The notes below the pieces were generated by a model that was given only the letters and a program-made list of their open reading frames with translations, was not told the origin of the DNA and searched no databases. A program made the position numbers and the translations under genes. A DNA stretch of 62,661 nt, filler included, from Circinaria calcarea (taxonomy: Eukaryota): NCBI GenBank assembly GCA_051942165.1. It is 3 parts of 3 records of this genome, joined end to end, with 100 filler letters (N's around TTAATTAATTAA, not from the genome) between each part and the next. Parts side by side here need not be neighbours in the genome. Positions count along the whole stretch, not along the records: positions 1 to 20,851 come from JAVECS010000160.1; 2 more parts are not named here. One strand, 5' to 3'. Positions 1 through 62,661 of the stretch are shown one piece after another. How positions within the stretch are numbered: position 1 is the stretch's first letter; every line of letters begins with the position of its first letter.

Positions 1-1101
1 GGTAATTAATATGGGGGGTTGGTTAGGATTCGGCATTTAGAAGGGGGTTTTGAAGGTGGGGAGTGGTTTGGGAGTCTGTGCCCGAAAGGGAAGAGGGCAT
101 GATGATGCAGGTAGGGGATAAAAGGAGTCATGGTTTATGCAGAGCTCGAAGTTCCCTTTTTCGGGAGGAACCGGGCCTGAAAGTTTCGGCGAAGGAGGGT
201 TGAGTGGTTTGATAGAGTGGGTTGGGAACGGGGATAAGTGCGGTGGGTGGGATAGGAGAAAGGAATATATGGGACTGGGACTTGAGATCTCGCACCAAAG
301 CGCCGTTGGTGCAACCAGATACTGAGATGGGTGCCTGTGTCAAGAATAGGGGTTCGTTGCTAGCGAAGGCAACTTATTTATGAAGCGGGTGAATCCAACC
401 GCCGTATCGCCCACATAGCAAGAGACCTTTCAGCTCCACTTTTCCGTAGTTAGTGTAGAACCGATGAACCTGTATTAGCATAGGTAGTAATACGTATTCC
501 ACTCCACTCCTTCATAGTGACTATGCGTGCATAGGTGGTCTTTGGTATTTAGATAGAGCTCTGTCTTTGGATGTAGGTAGGTGAGTGGTGGATAGTAATC
601 TTACTTATTCTGTAGCACTATGGTTGGATGCACAAGGCTGGGTTCAGATATCAAGGGCGGGAAGCTGGTTTATCAGTAGGTCCTCTGAAAGTCGAAATTG
701 CTCCTAGTCTCGAGATTGGTATAGTGTCTAGTACGGATGGATTGCTGGTTTGTCACGAGAATTCGAAGATTCGAACGTGAAGTGTCTCAGAGATAGCGGA
801 ATCACCAGCGGTTAGCTGACTTCGTGGTTTTGTTTGCACCTGTGGTGCATTGCTGTCATCAGGATGACAGGTCTGAAGCGCACAAAGTAGTGCCAGGACA
901 ATTGTGACGAAATTTCGTGTATGGAGACTAGGAGAGGATTAGCTCCTATTCAGGCAAGGGTAAGGGCTATGAGAATATGAGAAGGGCTAACCTCATCTTA
1001 GTAAGAAACTGGACGTACTCCTCCTCCTAAAGTTATAGATTCTTGAGGAGAGGTTGAGCTTATGTATGTACGAGCTAACGCGGCTACATAGCCAGCAAAC
1101 T

Positions 1102-2962
1102 TCAAGGTCCGATCTGTAGTTTCCGAAACCCTTCCTCGAGTTTCTCCAACTCTTGTACCACGTCCTGGTAGAAGACAGCTTGAAGTTTCGGATTGCCAAG
1201 ATCATCACCGCAACCAAAATCACAGTAGAGACATTTTTTGACAATTTCGCCGTATGTGCTACCCATCTCTCTACTTATAGAACTGACAGCACGCGTTGCC
1301 ACGAAGAACTCGGTGAGACGGTTCTCACTGTCTTGGATGTCTCTTGGTTGCTGCAATTCCCGCAAGGTCTGCGCATACCCTAGTTCTAGAAGCACTACTC
1401 CAAGGCCGAAGAGGATCGTATTACGAACGCAACTTGGTGGTGGGAAGTTTGCAGTACGATATAAAGATCCATCGGGTCCTTTAACACGAACATTCAAATG
1501 AGGCGCTGTCAAAGCAGGTGATTGCTGCGTAAGCAAGGCTTCGTCGATGCCGAAGAAATAAATCTCCTCACTTCGTAAGGACTCTTTCAGCCAGGGTGTC
1601 GCATGATATTGGAGGACAGCAGTAGCAAGTGATCGTGCAAGATGTAATCGCTCATACTGGGAAATGCGAACCGAGGGCCCTTGCTTGGATAACGAAGATA
1701 TTATTTGCTCTAGCGACGTAGCATGACGATGGTTGCGTTGAGGCGTTGACGGTGGGAAGTAGATGAAGTGTTTATAACACTCTATATCATCCAGTACCCC
1801 TAGGCATTTGTCGGTGTGCGGCAACTGCAAGACACTTCTCAACTGATCACAGAAGTTCTTCCGCGTACATAAATTCCGCAAGTTGATTGAGGGCATGCTT
1901 GTACATGCCAGAGCAGTGTCAGTGATAGAAGGGACAGTAGCCTGGAATTTCACACTCTTCTTGGTTTTCCTGACGTATACCTCCGCCGACTCATCATGCT
2001 GTCTCTTGAGCGTCTCCACTAGACTGAAATTCTGCGCATCCGACCTTATATGGTTCTCTTGGCCTTCTGTAGGATCCCCAACAATAGATTCGACGAGGAA
2101 CCATACTGGATCTCCAGGGGTTACACTACCCGACAACGTCACATGTGTGAACGCCAACTTGAACCGTACTTGCCGCGTAGACGTATTCTCAGGAGCAAAG
2201 GCCTCCAGACAAAAATGAGTGAGGTGTTCGGTATGCTTCGTGCAAGAGTTCGACAGTGCCCCGTATACATGCTTCGAAGCCTCCTGTATCAACCTAAACT
2301 TCTCAACGTTCTGGCTCAAGCCCTTCGGTGGTTTCTCAGCTTGGCGTCGGTGGCCTTCGAGTCTAGAAATCTGAGCGGAAAGGCGGATGAAATCGTCATT
2401 CAGTGATTTGAGTTCGGCCAGCGTCTCGTTGAGGCGTGATTCCGAGAAGCTAAACTTCAGCTTCTTAGCCACACGATTGCGCCACTTCTTGTCACCGGGG
2501 ATTTCTGGCTATATCTCGGTAGTGTCAGTTGGAATCCGATGATTTCTTCATTGGAGGAAGGTATACTTGACCGCTTTGTTTCATAACCTCATCCAAACCC
2601 CGGCTCTCCTTCTCAATAATGTGTAATTGCTTCGTAACCTGTACGATGATCGTCATGCAGGTGTCCTTCGAGGACGCCAATTGCTCCATTAAATGCTTCT
2701 CGATGATCGGGGAATTCCAACTGCTGTGACTCTTATCATGGAGCATACCACTGGCAACATCAGGTTCGAGAACCGACCCAAGTAAGAGACGGCACTCATT
2801 TCGAAAGATGGTCTTCTGTGTTTGAAGTTTCTGTTGGAATTGGTCCACCTTCGTTGTAAACTTGCAATATCTCACCAACGGCTTCCAACAGTCTTCGTAA
2901 TGCTCTGCAGCGGATGCTAGCAGAGGGAGGATTGTAAGTACGAATCCCACAGCTTCCGCCAT
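1102..2962 (-). CDS. HeLo-like/fungal N-terminal helical domain + C-terminal kinase-like (DUF7580-type) protein, ~600 aa, 2 exons (2962-2567, 2508-1102)
   Basis: N-terminus MAEAVGFVLTILPLLASAAEHY resembles the hydrophobic first helix of HeLo-like domains. C-terminal motifs LARSLATAVLQYHATPWL, LFGLGVVLLELGY, YGEIVKKCLYCDF and FYQDVVQELE are typical of DUF7580-type proteins. The 58-nt intron 2509-2566 (GTATAC..CTGAC..TAG) joins the two ORFs in frame. Confidence 0.75.
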
Positions 2963-3263
2963 GAAGTTGATCGGATCGTGGTATTCAAACAGACTTCGTC
3001 GCCATTCAGATACTCATGTACATGACATATAACCGCCAGACAAGGTTCTGTTCGTCCAATCATCCATTGAAGAGTCAATGAAGCCCTGTACCTGCATAGA
3101 TAAGGTACAGCAAGCATCCTTAAGGCGATTATCAAACTTTCGTCGAAGGATGCTTGCCCCTGCTGCTCCGGTGGCAAGGGATTTGTAGTTTTTATTCTGC
3201 GACGTTGCCTGATTGCAGATTATACTCGAGACGCGGGGCCAGCCGGCACAATCATAGCGGAAG

Positions 3264-6200
3264 ATGGCCATGGCATATGATACTTTGGTCTTTACCCAGG
3301 AGTGGATTGATGGGAATAATTTCCAACGTCTACCTCAAGAAGATCAAGTGGACCTGAGCTTTGCGCAAGAGTTGTATGATGCATGTATTGGATTCTTCAC
3401 GAAAGTTTTGCAGGGCATCTCCCGATCCGGTAGCGACATTGTCCAGAAGTACCAGCTTGGCACTTTGAAGGAGGAGTGGGCTCGGTTGTACTTATGGGGC
3501 AGCGGATTTGAAAATGGCAAACTGGCTGGTGTACTCGCCCAGTCAGACGAGCTACGAGACAGTGTTCTCGAACTTCTCTCGGGCACTAGCCAACTGCTCA
3601 TCCACAGTAAGCAATGCATCCACTCTTGTTTAAAATCCGTCAAGTAACAGAGATTGATGAGAGGACACCTTTTAGATCTTGCTACGAATCGTCCGTCGAT
3701 ATCCTCGGACTTGAATGTCCAAGTCGCTGAACTCAGCAGGCTCGCGGATCGATCAAGACTCATCACCTCTAGTTCTCTTAGTAACTACGCGGAGGACGCT
3801 GAATGGTTTACCATCGATGAAAAAAACGACCAGGAAAGACCAAGTTCTGCCTTGGTAAGAAGGTGTACGAAGCTGGTTGGTGAAACCGAGCTGACGGCCA
3901 AAGAGGGCAGAAACGGCTGCCTATCAGGAGCGCTCAGCGTTATCATTCTCTGCAAAGCACGATCCATCAACTTGCAATGAAGACTCTGATGCCGAAGTGG
4001 ACAGCTCGGATGAATCTTGCTCTGATTTCTATTCGACACTTCGATGTCGAATAGACTGTCTGATGGATCTACTGCCGACGATGGAGCAAAGCCTTGCGCA
4101 GTCTAGGGCAATAAGGAAAGCACCTGCATTGAGGATCCCGTTTACTGTGTCCGAGGCTGCTCGACCCTTTGTGCTCAACGTGCACGACAAGTTTAGCATG
4201 GCTGATAGCAAACTGGTCGAACGACTTGGTGAGTCCAATTGGCAAAGATACGTGACAGTCAGGGCTCGAATGAATCGAATCGCCAGCGTCAATGATGTCA
4301 ACGGGGAGACTCGTGAAGTCGAATGGACTAAGCCGGTGGTGTTTGGGAAAAACCCGCCTCAATCTATGTTCACCCCCTATTCGGTGTTTCATGATTCCGG
4401 CATGGGTACAAGCATGGCATCGACCTCACGGTATACTGCATCAGTGGCCTCTCATACCTCCTTCATCTCCAGCCAAGCGGAGGAAGGTAAAGCAACGTTA
4501 CGTGTGCCACCAACGCCCCCAGAAGTAGCTCTAAACGAGCCTTTTAGATGCTTTATATGCGGCCACATGCTCTTCAAAATCCAGAATCGTGTTGATTGGA
4601 AGTGGGTCAACTTGGAGAAGCCATCGAATAGAGGCTAAATCGTTTACAGATTACACGTTTTCGCTGATCTCCAACCTTATATCTGTACTTTCGAATCCTG
4701 TAAAAGCAAAATGCTAAAATTTCCAACGCGGAAGTTGTGGTCCGAACACGAGTTCCCTGAACATCGGCAGAGTCGTACGTGGCATTGCCCTCTTTGCTCA
4801 ACAATATCACACAGCTTCCAGGATCTCGAGGATCATCTTTCGATGAGCCATGCAGACCATATGCCCTCTACGTCGCTTCAAGTCATCCTCAACACAGCTG
4901 AGACTAAGGATGCCGAACCAATCGAAGAGCAGTCTTGCCCTTTATGCAAGATATTACCGGGGAAATCTCAGAGGACCTTCGCTAAGCACGTCGGCCGGCA
5001 CATGGAAACTATTGCGTTGGCTGTTCTCCCCAGAGAAACGGAAGACGATTCGGATGAGAGCTCACTCGACTATGCTGCAGAGGATAGTGCGTCCATTAGT
5101 GTGAAAGACGTGTTAACGGGACAAGAAGATTCTGGAAAGGAAGAAGGCAACTCGCCACTCTATCCCAGCACGTTACAGCTTCCCCTGCCTTCTCTCACTC
5201 TTAAGTTCTCATTGGAAGAAAGTAAGGAGAGCAGACGTTGGCCGAACCCAGATAGCTGCCGATTTGTGAAAGATATTGTGGGAACTTCGCTCATACGCTC
5301 AATCCAAGGACCTGAGAAATGCCCGCTAGTGACTTGTGAGCATCACAAAAAAGGGTTTGCTTGTAAACGCGATAGCCGATATCATGCTTTAGCTCACTAC
5401 GATGGCAGTACGACTTGTGGATTCTGTTCTAACTTAGATTTTGCGAAAGACGCGCCTTATTATAACCATGATGCATTCAAACGCCACCTTACTTCTGTGC
5501 ATGGAGTTGACGCAACGTCACTACCGAGTAGTGGCATCAGGATAAGTCCTAAGAAATCTGCGGCAGACGTCTCAGGTAAATGTTGTACTTGTTCAGTAAC
5601 TTTCTACAAGCCCCAGGAATTATATGATCATCTTGATGAGTGTGTACTTCGTTTCATATCGAGTCTGCCCGGCAACGAAGGGGAAAAGTGTTCTAGTCAG
5701 CATAGCGGAGCCGAAGGTACTGTGGGAATCCCTGATCCGCCAAGATCACCTCCGCAACTGCCAAATAAACCCCTTCAACGACATCCTGACGACACTGCGA
5801 TTTGGCCGCTTTCAGAAGATGCTGGCCAGGTGACGGTATCGAAAGAGCTTTCCATGAAGTCATCAAAGAGAAACAGCATTTCATCTATCCCCAACGTTGA
5901 GAAAACACTCAAAACACCCCGTGAAGCTCTAGTGCAGCCACACAGGCCAAAGGCATATGCAAATATCCCGTCGGTCCATCGACCACCGCTCGTATACACT
6001 CCTACAGTACAAGATGACAGCATACCCCGACAAACAGCTACTCGAAGCTCGCTGCACGAATATGAGGAACGGCTGGTGTCGAAGACCCAAAAAGCCGAGG
6101 AAGAAAGGAAAGAGGACAGTAGTCAGCAGCCGACATACTGCTACTGTGATGGGGGTAGTTATGGCGAGATGATGGCTTGCGATAATGCTGAGTGTGAGAA

Positions 6201-7173
6201 GGAGTGGTTTCACTTACAGTGCATAGGGTTGACGTACTCCCTGCCAAGAGACTGTAAGACTTGGCGACATTATGACAGTAGCAGTAAGCTAACTCTATCT
6301 GTAGCAAAGTGGTATTGTAGGGACTGCGTTACTAATCTGCGACCAATGCACTACGTGACTCTACAACAAGCCCAACAACAACGAGGAGCCCAAAGAGAAG
6401 CAACTCCGGATTCAATTGAAAATATAACTACCACTATCCCGGAGGCTAGAAGAGTCAGCGGACATACAGAATTTTTTATGAGACGTGAAAGTTTAGTGTT
6501 ATCGCTCATAAAAGAGAGACAGTGGAAGGAAGCAGAAAAGCTAGAAATGGAAGTTGTTACAATGAGGGAAAGCCTTTTGGGAGCAGAACATGCAGATACA
6601 CTACACAGTATGGGGAATCTAGTAAAGATATATAACGCACAAAGGAAATGGGAAGAAGCTGAGAAGCTAGGATTGCATGTAATGGAGACGAGAAAGAAGG
6701 TGCTTGGTGCAGAAAATATGCATACACTAGACAGCATGGAGATCTTAGCAAGAATATTCAGTACTCGAAGGCAGTGGAAAGAGGCTGAAAAGCTGGAAGT
6801 CCAAGTTATGGAGTTGAAACAAAAGATACTTGGCGAAGAACATCCTGATACACTTGACTACATGGGACTCTTGGCACGGACATACTTCTTACAAAACAAA
6901 TGGATTGAAGCTGAAAGCCTGCAAATTAAAATTATAAAGACGAGAGAGAGGGTGCTTGGCCCAGAACATGCAGATACATTGGACAGTATGGGCCTCTTAG
7001 TAAAGGGGTACTGTGAGCAAAAGCGATGGAAAGAAGCCGAAGAGCTGCAAACGCAAATTTTGGAGACGAAGAGGAGGGCGCTTGGCGCAGAACACCCTTC
7101 TACACGAGCCAGTATGGCGAGTTTAGTAAATATATTCTCTATGCACGGACGAGAGAAATCTGGTGAGCTATAA
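3264..7173 (+). CDS. Mosaic protein: helical N-terminus + acuF-like C2H2 zinc-finger region + KLAP1-like C2H2 fragment + ING-type PHD finger + 5 TPR repeats
   Basis: Predicted introns 3607-3675, 3855-3903 (AAG acceptor, least certain), 4602-4649 and 6254-6304 link the ORFs in frame. Motifs: CFIC..WKLHVFADLQPYICTF..C..W.EHE..H..WHCPLC..CPLC..HVGRHMETIALAVLP; YCYC..SYGEMMACDN.EC.KEWFHL.CIGL..KWYC.DC; 42-aa repeats W.EAE.L...V...R..VLG.EH.DTL.SM..L. Confidence 0.8.
6520..7149 (+). repeat. Five tandem 126-bp (42-aa) kinesin-light-chain-type TPR repeats
   Basis: Units start at about 6520, 6646, 6772, 6898 and 7024, each with W.EAE.L and LG.EH..T..SM motifs. Confidence 0.9.
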
Positions 7174-7905
7174 CCACGTTGTACAATCTGACAAGGAATT
7201 GTACGGATGGAGGATTTTTTATTCAGCGCAGGCAATTTTTCTCTCTATTTTAGATGCACTGCTCTGTTAGTGTCGCCGGATGATGGGTTACTAATCTAAG
7301 GGAGCGTAAGTTTCATATAATATTTACTATGACGTGGAGCCTTTCACCTTTCGATTTAATAAGGCAGGCGTTTTATGGATGCTATGTACCGACACTTCTC
7401 AACGTTTTTTACCGCTATTATTTTAGATACTATCTGCCCACTCTATTACTAGAATGAGATGAATTAATATGGCGAAGGAGCAAGCTGAGGAAGAGGGTTT
7501 GGAGGTTGAAAAGGGAGCGAATGCCGAGAAAAAGGATGGTATGTGTGACTACCAAGGTCAGTATCCCAAACCAAACCCCTTTTCAGCACTCATTCTACCC
7601 TCCTAGGGTACATCTCTTATCTTATCCTTTAACGCCCTCAGAATATGTCTTCCTAATCAAACCCTATGCAGCAAGCTCACTTCTTCCCAGGGCTGCCAGT
7701 AGTCCGGACTGCGAACACAGTCAGTCCACCTTAACAGTCCAAAATGTGTGTGGAAATTGCAGGCAAGTGAGGCGTTGACTAGGAAACATATGCGCGCGTG
7801 TCAATCTCGGCTACGTGCACGCAGATCTTTATTTAACTTTGTTCTTGCAGTCAAGCCTAATGCCTTTTCTGGCTTTGCTAATAGGAATAACAGGCATGTG
7901 ATCAC

Positions 7906-8705
7906 TTAATTCGCGCTTCGAATCGTGCCCATCCTCTCCGCCGCCTCTTGCGCAATCATTCTCGTCTCCTCGACTAGCTCCTCGTTCCTCGCTGCTTCTG
8001 TAAAGCCCTGACGCCATCTTCCCCAAGCCTCCCGACTGCGTGGCATGCCAAGCTCCGGAATCGAGAAGTCGCTCGCGTACATTTCCTGGCCGGAAATCAG
8101 GATCCACTGGGCGGCGGCTGGCACGAGGCCGTCCAGCACCCGGGGATTAAAGGACAGGGTGGTTTCTTCTGTCTGGCTTTACTGTGGTGGAGAAGTGTTC
8201 TCCAAAGCCTCACGGATCGTATAAAAGCCGAAGCGGAGGAACGATTCGTTGGGCAAGCGGGTTAGGAGGCGTGCGGCCCAGGCGGTGATGTTGATCCATT
8301 GGGTGTAATCTTCGGAGTGGTAGATAGCCGAGGTATCTGAGCCGGGATCTAGAAGCGGTGGTCAGCACCGGGTTTATAAAAGCGAGAAGAGGACAGAGAA
8401 AAGGGGGGGAGCTTGAGTATACGGTTCCAGGCCTCGCGCAGCTCGATATATAAGCCAGCCATGCCATTAGCGCTGGATTGCTTCATAGCTGCGACGATAT
8501 CCACGAGCTGGTTGTGTGCGGCCGGAAGCTCGGAGGCGGCGCGTACGAGCATGTAGCCTGGGTCTGGGTCTGCGGCTAGGATCCGTCCCGCTGCGATTTG
8601 AGCGGTGAGGGGAGGGGTGCCGTTGAGGTAATGCTGGAGGATTGCGAGCGCGGAGTCGTTTAGGTCAGAATCCTGTATGGCTTCTGAGAAGAAGCTTTCG
8701 GACAT
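7906..8705 (-). pseudogene. DUF3632-like gene with premature in-frame stop (probable pseudogene or null allele)
   Basis: Exon 8705-8423, intron 8349-8422 (GTATAC..CTGAC..TAG), exon 8348-7906. Exon 2 reads ..QWINITAWAARLL..FYTIREALENTSPPQ*SQTEE..LDGLVPAAAQWILISG..WGRWRQGF..AQEAAERM, matching the DUF3632 pattern. TAA at 8179-8181 interrupts the frame. Confidence 0.65.
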
Positions 8706-9754
8706 GATGTAAGCTTTATTACGGGAAGATGAGTGAGGTGCAGGTTTCGGGTGGGTGAGGTTGGATTTAGTGACTAGTAAGTAAGGTGAATTGATGTAGT
8801 TGGTGTTCCTGGCTTTGGATGTGATAAAGGAGAGAATGCGAGGAGAGTGGGGGTTATTTCATTCTTATCAGGCAGCATGCAATGAAGGGCTAGTGAAGGC
8901 GAGTTGGCTACGCGGAGATTTGTGTTTGGGGCAGTTGGAGTTGCTGTTAGGAAATTCGTTGTGCAAAAATATCTTAAATGGAATAATATATGGAGATCCT
9001 GGGCTATTTTGTTAATAAATATTAAACAGTTTTTATATTTTAACTTAAAGGTTTAGCAGGGAGTGACTTAAGTAATGCATTAGGACGGTATTCAATGTGT
9101 ACGCAATATTGTGTAACGTGTATGGTTCGCAAAGTGCGAAGTTAAGGGGAAAACTCTACAAACTACGCTATTACCAATACGGGTAGTACAGAACTTCTGC
9201 ATACAGAAGTTTGGCATAGAGTTCGGCATAGAGTTCGGCATACAGTATGCTTGGCTCTCTATTCAACACACCATAATTTGTTTTAATATTTTTTTATATA
9301 ATTGTAATATCGAGATTCGGTGGCAAATTTTATTCAATAGCTTGCATATGGTTCCGCCTAATAATTTAAGTTATCCTATATTGAATAATAGAACCTTGCT
9401 TACCAGGCAGATAGTCCGTCAGCCAACCGAACGCAGATATTGAGATTTCAAGTATTTCTCTTCGGTCTTGTAGCCTTCCAATGCACTGCCCGCAGGCGCA
9501 GACGCCTAGTTCGTACAACACAGCAAGGCTATTAAGAGTATGAAAAGGCTGAGAAGAAGACCCACAAGGCTGGCCATCAATGGTATATAAATCCTGGAAT
9601 TCCACGCCACAAAGACAGAAAAGAGACCGTAGTCCAAAAATCACACAGCATATACAGTTACACCGATCGCACAGATACACCCAATTTAGATACCACAGCC
9701 TTTTGCTTAACTAGCCTACCACCCTCTTTCCCTTCCCCTTGTGGACTTGCAACA

Positions 9755-11077
9755 ATGAACAACCCCATCCTCTCCGCCTTCATCACCGTCACCGCCTACG
9801 CTCCCATCGCCCTCTATGCCGAGTCTCTCCGAGTCCAACGTGCTATGGTTGCATCCATCCTCTCCCCCCGCTCTCTCGCTCCCGCCATCACCGGCTGCGT
9901 CAAGGACCTGCACCGTCTCTGGCACCTCGACGACGCTCAGCTCTTCGGCAACTTCGAGGACGAGCGCGCCGCGTGCGTCGCCTCCGTCAAGCACGGCAAC
10001 AGCTTTCCGTTGCACAACCAGACCGTGCTGCTGCTTGCCGGCATACTTAGGGGGAAGGTGAACGTAGCGGGCGCGGTCGTACCGTATACGCCAGCGATAG
10101 GGGGAGGATTCCGGATGAGGAGGGAAACGGTTGTAAGTTTGAGTTTCGTGCTGCCGCACGAAGCGGGGAGCGCAAAACGCGGGTTTTGCTGGCTGCAGGG
10201 TGTTTGTTGGGGTGTGACGCTAATGGAACTCATGGGGCCAATTGTGATGGCGGCATACATGGCGATGTGGGGTGACATGATGGGGTTGATACTGATGGTG
10301 GGCTTCTCGTTGTCGGTCCTGGTACTGGCAGTGCTGCGCTTCTTCATGCATCCCATCGTCGCGAATCAGAGCGAGATATCGAGGTTCCGCAAAGATATTG
10401 CTAAGGGGGTAACGACACTTGATGTGCATATTATTGCAGATAAGTGGAACGATAAACATCTCAATGTTGCTTGCGGGTATACAAGCCACCTTCACGCGCT
10501 GACCAATATCCCTATGGCTATCAACCGACCGGGGCTTCTCCTGTGGGCGAGTCGAGGGCTTGCTGTTGTCATACTTGTCCAGGCGGCTAGTCTCGCCAGC
10601 TTAATCGGGAATAAGGAGAATGCCTGGCTGTCTCTGACCTGGCTCGTCACATATATCTTGATGTTGATACCCCCACGCATTCTCAACACCTATTGCTCCG
10701 AGTTAACCTACGAGAGTCATACAGCTACATTGATAAAAGTTCCACCAATTCACTTTTCCTGCCGTCGAGCGGCGTTGATATTCATCACTTTGCTGCCAGT
10801 TTCGAAGCAGGCCCACGTCGAAGACTGGGCCTGGATGAATGTCTTTATTCCGGATAACGAACGGAGAAGGATATGGAAGACTCAGATCGATTCACTAGAT
10901 CCAGTTACTCTTGAGACTGATCTAGCTGTCTGTGGACAGGGTCTCCCGGAGGAAGTTGAAGCTGAGTACCGGAAATCAAAAGATCTGCTTAAAGAAGCTA
11001 GTGCTGCGTATTACCACCCGCGAGTTCTCCAGCCTCTACTGCTGTATAAAACAAGTGTTGGGTTGCAAAAGATTTGA
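9755..11077 (+). CDS. Uncharacterised multi-pass membrane protein, 440 aa, single exon
   Basis: Long ATG-initiated ORF with about four hydrophobic segments (WLQGVCWGVTLMELMGPIVMAAYMAMW; MMGLILMVGFSLSVLVLAVLRFF; LAVVILVQAASLASLIG; AWLSLTWLVTYILMLIPP). TATA-like TATATAAA near 9584. Confidence 0.75.
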   Translation: MNNPILSAFITVTAYAPIALYAESLRVQRAMVASILSPRSLAPAITGCVKDLHRLWHLDDAQLFGNFEDERAACVASVKHGNSFPLHNQTVLLLAGILRGKVNVAGAVVPYTPAIGGGFRMRRETVVSLSFVLPHEAGSAKRGFCWLQGVCWGVTLMELMGPIVMAAYMAMWGDMMGLILMVGFSLSVLVLAVLRFFMHPIVANQSEISRFRKDIAKGVTTLDVHIIADKWNDKHLNVACGYTSHLHALTNIPMAINRPGLLLWASRGLAVVILVQAASLASLIGNKENAWLSLTWLVTYILMLIPPRILNTYCSELTYESHTATLIKVPPIHFSCRRAALIFITLLPVSKQAHVEDWAWMNVFIPDNERRRIWKTQIDSLDPVTLETDLAVCGQGLPEEVEAEYRKSKDLLKEASAAYYHPRVLQPLLLYKTSVGLQKI

Positions 11078-11173
11078 GGATAGTTCTGTGTTTAATATGA
11101 AGAGTTAAAACTACCTGGTTTATAGCTAGCGGTAGATAACGTCTAGAGAATTTATACCTTCCGTTTGATTTTA

Positions 11174-11654
11174 TTACTTTATATATTTCGTGAAGTGCAG
11201 AGTGGCTGTCTCTTCATACGGATTCTTGCATGCTTGTAGGTTGCGGATTATATACCCAGGAAATTCGATCCCCGCCGCCTTAATTCGGGGGCGACGCGGA
11301 GGGGTAATCGCGGCTCCGCTTGCAACGTTCTCAGAGAAGGTTTCCGGGGCGGAACAGGATGTAAACAATAATCCAAAGAACGCTTATTTGAATAGTGTAG
11401 ATAAGTTCAAGTTAGAAACTTGTAATTCAAACGCATCCCTACCTTATTTTCCCGCTACAATTGACCTATTGTTTACCGTGGACAGAAAGGTTTGGCGCCT
11501 TCGATCGTCAAAGCTAACTCCTGTCCCCGCTTGGCCCTGGTCTTCAAAACTTTCCCACAATCTTGGAATCTTTTCCCTTAGCCTTGGAACCTTTCACCCA
11601 ACCTTGAGATTTTCATCCTGCAAGGCTTCTAGGGTCTTTATTGGGGCGGTGTAA
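11174..11654 (-). pseudogene. Possible degraded coding remnant in AT-rich spacer
   Basis: One minus-strand frame of ~160 codons broken only by TGA, TAA and TAA. It is a GC-richer island inside AT/TpA-rich flanks. No family recognised. Confidence 0.25.
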
Positions 11655-12174
11655 GAGCCTCCACCGGAGAACCCTTACGAACCATACGGGTGAACTATGC
11701 ACCGAGATCACGAGGTATTCGCTTGGCGAAAATTGAGGTTTTCTCGCGAAGCGTTACACCAGAATTCTTTAGCAATAATTTATACGCTATGCGAAATATT
11801 GAAACATAATATTATATAATTTACTGACTCTTATTCGTAAAGGATCTTTATATCTATAGCCTGTTTTTAAGCAAAATAATTAAATTCAAGTTAAAAGAGC
11901 GTTGTATTTCTAAGGCTATGTAAGTATTAAACATCAAATAATTGCTGGATAGAAAAAACGTTGATTATAAATTAAAAGCATTGAAAATTAATAGTACGCA
12001 GCAATTTTGGAACGCTGTCAACAGAGAAAATTGGGCTCGCAATATTAAAAAAGCCGGTTGTGGGCTGGTGACAACGATATATTATGAAATTGTAGAAAGG
12101 ATAATAGCTTCCTGCAAAACCGTTGCAGTTCTTAATCGAGCGCAAAATAGTAATGCAGAGAGAAGCAAATGATG

Positions 12175-15100
12175 TTAGCTGGCGTTGCGTGCTATTGATA
12201 TTAATCGCTTCGAAGCTTGGATACTCCTCTTTCTGAACAAATGCGTTTCAGATCCGCTCTTGACAGAGCTATCCTTGTCGCTTCCACTCCTAAAACGAAA
12301 GATTCGCTTCGCAGTAGATACCGGTGTAAACTTGGGCCCCTTTTCTGGTTTCGTTGGAATTGAAATGAGGCCGTCAGAGTGGGAGTTTGTTTTAACTTGA
12401 GATGTAGTCGATTCTAGCGAGTACATCATCGGTTGCGGTAAAGATTGAAGAGGACCCCATGAATTAACACGATTGGAGAGTGGTATAAACTGAAAAGAGT
12501 CTGCGAAACGCTCGAGGAGGATTGTGGCTAACGCTGTTTCAGAGCCTGATCTGTGTTCGTCAAGCACATTGTTTTCAGAATTATCGTGAGACGAACGGAC
12601 ATTTGCGCCCGCTCTGAGAAGTTGTGCTGTGGCTGACTTGTTTTGGGTTACAATAGCTGCTTGTAAAGGGCTTCCGAAGATACCAGCTTGCATATGAATG
12701 TCGGCTTTGCCCTCAAGTAACATCGTCATGATTTCTTTCTGCCCGAAGAACGAAACCTGTTGTAGCAGACTACCAAATAAGTTATCTCTAGTGTTTATAT
12801 CAGCCCCTGCTTCTAGTAGTTCACTTATGATTTGTACGTCTTCTGTACGTAGCGCAAGTTGTATAGAAGAATTCAGGACTTCTTGCGAGACCTTTCCGGT
12901 AAGACCACAGTTTAGGAAAAGGCGTACAATGGCTGGATGCCGGCCTAGTATCGCGGCTCTCATTGCATTACCAAAGATGCCCCCTTCTTGATGCACTTTT
13001 GCTTTCCCATCGAGTAAAAGCTCCACCACTGCCTTACTACCAGCAAACGAGGCTGCTTGTAATGCGGTACCATGGAAACCACTTTGGTCATTTATAGGTG
13101 CAGCGTAATCTAATAGCAACCGTACAAAGGTCTCCTGAGAGCTCGCAGCAGCTTCACGGAGTGCTCGCCCTAGAATATGTGTATCAACCTTTTTCTCGGT
13201 CAGGATGTTTCTTAAGCTCTCCTGATCACCGTCCACGACTGATCGAATCACTTCACTTTCCACCGAAGTCTGGAACGGTGAGCTCCAGACATAGCCGAGA
13301 TATTTGCTCTCGGAGGTCGATCTCACTTTAGGCCCAAATAATTCGAGCAACTCTCGCTGCATTTCCCCTTCCACTAGGGGTCGATTCTTCTGCAATTCTT
13401 TGACACTAGTCAAAGCTCTCAAGGTCCATGAAGTATATGGATGCTTTAATCCGAAGCACTTTTCTTGACTGCTTGAAGCTTGATCCAACAGGACCTCCGC
13501 ATCCTTCAAATATCCTCGCAACGCATAGACTGCGCTAAGACTTCTCATTGTGGTCAATGTATCTGGATGATGATTTCCAATTCGCATTTTCTGCATTTTT
13601 AAGATTTGCTTAAGTCGCAGACTAGCATCATCATATCGCTGCTGAAAGCGTATGTAGTCGGCAAGCCTACGAGCAGCTTTCAGGCAGTACGGATGGTCGG
13701 TTCCTAGCGTTTGCTCCAAGCCGTCAAGAGCATGACGGCTTATCGCTTCAGCACCTGGCATATAGCCTGTCCAAGCGAGTATAGCAGCTAAATCGGACAT
13801 GCGGTTCAATGTAAAAGGATGCTTGTCCCCATAAAGGCATATTGACTTTCGTACAACATCACAAGACAAGAACTCCGCTACACCGCTCGGTTCGCAGTCC
13901 AACGCGAGCTTCGCCAAAGTGTCAAGAAGCTTGACATGAGAGACTTTATCGGAAATGGTGAGATCCGCATTTTCGAGAGCATCCCGTAAAAGGTTGTACG
14001 CATCTTGATGTCTACCTTGACATCTCATACTCAACACCAAATTGTCGGCAGTCAATAAAGTGGGGTCTGATGCTATACCAGAAATCCTAATCCTTGCGGT
14101 CAAACAGCTTCTGCTATAAAGTTCCGCGTCCTTGCATTGGTCACGGTTGCGTAGCATAGAAGCCAGCTTATTCAAGCAGAACAAGGTAGCCACATCAACT
14201 GGTCCAGGTGACTGCTGTTCTCCGAATAACCTCACTGCTCTCTGGAACTTTTCTTCAGCTTCCTTATAAAGACCCTGGTCTTCAAGTGCCAACGCAAGTT
14301 GGCTAAGGTCTCTAGCTTCAGGGCTACATTGCGTCGAGATGATCAACAATTTGACTGCTCTCTGGAATTTTTCTTCGGCTTTCTTGTAATGACCCTGATC
14401 TTCAAGTACTAAAGCAAGTCGACCAATTTTTCTAGCTTCAGAGCTACCTTTCGTTGAGACAATAAATTCTTCACAGCCATCCGGCGTGGTTGGCAAGTTT
14501 CTGAGGCGGCCGTGTAACTTAGGCCCCGGAAAGTGTCTCAAAAGCACCTTCATGCTATCATCGGCTAAGCAGTACATGCTCCTCATACTCTGCATCACAA
14601 TCTGGTAATTCGTACTGGAGCCTGCTAAGAACTTAGTCATATCAATGTGGTTGGCGTACAACCCTATAGCATCACAGTGTGGTAGAATAGCAGATTTCTT
14701 GTTGACAATCTAGGAAGAACAGTTAGAATAGACAAAAAGAAAAAAAAAGACTTTACACGATCGTGGGCTGTCTTACCATAAGATTGTCAAGGACTGGCAG
14801 AAGCTCGTAATAGCAGATAATCTTTCGGGCAAATGTTTCATGAGGAAGCCACTTGTTGAAGCTGTCGCTTATATAGCCTAGCTGTGACATATACCTATCT
14901 CCTGAGATATAGGATGTAGATTTATTTCCGAGGGCATAGTCGATGTTAGACATAGCAGCTGCAAACTCTATCCAGTCTTTCTCTCGAAAACCGAAACTGG
15001 GAGTACCGAAAAACATAATACCCTTGATGGATGCCCGTAGAGGAGAACCGCATTTCAGTAGGAAAGCTTGCAGAATTAGCCCTCCTAGGCTATGAGCAAC

Positions 15101-15539
15101 AAAGATAACAGGTCGTTTTTCCTTATCAAAATTCGTTAGTGTGAGTTTTCTGGACTTTTCAAGATTGACGGACATTCTCCCTTTTCTTCTCGAAGCCTTG
15201 GAGCAGAGCACAGGACGCATCAGAAAAGGATTTCCCTTCCCGAATAAAGCTTCTGGCATCATACCCGCAAGTAAAAACCCGCGCATATGGGATTTCATTT
15301 GGAAGTAAATCTCGAATCCAGGGTTCTCCATCACTACTCCAGGTGGTTTGCCAATTGCATGTGATGCCGTGCACAAAAACCAAACTAAGTTTTCATCAGC
15401 TCAAAAATCTATAGGTAACCCGAGATGCCTACTCTATCGCAACAGCATTACCGTTCAACGGCTCTGCGATGACTTCCACAGCGTTGATATCTTGGGGAGG
15501 CTGTGCTGTGGCTTCGGAGTGAATAGATGGCAGATCCAT
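12175..15539 (-). CDS. SesB-like alpha/beta hydrolase + TPR + ankyrin-repeat protein (NLR-like architecture without NACHT/NB-ARC), 4 exons
   Basis: ATG 15539 (MDLPSIHSE..); introns ~15385-15432, 15122-15173 and 14710-14776. Hydrolase motifs DLVFVHG, WIRDLLP, ARVFTCGYDA, PVIFVAHSLGG, GIMFFGTP, CYYE, ANHIDMTKF. Then TPRs (YGDKHPFTL, LGTDHPYCL, IGNHHPDTL, FGLKHPYT) and ankyrins (GTALQAASFAGSKAVVELLLD, GSPLQAAI). Confidence 0.85.
14234..14446 (-). repeat. Recent 120-bp tandem duplication of one TPR unit
   Basis: 14234-14326 and 14354-14446 are closely similar at nucleotide level (EARKIGRLALVLEDQGHYKKAEEKFQRAV vs EARDLSQLALALEDQGLYKEAEEKFQRAV). Confidence 0.9.
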
Positions 15540-15777
15540 CTTGCAAGCAAAAATGGACGATTCAAAAGGAATTCAGTATAATTGCATTATGACATCTTGA
15601 CAAGTTAAGAATGGTCAAAGGGGAGTACGCATGACATATATAAGCGTATGGTTGCAATGATCAGGGCGCAGCTGGGAAGGGCGAAATCATCCCTCGTTTG
15701 GAGTGAAGGGGCTTTGAGGAGAACGTAAAACAGCCTCATTCCCACAAGCGGGGCAGGGCGCTGTGCAGTATTACAAC

Positions 15778-16360
15778 ATGCTGATAGGTTAATACCATGT
15801 TATCGTTGAAGAATGCGTCCGCCACAAAACGAAAAGGGTATGAGCTGACACAGTAAGTCAATTATTATATAGGCTGTGTGCCACACCTTTTATTTAAATG
15901 GGCCGATTAGGAACAGCGACATCATGCATAGTAATATATAAGTGGAGAATAAGTATTCTGCTCAACGTGCTGATAGGTTAATATTATAGTAGGCTGTGTG
16001 CCACACCTTTTATTTGAATGGGCCGATCAGCGGAACAGCGCCATCATGCACAGTAATATTTAAGTGGAGAATAAATATCTTGAACCATTCCGCAAGGCCT
16101 TATTGTCGCCTTATTTTCGCCTTATTTTCGCCTTATTTTCAAGAGCCTCCAATTCTGCCTTATTATTAGGAGAGGTCCATTAGATAGTGCTGATAGGTCA
16201 ACATCATATTAGGTTGTGGGACACACCTTTTGTTCAAATGGGCCCATCAGCGGAATAGCGGCATTATGTACAATAAGATTTGGGTGGGTCCCGAGCTATT
16301 CTGCAAGGCTTCATTTTCAAGAGCCTCCAATTCTGCCTTATTACTAGGAGAGGTCGATGC
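15778..16360. repeat. Degenerate triplicated repeat in the divergent promoter region
   Basis: Core AGGCTGTGTGCCACACCTTTT..AATGGGCC at 15871, 15991 and 16211. TGCTGATAGGT(T/C)AA at ~15779, ~15968 and ~16188. TTTTCAAGAGCCTCCAATTCTGCCTTATT twice (~16136, ~16314). GCCTTATT(G/T)TC x4 near 16097-16140. Confidence 0.85.
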
Positions 16361-16451
16361 ACAAGCTTTGTTCGAGAGAGCACGAACGCGCCAAATTGAA
16401 AGAAGGTCTCGGGGGCAGCTTTCTCGGCTTCGCCTAAACTCGATCGAGGGA

Positions 16452-19142
16452 ATGGAGCATTTGCGCGACGATTACAACGACTTCACCTTCCCTTACAAAG
16501 TTCATCTGCTCTGCGACCCCTCAGCTCCGCTACTCGACAGGCAGGAAAGGAATCTGAATGATTTCGTTCAGTTACCTCAACTACTTGGGTGGAAGATTCA
16601 TGAAAATGGCGATAGAGAGTTCGAAAACGGTTCGTTGTTGATCGACGAGGTGATGCAAAGATGGCTCTACTTCGAGGTCCTAGCACAAGTCTTCGGCCAT
16701 CTTCCCGGCTACCAGTGGGATCACTTTGTTATAATTGACACTTCTGGCCAGTCTTACATCAATACGCTGCAGCTACCAGATTACCTAGAGCGATGGTTGG
16801 ATAGCGAGAAGAAGAGTCCCACCACGGAAAGAAATCGCCGATTAATCCGTATTCAGCAAGTACTGGACAGAGCGCGCGTGTACGTGTCACAGCACTGCAC
16901 AGTTCCAAATCTTGACAGCAACGCTAGATGGGAGATTAGTGACCTTCTTGCACTGAGTTTTATGGTCTTGGGAGAGACTTTAACGCGAGCACTGAATCTG
17001 ATCCGAAGGAAAGTCGGGTTCAGTATTAATGGTTGGTGCAGCCACGACTCGCGCAATCAAGGGTGGGGCTACAGCAAGATCATACTTCAGAAGCTCAGAG
17101 CCGATGGATGGTGTGCCAAAGCGCTTCATATGCTCCAGGCTTTACTTAGAGGCAATACTATTGGTCTTGTATACTTATTCACACTTAGGGAATCGAGCTC
17201 CAAAGGTGGGGATCATGCAAAATGCACAGCTTCTGAATGCCGAGAGAAGGAATTTAAACGCATACTGGGAAGGCCGGTCGATCCAGTCCAATATCACCAT
17301 TGTTCCGCTGAAATCAAAGACTTCTGCTTCGAGGAGCCAACGCAGTACGTAGGACCTGGTCAGACACCCAAGTATCCCATCTGTACTACAGTGGAGAATT
17401 TCAAAGGCGATATTGAGGGCCGAGCCCTAGCTGCAATCATCGATAAAGGAAAAATCCCACTGTTTCGGTTTCAGAAGACCCGACGGAGTCTTGAACTTGT
17501 CGAAATGAGCCAGTCATTTGACAAGTCGTACGCTATCTTTTCACACGTCTGGGCGGATGGCTTTGCTAATTTGAACAATAAAAACGAGATGAGCCTATGT
17601 GTGCTGAACATGTTCTCCAAGATACTGGAACAAGTTGCCATACAGCGGGCTGGTACTAGCTCACCAGTGCAAGAATTGTTCTGGATCGATACGCTTGCGA
17701 TACCAGTACAGGGAGAGTTCACGGCGCAACGCTTCAAAGCTATAAGTCAAATGCACAACATATATACTCATGCCAAATATACGATAGTTCTTGACTTGAG
17801 TCTCATGCGGGTCACTATGGGCTCCGGCTATTCAAATCCTGCCATGAAAATAACCATGAGTAAATGGATGACACGGCTATGGACTTTGCAGGAAGCTGTT
17901 CTAAGCAAAAATCTGTTCTTCTATTTCCAAGATCACATTTACTCGATGAATAATCTTGAAGATATGTTCGCCAAAGAAGACTCTGAGCTTCACTCTTGTA
18001 TACCATCGCTTTCTCGAATTTATCATGATGGTATCCTCGGCCAAATGCGACCAAAAATACATGAGGAGTTTCGGAAGGATGAAGGTTGGAAACCCAGGTC
18101 TGACTTTCTTGCTGCAGTCTGGAAGGCTACCCAATGGAGATCCACTTCACATCTAATCCATGAGACTCTGTCTTTAGCCACAATGCTCAATGTCAATACA
18201 GAGCTCTTCGCACCTCCAAGCATTTGGCCAGAGAAGACAGAAGGTTATCAGCAAGACTGTGATGAAAGGATGATCTCTCTTCTATCTCTCTTTGCGGCCA
18301 TATCGCCTTGTCCAATTCCGCCGGGTATGATTTTTCTTCCAGGTCCCAGACTGTTGAAAAATGGATATGGCTGGGCTCCAAGGACTTGGCTGTCATCTCG
18401 TGAAATTGATTCACCGGACCCTCTTTCTCTGCCTGATGCAGGAAATACACGACTAACCGCATCCGAAGGCCTCGAAGTACAATTTCCTGGTTTCTTGCTA
18501 CACGATTTAGGTGATAGTAGAAACGAGTTAGATATGCGCGAAAACTTCTTTTTCTCTGCTGACTCTAGACTTCTAGACTGGTACCGTGTCGAACCTGCTG
18601 AGGACCCGAAGCGTTTCCCAGGAGCGGAGAGACTCCTCGGACGTGATCTTGCAATAATCGTGTCTCGTCTACCAGTTGTAGACCTCAGAGAGATTGCTCT
18701 TTTCGTTGCCATTAAAAGAACCTGGGGTGGTATTCACTACGTGGAGATACCCAACCGGGTGTGGATCAGTCGAGAAGAAAGGCAAGAAATGCTGCAGGAA
18801 TGGAGCGACAAGCATCGCAAGGGCGATCCTGATGCGATGTCTGCCGGAGAAAGGCTATCGCCGAGTGAGAAGTGGTGTGTTGATGGTCCAACTCAGCCCG
18901 CCGTGGTGCCAGGAGAGGAGAAGAGAAAAGGAGATGCCCAAGGCAAAAAAGAAGCCCAGTTCTCTGAAACCAATGACCTTGGAAACGGCAGACCAAACCG
19001 CGTAGAAGCGCCAGAACCTAACAATTGGCTCGTACGTAAGGCGAAAACCTTGACGTGGAGCACTAAACCGTCAACGACTTCACGCTGGCAACGTTACAAA
19101 GCCAACAAAAACGTTGCTGTTGGAGATGGAGGTTACCCATAA
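16452..19142 (+). CDS. HET (heterokaryon incompatibility) domain protein, ~896 aa
   Basis: HET motifs YAIFSHVWADG, LFWIDTLAIPV, AISQMHNIYTHAKYTIVLD and SKWMTRLWTLQEAVL. N-terminal QRWLYFEVL and GWC motifs, and C-terminal WAPRTWL, fit this HET subfamily. ATG 16452 chosen because the upstream open frame lies within the promoter repeat. Confidence 0.88.
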   Translation: MEHLRDDYNDFTFPYKVHLLCDPSAPLLDRQERNLNDFVQLPQLLGWKIHENGDREFENGSLLIDEVMQRWLYFEVLAQVFGHLPGYQWDHFVIIDTSGQSYINTLQLPDYLERWLDSEKKSPTTERNRRLIRIQQVLDRARVYVSQHCTVPNLDSNARWEISDLLALSFMVLGETLTRALNLIRRKVGFSINGWCSHDSRNQGWGYSKIILQKLRADGWCAKALHMLQALLRGNTIGLVYLFTLRESSSKGGDHAKCTASECREKEFKRILGRPVDPVQYHHCSAEIKDFCFEEPTQYVGPGQTPKYPICTTVENFKGDIEGRALAAIIDKGKIPLFRFQKTRRSLELVEMSQSFDKSYAIFSHVWADGFANLNNKNEMSLCVLNMFSKILEQVAIQRAGTSSPVQELFWIDTLAIPVQGEFTAQRFKAISQMHNIYTHAKYTIVLDLSLMRVTMGSGYSNPAMKITMSKWMTRLWTLQEAVLSKNLFFYFQDHIYSMNNLEDMFAKEDSELHSCIPSLSRIYHDGILGQMRPKIHEEFRKDEGWKPRSDFLAAVWKATQWRSTSHLIHETLSLATMLNVNTELFAPPSIWPEKTEGYQQDCDERMISLLSLFAAISPCPIPPGMIFLPGPRLLKNGYGWAPRTWLSSREIDSPDPLSLPDAGNTRLTASEGLEVQFPGFLLHDLGDSRNELDMRENFFFSADSRLLDWYRVEPAEDPKRFPGAERLLGRDLAIIVSRLPVVDLREIALFVAIKRTWGGIHYVEIPNRVWISREERQEMLQEWSDKHRKGDPDAMSAGERLSPSEKWCVDGPTQPAVVPGEEKRKGDAQGKKEAQFSETNDLGNGRPNRVEAPEPNNWLVRKAKTLTWSTKPSTTSRWQRYKANKNVAVGDGGYP

Positions 19143-19380
19143 ATAAATCAATAAGCCTTATGTGATTAATAAAAAACGGAAAACTGCAATTTCATACCCC
19201 AAAAGTTTGAAATTTGCAAAATCCACCCTCAAGTTGCAATTTTGACCCCAGCCCCAAATTTCAAGGGGTACCCCGAAGAACACACCATTTTCAGGAGAGT
19301 ATTAGCCTAAAAACCCGGCCCGAGGTTGGTAGGCTAAATTCACTATCGCGGTTCTCAGTTGTGTCGCTGTCACGGTCTAT

Positions 19381-19434
19381 CGCAATGCCACTATCGCAAT
19401 GCCACTATTGCAATGCCACTATCGTAATGCCGTT
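19381..19434. repeat. 14-bp minisatellite (CGCAATGCCACTAT) x~3.5
   Basis: Direct reading of the sequence. Confidence 0.85.
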
Positions 19435-20851
19435 AGCGCAGCCATTTGTATAACAGTGGGTCTTTGCGGCAGTAACAGCGACTTTCTGCAGTAACTAGCT
19501 ACCTTCTACCAACAGAAGGTCAATCACTTGGGGGGCACGGGGGGGGTTCAGTTTCCTTTGTTATGCTCGGAGGATGTTAGGTAGGCCCGGAATAACACTT
19601 CTCCTAGCCAATCGATATCTCGTCTACAAGGCCGTCCCCGCCTGGCCTTACCTAGCTCCATTGTACGTCCACAACGGAGCTATGTTATACTACTATAGTA
19701 GTTGGACTTAATATAGCCAATACGAATGCACAGTCTCTGCCAGCTTGCCATCGTGTTTTACAGCATCGGGCTTAGCCCGTCGGTACCGTGCTCCCGAACA
19801 TAATAAATTTCTAGCAAAGAAAAACTAAAACCCCCAACTAAGAATTTGGGGATTATGACTGGATATCTCCATCCTTTGAAGCGAGCCGCAGGTTCCGGGT
19901 GTATACAATCTTGATTGTTGACGATGGGCCGTTGACGATGCTAGGAAACCGAAGGGATTCAGGGAGAAGTGGAGATGGGGACGGTGGAAGATGCGATCCT
20001 TAAGTATTCCCGTCATTACGGCCGCTCTGCAAAGGATAAGGGAACAATTGAATGCGTAAAGAAAGTAAACAAATGACGCTCTCCTGTATAAAGCTTATGC
20101 ATGTTATGTGGTCGGAGCAGTTCGGTGGCCCTAATAAGGTGGGCTCTACTCTCAAGCCACCCAAAAATTTGCCGAGCGATCTTGAAGCGGGCGGATGTAT
20201 AAGGCAGGCTTTAGGGTTTGATCGGCCACGCTTCATATCTCAATAGGGACCAGTGTCACGGCATTCCAACTCGTCATGGAAAGACGCTGTACGTGTATAC
20301 CTTATATGAGATCGAATCTTCTTCCCTTCCTCCCTGCCTTTTTCTCTTGGCCGTCCCGAAGCCTAAACATTAATAAGCCGTATGCCCTGAATGCGGCGAC
20401 TGTGATATGCTAATAGCCGAGAAAGTGGCATTGCATAGATGGTAAATACATCCTCACTCTACCCGCTTCTTATCGTTGAAACCCGCATGCTCAACCTAAG
20501 AAGCTGAGCTTTCCAGAAACACAGCCCAAGAGGGTATAAGAAGTAGCCACACACCGACTCTTGGCAAAATCCCGTTGGCGGTGGCATATTACATTGGCTC
20601 TTGAATAAGGGTTTTTGGCGAGATCTTGAGCCTTTTACTCTTGAGTTTGAGGGTACATACACCATCAATGGGGGAGCAACCTGGGAAGTGGCCTAGACGT
20701 GTGAGAGGGGGGCGACGAGTGACCCAACAGCTCCTTCAGTAGCAGAACCATGAATCCTGCATCAGTCAGCTTTGAACCGAGCTCGGGACGCGGTTCGAAT
20801 GATCATACTTTTTACACAGTTCACCAACCGTAAACCTTATCCTCCCTGCTC

Positions 20852-20951
20852 NNNNNNNNNNNNNNNNNNNNNNNNNNNNNNNNNNNNNNNNNNNNTTAAT
20901 TAATTAANNNNNNNNNNNNNNNNNNNNNNNNNNNNNNNNNNNNNNNNNNNN
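20852..20951. other. Artificial contig-joining spacer N44-TTAATTAATTAA-N44
   Basis: Exactly 100 bp; the 12-mer gives stops in all six frames; identical to the spacer at 41795-41894. Confidence 0.97.
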
Positions 20952-21920
20952 GAGAAGGATGGATATCATTTAGGACGCGGGAGGGGGGGGAGCGGGGAGT
21001 GCGAGGGATAGAGAGAGAGAGATCCCCATGTAGTAGTTGTGCTTCTGGCATCCAGGCATCCAGGCATCAGGCAAGTTGGCGAATGACGATGATGATGACG
21101 GTACTTCGGTAAACCCCAAGCTACATCCACCGTCCAGCGTTACGTAGATACCACAAATTCGCAATCACGTTTCACGGGGGGAGCCGAGCTTCATTCAAGG
21201 TGATTCATATTGGTGCTATCAACCCGAGAACGCTTTCGATCCTACCGTAACTGAATGCTTTGTGTGGGTTGGTCGCATTTTGTGCAGACGGAGAACTGTC
21301 AGTCCTGTTTTGCAGATGCCAACACGCATAGAAACAGCCCCCTCGAGTGCGGATTTTTCCATCGATTTCTCGTCTCCATTCACCCCTTTCATTCCTTCAA
21401 CATGTTCAATTTTCGACTCTCCCACCTGTTACTTGGTGCACTCGATGAGTTTGGCACGTCAAGTATCTCCCGCCCGGTAAAGCGTCAATGTCATCCCGCC
21501 GAGGCACTGACATTTGCAACTACCAAAGGAAAAAAAGGTGGACAGCACCCGTCGACCAGCGCACATACCGCCCCGGAAAAAGATTAGGCGCAGTGCGACT
21601 TTCTAATGCCACAGACAGTCTTGTTGTATTAAAACGCCATTAATGTTGACGCCATGTAAATGCCGCATCGCAAGTAAGCAGGGATAGAAACAGAAAGAAA
21701 CTGGGAATCGACAGCAAGGGTACGACAGGTCAAGGCACGAGATCTGCAACCGAGACGATATGGGTATTTCTGTTGACCTGCTGATCGAGATATTGAATGA
21801 TTGTCGTAAAGCCGTGATTTATGAAATTTTTTCATGTAATGATACAGGAGAAGGGGAAGATGGTGGTGATACATCGAAATCGATGATCTACCCGTGTTGA
21901 AGAATGTCTCCGAGGAGCAT

Positions 21921-22891
21921 TCATACTTTCCGAAAGTCTAGCAGCATTAGCAGAGGTGTGCGAACGTAACAGATGAGAAGCTTACCAGAAAGCACAGGAT
22001 AGATAAGCTCGAAAGCCTGGTAGATTTCCTCGCGCACCTTGGCGCCCGTCAACACAATCTTGCCACTAACGAAGATCAAAAGCACAATCTTCGGCTTGAT
22101 CATTCGATAGATTAGACCAGGGAACAACTCCGGCTCGTACGAGCTGAAGTGGTGATGACGGCTTGCTAGGCCTTCCAAGCGAATAGGAAACTTGATGTCG
22201 CAAGAGCCAACGATATTCTGGATTTTGAAATCCGTGAATTTGGCGTTGAACCCGAGCTTCTGGATGATCCTAGCATATTTTCTTGATGCCAACTTGGAGT
22301 CATCTTCAGACTTTGCACCTGTCACAACCATCTTACCAGAAGCGAAGATTAGGGCGGTCGTCTTAGGCTCGCGTATGCGCATAATGACAGCTGCAAAACG
22401 CTAGAAAAATCACTTAGCATCTCATAATGTTATGAAAGATCTGCTCGAATCAGTACCTTGGGATTATACTCTGCATTTCGCGCATGTAGAGCAATCGTCT
22501 TCAAGTCTAATCGGCAATCGAGGTTGACTGTTGCGACGATGTTTCTTAAGAAGCAGGCTGTTAAGCCTCGTGAAACTCAGACGAGGCGACGGGACTATAC
22601 TCACTGCAAAGTAGGCACAATCCCACTCACACCCGTCTGTGCGGCACCAGGAGTCGCAGCAGGAGTTGTAGGAGCCGTCCCGTTCCCTTGAGAAGCGGCG
22701 TTCCCTCCTTGTTGCTGCTGGCCGTTCACATATCCGTTCGTCTGACTGGAGCTACCATTTGCCAGTGGATTCCCATCTTTTTCAGAAGGCGGCGTAATGT
22801 CTCCTACCCCACCAGGGAAAGACAGCGAGGAAGATGAAGTGAAGGCTTTGGCCTGGTTTGCAGTGGACGGATGTGTAGTGAGTGTATCCAT
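21921..22891 (-). CDS. SPT15: TATA-binding protein, 4 exons (22891-22605, 22544-22457, 22400-21986, 21937-21921)
   Basis: [87 protein letters not shown]; three GT-AG introns. Confidence 0.99.
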
Positions 22892-24312
22892 GCTGAGCGT
22901 AGAGTGACGTTGAATACCGTCGACCGAGTTACACAGCGAACGTGTCTATCTGATCGAGCGCAGTTGGTTTGGATAGTCTGCAGCACGGTATCTTGTCAGG
23001 TCAACAATGTTATGATATTGTGAGCGACAGTTCTGTCAACAAAGCGTATCTAGCGGTGTGTGAATGACGGTAAAGGTAGGGTGTTGCGCACCAAGCAAAT
23101 GACCGTACCGCAAGTGGGAGATGAACAAGCGAATGCCTCCCCTACAGTAGCTATCCTACGAGACACTTTCTATTCTCCTCCGTGTTGACGTCAAAAAGCT
23201 GTCGCAACTTCGGGGATCAATGACCGATCACTTCTATCTAGCCTTCGGTAGCTAGGAGTGATACTGAGAAGTGTTATTGGAGGTTTGCGGTGAGGTAAGT
23301 TGAGAAGGGTGTTGTTGGCGCAAAACGAAAAGTCGCTAAATTCAAATCGGAAGGACCGTGGTATTATTCAAAGTTGTCGCGAGAATGAAAAGGACAGATG
23401 CCTATCGATGCCCGAATGGTATGAGACGGTAACAGAGAAGAGGTTGTGGCTACTCTTCAGAACAGGTTGTGGTGAGGTTGACGGTGGGATTGTCGTCAAC
23501 TCGATTTTGGCGCTAAAAGATTCTGAAAAATGTGGGAGGTCGTGGCTGCTTATATAGTACTGACTCCCCCCGGTCGCAAGGCTGAAAGGGAGAGTGAATT
23601 TGCCCATGGCGCCAACGCCGCTATAGCACGGACATGGGCTAGAGACTCTGTGCTTCACGCTAATTCGGATGCAGGCAGATCAGAGCCAATCGTGAGCGGG
23701 AACGGACCACACCAAATTGAAGCCTTAGATCCCATTCGCCGCTTTGTCTGCAATTTCATCTTTGAACAAAACTTTTCCGGATCCGAATCCCTCCTTCCTG
23801 CCACATCTCGTTGCGAGTTACCGAGTACAGCAATGGGATATGTTCTGGCGGGTCAAACGTCGCCAGATACGTCGGCAGCACACTTGATAGGAGGAGTACA
23901 AGCTGATCATCATATGTGAATAAAGTAACAGTGGTTTGTGGCACATACATGGATGGACGGCCGCATGTGACAGCTCGGAGCCATTCCCGACTGCCTTGTC
24001 TACTGAGTATGAGAAGGACGCTTTGGTTATACACGAACACCTCGGCGTCAATGTTGTCGAGGGGGAGTCTGATCTACTGAATAATCAACTAATAGATTCT
24101 ATGATCCTGAAGTTGGCAGACTTGAGAAATCGGTATATGACATAAACGTTGCTACTTTGGGGAATTCAATTGGTTCTGATTCTAGACTCGCTCGATGACC
24201 ATGAGATGATGAGAGCGCGGTTGAGAATTATATGAATCAGCAAAAGGCACATTGTCATTCCGGAGATTCCGTCTGAGCCTACATGTAGGCCAATGGATAT
24301 CTGACAGAATGG

Positions 24313-25435
24313 CTATCCAAATCTGGCGCGTGCCAGTTCTACCAGACCTTTCATCGTAGCTTCCTCCTTCTCCTTGTAATGCTTCACCCTCTCCTCTCGC
24401 TCCATTGCCCTCGCTCTCTGAACCTCCTCCCTTCTTATTTCCCTCTCATTTTTCTTTCGTTCCAACTCCTTCCGTTGCTTTTTGAATCCCTCAATGCCTC
24501 CATCATCGCCTAGGAGATCGCTCTCTGGAATCTCTGCGACACCTCCAGCTTCAGTCTTGGCCGACGCAAACGCACGATTTCCATCTGCCTTCTCTCGCTT
24601 CTTCTCGAGCATACGCTCTTTAGTACCTGGTCCAGCGCGTGGAGCAAGTTCTTCAATGTGGTCTTTCTGTTGCTTTCGATGGGTAGCGCGCTCATTGCGT
24701 AGCGCCTCGTGTGCTAAGATGGAGGCTTCGGCGGCAAGCTCTATAAATTATATTTCAGTTATAGCATTCCCAGGAGGTTTTCAACCAGGTAAGAGCGTTG
24801 GGCGTAGCCTAAATAAATAACGACGTACCCTGCTGTATTTCAAGGTCTTGCAGATCAGGTATTGTAGGTCCTGACCGGAATGGCTTTGATTGAAGGAGAT
24901 GACGACGATCATCATCTGGGAGTGATGGCCCAATGGTATCGTCGCTACTGTCTACACGGGCCTCATTGTCTTGTTGTACGCTGTCATACGTCGGTGACTC
25001 CCGCCGACGTCTTACTTTCGGGATGAGGTGTAAGGAGCTCGTTGCAGATTCAAGCGCTTTCTGAAGTGTTGCTGGGTCGTACCATCCTTCAGCAAGTTCT
25101 CCACGGTTCCTCACAGATGTCAGCGCAAGGACTTTTGATTCTAGAGAAGCTTTTTGCAAATGGAAATAACGATGACTTTCAACATACCATTTTCCCACAA
25201 AGCTCTTCCATCTCCCCCTCACCTCACTCTCTGATAGATCATCTAGAACCAGTTGTTTCTGGACATCCAGGTAGAAAGCAAACATCAGTTTGTATGTAGA
25301 GAAGTCATGTATGCTGATTGGGGCGGCGCCGAGAGGTAGCGGGACTTGAGGAGGAGGGGAACGTTTGCGCTTCCTATGGTGATGCTCGTGCTTATGGGTA
25401 GGAGGAGAGCGTGAACGACGTCGGGTAGTAGGCAT
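24313..25435 (-). CDS. Conserved RS/charged nuclear protein (SCI1-like N-terminal domain), 3 exons
   Basis: Introns 25110-25187 (GAG acceptor) and 24741-24828. Motifs FAFYLDVQKQL.LDDLSE.EVRGRWKSFVGKWNRGELAEGWYDP and IEELAPRAGPGTKERMLEKKREK. Confidence 0.8.
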
Positions 25436-25761
25436 TGCACGATGTATGATGCTGTAAATGGACAGTAAGGCGAAGACACTTTGTGGTCCTGGAAGCTACG
25501 ATCGAGCTGCAATAGAGCCGGAATCTCGGCGGCAATTCGAAATAGGGAACTCAGCCCTATCAAACCTCTTTCCGGGGCGATACCAATGTCAGCTACTTTT
25601 TAAAGCTGGGAGATTGAAGGTGGAATACCTGTGACTTATCCATTGTGATATTGCTTGTTGACTGAGCTTGGCATGTCCTGTCTCTTTGTTCTTGTTAAGA
25701 CTTAATTACATATTGCTCTCGGCAACTGCGTCCTTGACAAATAAATCAATCCGATCTTTAT

Positions 25762-26799
25762 ATGAGCCAACGCCAGTCCTCTGCGGAGCAGCGAAAGATA
25801 GGTCTCAAACCTTTTAAGATCAAAAAGTACCAGTGCGTTTACTTATATTCTGCGGTTAAATGGTTAGAGTAAACTGAACGGTCCCAGACCGAAGAGATCC
25901 AGCCCCAACAGCTCTTTGCCAAGCCACAGCAAATCTCTGCCAGCCAAGCCAACAACCTTTCGTAAAGGCCTTTGGATAATTGGGGGCTTGGCAGTATATT
26001 CATTCACTGCGTACGGCGTTTACCTTTATTCTGCGTTGAACCGCGTGTCTAATGACCCCCAAAAATTGATCGTCCCGGAAGATGTGTCAGACCGATATAA
26101 CAAGCTGGCAAAAGACTTTGACAACCATGTCAACTTGCACGAGAAGCTTATGGGGTTGGGCTGGCTCCGGCAGAGCTTGGCGAAGAGAGCTTCGGGGCAT
26201 GTCTTGGAGGTGAGCGTGGGGACCGGAAGAAACGCACAGTATTACAATCTCAAGGCTTGTAAGAGCATCACTATGATTGACCAGAGTCCGGAGATGGTGG
26301 AGATTGCTAGGAAGAGATTTAATGGTATGATACTTGTCTTACCCTGGCGTGAAGATTGAAGATAGTTGCATGCCAGTATGCAATTGAATTACTAATCTTT
26401 TATCTCACAGAGATTCACCCAAAGTATGGGACCTGCAGGTTTGTTACACAGTCCGCTCACGACGACATACCATGTCCATCGCCTTCTGGCTTCCATACCA
26501 TCCTACAGACGATGGGGCTTTGTTCAATTCCGAACCCGTCAGGGCTTCTAGCGCACCTCGGCTCCATGGTCAATCCTGATGAAGGTCAGATATTACTGCT
26601 TGAGCACGGGCGAAGCCACTACGCGTGGCTCAACCGGGTCCTGGACAGCACAGCGCCTGCACATGCGGACAAATATGGTTGCTGGTGGAACCGTGACATT
26701 GGAAGAATTGTGGAAGATAGTGGGCTTGAGGTGACTAAGATTCAAAGGTATCACTTTGGTACCACCTGGTGGGTAGAATTGAAGCCGAAGAAGAAATGA
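25762..26799 (+). CDS. OMS1: OMS1-like SAM-dependent methyltransferase, 3 exons
   Basis: Introns 25833-25887 and 26325-26410. One N-terminal TM helix; motif I VLEVSVGTGRN; QTMGLCS; LLLEHGRSHY.WLN..LD..A..HA..YGCWWNRDI. Confidence 0.8.
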
Positions 26800-28609
26800 T
26801 TGCCTCTCCATCAGTCGAGGGATACCTCCCAGGCTGCAACCTGCCATTGGTTCCACGCTACTGATTCTCAACATCAGCTAGGAGTCGAGTGGGGACAGAT
26901 GAGATATTGCAGCCTAATCCTCAAATGTCTGATTTGACACTCCGGAACTCTTGATAAGTAGCGGTGAGTCTAGGCAGATATAACGTTCCAGAGCAGTTAA
27001 ATCAAACCTCCATTCAAGCACCGCGATTTGAGAATAGGCCCTTCCGGTAAAAACCGTACAGCATTCCCATATCGAGCAAATGAGACAGGGGAATTCGAGC
27101 CTAAAAGGTAGTTTGTGCGCATAGCTACTTTACTCCTTATGAAGCTCCCTTGGACCGTTGATACTCTTTACTAAACCGTGGCCATCGGTTTCCCAGTGCT
27201 CCGCGGTTCTTCTGAAGACTACTCCGTACTCAGAGAAATCTACGGAGCCACGAGGCGTAGCGGATAAAGGATCGAGGCATCAGTGGGCTGAAAGCGCTTC
27301 GAGAACAAACCAAAGTCGATGAAGGACGACGGCTAGCTTGGTATCTATGACAGCAAAGCTTTCCGCGGGTTTGGCCGCGTCTCGGATAGCTCTAGCTCTA
27401 ATTGGACCGAAGCTCAAACAGGCCTAGCGGGCAGCCTTGCTTTTTCATCTCTTACCCTGTTCGTCATGAGATCACAATCCTTCAGGATCGTTGGTGGACA
27501 GGAAAGTGACCTGTGATGCTCGAAGAACCCTCGTTTGCTGTTCTTTGCAGCGTGCCTGGTAACAGAGTGTCCCTGGTGAATATCGTGTTCGTCAATGGAA
27601 AAGTGCCCTTTTCACTGCATCGAATGGAACGATCCGAGATGCGCCAGCCGTTACACAACCGCATAAAGGGTTCTAAGATTGACATCACAGGGGTTTAATC
27701 GGGTTAGCCGTGTCTCTGTTCCCTTGGAGACTTGGGTCCTGTAAAATCTCATTCCCAGGCAGCCAAAAGTTGGGTTCGGGAAACTTTATGCGCGAGGCCT
27801 TTCTGGGTCCAGTCAAACTGGAGAGGTCTTGGCCCCGTCTCCCTTGCAACTGCTCATGTATTCACTGTCGCAGTTGCCGGGCACGCAAGTGGTTTCTGTT
27901 TGGCCCGTGGTGATTGTGACGGTTACTGGTTAGCCAGCCTTCGCCTCCTAATTTTCTCTGCCATCGGTTTATTATTACGTCCTTGATAATCGTACTGATT
28001 CTTTATCCCCCCTAACCATCTCGACCCCTTCTTTTCTCCTTCTAACCCGTGTCCTTTTGGCGCCCTCGGCAGGCAGCAGTACGGAATATCCCTCTCCATC
28101 TGGGAAAGCCATTGCCACTCTACGGTAGTACTCTGGTCCATGTGAGTCTCGTCCTCACTCCAACGTTCGGTCTTTGTTAGCCTCTGGACTGTGGGACTGG
28201 TCGTATTTGATGCTGTCGCACCACGGCCCTAACCCGTCTGTTTTATGCGCACGGTTGAGCTTCCATCTCGCCATTCGACGCTACTCGCGTCGTTGCCCGC
28301 CTTTGCCCACACCCACACCACCCCCAAAAAAAACCCCGTCAGCCCAGTCGCCTCTCCGGACAGCCAATCACGACCCCGGACGGTGTCATCGGCATCTGCC
28401 ATCCTGCATTCCAACGCACCTCCTTATTCTCGCTCGGCCAATAGGATCCACCGCACTGTCTGACTCGCATTCTTGCCTTTTCTCGCCCAAACAACAAATT
28501 AAGCATCACCATCACTCCTGTCTCTGCGACAGCCTGATTCTTTCGTCGTGGCCCACATTCCGTCGTCGTATATACCGTGTCAGCTATCGAAAGCAATATC
28601 ATCTCCGCC

Positions 28610-30058
28610 ATGCCATATAACACTCGCCGTAAATCGCTCTCCCTGCCTGCTCTGGGCATCCAGCTGCCGAATGGCTCACGCGCTCACCGCCCTTCGCCGC
28701 CAAAGTCCTCCGCCGCCAGCGAAGCCCATCCGCCTCCAGCAAAGAAAGTCAAACGCTCACATACATCATCGACACCGTCGCCTACTTCACCATCGCGATC
28801 GAGATCATCAACTACGGCCTCTACCAAAACGGTCTCGTTCGTGGAGCGGCCCAAAAGCAGTGGTCGAAATGCATACGAGCACACGCCTCCGCCTTCGCCC
28901 GGCGCAGAGGAGGATGCGAAAGTTGATACGGAGGGAATCAACGACGATATTGTAGTTGGTGTGATCGAGCAGCTGGAGAAAACCGGGAATCGGCCACATC
29001 TGGTCAAGGAGCTGGCCGCGGTACTCTCGAATGTGAACGATGCAGTTGCAGGGTAGGTCGACTTGCTAGACCTGGCTTGATCGTTGCTCCTTGTGGAAGT
29101 GGTCATATACTTATGTTGTTGCAGTTCTGCCAACCCTGCTGCCCTCCTTTCGTCTCGTCTGGCCGCCTACATGCGACGTTCTACCTGGACTCCACTTTGT
29201 CCATGTCCAATTGGAAAAGAGCTGATCCCCGTTCATCCACGTAAAGTGTACTACTTCTTGACGACAATAAAACGCCAAGAAATGCCCATTGGCTCTTCTG
29301 GCATTCTATCCATACCGTCGGTCGGCGTCGTAGGTAGTGGTGGTAAAGGGGGTAAGAGGATAATATCCCCAAGTCTCAGTAACGCCAGTATCGATGAGGA
29401 TGTGGAAGGTATCGAAGATCGAAAACGTGCAGCTATGAGTCCGAGTCCAGAGGTCGATTTATCAGATCCCGATTTAGGTGCCACTGTACCCGGTGCGGAC
29501 GACGAATTCACTCCTTCAACGCCTGCAGGGTCATCTTTCTCCGCTCGCTCAAGTTTGGCGCGAGATGGTAGCTGCGGGGGCTCATCCGAGCCCATCAACC
29601 TCGCACACAACCATCGAGGTGCCACCCCACCTCTCGAAGGCGATGAAAAAGAATTCACGCAAACAGCTAGTAGCATGCGGATGAGGGGAATGAGCTTGGA
29701 TGACTCTACTATCAGACAGTCAAAGGAAGTTGAGATTGCCATTACAGGAATCCAAACCGATATGCATCTGGACGAAACCGAAGAGGAAAAGGTGAAAAGG
29801 AACAGCGAGGTTGCCGCAGCCCTTTTTGGTGGCCATCACCACCAAGCGCAAGAAATTCCGCTGGCACTGATGAGCAGCCCGCTCGTGAAACCTCTGCACG
29901 CTACCATTGCCAATCAGTTTGGAAAGGAGAATATTGACATTGAGATGGGAGAGACCGCATCGATATTGGGAGATCAAGGGCTTGGTTCCAGCTGGGATAT
30001 CAAAAAGCCGGAGAACGTGGATCTGGACGAACTGGATGCTTTGTTGGGTGGTTTCTAA
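28610..30058 (+). CDS. GDS1-like winged-helix domain protein, 2 exons
   Basis: MPYNTRRKSLSLP start; DDIVVGVIEQLEKTGNRPHLVKELAAVL..SANPAALLSSRL..YMRR..PIGKELIPVHPRKVYYFL; intron 29053-29124; acidic C-terminus PENVDLDELDALLGGF. Confidence 0.8.
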
Positions 30059-30836
30059 GTGAAACATGGGAAAAGGGCCGGCCACCCTATTGCCATTCCG
30101 TACTTCGCTCTCTGGGCTTTAGAAACAAGAGTTTGGAAGACTGTATATACATCTCTCCGCTTCAATCACCTGCTGGCGCTCCTCGCAGAATCTGTATTAG
30201 TAGCCAAGCTTAGCTTTACCATGATGCAAAGTATATCGGCATCCTATCTCTCAACCACGGACTCATTGTGAACAGTGTCGTATTTAACCCTACCCCGGAT
30301 CCAGGTCCAGGTTCGGTGTGGGAAGAATGACACTTTTGGTGGTGTACGGGGGGTTCCGCTTATATCTCTCTGCATCCTCCTTGGTATTGGCTGTATCTAG
30401 TGCTGTATGTCAACGTATAGGTTTTGCAGGAGATTGATTGGAATGCTGTGACTGGTCGATGGAGGCTTCCTGCCCATACAGGGATGCTGTGCGCTCCTTG
30501 TGTAGTATCATGCCCTACTTCGCTTGTGTTACTTGGAGCCCAAAGGCTTTGAAAACCCCGCACGGACGCGGGCGCTACGGAGGACGCCCTGTTTTCCTCC
30601 GACGTCAAGTTCGACGCCCTTCTCTCTCTTCTTCTTCATCCATACCCATACCGAGAAGATTATCCACCTGGAGTCTCTATCCCCAAGGAACGAGGATTCA
30701 TTCGCTGCCCTATTCGTGACCCTTGCGCCCGTACATCACTTATCCGTACTACCACCGTCGCTCATTCATCTCGCGCATCTCTGATCTTTCGTTGCTTGCG
30801 CAAGCTTCCAGCGGGAAAAGTGAAAACCCTTCCAAA

Positions 30837-32689
30837 ATGGCATTGGACGTGTCATCCACCCGTCTCTATCTTGGTAACCTGCCACGCGATGGTGAGCCTT
30901 CCTGATCCTAGAGACCTTCTTGCGCGGATATTCTGTGCCTCGTACCGAAGAACGTTGCGCGGTTCTGGCGCAGCAATGTGATGTTCACCGCTGGTCCTGA
31001 TGGAGATATACTGGCCGCTGTGGACCCATGTGGAGAATGGACTCTTTCCAGTGCCTTGGTTCTAGAGCTCTCGGATGAACGCTGACCTTCAACCACCTGT
31101 TGCAGTCACCAAGGAAGATATCCAGGAGCACTTCAAGTCCCATGGTACTGGCAATATCACCGAGGTCAAGCTTATGAATGGCTTCGGCTTCATTGAATAT
31201 GATGATGCCATGGACGCGAGGGACGTCGTTCCAGGTAAGCTGAGACTCGCCAAGTGCCAATCGATCGCTTGCTAAGATCCAAACAGCCTTCCGTAAGTTG
31301 GATGCTTCACTATAGTTTGTCGAGGAGCTATCTAATACCCCAGGGTCGTCAAGACGGGTCAGATCTCAAGGGCAGTCGCCTGACCGTTCAGTTTGCGCGT
31401 GGCTCACGTCCTCGTGAAAACTATCCCGCGCCCGACCGTACCCATCCGCGCCCAAGACGCACCGCATTTCGTATGCAACTTCAAGGACTCGCAGAGGGCA
31501 CCAGCTGGCAGGTTAGCTAAGTTCTCCAAATACTCTTTGGTTTCGGGATCTGGACAACTCTCTTGGGCCTACTAGATTTGTGTATTCCTTGTGGCCTACT
31601 ACCCTATGTGACTCCTTTGTTTGGCCTACACATATTTGAACTACAGGCCACTCGTTCTCAAGGGCCTTTGGGCCATTTTTGGCCATGGAGCTGTCTAGTG
31701 TCCTCCTCTGGCTGCAGATCTTACGAAGCGGGCCAGGCCACGAGCCTCTGTGCATTGCATAGTGGCTCACGCCTTGTTCTATGCTTTCTAGCTCTGCCTT
31801 TTCAACCCTCGAGGGGATTTCCGTTCTCATCATCCTTTCTGCTATCTTTCCGTGTGCAAAGCCTTCTCACTTCTCAAAGGAATGGAGCTTCACACTACAT
31901 GACGCTTGTTGCACGTTATCTGCCGGTCTTGGAACATGCATTACTTGGCTTGCCAACTGGAACTGGACTCGGACTTACTTGGGCCTCATAGGATCTCAAA
32001 GACTTCGCCCGTCGATCCGGTCTCGATGTGGTCTACTCCGAAGTAGGTCGTGAGCGCGACGGAAAAGGGTAAGGCTAATAATACTTGTCTTTATATAGAC
32101 TATTGCTGATGATGACCAAACCAGTTTTGTTGAATTTGAAACTGCCGCAGACCTCAAAACGGCCGTCGAAAAGCTTGACAATCAAGATTTCAAGGGCGCC
32201 AACGTCCACTGCATTGCAGATGTATGTTTTGTTCACCTGAAAGTGGCTCTCTGATCACTGACCTATCTGAAAACTCAGCAACAAGATGAAGTACCTCGTG
32301 ATCGTTACCGCTCTAGGTCTCCATCTCGCCGCGGAGGCTATGGTGGACCCCCAACCGACGGCTACTATGACCACCGCCGCGGCCCACCAGCTCGTGGGTA
32401 TAGTCCCCGTCGTGATGACTATCGCCACCGTTCCCCTGCTCCTCGTGGCCATAGCGATTACTATGAACGTGAACGCTATCGTTCCCCTCCCCGTGGAGTG
32501 CGTGGTCCCCCTATTGAAGATGGCTACCCACCTGCTCGTGGTGGTTACCGTGGAGATCCATACGTCGCACCACCTCCTCGCCGTTACGACGAACCTTACG
32601 CGAACGGCTACGATCCTCCACCTAGAGCTAGGACACCACCGAGAGATTATGGAGCTTACGGGGATAGACCCCGTCCACGCTACTGGTAG
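30837..32689 (+). CDS. srp2: SR-family pre-mRNA splicing factor (Srp2/SRSF4-5-6-like, two RRMs + RS/RG tail), 7 exons
   Basis: Exons 30837-30891, 31106-31234, 31287-31292, 31354-31511, 31992-32068, 32125-32221 and 32279-32689. RRM1 RLYLGNL..GFGFIEY; pseudo-RRM signature TSWQDLKDFAR; tail RYRSRSPSRRGGY. Confidence 0.92.
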
Positions 32690-34318
32690 ATCATCCTCGT
32701 TCATTTTGTGCTGGCTATCCTATGAGGAGTCATGCGTTTTTTCCCCCGTGGACGTTGCTTATTCATTTAGATCTCCGACTTGCCCCTTCCTTCTCATTTA
32801 CCGACATGAGTGCGTTCATCAGGTGATGGTGGAGGACTGGGAGTTATGTGGATATTTTGGTTGGCCAAAATTCCGTCTTTGGAAGGATCCAGATGCAAAT
32901 ATTGGCGGTAGTCCACTGCGATTGATCTTCTTTTTGCCTTGTGCGTTTGGCTGCTGGAGGAAACCTTTGACAAGAAGTAAACGGATGCTCTGCCTATCTT
33001 GTCATGCGTGTGGCGATCACATCCGGTGACATTGAGAGAAACAAGTTTTACGGAATTGAAAAATGGTCTGTACACGAAATAAATTGACGTAGCGCGAGGG
33101 GTCAGTCTAATATTGAAGCAATGAAGTAACCGAACACTATAATCTACGTTCCATGTGAACCATGTTTGGTTTCTTGCCTAGGCTAAATAATCTCCAACCG
33201 TTATCTTTTCGATGAAGGGCGGGGGTTCTCCAGCAGATGTGGATTTCTTTTCTTGATTCTGACCGTCCAGGTTCTGATGGACATAGGCCGCCGCCTACAG
33301 TTTGTACGTTCCAATTCTTCCCACCTTCCCGATGCATGCAATAGTCTGGTGCGGTGTCGTGGATTCTGAAAACCTTGCGCATCGGTAAGGTGGGCCCTTT
33401 TTCGTTGCTCTTTTTCTCCTCCCCTTTTCTCGGCTCTTTTGACACTGGAGAAGAGCTAGAAAATGGGATGGGGATAGGGATTTTTGGTGTTGGGAAGGAT
33501 GTATCACGCTCGGAGCGTTTTATGGGAAGGAGGTGGGGTTTTTAAAGGCTTTGGGTTTGGGCAAGGATGAGGTTGGGATGGTGGGTGGGTGGGAGAGCGG
33601 CCTTGAAAGGAGAGAAGGGAAGGGACGGAATGAAGTTGGGATCAGGGGTAGGGGGGAGGTCGTTGGTGATTAGGTGGTATTGGAGAGAGGGTTAGGAGAG
33701 TGTGGAGTTGTGAGTACGTGAAGTTGATGGGTCTGCGTGTCTTTGCTTTGAGATTCTAAATAAAAGCAGTATAACCAATATTCAATTGGCCATGACGGAC
33801 CCGTAATGCATAGAGAGTTCAAATGCATTGGATGTAGATAGGTCCGAATGTTACAAGCATGGTGTGTTTTTCCTATAAGCCTTTTCTAGAGTAGTAAGAT
33901 TCAGAGTCCGCTCGCTCTCCGTTTTGAGATTGGAGACCGCTAAAGAGAAAAGATTAAACCGTCCATCTGCCACAGCTCTAGGGCTGCCACTGCCTGAAGT
34001 TGTGACTTGTTTCGTATGATAATGGTAATGTGATCCACGACTCAAGCCTTACGAGGTAGTCAGTCATATGGATCATGGAGAGCCGCGGACCTTCAAGGTC
34101 GCGCTAGTTTCGCAAGGCTGCTAGCGCTCGTCAAACGAGGTTCCGCGATTAATAGTACAGTAAAGCCCAAGCACTCCGTACCTCTATATTCCACTGCCCG
34201 GTCAGATTCACCGAATATACCCGCAGCTCTTCACCCAAATTCACCTCCTCCCTACTCCTCGGCTGAATCGCTAAAATACTCCTCCAGCGGGGTGAGTTCA
34301 AATGGTTGCGTATCCTAG

Positions 34319-37300
34319 ATGAGCTTCCCTCCTCTTCACCCGCCTTCTCAGAATTCCATTGCTTCTGGTGCCCCGAAATCTACCAGCGCAGGATCGGCGA
34401 GGACTCGACAGTCAGCCTGGGGGCTGTCTGCTCAGACCGCTGGTGCTCGTCGTGGTTTACCCCCTTTGGCTACCAACCTGGGCGCTTCATCCGTTGAGTC
34501 GTCTGCGCGTCGGCAAGGCGCATCCAACAGTCCTTCCATCAACACCGTCTCAGCCTCACCATTCGCTCCCAGTTTCTCGTCTGTCCTGAATTCGTCCAAT
34601 CGAGTGAACCCTAGCCGAAACACCTCGTCCGCTTCCTCATCGACTCCTCCCTTCACACCGCTTCAACCTGGATCACAGCAGCTCTCTCAGAACAGTCAAT
34701 TACTGGCCTCTCCGCGATCTCGGACCAACACACCCTTCGCCACGTCCAACTTGGCGCCCACCGCTGCGGCGTCCAATACTGCGTCGCAGGGAGGAGGAGG
34801 TGGGAGTAGTGGTGGTGGGCCTAGCTCAAGACCTGCCACATTTTCACCTTCTTTATCACAGCAAACCCTAAGCTCTCCAACCACCGCAACGTTCGATCGC
34901 ACCTCTTTTACTTCGCTAGCCTCCACATCTGCTACTTCAAGTCAGTCTTCTGTGTCCAAAATCGTGGTTACCCAGGTTTTCCTCCTTTTAGGTTCCATTA
35001 CAGAGAAAGAAGGTAAAGCTAAGTGGGACTCCCAAGCTGATGCAATACGAAAGGTGGGCTACACATCCCTCTACTCTTCTCACGTTTCCTGGAAGTACTT
35101 CTGAGCTTTGGTTGATAGTTTGCAGCTGGTAGAATCAAACGGCATGGACGTCTTTGCCAAGTACTTCCGCCGATTACTGGTCGGAAACTCACCTCAGATA
35201 TTTCCAGGTGTGAATAGAAATGTCGAGAATCCAGGAAACTACCAGTTACTGGTGCAGGAGATGGAACGGGTGACTCAAGACCCCGAGCAAGGGAAGAAGA
35301 TTGCGGAAACGATTGATACTTCTGAGGGAGATATATTTCGTGACTTTGACCTTGCAACGTTCATGAATCACTTCAAACTAGATCCTGTGGCCAAGACGTT
35401 GCTGGCCTCATCGTTTACCCAAGTGACAAGGCCAGATCTAAGGACCAAAGGTAAGTTATAGTGTTGCCGATTAATGAGAGATTTCCTCTGATACTGTCTA
35501 GCTGGGTCGATCCTCATCAGCAATTTCCCGTTTCTATTACAAAGTCTTGCGAACTTCCATATTCCGGAGCATGATAATACCCCATCTTTACTGGCAACCG
35601 CCGCTTTTCGATTCCTTCGAGATCTTCCTGAAGCTTCTAGGGATGGCACGGAGAAAAATCGGATATATCTTACGCTTCAATCTCGTTACGCAAGGCAAGG
35701 CATCCCTGTGCCTGCCGTGATCCGCTCAGCAATGGCCTTGACAGATTTGCTGGAGTCAAGACACGAACTCGCCAAAGATTTGCAGAGACATGGGCCTGGT
35801 GTCACAGCAAGCATCGAGACTGCAAAGGATACCCTACGTCGTTATTCTAGAATCGACCTTGATGAAGAACAGATTTCGGGGGCTCTATTGTTCATGGTCC
35901 TTACCCCAGACTGGCAACTCTACCGGCCTAGCATCTTCGTGGCGGCTGTCCGGGACCTTCTCGGGACAGATTTCAACTGGCAACAAGTTGTTCGCGGTTT
36001 CGACCGTCACGGTCTTACAGTCACGCCAGATCAGTTCTTGGTACTGTTCAATGCACTCCTACCAATTGCCCAAGATGACAAAACTTTTGATATACAATCT
36101 CTCTGGGGAGGGCAGTGGGAGTATCCCACAACACAGCTTTCATTTGTTCTAGCATTCACGTCACTACCGCCATCGCAGCTGGACGCGACTTCCATCCCAA
36201 GGCTACGGAAATCTTATGATCCCGATGATTGTCTCGATGGGCCGGAACAAGTAGTGCGATTCATCGATGAAGCACACCGGAATACTATGATTTCAGTGGA
36301 TGCAGTTGTAGCCTTTTTCGATATCGTCTGGGATGCTGATGAATCACCAAGTCCAGAGGATGTTGCTGCGGCCAAAGACGTTATAAGCGTAAGTATGGGG
36401 TACTTCCTATGTTCCGCTGCTGGTACCCCTAAACCTTGGACACCCAGTAAACATTCAATCATGGCCAAGATGATGCTGCCATTCCTCCTCAGACAAGAGG
36501 AAATCCATAGCTTCGTTCTCCACTCACTATGGAAGCAGGATAAGCAGTGGGTTGCTACCAGACTCATCGAAACTCATCTTGAGGACCCCATAAAGCTCCC
36601 CATCTTACTCGACCATGCGCAGGAACATGGCTGGCTTGAGGATCTTTGTACGATGATGAATGGATTCGGCATCGACTTGGCTGCTCTGGCTCATCGTAAA
36701 GGTTACATTGATATTGATCAATGGGCACAGGAGAAATTAGCACGCGGTCCGGGTGAACTTGCAATGGCGATATCCAAGTTTCTTGTTATCAAGGCCCAAG
36801 ACGAATTGCGAACTGCGCGACGAGAGCAGCCTGCTGCGCGTACAGTCAGCCTTGCCATGAAGACTGTTCATGCTATGCTAGTATTCCTTGAAGAGCACAT
36901 GAAGGATCGAATGGATGAGCTCATACTTCTCGAACGGCAATGTGTAGGAGCGTATCCCAGACTAATCAACTACGGCGAAGGTTACGATGATCTGATCGAG
37001 ATTAACAGTGAAAGAGGCAATTCTTTACTCCCCTCAGCCGATGCTGAGATGCAAGAGCTATACAGGAAAATGTATAGCGCTGAACTAGAGGTCCGGAGCA
37101 TTGTTGAAGCTTTACGGGAGTATAAGACCTCGCCCGAGCTGTCCAAACAAGATCTGTTCTGCTGCATGATCCACGGACTCTTTGACGAATATGTCTGCTT
37201 CAACGAATATCCTGATGGGCCATTGGCAACTACGGCAGTACTATTTGGGGGTATTATCTGCTATGGCTTAGTTTCAAACATCACACTTCACGTCGCTCTA

Positions 37301-40300
37301 GAAATGGTACATGAAGCCGTCAGAGAGTATGGTCCGGAGACATCCATGTTCAAATTTGGACTTCAAGCCCTTCTCAATTTTCGAAACAGGTTACAGGAAT
37401 GGCCCGAATATTGCAGCCAGCTTGTCCGAATCCCTGCTCTTCAGGGCACAGAGATATACGAATTGGCGCAACAAGTATTGCGCAGCAAGAGGGACCTGTC
37501 AGGTGCCAATGGCGTTGAGGGACTTGGTGATGTTATCAACCTTACTAATGGTGATTTCGACGCCTTCATTTCTTCGGATCTCAGCATGCAGAGATTCAGA
37601 TCTGTGAATGCAGACATGGATTCCCACGAGGAATATTATGAAGAGCCAGAGGAGGAGGTGCAAGATAAAGTACTCTTTGTCCTCAACAACATCTCGGAGC
37701 AAAACATCAATGCCAAAACTACCGACCTGAGCAATGCACTAGACGGAAAGTATCACCGTTGGTTCGCATCTTATCTGGTTGAACAACGTGCAAAACTGCA
37801 GCCCAACTACCAGCAACTGTATTTAAACATGCTGAATCTGCTAGGGGACAAGAAGTTATGGGTTGAAGTACTTCGTGAGACGTACGTTAATGTTCAGAAA
37901 GTCATTAATGCCGAGTCGACCATGGCCTCGGTCCTTGAACGAACGCATTTAAATAATCTAGGGACTTGGCTTGGATCTTTGACGATCGCCCGGGACAAGC
38001 CAATTAAGCAGAAACACATCTCTTTCATGGACCTTTTGATTGAAGGCTGGGAGACACAACGTATGATGTTGGTCGTACCCTTCACTTGCGCAGTGCTAGC
38101 TGAAGGTACAAAGTCCGTGGTTTTCAAGCCTCCAAACCCTTGGCTTATGGAGATATTCAGCCTCCTGCTTGAGCTGCACGATACCGAAGGGATAAAGATC
38201 AATCAGAAGTTCGCGATCGAGCTCATGTATGAGAAATTTGGGCTTGACAAACATGGAAAAGGGATACTGAAATCCGGGATACTTACGACTCGGAAAGAGA
38301 TGTATCAGTCTAATCTGGCTGGACCGATGATGTCCGATGGTATTGACGGCTTTGAAGACCTTGGCCTTGGGAGTTCGGAAAAAGGGCTTCGTAACGCGAG
38401 GTTCTCCCCAGCTGCCATCGCTTCCTCGTTGCCAGATCTTGAGAACTTGCTCAGTTTCCCGCCGTTGTCTGGGAGTCCTGCTGCTCAGGCTCGTTCACGC
38501 CAGGCTGTGCAAGTTGCGGTACAGCGTGCAATTGCGGAAATTGTGGCACCCGTAGTTGAACGCTCGGTGACGATAGCAACACTTGCTACCGCTGCTTTAA
38601 TCACCAAAGATTTCGCACGTGAATCGGATGAAGATCGGGTCCGACAAGCCGCCCAAAAGATGGCACGAGCGTTGTCTGGCAGCTTGGCCTTGGTCACCAG
38701 CAAGGAACCCCTTCGAATGAGCATGACAAACTTTATTCGTCTAGCGCAAAACGAAGTAGCTGATCAAGCTCTCCCAGAAGGGGCCATACTAATGTGCGTC
38801 AATGACAATCTTGATACCGCCTGCGGTGTAGTTGAAAAGCAAGCGGAAGAGAGATCGATTCCAGAAATTGAACCCCATATCGAGAACATGATAGCATCAC
38901 GCCGGCAACATAGGCAGGATTATCCCACGGAACCCTACAGAGATGCAGCTTTCAGCCCATGGTCTGGATACATCCCGGAGCCTTACAAGCAACTGGCTAA
39001 CGGTCTATCGCCGGAGCAAATGGAAATATACTCGCAATTTGCCCGCCAGGCGCGTGGATCAACTAACCACATACAGACATCATCAACTGATAGCGGTAGA
39101 CAAATCCCTGACGTACTGCAAGAAGCCTTTCCATCCATGCCTAATCTTCCAACTCCATCAGAACCACCAGCCTTACCTCATCAGGCGGCCCAGCAGCAGC
39201 AACAGTCACAGGGTCGTATGCCGCCTCAGCAAGCCGTAGCTCAACGCCCTCAGCCTCAGGTAAACGGCTATATGGACACTAGGACAATTCAGGACCACAT
39301 ACAGGAGATGATTGCTGAACTTAATCACTTGAGTAAGAGCGCCTCGGAGAAACGGTTCAAAGAACTGAGTCGGGATAACAGTGTTGTTGATATTATCGGG
39401 CGAATACAGCATCTCATCATGGCTTCGAGTCCGAATCATGACAACGTAGCCCTACTCACGGCGAGCGCTGTTTGCTCGGTACTAAATGGTATCACTACTA
39501 ACGGTTTAGAGGTGGAGGTTTTCACCCAACTACTTCACAAGCTATGCCACATTTCACTGAACACTGCCAAAGAAGTGATACTACTATTCCGAAACCAGGA
39601 TGATGACAAGATACTCAATACACCGGTAACGGCCGCCTTGCTCGAGATTGGCCTGATGGAATTTGGCCATGTGGATATGGCGTTGACCAGAGCGATGCAT
39701 CAACAGAAGGTTGCTGCGATCGAATGCCTGTCGAATCTGTTGGACCTTCTGCTATTCACCGATCACCCTGTCGCCTTACGTGCTGATTTTGCAAGCAGTC
39801 TCGGCGCAATGGGACAGTGGCTTGCTCAGCAACCAGATCTTGCCATCGCAAAAGATGTTCAGTCAAGACTAAAGGATGCGGGAATTCCGGAAGATCTCGA
39901 CCTCAGCCTAGGGGACCAATCGCTGATCCAGCAAAACCAGATGCAGTATGTCTTCTCGGAATGGATCATCCTGTGCAGTCACCCAGAGCCAAATGATGGA
40001 ATGTTTGTGGCCTTCATATCGCAACTGCACCAGCGACAGCTTCTCAACTCGCAGGATGAAATGGTTGTGTTTATACGCCTCTGCATAGACTATTCAGCAG
40101 AGACTCTTGAACGAGAGGAGCAGCTTACAGCAGATCCTGGCGATATGTACTTTACTATCGACGCTCTGGCCAAGCTCCTCGTACTCTTGGTCAAGAATCA
40201 AGGCGAGACCTATGGAGCGGTTAAAGGCAATAAGCCATCCTACATGAACTCTCTTCTATCATTGATAATACTCATATTGAACAATCATCATGTGGTGCGC

Positions 40301-41621
40301 GGAGAGCAGTTCAATCAGCGCATGTTCTTTCGGCTCTTCTCGACAATGCTATACGACTGGTACGATTTCGGTCGGGTGGATAGCAGTCAGGATAAAGAGA
40401 TGGCGTTGGTTTTCGCAGAAAACTTCCTGCTTCTCGAGCCACACTCTTTTCCAGCATTTACATATGGCTGGTTAAATCTGATATCACACCGAGTCTTCAT
40501 GCCAGCCATCTTGAAGTTGTCGGATGATGAGGTTAGTCTCTAGGCTTTGCTTGCCCGTGTACCTTTATCTGCTGATGCTAGTCAGGGCTGTGAACCGTTT
40601 GCGAAAATCATAGAGCGCATGCTTTCGTATGTCGGTGAGCTCCTAAGATACCCAACGGTTGCCGGAGTCGCCAAGGAGCTGTACAAAGGTGTTCTGAGGA
40701 TCTTGCTGGTTCTCCATCACGACTTTCCAGAGTTCTTGGCGGAGAACCACTACCGCTTTTGTAACATCATCCCAGCCCATTGCGCTCAACTTCGAAACTT
40801 GGTCCTTAGCGCGTATCCATCATCCATTCCAGAGCTACCAGACCCTTTCACCTCAGGCCTGAAAGTTGATCGCCTAGAGGAAATCAGAAAGGCGCCGAAA
40901 GTAGCCGGGGATACCATCTCGCCGCTTCGCCATGGCAGCATCAAAGACATCATCGATCGTTCGGTGCAGGGCGTTGATATTTCAGATGATAACATCACGA
41001 AAATTGCCGAAGCGGCTTATATATCACCGAGAGGAGCAGAATCGCCCCATTCGTCCTTAGCTATTGATTCAGTTCTCCTCCATGCTATTATTCTTTACAT
41101 TGGCCAGACTGCAACTTCTGGATCTGGGTTCAAAAACGGCCCTGCCTTTACTCCAGAATCTCCCCAGGCGATCTTGATGAAACGATTGACAAAAGAGTTA
41201 CACCCCGAAGCTCGATACTACTTCCTAAATGCTATCGTCAATCAGCTACGTTATCCAAATAGCCATACCCATTACTTTAGTTACGCCCTACTGCACTTGT
41301 TTGGTAACGATCATGCAGATCAGCAGGAGTCCGATGTCCGCCAACAGATCACTCGTGTCTTTCTCGAGCGACTCATAGTGCATCGCCCACATCCTTGGGG
41401 ATTGATTATCACTCTACTAGAACTGCTAAAGAATCCAACCTACGCGTTCTGGGAACTCCCTTTTATCAAGGCTGCGCCGGAAGTATGTAATTTATTTCAC
41501 TACATCCTCCGCCCAAAAAATCTAGGCCCTTGTCCCAACTGACAGCGTTTTTGTGCAGGTGAAGAAACTATTCGAAGCTCTCTTCCAGCACATTAACCAA
41601 GACCCACGCGCTTTGGCTTGA
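34319..41621 (+). CDS. NOT1: CCR4-NOT scaffold subunit Not1, 5 exons
   Basis: Introns 35054-35125, 35451-35501, 40532-40585 and 41483-41558. Motifs CMIHGLFDEY..YP..LATTAVLFGGII, FKPPNPW, LHHDFPEFL, NQLRYPNSHT, ERLIVHRPHPWGLIITLLEL. Confidence 0.98.
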
Positions 41622-41794
41622 GAAACGGCGCGATTGTTGAGAAATACCCAAAGGTTTTAATATGAGGTGTATGGTGCTAAAACAACATTGCGATGGAGTC
41701 TACTGTGTTTACTACCGTAACATATCGGTATGGGGGCTTGCGAGTCGAGGGCACCGGATCTGCGAGACACTTTTCGTCTGTTACCCTTCCCACG

Positions 41795-41894
41795 NNNNNN
41801 NNNNNNNNNNNNNNNNNNNNNNNNNNNNNNNNNNNNNNTTAATTAATTAANNNNNNNNNNNNNNNNNNNNNNNNNNNNNNNNNNNNNNNNNNNN
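41795..41894. other. Artificial contig-joining spacer N44-TTAATTAATTAA-N44
   Basis: Same 100-bp structure as 20852-20951. Confidence 0.97.
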
Positions 41895-42202
41895 GGCGAT
41901 GGGCATGATTGATGGGGGGGAAGAGGAGATTTTTCCGACCCATAAAAGAAAACTTGTGAGTAGAAAAATGCATCTTAGATGGATTTACTTACCTTTACTT
42001 TACCCCTCAACTGATAATTTCTCAAAGAATGAAAACTACCTGCGGGAAAAATCTAAATAAATTTACGAAGTAGAATTTCCCCCAGCTAGGGTACGCCTCC
42101 ATACTCCCTTCTCCCTCTTCCCCACTATCCCTCGCTACCTCACCTCACCGTCCCATCCCATAGATGCCTTACGACGGTTTATATATATTACCTTACCCCT
42201 TT

Positions 42203-42331
42203 ACATCTCAACTAACATCTCAACTACATCTCAACTAACATCTCAACTACATCTCAACTAACATCTCAACTACATCTCAACTAACATCTCAACTACATCT
42301 CAACTACATCTCAACTACATCTACATCTAAC
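42203..42331. repeat. Minisatellite ACATCTCAACT(A) x~10 with alternating 12/11-bp units
   Basis: Direct reading of the sequence. Confidence 0.9.
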
Positions 42332-45300
42332 TCTACTCTCTCCACTTTCACTTTCAACCACTCACACGAGTTTTGTTTTGTTTTGGGGGGGAGAAGAGAA
42401 ACAAAAGATGAGATGAGCGGGATTGTGTACATAGACAACCAGGAGAGAAGGGGGCAGGGGCAAGAGCAAGAGGGCTAGAATAGGAATTGGGGGGAAAGAG
42501 AACCAGGGTTTGGGTTTGCCCTAGTTTAGCGAAGTGGCAGGATTCTACGAGATTGGGAGAATTTTATAAGGCCGGGGGTTTTGGATTTTGCAAAAAGGAT
42601 GACGGGGAGAGGGGTTGAAGGGTTTGGAAGGAAAAAGAGTTCCTGAGGGCGAAGCTTTGACTTTTCGAGAACGATATGGTGGGCGGAAAGAGTGCGTGGC
42701 GCTTGATTAAAAAAAAAAAAAAAAAAGTGGTGAATTATTTAATTTACTTGCCGACCGTAGCTCCTACTCAATAACAGGTGTAAACCCCCGGAAATCCAAG
42801 GCTTATCACAATTTTAGGGGGCCCTGATTAGGCAAGCAACCACGGTGGGGGAAAATCAATCGTTAACCACCTTTTTTGCTTCAAGCGCGTTGGGACTGTA
42901 CTGTGAGTACGTGCTTTGGAGCCGTGATGACGGCTTCCATATGGTAGGGATTCGGCCGCTGGACTCGGTCCTGCAGCGGTGCCGAAACCGCCCTTTCAGG
43001 CCTGTGATCACTCTGGTGTCGTACCGATTCATGGACCCTCTACTCTAATGAAGACTGCAGGCTGACCATCTACTCCGTATACGGTATGTATGATTCCAAA
43101 GGGCAACGTCAAATGGAAGGCCCCGTCGGCGGTCGCATTGCTGTTTCCGGCCGCTAACCTGATTCCGGACCACTTTACCCTGCAGTAGCTTCCCAATCCC
43201 GCCCCCATTGGTGCTTTTGCGACGATCCAGTCCAGATGCTGGGATCTCACGCGCCAGCACTAGCGGGGCCTGTAGAGTCTGCTCGCTGGGAATTCCCCAA
43301 TCTTCGGATTCTGGGGGAAGCGCCAGCGATCGGTCCGGCACGTGGAATTCCAGATTGACTCTCCATCCATTGTACATGAGCCCTCTTGCCGGACGCTGCA
43401 GCGGAAAAGGGAAGATTTGGGTACGAATACCTACTACGCCAAGGACAATATTGGGCACTGTCCTGATAACTCTCGTGTCTATTTGGTAGATCCCGCACTT
43501 CAGGGGCATCCTTCCACTCCAGATTTTCCTGCGTCATTCGGGGCAATGAACATCGGCGCAACAGGTCGTGATTGGTTGCCTACGATCCATTCTCCCCACT
43601 CACGCTGCAAGTGTTGAAATGGAATTTTCCTTCCGAGCGCCAAACTCGTGGCTAGCTGGACGCAATCGAATCCTTATCCTCGGAGGCACTCGCTTGGCTG
43701 AAGTGTCAGATTTCAAGGCTTCTCCATCCTCCTGCCCTTTCTTTTTCCTCACCTCGAGGCATCCATAAACTCACCATGCTAGAAGAGGAAGGCGACCTTC
43801 TCGAGTATGCTGCGGCGATCCGGTTGTCGGTCATGTCGGCCTTTAATGCACGGTTGGTTTCCAGGTATGTTTTGTGATACCGACATCCTGCGAGAGAATA
43901 GTCGTAAAGTTTGTTCAGTAGGGCCCTCCCTCCTTCCTTCCCCCCTTCGCACTTGATTTCTATCTTGGTACGACCGGGGAGGTGGCTGTGTGTAGGGTGG
44001 GGTGGGGGGAGAATCCGATTCTTGCGTCTGCGGAGTTGTCCGGTACGCGTTTTGACTGGCTCATTTACTCGTATCCGCCCAAGGCCCATGCTTCCCTGTT
44101 AGGTCGGATTCCTGGGCCCCCTAAGAGTGAGGCTAGAGTCGCCTCGAGCACTAGGCATCGTGCCTCCATTCCCAGAGGTTTGGATCTCGATTCGGTCACG
44201 TCCCGGACCTAAGATCTTACCTTTCGCTAAACGGGCCCTCTGATTCGCCGTCTCGAGGTAGGAGGTAAAGTCGAGTCAATTCCGCTGAGCAACAGGCCGT
44301 GTACGATGCGACAGTAGGGGCCAATGCAACGGCAACCGTGTCTGCGTCGAGCTTCGAAAGGGTGTCGAGAGCCACGTGAGATCCCTGCCGCCGGGGTTGT
44401 CAAGTGTATTATCGTTCATGCATTGCTGTGTCTCTATGCCCTTGAACGATAGAGTGATGAGCAAAGACTAAGCAGCCGACTCCTCCAGACAGTCCTAGAT
44501 GCGCTGCACGGGGCCAACGATCACCAAGGACAGGACGCACGGAGGTGATGGTATTCAATCGCCAGATAGGCAGAAAGCATCTAGCCGAGCTAGCCCCATC
44601 ATCGACTGAGCTGTGCGTAATCTTTTATGCTGTGGACGGTGAACCCTTCGTCCCTACCCTTGCCCAGGAAACGAAAAAGCCTTCCGCCTTGTTTTTGCGG
44701 CATGGCGCCTGGATTGGACGGACCAGGGGATCCCCTCGGTAGCAGGCAGCCTGGGAAATATGACTGAAAACGTATACGGGAGTCAATCATATCAATCCTC
44801 CGTCGACACCCTTGGTGACTATCGCGTACACAGATTGGTGCGGGCTGAAAATCTCCTGCTAACTGGACACTAGATGTCCCCGGACGAAGGGTAGGCAGTC
44901 CCCAATTTCCCCGGCTGGGCGGTCTGAACTTGGAGATGCCACGTGAAGGCGCTCTGGCTCTGCATCTGGCTCTGCATCATGCAGAATTAGGACAATGCAC
45001 AATGCTCTACGCTGCCTGCCAATCCTTACTTCCAGTTTTACGTCCGTAAGCAATTCCCCGCCGAGATTGCTATCGCACCTACGGAGCACCGGTTACATAT
45101 TCGACTACCTTTCACGCCGTATGTCTTGGCTACTGTCGCCGTAGTTGAGCAGGACAATAGTGAGTCGCGAGAACAAAGGGACAATCTCTACATGTGCATG
45201 GGTAGCGTTGCCAGCTGGCGGAAGACGGTTAGCATGCGGCTCTTCTGCACTTGCAGCAGGGAGAACAGTCGTTCAGCAGTAGCACCCTCTTTTGGACTAG

Positions 45301-45940
45301 CGCCCAATGATGATTTTCCGTGGTAGACAACCAACCTGGTCGTGTCATCGGCGAACAGGATTGACCAGCGACGGGGCAATCCGTCCTGCGTTACTGGTTG
45401 TCATGTCCTTTGTAAGAATGAGATCGAGTTGTGAGATGGAATAATGTGACGGTGGTGTTCCACGCCCCATATGCTCCATCCTCCCGGAAATCTCGCAAGC
45501 CCGTCTGACAGCCAACATGGCCGCAATTGTCCAAGGGCCCAGGTCCGGCTTTCCCACACTACGGCGGCGGCGGGGAGCCATGCTGCAGCGATGCATCCCC
45601 TTGCGAATATGCAGCCCCCGAACACGACTATTCCTGATCGACTCCTCAACTATTGTCTGCAATCCTATTGATCGCAATTCCCTCCGTCCAGTATTACAAA
45701 TCCAGCAGCAGAAGGGAGCCCTCGAGTGGCCAATGGGACGCGGCGCCGGGACGCGATAGGCTGGATCGTGGACGGACGTCGTTCAATGCGTTCCACTCCC
45801 TCAGATTGGGTAAGGCTGCGCTGAGGTGGACGGGCGACCTTGTAAAGGTACAACCATGGGGGCCAGATGCCGTTGCTCCTTCGGGACACGCGCTTCTCCT
45901 TCTTGGGGTGGTCGACAGCGGTGGTCGAACCCGGCTGCTC

Positions 45941-45979
45941 GGTTTTCTCGGTTTTCTCGGTTTTCTCGGTTTTCTCGGT
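45941..45979. repeat. (GGTTTTCTC)x4 tandem repeat
   Basis: Direct reading of the sequence. Confidence 0.9.
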
Positions 45980-47086
45980 CGAATCCAGACGGGTCAGATA
46001 TCATCAAGGCATCTCGTAATCACCCTGCCTGTTGCCCTGTTCGGCATCGTAGTCGCGGACATAGCGCCAGCTGACAGCGAAACCAAGAGATACGGTAAAC
46101 CAGTCGAACCAGCCTGGGACGGCACACATCATTCACATATCATCCTCACCACCGTCCCGACAATCCTCCCCCCCCCCTCTCTTCTCGCCAAAGGCCCAGC
46201 CCTTGACACAGCCATCCGCTCCCTAAATCCTCTCTAAAAGCGCCAAAGCCGACAAGCTTAACATAGCGATCGACACTCCACCGCTGCAGGCTGGCTCCGA
46301 CTGCAGAGTCACCGTGTTTATCATATATACTTTTGCACCGACAACACGCACCGTTCTCGTTGCGAAGGCTGCCTGTCGACCTCGCTCCCTCCTCGACCTC
46401 GTTACGATCTGCAACTGATCCACGGTTTCAGAGCTTGAGCTTCCCCTTGCGCAGCCGAAAAGGTACAGTCCTGGAGAAAAGCTATCCAAAGCTGTCGGTC
46501 GTTCCAGTCGGGTCGCAGAGCTTGGCTTGGAGACCTACAAACGAGATCGAGAACTCGACGACACAACCGCGCTGTCCAAGCTTCGAGTCCTTTCGCACTT
46601 CACAACGCCTGCGTAAAGCGTTCACTCTCACCGACCCCAGGTGCAATACATTGCGGGCCCTATCCTGCAGGCTTTTTGACAAAGGTGTTGCGATTCTACC
46701 AGAGCTGGGATACGAACAAAGAAAGAAGTCCAGGACAACCACGACTTCGGTACGATCAGTCCTTTCCCATAGTCGCTCTATAACCATTCGACACGACGGC
46801 GGCCCTTGTACATCCTCCGCCGGGGGACCACTTTCGGCTTCCGAGTCTTTTGTCGCCTCGGTCACTACCTGATCGATTTGACTTCACAGCACCGCCAGCG
46901 CTGGCTTCGACATTGAAGTTGCCCTCCCTGGATTATTCGCAAGCACAGGCCGGTCATTACTGGCCTGGCGCAAACGCATCTTCGCCAGCTGCTGCCCTTC
47001 CGCCTGCGAATACCCTTCCGACCCCTCCAAGCACAGGGGACGAAGCCTATAAGCCACCAAGCCAACACCGTCCAGATCCGTACAAT

Positions 47087-48505
47087 ATGGGGACAATGCT
47101 CCAGCAACCTGGGATGGTCTCAAATTTAGAGCCGATGAGTGCGCCAACCAGCTTCACTGCTCGAAGGTCGGCGGCGTCGAACTTACCTAATTTTGAACTT
47201 CCTCCACCGCCACTGTCCCAGAAGTATCCTCCGCTATCAACATTGAACATTACTCATCATACCCCTGCGACTTCTAACGTAGGTAACCTACTTACACCTC
47301 CCTCGAACGTTCCCGGAGATAGCCTCAGTCCAGTCTCGTCGGGAACAAACAGCGTCAACAACACCGCGGCGAATCAAGGTCTGCCACCATACACTCCTAC
47401 TGGCTTCTGGCCTCCGCCTGGCTCTGGCTTGACACCTTTTGCTTCTTTTGGTACAGGGACCACGCCGCAACCTTGGGGCCAGGGAACCAATTTCATGCCC
47501 TTCCCGCCTAGGGGCATGTTTTCCCCATCATTGAACTCAATGTTGCGCAATAACTCAAACTCACCCGCAGCTAATGAGGGTGTTCCACCACCGCCGCCAT
47601 ATGACTTTCAACTACCTCCGTTTCCAAGCTCGTTATCCATGTCAGCTCCGGGGAGCTTACCAGCTTTAGTGGCTCAACAGCAGCAACAGGCGATGGCCTA
47701 CATGAGTGCTCAAACTCCAGGATCCGCCTCAACTACTCAATCATCACCTGGGAATCCGTCAGAACCGTACATGCAGCGACACCCTCCAACACCGACATAT
47801 TACAGCGGCTCGCAACCCTCCTCAACCCCACAGCAAAGTCACTTTCCAGCTTTCGCAGCTCCGTCGCCTATACAACAAAGCCCAATGAGTGCGGGTGCAC
47901 CCAACCCTAGGATATCACCGACAAATTCTCAACCTGCGGTTCTTCAGCCTTCCCCGTCACAACCGCTGCCCCAATTCGCAAGACCTTTCAATCCGTATCC
48001 ATTACCAGCCATGTCAGGCCCCGTCATGTCCAATGTCCATAGTCCTGGAGGTCAGATGTCACTAGTTGGAGGGCTGCCAGGGGGCATGATGCCTGGTTTT
48101 AACAGTGGACACGCTGCACAGTTACAACAGATGTATGGGACGCCCCAGCAGACTCCTCACAACGATCGTCCCTTCAAATGTGACCAATGTCCCCAGAGTT
48201 TCAATCGAAATCACGATCTAAAGAGGCATAAAAGGATCCATTTGGCTGTGAAGCCTTTTCCTTGTGGGCATTGTGAAAAAAGCTTTTCCAGAAAGGATGC
48301 TTTGAAGGTAAGCTTGCAGGCAAAACGATCTTGAAGCGGAGATGGTAATTAACTGGCGATATAGAGACACATACTGGTCAAAGGTTGTGGAAAGGCACAT
48401 GGGTCTGATCCAAATCGAAAAGCCGGGTCAATGTCCCCGGTCGAAAAGTTGGAGGCTTTGAGCAGTGATAATGACGACAGTCCTATTCTTGATGGCCACA
48501 ACTAG
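47087..48505 (+). CDS. C2H2 zinc-finger transcription factor (Pro/Gln-rich, two C-terminal fingers), 2 exons; true start may be upstream
   Basis: RPFKCDQCPQSFNRNHDLKRHKRIHLAVKPFPCGHCEKSFSRKDALK|RHILVKGCG; intron 48308-48364; first in-frame ATG at 47087, frame open from 46784. Confidence 0.9.
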
Positions 48506-50097
48506 AATACCTTCTACTGTCTTATGATTCATGTTGGATTCAGAGTAATCGACACTTTGTTCACGAGGGTCTGGGCATCAGGCAGACCTTGTGAGATGAA
48601 GGAAGATAATGTATAAGTAGCGTAATGGGTTTTGTTGACTGGCGGGGCGTTCAGGGCAAGGGATTCACAATCTCGCCGTTATCTCTTTGTCTGGACACAG
48701 ACTTCGCTTCACATACAGACGGCACGGGGGATACCTTGGGAGTTGACTACAGAGGTCTGCGGTTAAATGATGTTTGGATGTACAGAACGCCTTCGGCTTG
48801 GATGGGCGATTTGGATAGCTGATAAAAGCGTATCACGGATTGGTGCTCTTTCTTCATACATCATAGCCACTTTTAGCTATGATCTAGGGAGAGGTAGGGT
48901 TTGGACTACCCTCAAATCTATAATAATCATTTGTGAGAATCTCCAAACCTAATGCAATCATAGACGTGATGGCATTTCACAGGACAGCTTGGTCTTTGTA
49001 TTCAGGCAGCTCCGGAATAGGAAAAGTCGTCCTGTCGCTTATCGCGTTAAACAGGGCTTGCCGCGGAACAAGGCCATAGAGACGATAGATAGGTAGTCAA
49101 CGTTCCCCAAATCAAGTCGAAGTATCCGGATTTCCCAAATCTAAGTTCTTGAGTGCCCGATGTCCTCATTTCATTGTTGCCCTTCACCGTTTGAATAATA
49201 TAATCCCCCGGGACGTAGCTATAGGCCTAGAGTCCGTCACATATACTGCTATACTACTCATCATGCCTAATGCTAAACTCAAGAGAAGTTGCCAGCCTTG
49301 CATTCATGAAATAACGAGCGTAAGACCGGGTGAATCAGATACACTTCAGGAACACAGAATATAGCGTTGTCCTCTAGCGTATAAGGCATCGACACCGGCA
49401 AAGTTTCTATATCAGTAGCAAGACAGCATCAACATTCTAGCGGTCGTTTAATTCTCTTGAAGTGGTTAAACTTCGGTGCGGCGCAATGATTCGCCTATCT
49501 ATGTTCTCTATGTTTTGATATGGAATTGTCCAAACAAACAGCAAGTCTCACTCTTCTTCACTTTGGCATTCCTATTGCTCGCTGGCAGCATTGCTAAGAA
49601 TAGTTTCTTGCTTAAGCTTTCTGTGTACCTTTCCCCAATTGTACATTGACTATCGTGTGAGACTCATGAGGTGGTCGCTTTGGTTAATTTGTTGCTGTAG
49701 TTGGGAAGGTGCGTCTTCTGAAATGCACGGCTTGAAGCCTGGTCTGACATCTTCTTCCATGGCTGTATAGACCTGTTACCTTAGGTAGCCTTGCAGCAGT
49801 TGTTGTATTTCTTACGTCGCTAAGCCATTCTGAACGGTCGAGGCGTCAAACCGCTGTCGTTGCTCAGCTCCAAATACACCAGTCATCAGTATATCTCAAT
49901 TGGGAGAGCTATTGGAAGAGAATGGTACGATACGATCGCCTTTCAGCTATCTGATAGATTACATACGGTGGAAACAACGGTTTCAGCCAACCTGGCTCTG
50001 GTTGCACCATTGATACTTGCAAAGTCCAACCATTACGGCCGCGGCTGTTGGCCCAGAATTCCAAACCAGTTGTGCAGTCTCTAAAGCCAGATCAGCA

Positions 50098-53000
50098 ATG
50101 GCGCCTGTTGTAATCCATCAAAATGCTCAAGAACAGCGTCTTCCACAGCGTCAGCCTTTAATGGACACTACGACGAGAGTGAACAATCATCAGTCCTCAT
50201 CTACTCAATATCCTTCCTCAACCATACCGTCTTCTCCTGGGTTGCCGCACCATGAATCACTCAAGCCTGGAGGCATTCTGCAGAGACCAGTCAATCCAAG
50301 CTCGCCAACTATAACTGCTGAGAATAAACGCATCTCTGCACTTACAGACGAAAGCCATCAAAATACCAATCGCAACTCGCAGATTTCTACATCCACAAAT
50401 GCGTCCAATAAAGGAAGACGGAAAATATACGTTGGGCCATGGCATCTTGGAAAGACGCTGGGCAAGGGTTCCACAGGGAGAGTGAGGAGTGCGAGGCACA
50501 AGCTAACCGGTCAAGTTGCTGCGATTAAGATCGTTAGTAAGAAGTCGGCACAGTTGGTACAAAGTAAGAGCATTGCGGGAATGGACCGGATGCTTGCCCA
50601 AAGGCCTGTGCGAAATGGACGAAGATTCATGCCATTTGGCATCGAGAGGGAAGTCGTTATCATGAAGCTGATAGAACACCCTAATATCATCAGCTTGTTC
50701 GACGTATGGGAGAATAGAGGTGAGCTGTAAGTACCAATCTTTTGGCCTGAAAATGTTCAGATCAGCACTCAAATGCTCTTTTAGGTACCTTGTATTGGAA
50801 TACGTCGAAGGGGGCGAGCTGTTCAATTATATCTCAGAAAATGGGAGGCTTTCCGAACAGGAAGCTGTGCGTATTCATCGCCAGATAATATCTGGTTTGG
50901 GGCACTGCCATCGCTTTCAAATCTGTCACAGAGACCTGAAACCGGAAAACATTTTGATGGATAAAAATCTGAATGTCAAGATTGTTGACTTTGGAATGGC
51001 AGCACTGCAGCCCGCCGGCAGTTGGCTCGAGACATCTTGTGGCAGCCCACACTATGCATGTCCAGAAATCGCCAGCGGAAGGAGATACCAAGGCGTTCAG
51101 GCTGACATTTGGTCTTGCGGTGTTGTGCTATATGCCATGCTTGTGGGAACGTTACCCTTTGGCACTGGAGATGAAAGAGAAACCGTTGACTCGGTACTGG
51201 AGGAGGTGCAGAGAGGCGAGCTCCGTTTCCCACGAGAAGTGAGTAACACAGCGAGAGATCTGATATGGAGGATATTGCAGCGAGATCCCAATCAGCGTAT
51301 ATCACTGGAACAGATGTGGCAGCATCCTTTACTACGTAGGTACGAGGCTTTCGCTAATCACCCTCACCATGCTTCGAGGTGGATAGGTGGTCCTCCACAA
51401 CCATTGAGGAACGAGGATTGTGGCCCTCCTCTTAAGGACAGGGCGAGCATTGAAGACGAAATACTGGGAAATCTTTGCACACTGTTCTATCAGGCTGGAG
51501 AGAAGGCGATCATTGAGAAGCTATTGTCGAATCAGTACGTTACTCTCGTCCCCCACTCCGAAAAGTACTTTCTTAGTACATGTGCATGAATTTCCGTACA
51601 TACAGTTCGAGATCTGACCGTTTCACAGGCCGAACTACGAAAAGGTGTTCTACTATAGTCTGCTTAGGTTTCGTGAAGAGCAACTAGAAAATTACGAAGG
51701 CCCGCAAATCGAACTGTCGGCAAGTGACTATCATCACGTCCAAAGACCGGCTGTTCAGCGGTCAGCAACCCGGTTATCACTTCAAGGTCCCGGTCATCTT
51801 CGACGTCGCTCCCAGTTCTCAATTCAGAGCGATAACCTGCGTCATACTAGCCAGAATTCTCGACGTCAGCCTAGTGTAGCGGAGACGGAACAAAGCTATG
51901 ATCCCTTCAGGCCTTCACGTCGCCAGATTATCAGTGCTAAAGCCGACCATGCAAAAATCACTGTGCTTCGGGGTTCATCGGACGCTTCACAGGGTCGACG
52001 AACACCGAGTAATGCGGCATCTCTTCGTCATCCGGCGCTTGTAAGAGTACAGGGAGAAGAAATGCCTAATATACCTAGTTCACCTCCACCCCTACCTTCG
52101 AGTTATAACGGGCGGACACCTCACTCGAAGGAAGAGCATATTGGAAGGATACATTCTCGTAGTTCTCTTGCAAGCTCGCATCGCCAGCGCACGAGCTCTG
52201 CTGGTATACGGAAATCTATGAGCTACAAACGAGGTGTCAGCTTCAATCATACGCGAAAGCGGTCGAGCAGTGACATCTTACCGCCCCAACCATCACGAGT
52301 TCAGCGGATTCCGTCACCGCTTACGTTACAGCAGCGAGGTCGAAATGACCTGGTGCAGCAAAGCTCACCGAATCTTCCTTCACCTAATGCTTTAGACAGT
52401 CCTCAGTATGAATACTCTCAAGCCGTCCGATCGCGCAAAGACACACCGGGCCTTACTCAGGTCCAGGAGTTGGCGTCAAGGAAGTCAAAGACAGCGAGTA
52501 ATTATTGGAAAGAAGAGGCCAGAAAAGTTAGCATCGAGCTATCAAAATTCTGTGACGAGGCATTCAATAGGTCTTCTGTGGCATCAAGTGTGCAAACGGC
52601 CGTTACCACCTCCCCAGGTTCACAGAAAGAGTCTCCCACTACTATAGCATCTATCCAGGGAGTTCCTCCAATACCTTATAGGGAGAGTGCGCAGATGAAT
52701 GGTAGAAGTCGGCTGGATACACGTCCGTTGCCGAGGCGCCCAGCTCCGCACTTAATAGATTCATATACGCAGCGTGAGCTTGCTAAGACAAGAGATCGTC
52801 TTAAGGAGCGGGCTGCTGATCCGGAAGCTGGATTGCCACCTGGGTCGTTAGATGGTGTTATTTCACAATTAGATCGACTGATGGAACCGAGTTCGAAGGT
52901 CTGGCAACGAGAGCTCGAACGGAGAGTGGTTTCGGCCCCAGATTCACAAGCGACGGAGCATATGTCGCTGTCTCCTGTGAAAGAAGAGGACAATCGTGAT

Positions 53001-54510
53001 TCATGGATTACAGCCGATAGCTCCCCTCGAAAATCGACCGCGGCTTATCGAACTGTGTCTGAGCCAATAAGAAAGTTACTTTCTGCGCAAGGAAGACTCC
53101 GAAACGATACGGATGGTAGAACTACGATTCGCATAGTTGACGACGACCCCAATCGGCCACTGTCTCCGATTCGACCCTTGGTTATTCGAAAGCGGAGTGA
53201 GGCATCTATCCCTTCCGACAGGACGGTACAAATGAAGAAGTCTCAGGAAAAGCTTGCCGGAACAAAAATATACTCGGAAAAGCCACAGCTTACCTTCGAC
53301 GACGCAGTGTTTGGTTCCAGCTCTAAACCAGCTCATCGAGACGACCGCAGATCTTCAGGGCTTAGCTTACTTGATAGTACGCTCGACCCAATAGAGGGAG
53401 ACAATCGCAAGGACGATCGTGAGTCTAGAGCAGCCAAGACACTTTCGGGTGAGAGCAAAACAAAGGGATGGTTCCGTCGACACCGGCCAGCTCAGTCAAG
53501 CCAAGAAAGCGATCGACCTCCTACGCCACCCATGAAAGATGACTGGCTGTTACAGGGTATCGATCCGAAAAAGGACGCCAAGTCAAAGAAGAGGGTAAGC
53601 GATGTGCCTAGTGAGGAATCGCAGCGGAGTGAGACTAAGAAGGAGCGAACGAGTGCCAAAGAAAAGTTCTTTAAGATGTTCAGTAAGAGGGACTCACGGG
53701 ATTTCAAGGGTCCTGGGGAGCTAATGTTGGGTGGTAAGCTTCATATTTTGGATTGGGCATTACTGAAAGGACTAACCTTTTTTCACAGATAATGAGCCTG
53801 ACGAAGTTTTGAGTATCACACCATCCAGCAACGCGTCCAACGTCTATATGTCTGGGGCCTTACAGGACTTTGCAAACAGCCCGTCTACGTCACGTCCCAA
53901 GACCAGGAAGAACAATCGGTCCTACGATCCTCCAATTTTGAGATCCATCCAACCTGCTCCGCAGAACTGGCTCGCTCGATTCTTGCACATCAAACCAGCG
54001 ACGAAGATTCTCTGTTTTCAGCTCTCGAATGTTAGAGCAAGACAGGAGGTGGTTGGAATATTAAAAGACTGGAGAAAGTACGGGATGAGAGACATTGCAG
54101 TTGACAAAGCCCGAGCGAGAGTCTGGGCTTCCGTTGCGTCTGAGAACCGTAAGTACCTACCCACACGAAAACACATTCATCCCTTAACCTCATCTCATCT
54201 CCCTCGAATCCTCCCTTTCCTCTCCCCTCCCCAAACATTCACCCACCTTCAAACTAACTCTTTATATCCACCCAACGCAGATCTCAAAATCCGCCCCGTC
54301 TCCCTCGCTATCGAATTCTTCACCGTCCTCGACCGCGGCCGGCGCACCAACCTCTCCATCGCGAGATTCACGCAAGAGAAAGGCGCCAAGAGTAGTTTTG
54401 AGCGCGTATTGGGAACTTTGGAGGGTGTGCTGGGGGGTCGTGATGTTCTGGTTGTGGACCGCAGGCGGAAGAGGGAGATGGAGAGTGTGTTGAGGGAGTT
54501 TGCAGGATGA
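50098..54510 (+). CDS. GIN4: Nim1/Gin4/Hsl1/Cdr2-family Ser/Thr protein kinase, 5 exons
   Basis: GPWHLGKTLGKGSTGRV, MPFGIEREVVIMKLIEHPN, HRDLKPEN, DFG, LETSCGSPHYACPE; C-terminal KA1-like region (NWLARFLHIKP..ARFTQEKGAKSSF). Introns 50727-50784, 51535-51628, 53734-53788 and 54149-54280. Confidence 0.92.
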
Positions 54511-54639
54511 GGATAAGATGAAATGAAGAGGGGATGCAGTTGGAGGTGGAGATGAAGGGGAAGGAAAGGCATACATTCGCGAAAGATTAAAGGTTTGGAG
54601 ATTACTACGATATGGATACGGATACGAGACGGGATGAGA

Positions 54640-54892
54640 CAAACGACGAAACGAAACGAACGAAACGAAAGATACGAACGATACGAACGATACGAAACGG
54701 GAATGGTTGGATACGGGCAGCTCCAGCCTTTTTGCCTTTCTTGTCGACTTTTGACTCGATTGGAGCGTTTTTTTTGGTTTTTTTTTGTGGTGCCAGAAAA
54801 CTGGATAGAATCAGGGAAATTGTGTACTAGTACTTGTTGCTTTTTTTTTCTTTTTCTCTCTCTCTCTCTCTCTCTCCCTCTCCCTCTCTCCC
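54640..54892. repeat. Simple-sequence cluster: (ACGAA)n, (GATACGAAC)x3, poly-T, (TC)n
   Basis: Direct reading of the convergent intergenic region. Confidence 0.85.
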
Positions 54893-55291
54893 TCGAGTGG
54901 CCCACCTTTCCGTATGTAATGCAAATGCACTGGGTAATGGACAATGGATGCCATGCAGAAGATGAAAGGAAAAAGGAAGAGAAGGGGGGGGCGGGGGGGG
55001 GAGGATGGAAAATAATGGCGCCTAGGCTACGATTAATTGGTTTGGTGGTAGCTGGTTGCAGGATGATTGATACGCTGGCTTGCTGTACTTTTTTTTTTTC
55101 ACACTTGTTCTAGGTAATCGAAATTAGAAAAAAAATAAAAAATGGAAAATCTTCATTTTTCATTGACTGCAAGCAAGTAAGTGCGAAGAAAGGATTCGGA
55201 ACCGGATTTTATTTCATTCATAATATTTTGATTAATCTACCGTGTGGTATCGAAAAGGGTTGTCTAATCTAGTCCCGCTACCTACTACCCA

Positions 55292-56938
55292 CTACCCACT
55301 CGCTCTCTCCTCCTCCCCTCCCCTCCCGCCATAAACGCCCCCGTCCAGAATCAACGCTTCATTGTCGTCGTCGTCGTCTTGGACCCGCCGCCACGTGCTC
55401 TTGCTGTTGCTATTGCTGTTGCGATTGCGCGGCCGGTTTTCCTTGTCTTCGCCTTCCGCTTCTCCTTCTTCGTCATTGTTATAGGTGGCGGTTTCTTTGC
55501 CTTTCGGTGGCCGCCAGACCGGATGGATGAGAGAGCCGAGGAGGGGGTTTTTGCTAAAGGCGCCGGTTCCGGTTCCTGTCCGACCGTTTGTTGGGGCGTT
55601 CGGGATTTCGTTATCGTCTTCGTTATGGGAAAGGCCGAGTTCCTCCTCGCTCCTCCGCCTCTCACCCATTCGTTTCACGACTTTCCCACCCACAAGATCC
55701 ACACTCACCACCATTCGCCGTTTCTCATACTCGGGTTTTGCGTTCCACTCCTGTTCTCTTAGCACCTTTTGTTGCCGCTTCAGCTGCGCGGCGCGCTCAA
55801 CAGGACTGGCCCACATGCTTTGCCCTATCGAGGGCGTTTCGAAATCCGCGGCTTCGTCAATGATGTGCGTGCGGCGGGCGTTTTGGGCTTGGTAGCTCAA
55901 GAGGCGGTTTTTGTGTTCGCGGGCCATGGAAAGAGACGAGGAAGAGGAGGTGGAGTCGGGTTCTGGAGTCGAAGGGGCTTGGAAGGCGCGAGGGGTCTTG
56001 GCGATGTCGGCGCGTCGTTGGGAGGAGTTATTTAGGTCCATTTTTTCCCGGCCGCGTTCTTCGCGGAGAGCGCGCACCATGGATTGAATTTCTTCCTGGG
56101 AAAGTAGAGGAGAGGAACAAAATGTGCAGGGGCCGATGCCTTCTTTTACGCAGATGATCTTGCCGCAGTTGAGGCAGTTGGGCGCGGCGGCTAGGAGGGG
56201 GTGACGGGTTGCGAGACAATTGCAGCGGCGTGAAGAGGTGTCGCTTGCTGTGGAGAGGGAGGGGTTTGTTTGGATTTCGAGAGCGCGGATTGCGGAGTCC
56301 AGATCGTTGAGGGTGGTGGAGGCGCCGTGCATGGAGGTTCCGCCTGCGAGAGCGATTTTGGTCTTTGGAGCTGGCGAGGAGGTCCGTGAGGAGGTGCGTG
56401 ATGTTGTGCGTACATTGGGAAGGGAGGAGATGAGGCTACCGGCTGCTGATGGAGGAGGTTTGGGTGAGGCAGTACGGGAGGTTAAAGTAGTTGAGTTGGT
56501 GGGGATAGGGAGTTGGCGGGCGGAGGGTTGGGGGTCTAGAGCGAGGGCATTGGCGAGTGGAGGTTGCTTGTTCGAGCGCTGGGAGCCTGGCATATAATCG
56601 CCTCCATCTTTTTTCTGGTACGCGCCTTCGACGTTTCCATAATCATCAGGTCTGCGAGGTGGAGGTAGTTTGTTCAGAGGTGCCTTTTTCTTCCGGGGTC
56701 TGCTTGGGACTTCAGAAGGTTGACTAGTAGACGAGGTATCCCTAGGAGCATCACGACGGGAATTGAAGGATGTGATGAATTCCAAAGCTTGTGGAGAATC
56801 CCCCAGGAGGTTTTTGAGATGCTCTGCTACATCTTCTTTGGAGAGGCCGGACGTGTAATCGATTATTTGCGTGAGAGAAGTTTCATCCAGGGGCAGAAGG
56901 CGCGATATTTGAGAGACAGCCCAGGTTGAATTCGCCAT
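55292..56938 (-). CDS. RQT4: C2HC5 zinc-finger protein, RQT4/TRIP4 (ASC-1) homologue
   Basis: N-terminal PWI-like region (LLPLDETSLTQII..HLKNLLGDSPQALEFI..FN); CNCLATRHPL..APNCLNCGKIICVKEGIGPCTFC; HKNRLLSYQAQNARRTHIIDEAADF. Likely ATG 56938. Confidence 0.88.
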   Translation of the reverse strand: MANSTWAVSQISRLLPLDETSLTQIIDYTSGLSKEDVAEHLKNLLGDSPQALEFITSFNSRRDAPRDTSSTSQPSEVPSRPRKKKAPLNKLPPPRRPDDYGNVEGAYQKKDGGDYMPGSQRSNKQPPLANALALDPQPSARQLPIPTNSTTLTSRTASPKPPPSAAGSLISSLPNVRTTSRTSSRTSSPAPKTKIALAGGTSMHGASTTLNDLDSAIRALEIQTNPSLSTASDTSSRRCNCLATRHPLLAAAPNCLNCGKIICVKEGIGPCTFCSSPLLSQEEIQSMVRALREERGREKMDLNNSSQRRADIAKTPRAFQAPSTPEPDSTSSSSSLSMAREHKNRLLSYQAQNARRTHIIDEAADFETPSIGQSMWASPVERAAQLKRQQKVLREQEWNAKPEYEKRRMVVSVDLVGGKVVKRMGERRRSEEELGLSHNEDDNEIPNAPTNGRTGTGTGAFSKNPLLGSLIHPVWRPPKGKETATYNNDEEGEAEGEDKENRPRNRNSNSNSKSTWRRVQDDDDDNEALILDGGVYGGRGGEEERASG

Positions 56939-57728
56939 GCCAATCTTGTAAGTCCTTCGATTCACGAAAAGTGTAAAGACAAAAGTAGGGGATATAAATA
57001 ACGGTGATTTCAACATATGAATTTCATAGGCTGGTGAGGCTATTCACTGCGGATGTTTCACGTCATCCCGCAGGGAATAAACGCAGCCGCCCAGCGCTTA
57101 GGATATCAAAGTCACCTCACAAAGACAATGTCGCTGATGACCAGGTCAATAACTACCCTACTGTACTGAGTAATCAAAATTAAACTTGTCTGTGGGCTTT
57201 GCTGATTTACTCAAATGTGCTTTTCAAGTTGTTATGAGTATGTGAAATGCTATGCGTAATCCCTAGCCACATAGAACCGGTAAAATTTTTATATGCGGTC
57301 CCTTTCCTTCTAAAATTTGCCATCTTTGAACAAGCACAAGACACGGGAATGTTTTCAATTACAATTAATAGAAAGAGCAATGTATAGATGTTCATTGATC
57401 GGGTAGTGAAGGTTAATCGTCGGCCCTACTCTTCGCTCACGGAAGCAAATCCGAGCGCATTTTGCCCAACTCGGAATCGGCTTGGCGTTGAAAGGATACA
57501 GAGAACAGGAAGGAAAAAGAAGGAAAAAGGATTGTGCAGTTGGGCCATGTGGTGTTCGCATGGACATAATTATTTATGCGTGGATTCTTGGGAACCTAAA
57601 TCATTGAGGTAGGTTTACATTGGTTATTGGAATGTACTATTTCAACATGGGTTCTTGGTCGAATGGTCAGAACTTGCTAATAAATACTTCCCAGACCCTT
57701 TCCGGATTGGACGGCTGTGTGTTCGACC

Positions 57729-57890
57729 CGCCTTCATCGACAAGGCGTATTTGGATGGATGGATGGCATTTTCGGCAACCCTTAACCGACAAGGGTCATT
57801 TGGGAGGTTGGTTGGTTTCGGCAACCCTTAATCGACAAGGGTCAATGGATGGCTGGTTGGCAATGGATGGATGGTTGGCATATTCGGCAA
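57729..57890. repeat. Degenerate ~46-49-bp repeats, each containing a 6-bp stem/7-nt loop inverted repeat
   Basis: CGCCTT-CATCGAC-AAGGCG (57729-57747), ACCCTT-AACCGAC-AAGGGT (57778-57796) and ACCCTT-AATCGAC-AAGGGT (57824-57842), separated by TGGA/TGGT-rich runs ending in TTCGGCAA. Confidence 0.75.
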
Positions 57891-58535
57891 GCACCTTGGA
57901 CCGTAGGACCCCCTGGGTAAGTTCGATTCCCCTCCCTTCCTCAACGACCAAAAACCCATGTTTCTTTTTTTCAAAATTTTTTTTTTTCAATTATTATATT
58001 TGCCCCTTACTCTATAACGTTGCTAGAGGTTATATCGCCAATAAATATTTTACTCAAGTAGATTTTTTTTATAAACCACTTGGTACTTTCTTTTTATTTA
58101 TATAATCTGGATGGCAATATCCCAACTTCCGCATCGTAAGCCTTCTTCTCGTGACGCTAGCTACATAAAATCTATTAAATATCTATAACCACCCTCCGCT
58201 GCCCACTACCTCGCCCTGAAAGCTACCGCGGCAGTTAAATAGATCGCTTTTTGCATCACTTATTTTATCCAAATTCGTATCTGTTTTTCTGACCTTGAGC
58301 GGCGCGGCTTTGGAGCACTGGCACCTTCCCACTGCCTCGCCCACTTAAACCCTCAGGCATTCAACGGCCTATCTATCTGCCCCATGCAACTGCCTACCCA
58401 TCTGCCCATACATCGGCTTCTCCAATATATGGCTTAAGCTTCGTCGTCTCGCTGATGTTTATCACAGGCTCAACTCGGTAGAGCAAGACTTTGTAGCCTT
58501 GGATTTATTGATATCTGTAGTCGATGTCTTCCCTG

Positions 58536-58885
58536 TTACCTCCTCTCCTTCCCGGACTCGGCCTGATATTCGTTCCCTATCCTTCTCCCTTCCAACTCCG
58601 CAATCTTCCTTTCCAGCCCCGTTTTCTTAGTTATCAGGCCTGCGCGCATGGTCTCTAGCTGTGAGATCCGTTCGGTGGGTGTGGCTTTTCGAACTGCAAC
58701 TACTTCCTTCGAGGAGATAAGCAATCAGCTATTGGGCTTTGCATATGCTGATTTGGGGAATCTACAATTACCTTTTTGACTTCTTGCTTCGTCTTTAGCC
58801 CAGCGCCGTACCAAGCCCCTGTTGCGGTGATGGCAGCAATGGAGCCTGTGAGGACTATCCGTCTAAATTGAGGAAATTGGGACAT
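58536..58885 (-). CDS. Small fungal protein (~94 aa), N-terminal TM helix + coiled coil, 2 exons
   Basis: MSQFPQFRRIVLTGSIAAITATGAWYGAGLK..KK|EVVAVRKATPTERISQLE..LERKIAELE; intron 58707-58771. Confidence 0.75.
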
Positions 58886-59240
58886 TGAAGATTGGTTCGG
58901 CGATTAGAAGCAGAGAGGTGCTAGTTATGTAAAACACGCATACTTCGTAGTAGTGATCGCTTAATCCTCGGTGATAGAGTGTGAAGCTCCCCGTCGTTGG
59001 GATAGCGAATGATTTGCTGTTACGGGCGACGCCGATCAAAAAAGACGACTGGGAGTGCCACGGGGGCTTACTCAGAGCAATGCCTGGTGGGGCGGAAGAT
59101 ACCCCTCCAATGATGGGAGTATGTCATAACGGCAGTGCGAGCTGTCGAGTGCACTACGACGCTCTCAAACATGACGCTGTCGCAACCCATCACACTTGTC
59201 CCAAAAATCTTTCTATGAGTTCCCGTTTCTTCCTTCAGCA

Positions 59241-60306
59241 ATGACAACCCCCCGTGCCTTCATCATCCGCCATGGCGAGACAGAGTGGTCCCTCAATGGC
59301 CGTCACACCGGCTCCACCGACATTCCTCTAACGGCCAACGGGGAAAAGCGTGTACGTGCGACGGGAAAGGCTCTCGTAGGCGATGATAGACTCATTGTTC
59401 CCTCGAAGATTGCGCACATGTGCCTGAGACCCATTCCGCTGATTTACTCTGTACATTACTAAACGAACCTCATAGCTACGTATCCCCTCGCAAACGCGCC
59501 CAAAGAACTCTTGAGCTCCTACATCTTGGGTGCCATGACCAACTTCCTTGGCAGGAGAATGGGACTCAGCACGGGGATAAAGACGTCCTGAGGAAGGCAA
59601 AAGTACAGATCACGGAGGATATACGAGAATGGGACTACGGTAACTACGAAGGCTTGACGAGCAAGACGATCAGAGAACAGAGAAGGGAGAGGGGCGAAAA
59701 GGAGGGGTGGGACATTTGGCGGGATGGATGTCCTGGTGGAGAGTATGTCCATACCCAAATGACCGGAACGATGCGATGGATATTGAGGGGATGCTGACGG
59801 AAAGGATATTTGTAGGTCTCCAGAAGACGTGACTGAACGGCTGGACCGGCTGATCGCGGATATCAGGTCGAAGTATCATGGGTGCGTAATGGAGTCCAAA
59901 GAGAAAGGGGCCTGCGGAGATGTCTTGATTGTTGCACATGGGCATATTCTGAGAGCTTTTGCAATGCGATGGATAGGGAGGAAGCTCACAGACGGTGTGT
60001 CTTTACTCTTGGAAGGTAGGCCAACCCAGTTATTCACATGGGGTATTTGTGCTGATCAATATCCAGCTGGTGGTGTTGGGACACTGAGGTATGCAATATT
60101 CCAATCTCTACACCTAAATCTTGTCTGACCATGCTCTCAGCTATGAGCATCATAGCATTGACGAGCCAGCAATATTGTGAGTGTCCCTCGAACACTTTCT
60201 GATGGTTCAAGCTGACAGTCTCAGGCTTGGTGGCGCGTTCATGGTAGATGTGATTGAGAACACGGAAGGCAATGGCTCAACGAGAGCAAACCCGAAGATG
60301 ACATAA
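59241..60306 (+). CDS. SHB17: Histidine phosphatase (PGM family), sedoheptulose-1,7-bisphosphatase-like, 6 exons
   Basis: [57 protein letters not shown]. Introns 59420-59475, 59743-59815, 60016-60066, 60089-60140 and 60177-60224. Confidence 0.88.
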
Positions 60307-60522
60307 TTCAGTACACTATAAAGAGGTCAATGACGGCCGAGAGCGTAAGGCTTCGTTATTCAGGGGTCTAAGTAAGCGGATTAAACCGAACGTAGTGTGA
60401 TGTTGAGAACTACCCAACAAACGTGAAATGTGAGTAGAATGGAACCGAAAGCATCTCCCATCTTTCCCTAGCTTTTCCTCAGCTTCGTCCCTACATCCGA
60501 GGGCCGACTATTACGTGAAGTT

Positions 60523-61757
60523 CTAACCTGTGGGTCCCTTCAATAGTTTGCTGATGCTCTGACCTAAGCCCTGGGTGAGGACATTGGAGAGTTGCCGTCT
60601 CTCGGTCAATTCCGCTACCAGCTCCGTTTTGCTCTGTTCCAGCGCCTCTCCCCACTGATGTAGCTCGTCCTCTTTGAGCTGGAGTCTCTCCTTCTGTCTC
60701 TGCAGATCGTCACAAACAAAACCGTGTTCCTTGGCGCGTTTTTCCAAGGCTGCTATAGAAGCGTCTCTTCTTGCGGCTTCCTTTTGAAATGCGCTAATGG
60801 CGTTATCTTTCTCGGTCACCGCCCCGGTCAATCGAGTAATCGAAGCGGCCTGATCTGCGAGTTCCTTTTTCAAACCATTCACAGTTGTGGCTTGTTCATC
60901 GACGGTCTTTCCCAACGGGCTGCGGGACTTCGAACCTTCTGAAATACTTGCCTTTAACCAGCTGATCAAGTCGTTGTTTTCTTTGAGAATGCCTGTCTTT
61001 CGATCAAGCTCGCGGCGGAGACCTGCGGTGTCACGAGACATTATCTGCATCTGGTTCTTGAGCCCCTGGACTTCTTTCTCCGAATCGGCATTGTTCCATT
61101 GCAAGCGCCACTTCAGACCGAGAATCACTCCCTCATACTTTAGGTTCTGCGGTAAATTCTGCAGATTCTTCGCATGGGGATTCTTGCTGTAGTAACTCGC
61201 TTCGTTGTGCCGATCTCGTTTCCTTGATGGTGAATGTTCTTGGTGGGGAAAGCCATTGACTTGATCGATGCTAAGCACCCTGATGATCCGTGATTCCAAG
61301 GTTTTGCATCGTTCGCAAATCCATTGCGCGTCATCGGCGATGTGACTGGTGCAGCAGCGCCTGTGATATGCTTCCTCGCACGCCGCGCAGGAAAGGATTA
61401 TATCTTCGACTGTGGACGTGGGGGTCCGGCACTCTCTACAATACTTCACTTGAAAAGCCTCCATGAAACGTGCATACATTGATCCACTCGGTGTTGGTTG
61501 CAACTCAAATACCATTTCGATCTCCTGAACAAATTGTCACTATACACAGTTGTTGCTACCATTATGGAGTTCAACATACGTCGGTTTGTTTCAAGGATGG
61601 ACTTGCTCGCCTCTCAAAGGTATTATTAGGCCTAAATCTTGTACGTGGTCGACGTCGGCGTCGTTCTTTGTTCGGTCCCTAAGCAACTGGTGAGTGACTA
61701 CTTGAATATGGAACCAACAAGCGCACTGTAGCTTACTTTTGCTTGGGTTATCAAATT
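60523..61757 (-). CDS. PHD-finger + coiled-coil protein; 5' end uncertain
   Basis: C4HC3 pattern CRECR..LSCAACEEAYHRRCC..WICERC followed by a long heptad region. Main exon 61524-60523. In-frame candidate upstream exons 61678-61580 and 61757-61737 have plausible splice signals. Confidence 0.65.
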
Positions 61758-62661
61758 CTTAAAGCCACAGTTGAGTTAGCTTCTGCGCCCTGCTACCCAC
61801 AATGATCGCCTCATACCGAATGCATCCTTCTTATTGCATCTTTCGAGTGATATGGGGAAGCCTGTACACGGTGTCCGGTAAATATGAGGCATATAGGACC
61901 GGCGGTATCGTCAAGTCAACAAACCTTGCAAGTATCCTTCCGGGATTCGCGACTTTCGCGCCTTTTGATCAGTTCCGCTGTCTCTGCCGGAGTCCAGGGA
62001 ACAGTGGGAGAGGTCTGTTTAGCTTCTCAGTACAGAGTAAGGTCTCAGTAATGTGCGAGAGGATGTACCGAGTATGAATTGACATTTGAGGACATGATAT
62101 GTCACCGCGAGGAAGGAAAGGTTACTTTTCAGAACACCAACATGGACTTGGAGTGAAAGGCAGAGAGATTGGTCCGAGATTCTCTCTCGAAACGTTGATG
62201 CCGTGCTAGTTTTCGAAATTCAAGCATAAAACAGGATCAAAGCTGCTTCACTACACGTCGCCGAAGTGCTAACAGGACCATTGTTCCATAGCCAAAAGGT
62301 ATAAAAAGTCGATTCCTCAAAAAGCTTCTCCAAGTTAGTGAGACGGTATTAATGTGCCCATTTCTGTGAGAATTTTCGAGGGAGGCTGCACCTGCACCAC
62401 AGGCTTATTGGTTGACGAATAGGATCCCTTCCGGTTCAAAACTTGCTGGGTATCGGAAATCTGCATCGACCGTTTACTTCAACGGCGACACTGGAGACCG
62501 TTTGATTGGGTTGTGCAAGGGTCTTTTGTCGGCGCTAGTGGGTTAAAAAGCTGTGTAACGTCCTGGAAGCACCTTGGACCGCCCACGGCCTGTTCTGCCT
62601 CCGGGATTGTTTTATGACTGTTTCCCTTTTCCCAAATGCATGGATTACTCCGTACATACCT

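Follow-up and report, generated by a model that had tools for sequence, protein, structure and literature searches.

The window analyzed here is a stretch of 62,661 nt from the lichen-type fungus Circinaria calcarea, in which two spliced genes lie head-to-head on opposite strands, with start codons at positions 2962 (minus strand) and 3264 (plus strand). A preliminary description of this DNA had placed the two ATGs at these positions and about 300 bp apart; this was borne out, the shared intergenic region between them (2963..3263) measuring 301 bp by sequence. We presume that this spacer is a bidirectional promoter. Of 13 representative related loci, 12 have an equivalent spacer of 160-535 bp and one (L028) has 1229 bp. 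As a promoter motif common to the pairs, ACAGCCT was too weak: 8 of 14 spacers contain it, where shuffling gave up to 7, and the window's own spacer does not. The left gene (1102..2962, minus strand) encodes a protein of 600 aa, here called protein A, in two exons (exon 1, 2567-2962; exon 2, 1105-2508) separated by an intron at 2509-2566 with the signals GTATAC...CTGAC...TAG, and ends in a stop codon at 1102-1104. Translation of its spliced CDS gave one terminal stop only, and the full-length homologues P0005 and P0096 align across both exons. The right gene (3264..7173, plus strand) encodes protein B, of 1222 aa, in exons 3264-3606, 3676-3854, 3928-4601, 4650-6253 and 6305-7170, with its stop codon at 7171-7173; this model was likewise checked by translation, and its exon junctions match those of the annotated homologues P0138, P0130 and P0132. 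The introns of both genes were placed on the basis of splice signals and homologues. No further copy of either gene was found within the window.

Protein A matches the Pfam family DUF7580 (PF24476) over residues 212-456 in exon 2, with an E-value of 5.3e-21 and a score of 76 bits, well over the gathering score of 27, and the same model matches 27 of 27 members of the left family. Nothing on DUF7580 was found in the literature that we searched. The match (about 1141-1875, minus strand) lies within a larger protein-kinase-like domain (1105..2280, minus strand), which was identified from the Pfam match together with Foldseek and VIA-align searches on a homologue model. The fold tests used an AF2 model of P0005 (61% identity to the window's left protein), and the structural statements made here come from this homologue model, whose mean pLDDT is 63. 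Foldseek matched the model to kinases and pseudokinases in the PDB with a probability of 1.00 and E-values of about 3e-4 to 2e-3, the MLKL pseudokinase structures 6bwk, 5ko1, 8slz and 4mwi among them. VIA-align gave Z-scores of 10.8-11.7 with 150-198 residues aligned in the model range 208-592; BTK, BRAF and FAK score the same as MLKL, meaning that the kinase matches are not MLKL-specific. A sequence search of the left-family profile against PDB chains returned chance-level matches only (E of at least 0.089), with no kinase among them. By this homologue model, protein A is predicted to carry a full two-lobed protein-kinase fold. A kinase C-lobe-like domain had been proposed earlier; in the P0005 model the kinase-like fold spans both lobes and not a C-lobe alone. 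Reading the alignment and the secondary structure of the model by eye, we found no glycine loop, HRD or DFG motif in the left family, and the position of the catalytic loop reads K-x-S-W-R-S-E-D. On this reading the domain is a pseudokinase from which the usual catalytic motifs are gone. It also contains a disordered insert of ~60 aa, inside which lies a conserved basic KKxKKS patch.

Upstream of this domain, exon 1 encodes an N-terminal helical domain of 132 aa (2567..2962, minus strand), a candidate HeLo/4HB-like module that begins with a hydrophobic helix. The N-terminus of the P0005 model has helices over residues 4-128, at a low confidence (pLDDT 30-74). Pfam gave no match to the window's left N-terminus at E <= 0.01, and its HeLo model matched 2 of the 27 left-family members with a best E-value of 0.18; no sequence homology to HeLo or HELL reached a threshold. 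Among the look-alike clusters found with language-model features, one carries HeLo on 29% of its members (score 0.95), while others carry PigL_N on 13% (0.90) and SesA on 14% (0.87); we treat this likeness as a weak lead only. Of the HeLo-like hydrophobic N-terminal helix claimed earlier, the hydrophobic helix is present, and its HeLo-like nature is at most suggested by these scores. The layout of protein A, as far as the model can be trusted, is MLKL-like: a helical N-terminus, connecting helices, and a kinase fold without catalytic motifs. The protein has orthologs in several fungal classes, across which it is 40-60% identical.

Protein B begins with a helical domain (3264..3606, plus strand) that was recognized in alignments by the motif LGRLYLWGE.F..G.LD and that we refer to as the LWG domain. 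It matches no Pfam family. Its AF2 model is a helical bundle (pLDDT 70), for which a fold search against the PDB found nothing specific, as the best Z-score, 7.1, does not reach the stated noise level of helical bundles. The CC domain of ZAR1 was considered as a relative and rejected, as its Z-score of 6.1 is indistinguishable from that of unrelated bundles. In a language-model search for look-alikes, all scores were at chance level (0.84 or lower); several of these chance-level look-alikes are kinase-fold families. A profile search with the LWG domain retrieved 1035 cluster representatives (E <= 1e-3), and the domain is N-terminal in 12 of 65 right-family matches, including the source-annotated P0130, P0132, P0138, P0174, P0177 and P0183.

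The LWG domain is followed by a zinc-finger core (4536..5030, plus strand), split by the intron at 4602-4649 and assigned through homologue annotation to PF26082, which we take to be an acuF-like C2H2 zinc finger. PF26082 was precomputed on the homologues P0130, P0132, P0138, P0140 and others, and over the core the window's right protein is 51-57% identical to homologues that bear it. The alignment shows a conserved Cys/His pattern, and the Pfam zf-C2H2_2 match is weak (E = 0.079). The literature matches listed for a fungal acuF zinc finger concern, by their titles and abstracts, unrelated Aspergillus topics. A second conserved C2H2 cluster (5230..5660, plus strand) aligns to P0122, P0123 and P0132; its first finger is degenerate in the window. 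Further downstream lies a probable PHD finger (6136..6327, plus strand), split by an in-frame 51-nt intron (6254-6304) with a GTAAGA donor, a CTAAC branch point and a TAG acceptor. The PHD-1st_NSD match on the unspliced ORF is weak (E = 0.054) because this intron interrupts the domain; after its removal the Cys/His pattern turns compact, and PHD matches were found in the close relatives P0337, P0338, P0339 and P0138. The C-terminus consists of five TPR_10/TPR_12 repeats (6538..7150, plus strand; TPR_10 in 5 stretches, E = 5.9e-46; TPR_12, E = 5.4e-29), in which TRF found no tandem repeat at the DNA level. Local capture of this tail from the neighboring TPR/ankyrin gene was ruled out by an identity of only 26-28%. 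The zinc-finger core, the PHD finger and the five TPRs agree with the earlier view that the right protein strings together several recognition modules. No NOD family (NB-ARC/NACHT) was found in any exon of the right gene at a Pfam E-value of up to 0.1.

The divergent pairing itself, proposed from this single locus, was then checked in other loci. Of the 41 related loci from metagenomes whose sequence extends upstream, 39 have a right-family gene head-to-head with the DUF7580 gene, usually at a distance of 190-630 bp. The two loci without a partner (L039 and L044) are 5'-truncated left copies, and in one of the 39 paired loci (L041) a retroelement ORF separates the two genes. The pair has adjacent locus tags in two named genomes of lichen fungi (Xylographa bjoerkii MMC18_006520/006521 and Lambiella insularis MMC13_007780/007781), and 7 record sizes are identical between the match lists of left and right homologues. 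Even a distant DUF7580 relative with 23-26% identity (L049) is paired. The partner was detected in 14 of 14 representative loci (tblastn, E <= 1e-3), and the core HMM confirmed it in the six loci to which it was applied. By tblastx, the partner-side flank is common to 62 of 91 locus pairs; as a control, the 8-kb flank beyond the left gene is common to only 13 of 78. The head-to-head pairing thus exceeds both chance and background synteny, in a sample of loci that come mostly from lichen-forming fungi and largely from one fungal class. The two proteins also diverge in parallel (Mantel r = 0.80 for 15 distinct pairs, reached in 0 of 5000 permutations). At the nucleotide level, close haplotypes are 97-98.5% identical in the left gene, 94-96% in the right core and 82-88% in the tail. 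Decayed members occur, with an in-frame stop in the left gene of L027 and a frameshifted partner in L051, and one full pair (L030) shares a contig with the truncated left copy L039. For direct contact between the two proteins, a complex was predicted from the intronless left protein of L010 (631 aa) and the LWG domain of its own partner (126 aa), giving an ipSAE of 0.01 in both runs, which speaks neither for nor against contact. Comparison of the right N-terminal profile with the left family by hhalign revealed no amyloid-type motif in common and no other relationship, with a probability of 1.5% for the left N-terminal part and 0.2% for the full-length protein.

Comparison of the partners separates a constant front from an exchangeable tail. 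The LWG domain is present in every paired locus examined, and what invariably accompanies the DUF7580 gene is a module formed by the first ~200 aa of the right protein, in other words the LWG domain and the next ~80 aa. The partners in L033, L035 and L040 are without zinc fingers and have PNGase-like or TPR bodies instead. The preliminary description had envisaged a conserved zinc-finger core with a variable C-terminus; the front is indeed conserved and the tail very variable, but, as these three loci show, the constant part is the N-terminal ~200 aa. In proteins of the B type, this constant module is usually followed by an acuF-like zinc-finger core, and the C-terminal module can be exchanged; in the window it is PHD plus TPR. 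Partner tails carry Myb, GATA, bromodomain, Zn2Cys6, C2H2, KIX, PHD, TPR, ankyrin, NB-ARC, AAA_16, NPHP3_N, kinase and PNGase-like modules, the majority being chromatin or DNA-binding modules. Some relatives have a NOD-type module, such as P0139 (NB-ARC), P0136 (AAA_16) and P0185 (NPHP3_N), and the record of P0139 has the same size as that of the left homologue P0013 (14,706 bp). The term "NOD-less", used earlier for this system, therefore suits the window's pair but not all of its related partners.

Considering that the pair is kept together across many fungi, the two genes probably function as one undescribed signaling unit. We tentatively favor the reading, to which we give somewhat less than an even chance, that they form a co-inherited, divergently transcribed two-gene module of Pezizomycotina, in which the MLKL-architecture pseudokinase A and its modular partner B serve a sensor/executor-type cell-death or non-self role. 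Under this proposal, the variable tail of protein B would bind a cue or a cellular target, and its constant N-terminal module would pass the signal to protein A. The N-terminal helical domain of protein A would then be freed to act, most likely on membranes, and the outcome would be regulated cell death or a non-self response, analogous to RIPK3-MLKL or NWD2/HET-S. We infer the physical coupling of the two proteins, the direction of signaling and the membrane or death output, and consider a sensor/executor cell-death role plausible. Several findings speak against it, among them the sub-threshold HeLo match, the low confidence of the homologue model and the missing amyloid-type motif described above. 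The 40-60% identity of the left protein across classes is unlike that of many fast-evolving immune genes; the TPRs lack the DNA-level homogenization that is typical of the repeats of fungal NLR sensors; and the tails, most of them ordinary chromatin or DNA-binding modules, would suit a role in transcription no less well than one as decoys.

These tails could indeed be genuine working domains, and it is possible, if somewhat doubtful, that the pair is a co-regulated signaling or transcription module without any role in cell death. Protein B would then be a chromatin or DNA-binding regulator with working effector domains as tails, and protein A a pseudokinase scaffold that controls its localization or activity, for instance in development, stress response or symbiosis. 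Most of the tails are of nuclear types (Myb, GATA, Zn2Cys6, C2H2, bromodomain, PHD and KIX, together with families given by accession number alone), the left gene is conserved across classes and under strong purifying selection, as seen in its haplotype identity of 97-98.5%, and the KKxKKS patch in its insert, read by eye, could be a nuclear-localization or phosphorylation site. Such a regulator is harder to reconcile with the tails that bind no DNA (NB-ARC, AAA_16, NPHP3_N, TPR, ankyrin, protein kinase and PNGase-like), with the resemblance of the left N-terminus to HeLo/SesA-type domains in language-model features, and with the swapping of one DNA-binding domain class for another between orthologous loci, which would be unusual for a transcription factor. 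That the two genes are not functionally coupled at all, and that conserved microsynteny merely reflects a hard-to-break bidirectional promoter common to both, we consider improbable. Some sharing of the other flank is seen among closer loci (the 13 of 78 pairs above), and the loci come largely from one class, so that shared ancestry contributes to the pattern; however, the pair is kept down to 23-35% identity of the left protein (L035, L040 and L049), a distance at which the other flank has ceased to be shared, and several distinct pair types occur under the same record prefix. The contig with L030 and L039 is moreover consistent with duplication as a unit, the two proteins diverge in parallel, and the partner retains only its N-terminal module while the remaining protein is replaced. 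A selfish element of the toxin-antidote or drive type, in which protein A would be the toxin and protein B the antidote of a unit that spreads, would account for a multi-copy unit with decayed members (the stop in L027, the frameshift in L051, the 5'-truncated L039 and L044, and the retroelement ORF in L041), but is very unlikely given a deep pattern that looks vertically inherited, with orthologs in several classes, and Pfam scans of the partner-side flank that gave no clear transposon family except the retroelement ORF of L041.

Regulated cell death and immunity in fungi are understood through a few two-gene clusters, of the NLR/HET-S-type amyloid signaling and gasdermin/protease kinds. In plants, paired NLRs such as RGA4/RGA5, RPS4/RRS1 and Pik-1/Pik-2 are arranged head-to-head, with exchangeable extra domains in one partner. 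The window's pair shares both this order and the exchangeable domains, whereas neither of its genes is an NLR (no NB-ARC/NACHT by Pfam), and its executor candidate is a pseudokinase protein. The TPRs of the right protein are of the TPR_10/TPR_12 type found in fungal NB-ARC-TPR NLRs, and the related partners P0139 (NB-ARC) and P0136 (AAA_16) carry such a module after the zinc-finger core; the window's right protein, in contrast, has no NOD, and its TPRs are not homogenized at the DNA level. In the order of its parts (helical domain, connecting helices and C-terminal kinase fold without catalytic motifs), protein A resembles MLKL of animals and plants and fungal HELL/HeLo-kinase or -pseudokinase proteins. 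It differs from these in that its sequence resembles no kinase or 4HB of solved structure, and no RIPK3-like upstream kinase is encoded alongside the pair in the window. Fusions of fungal HELL domains to kinase or pseudokinase domains, as well as fungal cell-death clusters of two to three genes, are reported in the available part of PMC12881547. As in the nwd2/het-S and gasdermin/protease het-Q1/het-Q2 clusters, described in the accessible portions of PMC10197012 and PMC9815663, a candidate executioner adjoins a modular, variable sensor-like gene and is inherited with it as a unit. Unlike nwd2/het-S, the pair has no common amyloid motif and the window's partner has no NOD; unlike het-Q1/het-Q2, it has no protease. 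What further sets it apart from the fungal two-gene clusters is the constant adaptor of protein B, a helical module of ~200 aa that belongs to no known family. The words "zinc" and "C2H2" are absent from the available text of the survey of NLR effector domains (PMC9815663).

A bolder version of the favored reading, which we consider unlikely as a whole, would see a pathway akin to necroptosis, at work in filamentous ascomycetes with no need for an amyloid motif and usually none for a NOD. Its LWG sensors would carry swapped-in baits or detectors (chromatin-reader, DNA-binding, TPR, NB-ARC, kinase or PNGase-like); a bidirectional promoter would tie every sensor to an MLKL-like pseudokinase executioner of its own, and the pair would duplicate and diversify as a unit. 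MLKL-like fungal pseudokinase proteins are mentioned in reviews, with no partner or trigger named in the parts available to us. For one such family, the locus offers a concrete partner candidate that is widely conserved, and it defines an N-terminal adaptor domain without a known family, for which Pfam gave no match and the search of solved structures nothing specific. The exchangeable tails of the partners could serve as a natural experiment to learn what the system detects. If the function is instead transcriptional, a pseudokinase-regulator pair that duplicates as a unit while exchanging its input or output domain would represent a regulatory design new to fungi.

The start codons of the two genes lie 301 bp apart on opposite strands (2962, minus; 3264, plus), as the preliminary description had estimated at about 300 bp. 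On the minus strand, exons 2567-2962 and 1105-2508 would encode the left protein of 600 aa, with a 58-nt intron between them marked by GTATAC, CTGAC and TAG signals; on the plus strand, exons 3264-3606, 3676-3854, 3928-4601, 4650-6253 and 6305-7170 would encode its partner of 1222 aa. The introns of both genes are predicted from splice signals and homology. Upon translation, each spliced frame has one stop, at its end, and the exon junctions match those of the properly annotated homologues P0138, P0130 and P0132. The last right intron (6254-6304, 51 nt, plus strand), whose donor is GTAAGA, branch point CTAAC and acceptor TAG, is in frame and holds no stop codon, and an ORF-based reading adds 17 residues and hides the PHD finger in which it lies. 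Because the intron interrupts this finger, the Pfam match to PHD is weak when the ORF is scanned unspliced (E = 0.054).

Metagenome contigs were scanned with the left-family alignment, giving 52 loci with 10-kb flanks in which partners were sought by tblastn with right-family proteins; 11 loci were left out of the pairing count because contig ends cut them. A right-family gene was present upstream, on the opposite strand, in 39 of the 41 loci having DNA upstream of the left gene, and in the two unpaired loci, L039 and L044, the left gene is truncated at its 5' end. Most pairs have 190-630 bp between their N-termini; L028 has 1257 bp and L041 has 5949 bp, the latter with a retroelement ORF (SH3_retrovirus) sitting between the pair genes (L041 3600-9540). 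The loci represent at least 14 distinct lineages whose left proteins are mutually 27-85% identical, and the pairing extends to L049, whose DUF7580 protein is a distant relative (23-26% identity). Among database homologues, left and right genes have neighbouring locus tags in Xylographa bjoerkii (MMC18_006521 and MMC18_006520) and Lambiella insularis (MMC13_007780 and MMC13_007781), with contigs equal in bp in both cases, and 7 further left/right pairs are each on contigs of identical bp size. The misfit is X. pallens, whose listed right homologue P0338 and left homologue P0005 are on separate contigs, as would be expected if a genome held several paralogous pairs. Several distinct pair types under one record prefix, together with one contig carrying both the full pair L030 and the truncated left copy L039, suggest several pairs per genome, the sources being metagenomes. 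As a synteny control, we compared the 8 kb on the far side of the left gene between loci at the same tblastx threshold: this flank is common to 13 of 78 locus pairs, against 62 of 91 for the partner side. By tblastn, the partner side is common to all representatives at E <= 1e-3, and the partner core HMM confirms this in the six loci scanned. The conserved divergent pairing proposed earlier is supported by both the locus count and the flanks. Pairwise identity between left proteins correlates with that between the LWG domains encoded by exon 1 of their partners (Mantel r = 0.80, 15 pairs; 0 of 5000 permutations as high), which shows joint inheritance and duplication and is by itself not proof of co-evolution. 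As a separate observation, of the 14 intergenic spacers compared (13 loci plus window 2963-3263), 8 contain the heptamer ACAGCCT (shuffle maximum 7), which the window spacer lacks, and 11 contain the hexamer AGGCTG/CAGCCT (shuffle maximum 10).

The LWG domain is helical, about 115 aa long, has the motif LGRLYLWGE.F..G.LD and is without a Pfam family. Its profile, searched against 1.84 billion cluster representatives, gave 1035 matches at E <= 1e-3, of which 374 reach E <= 1e-10; the majority of the matches are short first-exon fragments. The AlphaFold model is a helical bundle (pLDDT 70) with no specific match among solved folds, the best Z of 7.1 being inside helical-bundle noise. An Atlas feature search with the domain (3264-3608) returned chance-level scores alone (0.84 at most); several of the named matches at this level are kinase-fold families (RIO1, WaaY/ABC1, YrbL and FTA2). 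The domain is N-terminal in 12 of 65 right-family matches, including the source-annotated P0130, P0132, P0138, P0174, P0177 and P0183. The window protein has five TPR_10/TPR_12 repeats at its C-terminus (Pfam, E = 6e-46 and 5e-29). Ahead of these it carries a zinc-finger core, which the 4602-4649 intron divides, then a second C2H2 cluster with a degenerate first finger, then the PHD finger. Judged by homologue annotation, the core probably corresponds to PF26082, which is precomputed on homologues 51-57% identical across it and which we take to be the acuF-like zinc-finger family. The central region of the partner also holds the conserved motif F-H-D-S-G-x-G-[ST]-S (right exon 3, window ~4390-4420), a putative phosphodegron by its resemblance to the DSG type.

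Pfam scans of partner ORFs in representative loci, taken with homologue annotations, revealed many unlike tails behind a conserved front, in agreement with the variable C-terminus proposed for the zinc-finger partner. The tails comprise Myb (L007, L008, L020, L041, P0123, P0146), bromodomain with Zn2Cys6 and C2H2 (L010, L015), bromodomain (L014), GATA (L025, L028, P0142), C2H2 (L030), KIX with a ubiquitin-like domain (P0133), PHD with or without other accession-only families (P0337, P0338, P0339, P0128), NB-ARC (P0139), AAA_16 (P0136), NPHP3_N (P0185), ankyrin (P0135) and, in this window, PHD with TPRs; a protein kinase tail is found in 18 of 65 right-family matches, of which P0151, P0171 and P0177 have an N-terminal LWG domain, and the tail is not recognisable in L001, L017, L021, L024 and L027. 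Partners in the most distant pairs retain just core-HMM positions 20-214, comprising the LWG domain and ~80 aa after it. Behind this front, L033 (1883-4058), L035 (6807-8985) and L051 (6815-8643) have an unknown region of ~320 aa and then a PNGase-like body (Transglut_core and Rad4) instead of zinc fingers, and L040 has TPRs. It is therefore the first ~200 aa of the partner that stay constant beside the DUF7580 gene, and not the zinc-finger core named in the preliminary description, which these four loci lack. Close haplotypes within a single lineage agree at 97-98.5% of nucleotides in the left gene, 94-96% in the partner core and 82-88% in the tail, and homology stops past the tail. Decay or disruption is seen in some pairs: besides the retroelement ORF of L041 and the truncated left copies L039 and L044, there are an in-frame stop in the left gene of L027 (10001-11452) and frameshifts in the partner of L051 (8300-9100). 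Separately, the far-side flanks of L001, L010, L014, L020 and L025 have a conserved gene in common, at 2-7 kb from the left gene and in varying position and orientation, which suggests that these loci are orthologous; their tails are unlike despite this gene (none recognised, bromodomain/Zn2Cys6/C2H2, bromodomain, Myb and GATA, respectively).

Exon 2 of the left gene matches DUF7580 (PF24476) in Pfam at E = 5e-21 (76 bits, cut-off 27), and the left-family profile has no sequence-level match among solved-structure sequences. We modelled the full-length homologue P0005 (X. pallens, 61% identical to the window protein) from a 27-sequence alignment (mean pLDDT 63, pTM 0.55). Residues ~208-592 are predicted to form a two-lobed protein-kinase fold, so that the kinase likeness first described stands and its restriction to a C-lobe does not. 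Kinases and pseudokinases fill the best 50 matches listed by Foldseek against the PDB (E from 3e-4, probability 1.00), including Nek7, the MLKL pseudokinase 6bwk (rank 3), JAK2 JH2, IRAK4 and BRAF, with MLKL not above other kinases; VIA-align gave Z up to 11.7 over 164-190 aligned residues. Since inspection of the alignment against the model secondary structure found no glycine loop, no HRD aspartate and no DFG in the family, with K-x-S-W-R-S-E-D at the catalytic-loop position, the left protein is most likely a pseudokinase. A disordered insert of ~60 aa between the lobes bears a conserved basic KKxKKS patch; the extended KKxKKSVRF (window ~1940-1970; residues ~180-190 of left exon 2) may serve as a nuclear-localisation signal or as a phosphosite for a basophilic kinase. 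Some partner relatives end with a protein kinase domain. Two further Cys/His motifs, near-invariant in the DUF7580 family, may be metal-binding sites: C-x2-H-x2-H-x2-H-x-C where the kinase N-lobe begins (2208-2243, exon 2 residues 89-100) and C-D-F-G-C-G near the C-terminus (1207-1224, exon 2 residues 429-434). Ahead of the kinase fold, the model places helices at 4-128, then 2-3 connecting helices, so that the parts follow one another as they do in MLKL, this N-terminal stretch being of low confidence. The N-terminal domain begins with a hydrophobic helix. Its language-model look-alikes include a cluster in which 29% of members have HeLo (0.95), PigL_N (0.90) and SesA (0.87), and the Pfam HeLo model matched just 2 of the 27 family members, at best with E 0.18; we regard a relation to HeLo-type domains as only a lead.

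The layout resembles that of plant paired NLRs, and the locus is proposed to work like fungal executioner/sensor clusters, yet it belongs to neither, because the window pair has no NOD (Pfam) and no protease, and no amyloid motif common to both proteins was found. The description as NOD-less applies to the window pair and fails for the partner relatives P0139, P0136 and P0185, which carry NB-ARC, AAA_16 and NPHP3_N. No mention of DUF7580 was found in the literature searched, and a term search of a survey of fungal NLR N-terminal domains (PMC9815663) found neither 'zinc' nor 'C2H2' in its text, whose supplementary tables could list such architectures. Two ORFs lie 5-12 kb from the pair: one of 844 aa with TPR_12/TPR_10 and ankyrin repeats (12175-14709, minus strand, possible further exon 14753-15400), whose TPRs share only 26-28% identity with the right-gene TPRs, and one of 981 aa with a HET domain (16197-19142, plus strand). 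Both families are common in fungal non-self recognition and abundant, and for the latter reason these neighbours are a weak clue to such a role. Elsewhere in the window are an unrelated stretch coding for classical C2H2 zinc fingers (48158-48331, plus strand) and an ORF with a GDS1 winged-helix domain (29081-30058, plus strand).

Given a tightly linked, co-duplicating pair, an MLKL-like domain order in one member and, in the other, a constant front with exchangeable tails and NLR-type members among its relatives, the facts fit best with a two-component signalling unit. We consider it very probable that the two genes form a coupled module. A cell-death or immune reading of the pair is put forward with considerable doubt, and the combination of a coupled module with such a role, in which we infer every mechanistic step, is a tentative proposal that falls somewhat short of even. 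The main rival, in which the partner truly regulates chromatin or transcription under the control of a pseudokinase scaffold, draws on the majority of tails being nuclear modules and on a left protein that is conserved and not fast-evolving; we hold it to be a serious minority possibility. Mere synteny is improbable, as the pair is kept at 23-35% identity and the body of the partner is exchanged behind a constant front. Little speaks for a selfish toxin-antidote element, which we think very improbable. Under the two-component reading, the partner tail would detect something, the N-terminal module of the partner would signal to the pseudokinase protein, and the N-terminal helical domain of the latter would be the output. 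Some fungal HELL domains are described as fused to kinase or pseudokinase domains (PMC12881547). By analogy with MLKL, HET-S and HELLP, this output may be membrane attack and regulated cell death.

Follow-up and report, generated by a model that had tools for sequence, protein, structure and literature searches.

The window analysed here, the whole 62,661-nt stretch of Circinaria calcarea DNA, contains a gene with a strongly diverged copy of the four-finger C2H2 block of ZfpA-type regulators. The explanation that we favour, and to which we give a probability of about one half, is that this ZfpA-type module lost its ancestral DNA recognition and was retained as a folded zinc scaffold in a vertically inherited gene. 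The block is then a fast-diverged copy in a paralogue that is leaving its ancestral job, which is a fairly ordinary case, and as it stands it does not reveal a new mechanism.

The gene and its parts

To judge from its sequence, the gene at 3264-7173 looks real. It has a frame of 844 codons that is open without frameshift or stop, it can be spliced cleanly, it agrees with the NCBI model P0313 at exon junctions, and it encodes an ING-type PHD finger and TPR units. Its parts are as follows.

3264..7173, + strand: whole gene, 1230 amino acids, five exons, stop codon TAA at 7171-7173
3264-3606, 3676-3854, 3904-4601, 4650-6253, 6305-7173, + strand: exons of the spliced model
3264..4545, + strand: N-terminal region (amino acids ~1-390), conserved in relatives, no Pfam family
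4546..5064, + strand: region of an AcuF-type C2H2 finger pair, containing the intron 4602-4649
5236..5310, + strand: what is left of finger 1 in the ZfpA-type block, zinc ligands gone
5314..5655, + strand: segment reported at the outset, ZfpA-type fingers 2-4 by the family consensus columns
5320-5397, + strand: finger 2 of the ZfpA-type block
5416-5502, + strand: finger 3 of the ZfpA-type block
5581-5643, + strand: finger 4 of the ZfpA-type block
6136..6327, + strand: ING-type PHD finger, interrupted by the 51-nt intron 6254-6304
6523..7152, + strand: five TPR units of 42 amino acids each, kinesin-light-chain type (Pfam TPR_10, TPR_12)

The introns are 69, 49, 48, and 51 nt long, with the donors GTAAGC, GTAAGA, GTGGGT, and GTAAGA and with AG as the acceptor in every case, and the spliced reading frame contains no internal stop. 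P0313 aligns with the spliced protein without gaps over the junctions 1/2 and 3/4.

A block of the ZfpA family

The sequence-only reading had described the segment 5314-5655 as a divergent copy of a conserved fungal C2H2 block, and translation of the + strand exactly reproduced the residue strings that it quoted. The similarity to this family is far above chance. A phmmer search with a 161-residue query (5236-5718) against 1.84 billion representatives gave 474 clusters at E≤1e-3, 381 at E≤1e-10, and 26 at E≤1e-30, with 2.6e-40 for the top foreign match. ZfpA of Aspergillus fumigatus and A. flavus and the orthologues of these proteins share the four-finger layout with the window block, at 35-51% identity over ~140 residues. 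The homology begins at 5236, about 25 codons upstream of 5314, and the four-finger module spans 5236-5661. When 12 family domains were searched back onto the window with tblastn, the interval 5227-5667 was the only one that matched, and the 62.7-kb window thus showed no second copy of the block.

The four-finger domain is highly conserved in Pezizomycotina, and the consensus of 139 domains places it among the most conserved parts of ZfpA-type proteins across ascomycete classes. Its name in newer Pfam, PF28332 (ZfpA_C), is the only family name that any tool returned for the block. The name is found on 86% of the members of the Atlas cluster that adjoins the window block and in the precomputed Pfam lists of canonical matches; the precomputed list of P0003, the window's own ORF, is without it, as are those of P0006, P0161, and several canonical members. 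Our Pfam search of the block, in a model set without PF28332, matched only the C-terminal domain of Rua1 (Rua1_C, PF14616; E 0.031, 15 bits), a weak match that falls short of the curated 27-bit cut-off and is no more than a hint of a distant kinship.

As to the designation of the block as KLAP1-type, the consensus given under this label matches that of the 139 domains, but among the named rows of the family searches there was no match called KLAP1 or 'key lime pathogenicity protein', and the literature searched likewise gave no member of the family with this name. KLAP1 is a putative member of the ZfpA-type block family. According to the parts of the publications available to us, KLAP1 of Colletotrichum acutatum is a putative conserved transcription activator that is needed for Key lime leaf infection (PMC3458416, PMC12735693).

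Between canonical ZfpA members and the window gene, the block alone can be aligned and the remaining protein is unrelated, whereas, in most rows, canonical orthologues can be aligned with each other across 80-100% of the protein. The window gene is not the canonical orthologue. From the available excerpts, the ZfpA-type factors of Aspergillus control both the branching and the septation of hyphae and influence susceptibility to drugs and to immune cells. In the accessible portions of one study, ZfpA is a regulator of hyphal development whose loss lowers azole susceptibility, Cys/His-to-Ala changes in the C2H2 fingers of A. fumigatus ZfpA had the effect of a deletion with the exception of C377A, and ZfpA did not bind the atrF promoter in EMSA (PMC10434176). 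In these portions of the ZfpA literature, not even canonical ZfpA is shown to bind DNA directly; a second paper mentions neither ChIP nor a binding motif nor DNA-binding.

Degeneration of the block

The ligand columns C, C, H, and H of finger 1 are occupied by W, S, T, and R in the window copy. None of the four ligands is kept, the other conserved columns of this finger are kept at 2 of 6 positions, and the canonical 7-residue linker between fingers 1 and 2 is absent as well. In fingers 2-4, the zinc ligands are preserved as had been claimed, with all 12 Cys/His columns retained within 5314-5655, and 12 of the 16 ligands of the ZfpA-type four-finger set are present in the window block. The pLDDT of the AF2 model is ~55 for the finger 1 remnant and ~90 in fingers 2-4.

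Outside the ligands, 24 of the 33 columns of fingers 2-4 that are at least 90% conserved are kept. The nine changes are Y36H, R43C, R49Y, T53A, K73A, F75Y, R77N, V80A, and S117C, and they include the helix positions -1, +3, and +6, at which the specificity of C2H2 fingers is set. R43C, R49Y, and R77N are located at the canonical helix positions -1, +6, and -1, which agrees with the proposed divergence of the recognition helix. In the family, these arginines are conserved in 98% (R43), 100% (R49), and 99% (R77). The dead finger 1 and the replacement of the three arginines distinguish the window copy from the canonical ZfpA block. With 38 of the 55 columns that are conserved at 90% or more, it keeps the fewest among 140 domains, for which the median is 54 and the next lowest value is 45; as the 139 comparison domains are only the best full-coverage matches to the query and not the whole family, more degenerate copies may exist. 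P0140 is the only other one of the 140 domains that is without two or more ligand residues.

Such changes could in principle reflect retargeting, in which case fingers 2 and 3, perhaps together with the AcuF-type pair, would have acquired a new specificity and the protein would be a neofunctionalised transcription factor. The complete ligand set and the many other conserved residues of fingers 2-4 would suit such a binder, as would the changes at specificity-setting helix positions. Foldseek gave nothing at E≤0.001 for the block against the PDB, and its weak rows (E≥0.1), the sole fold matches, were all C2H2 arrays on DNA. However, the exchange of arginines for Cys, Tyr, and Asn removes contacts rather than swapping them, and with finger 1 and the linker lost, two fingers remain in tandem, a number that does not usually suffice for specific DNA binding. 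We regard retargeting as unlikely.

Inheritance of the block

P0006, P0161 (Circinaria calcarea), P0313 (Varicellaria rhodocarpa), and P0152 all show the same succession of N-terminal region, finger pair, and block. Identity to P0161 and P0006 is 70-77% in the N-terminal region, 71-73% in the pair, and 44-45% in the block; the N-terminal region is 42% identical to that of P0152. In a 43-row tree, the window block falls into one group with those of P0006, P0161, and P0007 (split 97/87*). The shared gene layout and this grouping argue that gene and block were inherited together. As judged from these relationships, it is a long-standing, vertically inherited module of the gene and not a recent acquisition, and the earlier view that it is a captured fragment is not supported.

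All four fingers are intact in the blocks of P0006 and P0161 and are likewise kept in those of P0313 and P0152, in contrast to the window copy with its missing finger 1 ligands. The relatives also differ from the window gene in what follows the block, which is a Myb domain in P0161, a WW domain in P0152, and about 600 unrelated residues in P0313, and the PHD and TPR tail of the window gene is present in none of P0161, P0313, P0006, and P0152. A search with residues 1-844, which was dominated by TPR matches, yielded only P0006, P0161, P0031, and P0060 as usable relatives.

Acceleration of the block

The long branch that the sequence-only reading had expected was observed in both trees. In the 140-row tree, the window block has the longest branch, at 2.0 in comparison to a median of 0.22, and in the 43-row tree the values are 3.95 and 0.41. 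A metagenome scan gave 80 loci (of 114 confirmed), and their best identity was just 51% at the amino-acid level; as synonymous sites would be saturated at this distance, amino-acid relative-rate tests were used in place of a codon test. Tajima tests (n=12) were carried out with P0006 or P0161 as the sister and with six outgroups, a choice that was based on degrees of identity and on a single tree in which the query branch is very long. In the block, there were 28-43 unique changes in the window copy versus 8-13 in the sister, with p from 0.0079 to 5.8e-6 in 12 of 12 tests, whereas the finger-pair region, with 4-9 versus 5-14 unique changes, gave a significant result in none of the 12. By these comparisons, the acceleration is confined to the ZfpA-type block of the gene.

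The block is 45% identical to that of P0006. This is near the level of the linkers (42% and 37%), which are presumably free of constraint, and also fits plain relaxation; the N-terminal and pair regions are at 73-77%. The block could then be a vestigial domain that came under relaxed selection and decayed after the gene had gained other functional parts, with ligands that were kept because of the cost of misfolding or by chance. The destroyed finger 1 would be in line with such a decay, and so would the longer end branches that are found generally with the blocks of pair-type genes (median 0.41 vs 0.18). This is opposed by the ligands of fingers 2-4, as the chance of retaining all 12 at the linker rate (37-45% identity to P0006) is only 7e-6 to 7e-5. 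It is also opposed by the conserved non-ligand columns, of which 73% are kept (in variable columns, the majority residue is present at 33%), and by the 844 codons that have accumulated neither a frameshift nor a stop. Within fingers 2-4, the retention of ligand columns and of other conserved columns was only weakly different (Fisher p=0.086). Simple decay of the block appears improbable to us.

The PHD and TPR tail

The exon part of the PHD finger matches solved PHD chains of ING4, ING2, ING1, Pho23, and Yng1 (E from 2.3e-14), and the final Cys-x2-Cys of the C4HC3 pattern is supplied once the 51-nt intron is spliced. In comparison to ING structures, the residues of the aromatic cage are presumably present. 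The window PHD finger matches the ING/Yng/Pho23 fingers in sequence but is not terminal in a protein of the ING type. The TPR units are covered by five stretches each of TPR_10 (E 6.2e-46) and TPR_12 (E 6e-29), and they are 40-55% identical to each other at the amino-acid and 60-65% at the nucleotide level. This is a match of the kinesin-light-chain type and, unlike most of the fungal matches, it is not preceded by a NOD domain. Recent tandem duplication of the TPR tail was considered and rejected, as TRF detected no tandem array in it and the nucleotide identity of the units is limited to the values given above; origin of the tail by duplication from a neighbour was also rejected, the TPR+ankyrin gene being just 25-28% identical.

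The sequence-only reading had regarded the block as an integrated decoy. In such an arrangement, the block would mimic the canonical ZfpA-type factor and bait molecules that target it, and the TPR part would couple this to a response. The combination of conserved fold-keeping residues with diverged surfaces would agree with a decoy. The TPR_10 repeats are of the kind found in fungal NLR-like proteins (many NB-ARC/TPR matches), and the C-terminal repeat domain of the NLR type is present with the five TPR_10/TPR_12 stretches. The neighbouring genes encode HET, TPR+ankyrin, and DUF7580 proteins. The canonical orthologue occurs in dozens of named Lecanoromycetes, and a target paralogue therefore probably exists. 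Nevertheless, we found no direct support for the decoy and consider it very improbable. Pfam at E≤1 matched no NACHT, NB-ARC, other NOD, or known death-effector domain in P0001 and in exons 1 and 3. Gene and block share their inheritance, and the relatives have intact blocks. A bait would be expected to look like its model, but none of the 140 domains has fewer conserved columns left than the window copy. The TPR units are unlike the near-identical kind and show no sign of concerted diversification. To our knowledge, there is no precedent for integrated decoys in fungi. Slightly less probable still is a NOD-less sensor from the family with the N-terminal region and the AcuF-type pair, which displays the block as a fold-kept, surface-diverged mimic of the hyphal-development regulator ZfpA and couples recognition of ZfpA-targeting molecules to chromatin through the PHD finger or to partners through the TPR units; if true, fungi would have a first example of an integrated-decoy-like arrangement.

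A proposed zinc scaffold in a multi-domain protein

For the loss of DNA recognition with retention of a folded zinc scaffold, we propose the following course of events. The four-finger module (5236-5661) has been part of its gene for a long time, with tails after the block that vary between the members. In the lineage of the window gene, the block alone was accelerated. All zinc ligands of finger 1 were lost, and the three near-invariant arginines of fingers 2 and 3, which are located at base-contact positions, were replaced, with the 12 ligands and most of the fold-defining residues of fingers 2-4 being retained. We infer that the ancestral ZfpA-type DNA target is no longer recognised, which leans on what is generally known of C2H2 fingers, and that the folded zinc scaffold probably serves as an interaction surface. 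As the ING-type PHD finger is likely a reader of methylated histone H3 and the five TPR units may bind partners, the whole protein could be a chromatin-associated adaptor or regulator.

The ZfpA block is thus not only a part of canonical factors but also became a component of a separate, multi-copy family of genes whose tails can change, and in this family it can escape its usual constraint, with a finger and contact arginines lost and the zinc scaffold kept. The window gene offers a natural experiment that bears on what the individual residues of the ZfpA block are required for.

It also points to an undescribed fungal gene family that is characterised by the N-terminal region, the AcuF-type pair, and a variable tail. 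As far as can be seen from the sequences, this family occurs in lichen-forming Lecanoromycetes and on environmental fungal contigs, with the ZfpA-type block following the N-terminal region and the pair. For the N-terminal region, Pfam matched none of the window exons at E≤1, and the segments of eight relatives yielded no credible match. For the finger pair of the window gene, Pfam reported only a weak zf-C2H2_2 match and not PF26082 (zf-C2H2_AcuF), which is found on 16-26% of the members in the Atlas clusters nearest to the relative P0152 and in the precomputed list of P0172. The N-terminal region and the finger pair occur together in 43 of the 80 metagenome loci.

A five-exon gene with a ZfpA-type zinc-finger block

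The segment at 5314-5655 (plus strand), of which the peptides quoted in the sequence-only reading are the exact translation, is part of an 844-codon open frame (4639-7173). With the flanks read, we predicted the following gene:

3264-3606, 3676-3854, 3904-4601, 4650-6253, 6305-7173, plus strand, the five exons
69, 49, 48 and 51 nt, plus strand, the introns, with donors GTAAGC, GTAAGA, GTGGGT and GTAAGA

The spliced frame is clean and the predicted product has 1230 aa. This model is supported by the alignment with residues 1-594 of P0313, an NCBI-annotated protein of Varicellaria rhodocarpa, which has no gaps where exons 1 and 2 and exons 3 and 4 meet. A Pfam scan of the first 400 residues gave no match to NACHT, NB-ARC or any other known domain. 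A probable AcuF-type finger pair (4546-5064) precedes the block, which is directly followed by about 150 residues without matches. This stretch leads to an ING-type PHD finger; its exon part is similar to the solved ING4, ING2, ING1, Pho23 and Yng1 chains (E from 2.3e-14), and its last Cys pair is restored by the 51-nt intron. Five TPR units of 42 aa follow (Pfam TPR_10, E 6.2e-46). These units are mutually 40-55% identical in amino acids and 60-65% in nucleotides, and TRF detected no tandem array in the TPR region.

A query of 161 aa (5236-5718), compared with 1.84 billion representative proteins, had matches in 474 clusters at E<=1e-3, of which 381 reach <=1e-10 and 26 reach <=1e-30, with a top foreign match at 2.6e-40, and the similarity of the block to the family is real. 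The family consensus, derived from 139 aligned domains that each span the whole block, comprises four fingers, of which finger 1 has the pattern C-x4-C...H-x4-H, the next two are of the C2H2 type and the last is C2HC. The spacer from the last His of finger 1 to the opening Cys of finger 2 is seven residues long, as in the canonical TGEKP-type linker. The KLAP1-type consensus given in the sequence-only reading corresponds to fingers 2-4 of this family; the name KLAP1 is borne by none of the named matches. On KLAP1, PMC3458416 and PMC12735693 cite Chen et al. (2005). The sole family name given by any tool is Pfam PF28332 'ZfpA_C' (precomputed lists; 86% carriers in an Atlas neighbor cluster), and a scan with a Pfam copy that lacks PF28332 gave only a sub-threshold Rua1_C match in the block (E 0.031).

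A search with the canonical Icmadophila protein P0153 retrieved full-length orthologues in dozens of named Lecanoromycetes and also reached Eurotiomycetes, Dothideomycetes and others; further canonical representatives are from Claviceps, Berkeleyomyces, Schizothecium, Mollisia, Aspergillus and Microsporum. Because of these lecanoromycete orthologues, a canonical copy is likely in the same genome; the 62.7-kb window contains no second block copy. Judged by the nearest relatives of its genes, the source is probably a lichen-forming Lecanoromycete. According to PMC10434176, Cys/His-to-Ala mutants of the A. fumigatus ZfpA C2H2 domain are deletion-like, C377A excepted, and ZfpA did not bind the atrF promoter in EMSA. 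A term search of the 2026 ZfpA and chitin paper (PMC13321839) gave no occurrence of ChIP, binding motif or DNA-binding.

The block retains its zinc ligands and has lost conserved helix residues

Homology extends some 25 codons further upstream than the segment, to 5236, and thus includes finger 1, whose family columns C, C, H and H are W, S, T and R in the window copy (ligand columns kept 0/4, other conserved columns 2/6). Fingers 2-4 retain 12/12 ligand columns, as had been read from the segment, and 24 of the 33 other columns conserved at >=90%. The nine changed columns are Y36H, R43C, R49Y, T53A, K73A, F75Y, R77N, V80A and S117C. In Zif268 numbering, we place R43 at helix position -1 and R49 at +6 in finger 2, and R77 at -1 and V80 at +3 in finger 3, so that the proposed divergence of the recognition helices is borne out in both fingers. 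The window copy keeps the fewest conserved columns among 140 domains (38/55; median 54, next lowest 45), which are the best full-coverage matches to the query and not the entire family. It is thus indeed a divergent copy of a conserved block. Only one other of these domains lacks at least two ligand residues.

An AF2 model from a 44-row alignment had a mean pLDDT of 78.5 and a pTM of 0.67, with confidence of ~55 at the finger-1 remnant and ~90 across the fingers. Foldseek against the PDB gave nothing at E<=0.001; its weak rows were C2H2 arrays on DNA.

The block was inherited with the gene and has evolved rapidly

From the finger pair to the end of the block, the window protein can be aligned with two proteins, P0006 (705 aa) and P0161 (Circinaria calcarea, 771 aa); with P0006 the alignment continues for ~120 residues beyond the block. 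Identity to P0006 and P0161, respectively, is highest in the N-terminal part (77% and 70%) and the finger pair (73% and 71%), and lower in the block (45% and 44%) and the linker (42% and 38%). The block fingers of both relatives are all intact, four in each, and carry canonical contact residues. In a 43-domain tree (LG+C20+F+G4), a split with 97/87* support leaves the window block on one side together with the blocks of P0007, P0006 and P0161. The block is therefore inherited with the gene and not, as had been proposed, a captured fragment. The finger-pair region was matched in 31 of 172 block-bearing proteins, once inside the block itself, leaving 30 with the pair upstream; the N-terminal region was matched as well in four, an ING-like PHD finger is present in three and TPR units in one. 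Among 80 metagenome loci, 43 have the N-terminal region and the pair, and 11 of the 43 have a block downstream.

As predicted for a diverged copy, the window block has the longest end branch, both in a quick tree of 140 rows (2.0 vs. a median of 0.22) and in the careful 43-row tree (3.95 vs. 0.41). For Tajima relative-rate tests, either P0006 or P0161 served as sister and was combined with six outgroups, giving 12 tests per region. For the block, all 12 were significant (28-43 unique changes in the window copy vs. 8-13 in the sister; p 0.0079 to 5.8e-6), whereas none of the 12 was for the finger pair (4-9 vs. 5-14), so the rate increase is restricted to the block. The scan of the 80 metagenome loci found no DNA of a close relative.

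In its identity to P0006, the block (45%) resembles the linkers (42% and 37%), and at linker-like identity, retention of 12/12 ligands has a probability of 7e-6 to 7e-5; ligands compared with other conserved columns of fingers 2-4 gave a Fisher p=0.086. The zinc scaffold would thus be under selection, with surfaces either free of selection or selected to change. We favor, with a probability of about 0.5, a vertically inherited ZfpA-type module that lost its ancestral DNA recognition and was kept as a zinc scaffold in a PHD/TPR protein. That the changed helices mark a retargeted DNA binder is a doubtful alternative, and it is equally doubtful that the block, with its ligands kept, is a vestigial domain. 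The integrated decoy of the sequence-only reading is very improbable, as a NOD domain is absent, the fusion is old rather than recent, and a bait would have to resemble its model. Overall, the gene clearly illustrates release from constraint in a single domain and points towards a gene family not described so far, without representing a new type of system.

Genomic neighborhood

The neighbors are a DUF7580, a TPR+ankyrin and a HET-domain gene; the housekeeping genes, Not1 and a KA1-domain kinase, lie farther right:

1102-3013, minus strand, DUF7580 gene (PF24476, E 5e-21), divergent to the window gene; probable first exon 2525-3013
12175-14709, minus strand, TPR+ankyrin gene, 844-codon frame with TPR_12, TPR_10 and ankyrin repeats
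16197-19142, plus strand, HET (heterokaryon incompatibility) gene, 981-codon frame
29081-30058, GDS1 winged-helix gene
35492-41542, plus strand, Not1/CDC39 orthologue (CCR4-NOT scaffold), two adjoining frames
46784-48334, classical C2H2 factor
50014-54510, kinase with fungal KA1 domain
55292-57043, minus strand, zf-C2HC5 gene

With the DUF7580, TPR+ankyrin and HET genes, the left 19 kb resemble a cluster of non-housekeeping genes specific to the lineage. The 12175-14709 frame had no match to a NOD domain, and it is not a recent local duplicate, its TPR units being 25-28% identical to those of the window gene.

Variable tails in the family

The PHD and TPR tail was present in no relative examined. 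Unlike the window gene, P0161 ends in a Myb domain and the relative P0152 in a WW domain, and P0313 has a tail of about 600 unrelated residues; the tails of the N-terminal/AcuF-pair family appear interchangeable. PF26082 zf-C2H2_AcuF is found on 16-26% of members in the Atlas neighbors of P0152.

Co-occurrence of block and PHD finger is repeated, in varying order, with an ING-like or PHD_5 finger in P0066, P0132, P0065 and P0173, the first two of which additionally contain an RRM. P0200 (699 aa) has an AcuF-type finger pair followed by TPR_10 repeats, without a ZfpA-type block, and the metagenome loci L058, L069 and L071 have TPR-like matches 1.5-2.7 kb downstream of the pair, possibly in the same gene. 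The block is duplicated within some genes: in P0004 (Dirinaria sp.) a finger pair is followed by one full block plus three partial block-like stretches, and in P0005 (1949 aa) ankyrin repeats and an SH3 domain precede two complete blocks in tandem.

Up to five loci share one metagenome assembly prefix, which suggests that the N-terminal/AcuF-pair family is multi-copy. The N-terminal regions of L009, L010, L014, L030, L037 and other loci contain one to six in-frame stops at few clustered sites, which look like introns that leave the match in frame.

Follow-up and report, generated by a model that had tools for sequence, protein, structure and literature searches.

An ING-type PHD finger, with an intron homologous to that of ING genes, in a predicted AcuF-like zinc-finger/TPR gene of Circinaria calcarea

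Positions 6133 to 6327 of the Circinaria calcarea DNA analyzed here (the window: the whole stretch of 62,661 nucleotides, filler included, from assembly GCA_051942165.1) are predicted to encode an entire ING-type PHD finger. A 51-nt intron interrupts the finger, which lies between the C2H2 zinc fingers and the TPR_10 repeats of a five-exon gene. The finger was probably copied as genomic DNA, intron included, into an AcuF-like/TPR_10 gene by exon shuffling. The outcome is a new domain architecture made of known parts; the mechanism is not new, and the locus would be a clean case of exon shuffling.

Results

The predicted coding region extends from 3264 to 7173 on the + strand, as do all features described below. 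Its five exons (3264-3606, 3676-3854, 3904-4601, 4650-6253 and 6305-7173) were placed from reading frames and GT..AG sites, and splicing them in silico yields an open frame of 1230 codons. Intron 1 (3607-3675; 69 nt, GTAAGC..TAG) has an in-frame stop inside it. Intron 2 (3855-3903; 49 nt, GTAAGA..AAG) carries a CTGAC branch motif and is the least certain junction of the model. Intron 3 (4602-4649; 48 nt, GTGGGT..CAG) splits an AcuF-like finger, and the stop between the open reading frames 3895-4638 and 4639-7173 falls within it. The splice junction NRVDWK/LHVF agrees with the annotated homologues P0026 and P0007.

The encoded protein would comprise, in order, an N-terminal helical region, an AcuF-like C2H2 region, a second C2H2 cluster, a linker of roughly 120 residues, the PHD finger and five TPR_10 repeats. 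C2H2 fingers, PHD and TPRs are held in one stop-to-stop frame of 844 codons (4639-7173), which bears out the preliminary description of this DNA, where the finger had been placed downstream of zinc fingers and upstream of TPRs. Pfam, structure and Atlas checks were done on unspliced pieces of the gene; P0001, the sole gene call that the database gives for the window, is likewise an unspliced ORF call. The genes adjoining the locus encode HET, DUF7580 and TPR-ankyrin proteins.

The first part of the finger (6133-6253) carries zinc ligands 1-6 together with the Y, S, M and W of the cage, and its last base is the first of the junction codon; the six ligands are coded by 6133-6252, in a segment with the motifs TYCYC, SYGEM, ACDN, EWFH and LQC. 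The second part (6305-6327) supplies the rest of the junction codon followed by KWYCRDC (6307-6327), which contains ligands 7 and 8. After splicing, the ligand spacing is C-x-C-x10-C-x4-C-x5-H-x2-C-x14-C-x2-C, a C4HC3 arrangement with ING spacing. When a 56-aa exon-1 piece of the finger was compared with PDB sequences by phmmer, the best 20 chains were all ING-family (ING1-5, Pho23, Yng1, Yng2 and png2; E 3.8e-14 to 1.9e-9), with other PHD classes (NSD3, Spp1) beginning only at E 1.3e-3. The match to the ING class is far beyond chance, and the ING-type signature first read at 6133-6327 is upheld by it.

Aligned without gaps to the finger of ING4, the window finger shows the same residue at four places, Tyr in TYC, Ser and Met in SYGEM and Trp in EWFH, so that the Y, M and W of the H3K4me3 cage are indeed retained, as had been stated. 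All eight zinc ligands and all four cage residues are kept in the window finger, together with all 17 positions at which an alignment of 22 ING-type fingers is invariant. PMC4225485 gives the ING2 H3K4me3 cage as W238, M226 and a Tyr (printed Y315), and PMC3395697 describes Tyr215 as critical for binding. Going by conserved motifs, these residue numbers would map to the motif positions of the window finger, and we infer that the finger could bind H3K4me3.

Placement within the ING class was less sharply defined. By plain identity, the best matches of the window finger (66%) are intron-less fingers with 12-spacing, and a maximum likelihood tree of 136 finger segments over 41 columns left 82 of its 131 inner branches unsupported, with no supported clade holding the window finger. 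When full-length proteins of classes A, B and C were searched against PDB, the E-values for Yng1, Yng2 and Pho23 lay too close together to tell these apart. A word-index search for longer proteins with a 45-aa finger piece returned the window's own protein as its sole candidate, and a tblastn search of the window with parts of the gene found no second ING-type finger. An AlphaFold2 model of the 97-aa stretch left unspliced, built on an alignment of 24 rows, had a mean pLDDT of 47.6.

The 51-nt intron within the finger (intron 4, 6254-6304) starts with GTAAGA, has CTAAC at 6289-6293 and ends in TAG. Splicing it out unites T (6253) with CA (6305-6306) to form a Ser codon ahead of KWYC; left in place, it adds 17 codons in frame with zero stops. 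The bounds, motifs, spliced reading and in-frame length, as reported in the preliminary description, were confirmed by reading the sequence. The intron lies 10 codons plus 1 nt past Cys6, the sixth zinc ligand, in phase 1.

This position was compared with 80 metagenomic ING-type PHD loci at the DNA level. Thirty-one of the 80 are contiguous, and 45 carry a GT..AG intron at exactly the position and phase seen in the window. These 45 introns are 48-127 nt long (median 56) and represent 42 distinct sequences, each of which has a CTRAY branch motif. Among 135 single-finger database hits, the ORF call is interrupted within the finger in 70, and in 62 of these, residues 11-12 past Cys6 fit the junction signature [GSCR][KEMTR] (CK in the window). 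The 14-residue Cys6-Cys7 spacing of the window finger is that of the intron-bearing classes; a last loop of this length is found in 22 of the 65 contiguous finger hits. Position and phase are thus identical to those of a widespread Pezizomycotina ING intron, which supports capture from genomic DNA, as originally proposed. Intron 4 is predicted to be a 51-nt phase-1 spliceosomal intron, homologous to the ING intron, that would be spliced out. Since the zinc-finger, linker and TPR parts gave zero tblastn matches at E <=1e-4 in the 80 metagenome loci, none of these loci is orthologous to the fusion.

That this intron is in frame and stop-free had been noted in the preliminary description. The property is real, and it is nothing special: 10 of the 45 homologous ING introns and 11 of the 70 interrupted ORF calls share it, which ruled it out as a distinguishing feature.

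The window finger shares the ING motifs, the C4HC3 arrangement and all cage residues with the ING family (human ING1-5; yeast Yng1, Yng2 and Pho23; S. pombe Png2; Pezizomycotina homologues), and has the 14-residue last loop and phase-1 intron in common with the intron-bearing Pezizomycotina ING classes. Outside the finger, the protein bears no relation to ING. The ING N-terminal domain, PF12998, is present in 9 of 11 scanned full-length members of the intron-bearing classes (P0140 and P0196 have none), whereas it was absent at E <=0.1 from the four scanned frames covering 3258-7173. ING fingers are C-terminal, but that of the window occupies residues 902-949 of 1230, and so is not at the extreme C-terminus; about 280 residues follow it, five TPRs included. 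Going by these predicted features, the host protein is not an ING protein.

The first zinc-finger cluster (4540-5034; PFRCFICGH to HMETIALAVLPR) aligns with PF26082-annotated homologues. A second cluster at 5233-5508 was recognized by comparison with P0002, P0003 and P0007, and its first finger is degenerate relative to these homologues. Alignment to PF26082-annotated proteins gave E 2e-142 for P0026, which aligns to window residues 9-607, and E 5e-106 for P0007. In P0026, PF26082 was present in the precomputed annotation and not in the local Pfam scan; because the local Pfam copy appears to be without this entry, AcuF membership was judged by alignment to annotated proteins. An Atlas look-up of P0026 returned PF26082 clusters at 0.97. 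The host gene thus belongs to the AcuF-like C2H2 family (PF26082), which we take to be a large Ascomycota family of unknown function.

C-terminal modules in this family are highly variable. Modules seen in close relatives include Myb, Rsc7, other PHD and kinase, and most partners are chromatin or nucleic-acid domains (Myb, Rsc7, GATA, DEK_C, RRM, PHD_5); in the window gene this place is taken by the ING-type finger and TPR_10. The PHD-TPR tail is absent from the protein calls of the relatives that are nearest over the zinc-finger part. P0002 stops about 20 residues short of the PHD position. P0003, also from Circinaria calcarea and 58% identical to the window protein, has the N-terminal region and both zinc-finger clusters in common with it and a Myb domain in place of the tail. 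P0026, from Lambiella insularis, likewise shares the N-terminal region and both clusters, but its finger belongs to another PHD class (PHD_5, PF20826).

The only colinear homologue found was P0274, a protein of 525 residues that matches the window linker, PHD, an 18-residue intron read-through and the TPRs in order (38% identity, E 2e-82). Its finger is closest, among those compared, to the window finger (61%). Of the residues conserved between the two read-throughs, six (CK, KL and VA) correspond to the 5′ splice site, the branch site and the 3′ splice site. As this diverged homologue shares the PHD-intron-TPR arrangement, the arrangement predates the window's genome. The P0274 finger has decayed: Cys7 and Cys8 are lost, and of the four cage residues Ser has become Cys and Met has become Ile, so in at least one relative the finger is dispensable or decaying.

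ING-type fingers were also found in three other AcuF-family proteins, at positions other than that of the window. In P0022 and P0028 it stands between the first and second zinc-finger clusters, and the finger of P0116 is 93% identical to ordinary ING-type ORF-call fingers and has the same intron signature. The AcuF-like family has recruited ING-type fingers at least three times. Our literature search found no description of ING-type fingers in AcuF, TPR or NLR-like fungal proteins.

Downstream of the finger, five TPR_10 repeats occupy 6493-7152 (Pfam TPR_10, E 6.2e-46, five stretches). They are 49-53% identical to the arrays of fungal TPR, NB-ARC and NACHT proteins, while the neighboring TPR gene is merely 25-26% identical (tblastn within the window). 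Tandem Repeats Finder detected no array in 6300-7300, indicating that the TPRs are not recent near-identical copies. The gene has the C-terminal TPR/ANK/WD-type array by which NLRs are recognized, but a NACHT or NB-ARC Pfam domain was absent from every exon frame. Compared with fungal NB-ARC/NACHT-TPR NOD-like receptors, the window protein thus has a similar TPR_10 array but lacks the NOD domain and any known NLR N-terminal effector domain; by its predicted domain content the host gene is not an NLR. The earlier label of an immune-like gene stands only insofar as the TPR_10 array is of the fungal NB-ARC-TPR receptor type, and it does not fit an AcuF-like C2H2 host without NACHT or NB-ARC. Within the family, AcuF fingers are joined to NB-ARC or NACHT in P0027 and, by listed domains, in P0093.

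Discussion

The origin that we favor for the finger is exon shuffling rather than retroposition. The donor would have been a Pezizomycotina ING gene whose finger was copied as genomic DNA and for that reason kept the intron of the donor; it would now straddle exons 4 and 5 of a gene for a 1230-residue protein, closing the former and opening the latter. To our knowledge, few clear cases of fungal exon shuffling have been documented in which the captured domain still holds the donor intron. Here the common intron position and phase provide a built-in marker of the finger's origin.

As to how the protein might act, we see about an even chance for the following scheme. If the gene is expressed and intron 4 is removed, the spliced finger would bind H3K4me3 tails and thereby keep the zinc-finger/TPR scaffold on active chromatin, where the TPR array might recruit protein partners. 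The repeated uptake of ING-type fingers, at least three times, suggests a functional affinity of the poorly understood AcuF-like proteins with H3K4me3-marked chromatin, and offers a testable hypothesis on the role of the PF26082 family.

Three other explanations have to be weighed against this reading. The finger could be a decaying passenger, captured by exon shuffling without a selected function and intact merely for want of time to decay, or the whole gene could be a young pseudogene. The P0274 finger, without Cys7 and Cys8 and with two altered cage residues, is what such a history would leave behind, and the degenerate C2H2 finger of the window gene and the freedom with which the family swaps C-terminal modules point the same way. 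We nevertheless consider this unlikely: the window finger keeps its 8 zinc ligands, 4 cage residues and 17 ING-invariant columns despite 38% overall identity with P0274, the 1230-codon frame with its four canonical introns is intact, and recruitment of ING-type fingers at least three times by one family makes a useless module improbable. That the finger belongs to a separate short gene or an unexpressed frame, its link to the zinc fingers and TPRs being accidental, is scarcely credible. In its favor, the one gene call that the database has for the window is an unspliced ORF, but a stop-free frame of 844 codons runs across fingers, PHD and TPRs, and the linker-PHD-TPR order recurs in P0274, which comes from another record.

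A third possibility is that the ING-type finger is an integrated bait, mimicking a host chromatin reader and reporting tampering by a parasite or a non-self factor, with the TPRs and the rest of the protein as an immune-type sensor. The type of the TPR_10 array, the AcuF fusions to NB-ARC or NACHT in P0027 and P0093 (the latter by listed domains) and the adjoining HET, DUF7580 and TPR-ankyrin genes would suit this idea. It is very improbable in our view, as the gene lacks a nucleotide-binding domain, its TPRs are not near-identical copies and the partners of the family are mostly chromatin or nucleic-acid domains; a term look-up found C2H2, zinc and PHD nowhere in the main texts of two fungal NLR surveys (PMC9815663 and PMC4986451). 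A broader version, in which the AcuF-like family is a modular surveillance system that displays reader modules (ING PHD, PHD_5, Myb, Rsc7, DEK_C) as baits or sensors alongside NLR-type TPR, NB-ARC or NACHT parts, is no more probable. Were it true, these proteins would parallel, in fungi, the plant NLRs with integrated domains and would guard the machinery that reads H3K4me3, and the length-conserved, in-frame 51-nt intron would act as a switch, permitting a retained-intron isoform with a disabled finger. In those plant receptors, a cellular-pathway domain is embedded beside a repeat sensor domain. The window protein likewise has a cellular-pathway domain beside its repeats, but is without the NB-ARC that defines them.

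The PHD-finger gene and the class of its finger

As modelled, the gene that carries the finger starts with an ATG at 3264 and ends at 7173 on the + strand, and its spliced frame is open over 1230 codons. Its four GT..AG introns lie at 3607–3675, 3855–3903, 4602–4649 and 6254–6304 (69, 49, 48 and 51 nt). The first two junctions are predicted from frames and splice signals only, while the third (NRVDWK joined to LHVF...DLQPYIC) agrees with annotated Lambiella and Thelotrema homologues. Two zinc-finger clusters (4540–5034 and 5233–5508, +) precede the PHD finger, which occupies residues 902–949 of the model, and a TPR array (6493–7152, +) follows it, with five TPR_10 repeats detected by Pfam (E 6.2e-46). 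In the second C2H2 cluster the leading finger (5233–5320, +) is degenerate, reading RRWPNPDSC...SLIRS against the homologues' RCPNP.C...AH.LTH.

Within the stop-to-stop ORF 4639–7173, and in its frame, 6133–6252 (+) encodes zinc ligands 1–6, with the motifs TYCYC, SYGEM, ACDN and EWFH. The 51-nt intron begins with GTAAGA, has CTAAC at 6289–6293, ends with TAG and spans 17 codons with zero stops. Its removal joins T (6253) to CA (6305–6306) to give Ser, followed by KWYCRDC, which supplies ligands 7 and 8. Re-reading of 6133–6327 and in-silico splicing reproduced the coordinates and peptide of the preliminary description. For the unspliced finger stretch, AlphaFold gave a pLDDT of 47.6, too low for the model to be of use.

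When the exon-1 piece of the finger was compared with PDB sequences using phmmer, the best 20 chains were all of the ING family (ING1-5, Pho23, Yng1, Yng2 and Png2; E 3.8e-14 to 1.9e-9). The next classes, NSD3 and Spp1, appeared only at E 1.3e-3 or worse, and this gap bears out the assignment to the ING type. The earlier reading of the binding cage also holds, as Tyr, Ser, Met and Trp are all identical with ING4 in an ungapped alignment; the roles of these residues are stated in extracts of PMC4225485 and PMC3395697. When 1.84 billion representatives were searched exhaustively with phmmer, 3823 matches came up at E ≤ 1e-3, among which no single-finger match except the window's own ORF was more than 75% identical. 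When full-length proteins from the classes that match best were scanned, PF12998, the N-terminal domain of ING proteins, was found in class A (P0137, P0225, P0242, P0168, P0238) and class B (P0218, P0158, P0197, P0205) and was not found in P0140 or P0196. Our impression is that the window's GSYG, ACDN and KWYCRDC motifs look like class B.

The intron and the origin of the finger

Among 80 metagenomic DNA loci encoding ING-type fingers, 45 have a GT..AG intron at exactly 10 codons + 1 nt past Cys6, the sixth zinc ligand, 31 are contiguous, and 4 could not be assigned (L035, whose stored sequence ends within the finger, L036, L044 and L080). The 45 introns are 48–127 nt long (median 56) and comprise 42 distinct sequences, every one of which has a CTRAY branch motif. 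In position, phase and size class, the intron of the window agrees with them. As retroposition would have stripped the intron, its retention argues that the source of the finger is the genomic DNA of an intron-bearing ING gene with a 14-residue last loop, in keeping with the capture at DNA level, intron included, that had been proposed. The intron was also correctly described as in-frame and stop-free, which is ordinary rather than special: 15 of the 45 have a length that is a multiple of 3, and 10 of these are stop-free as well.

The same interruption is visible in proteins. We examined 149 database matches, many of them unspliced ORF calls, and set aside 14 in which fingers were multiple or absent. 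Among the 135 single-finger matches, 65 are uninterrupted through the finger, with last loops of 12 (n = 34), 13 (5), 14 (22), 15 (3) and 17 (1) residues. The other 70 are interrupted inside it, and in 62 of them residues 11–12 after Cys6 are G/S/C/R then K/E/M/T/R, a signature that read-through of N followed by GT-AAG/GAG/ATG yields. Eleven of the 70 recover W-[YF]-C-x2-C in frame, mostly as AKWYC.

Fourteen loci have a 14-residue loop without an intron in the DNA (L020, L023, L025, L031, L034, L038, L039, L043, L051, L059, L061, L064, L067 and L079), so in some lineages the ING intron was either lost or never gained; such lineages may offer a means of dating the capture. In a phylogeny of the kind that had been advised, a tree of 136 finger segments over only 41 columns, zero supported clades surround the window's finger; measured by path length, its nearest neighbours are fingers that bear the intron. 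By plain identity, however, its best matches (66%) are intron-less fingers with 12-residue loops.

The host family and other fusions

Over the zinc-finger half, the proteins most similar to the PHD gene's include those of lichen-forming ascomycetes and carry PF26082 (zf-C2H2_AcuF) in precomputed annotation; the PHD gene is placed in this family by homology to them. Their C-terminal modules are diverse: Myb (P0003, also from Circinaria calcarea), Rsc7, GATA, DEP, DEK_C, BAG, RRM, kinases, ankyrin, NB-ARC or NACHT, and a PHD_5-type finger (P0026, from Lambiella insularis). One relative, P0002, is homologous over residues 201–864 and ends ~20 aa short of the finger's position, and P0003 changes over to Myb where the PHD gene continues. 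This diversity, together with P0002 and P0003, indicates that the host belongs to a modular zinc-finger family and is not an NLR, although some AcuF-family members are NLR-like (e.g. P0027, with a P-loop module). The Pfam scan of the PHD gene found no NACHT, NB-ARC or ING N-terminal domain, and the label "immune-like gene" is not supported in that wording. Further C-terminal partners in the family (P0002–P0095), whose range is unusually broad, include BAG + annexin, HMA, PP-binding and TPR. The family looks like a domain-shuffling hub in lichen-forming and other ascomycetes.

The PHD gene is not alone in its fusion. P0274 (525 aa) is colinear with the window (38% identity, E 2e-82) through linker, finger, an 18-residue intron read-through, pre-TPR linker and TPRs, with six repeats. 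Six of the residues kept in the read-through (CK, KL, VA) correspond to the 5′ splice site, branch site and 3′ splice site. Among the fingers compared, that of P0274 is nearest to the window's (61%) and, judged from its residues, is decayed: the cage Ser is Cys, Met is Ile, and Cys7 and Cys8 are gone. Within the AcuF family, P0022 and P0028 also have an ING-type finger, which lies between the two zinc-finger clusters, and are thus not colinear with the window. In P0116, known solely from one 906-nt contig, the finger comes straight after the first cluster, bears the intron signature and shares 93% identity with ordinary ING-type ORF calls. In our reading of these arrangements, the AcuF family recruited ING fingers on at least three separate occasions. 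The literature searched, in which fungal NLR surveys were covered by term, held no description of this architecture. ING-like fingers also occur in further non-ING proteins (P0096, P0097, P0098, P0110, P0156); such settings include a 288-aa protein with 4–5 tandem fingers, a 7046-aa protein with 23 matched stretches, one protein with three bromodomains and two fingers, and another with a SET domain and two.

Possible functions of the finger

Because the ligands and cage residues are intact, the long frame is intact and recruitment is repeated, we favour a finger that works as an H3K4me3 reader, a proposal whose chances we put at about even. Such reading would tether the zinc-finger and TPR scaffold at active chromatin. 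We consider less likely the alternative that the finger is a "passenger" in the PHD gene, a reading with which the decay in P0274 and the degeneracy of one of the PHD gene's own C2H2 fingers would both agree. That the finger serves as immune bait would be in line with TPRs of NLR type, relatives that are NLR-like, and genes nearby that encode HET, DUF7580 and TPR-ankyrin proteins, but the defining NOD domain is absent from the PHD gene by Pfam, and we consider this role very improbable.

Other genes in the window

Directly upstream of the PHD gene, and divergent from it, are two adjoining ORFs (1102–3013, −), the larger with DUF7580 (E 5e-21). A gene with domain matches to TPR_12/TPR_10 and ankyrin repeats lies at 12175–15400 (−), its TPRs sharing only 25–26% identity with the PHD gene's, and a HET (heterokaryon incompatibility) domain is encoded by an ORF of 981 codons at 16197–19142 (+). 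The first 20 kb is thus rich in incompatibility or NLR-type genes. A CCR4-NOT subunit 1 (Not1) gene (35492–41542, +) is represented by two same-frame ORFs, and the stop between them (40541–40543) presumably lies within an intron. Ordinary genes encode a protein with a GDS1 winged-helix domain (29081–30058, +), a protein kinase (50014–53792, +) and a zf-C2HC5 protein (55292–57043, −).
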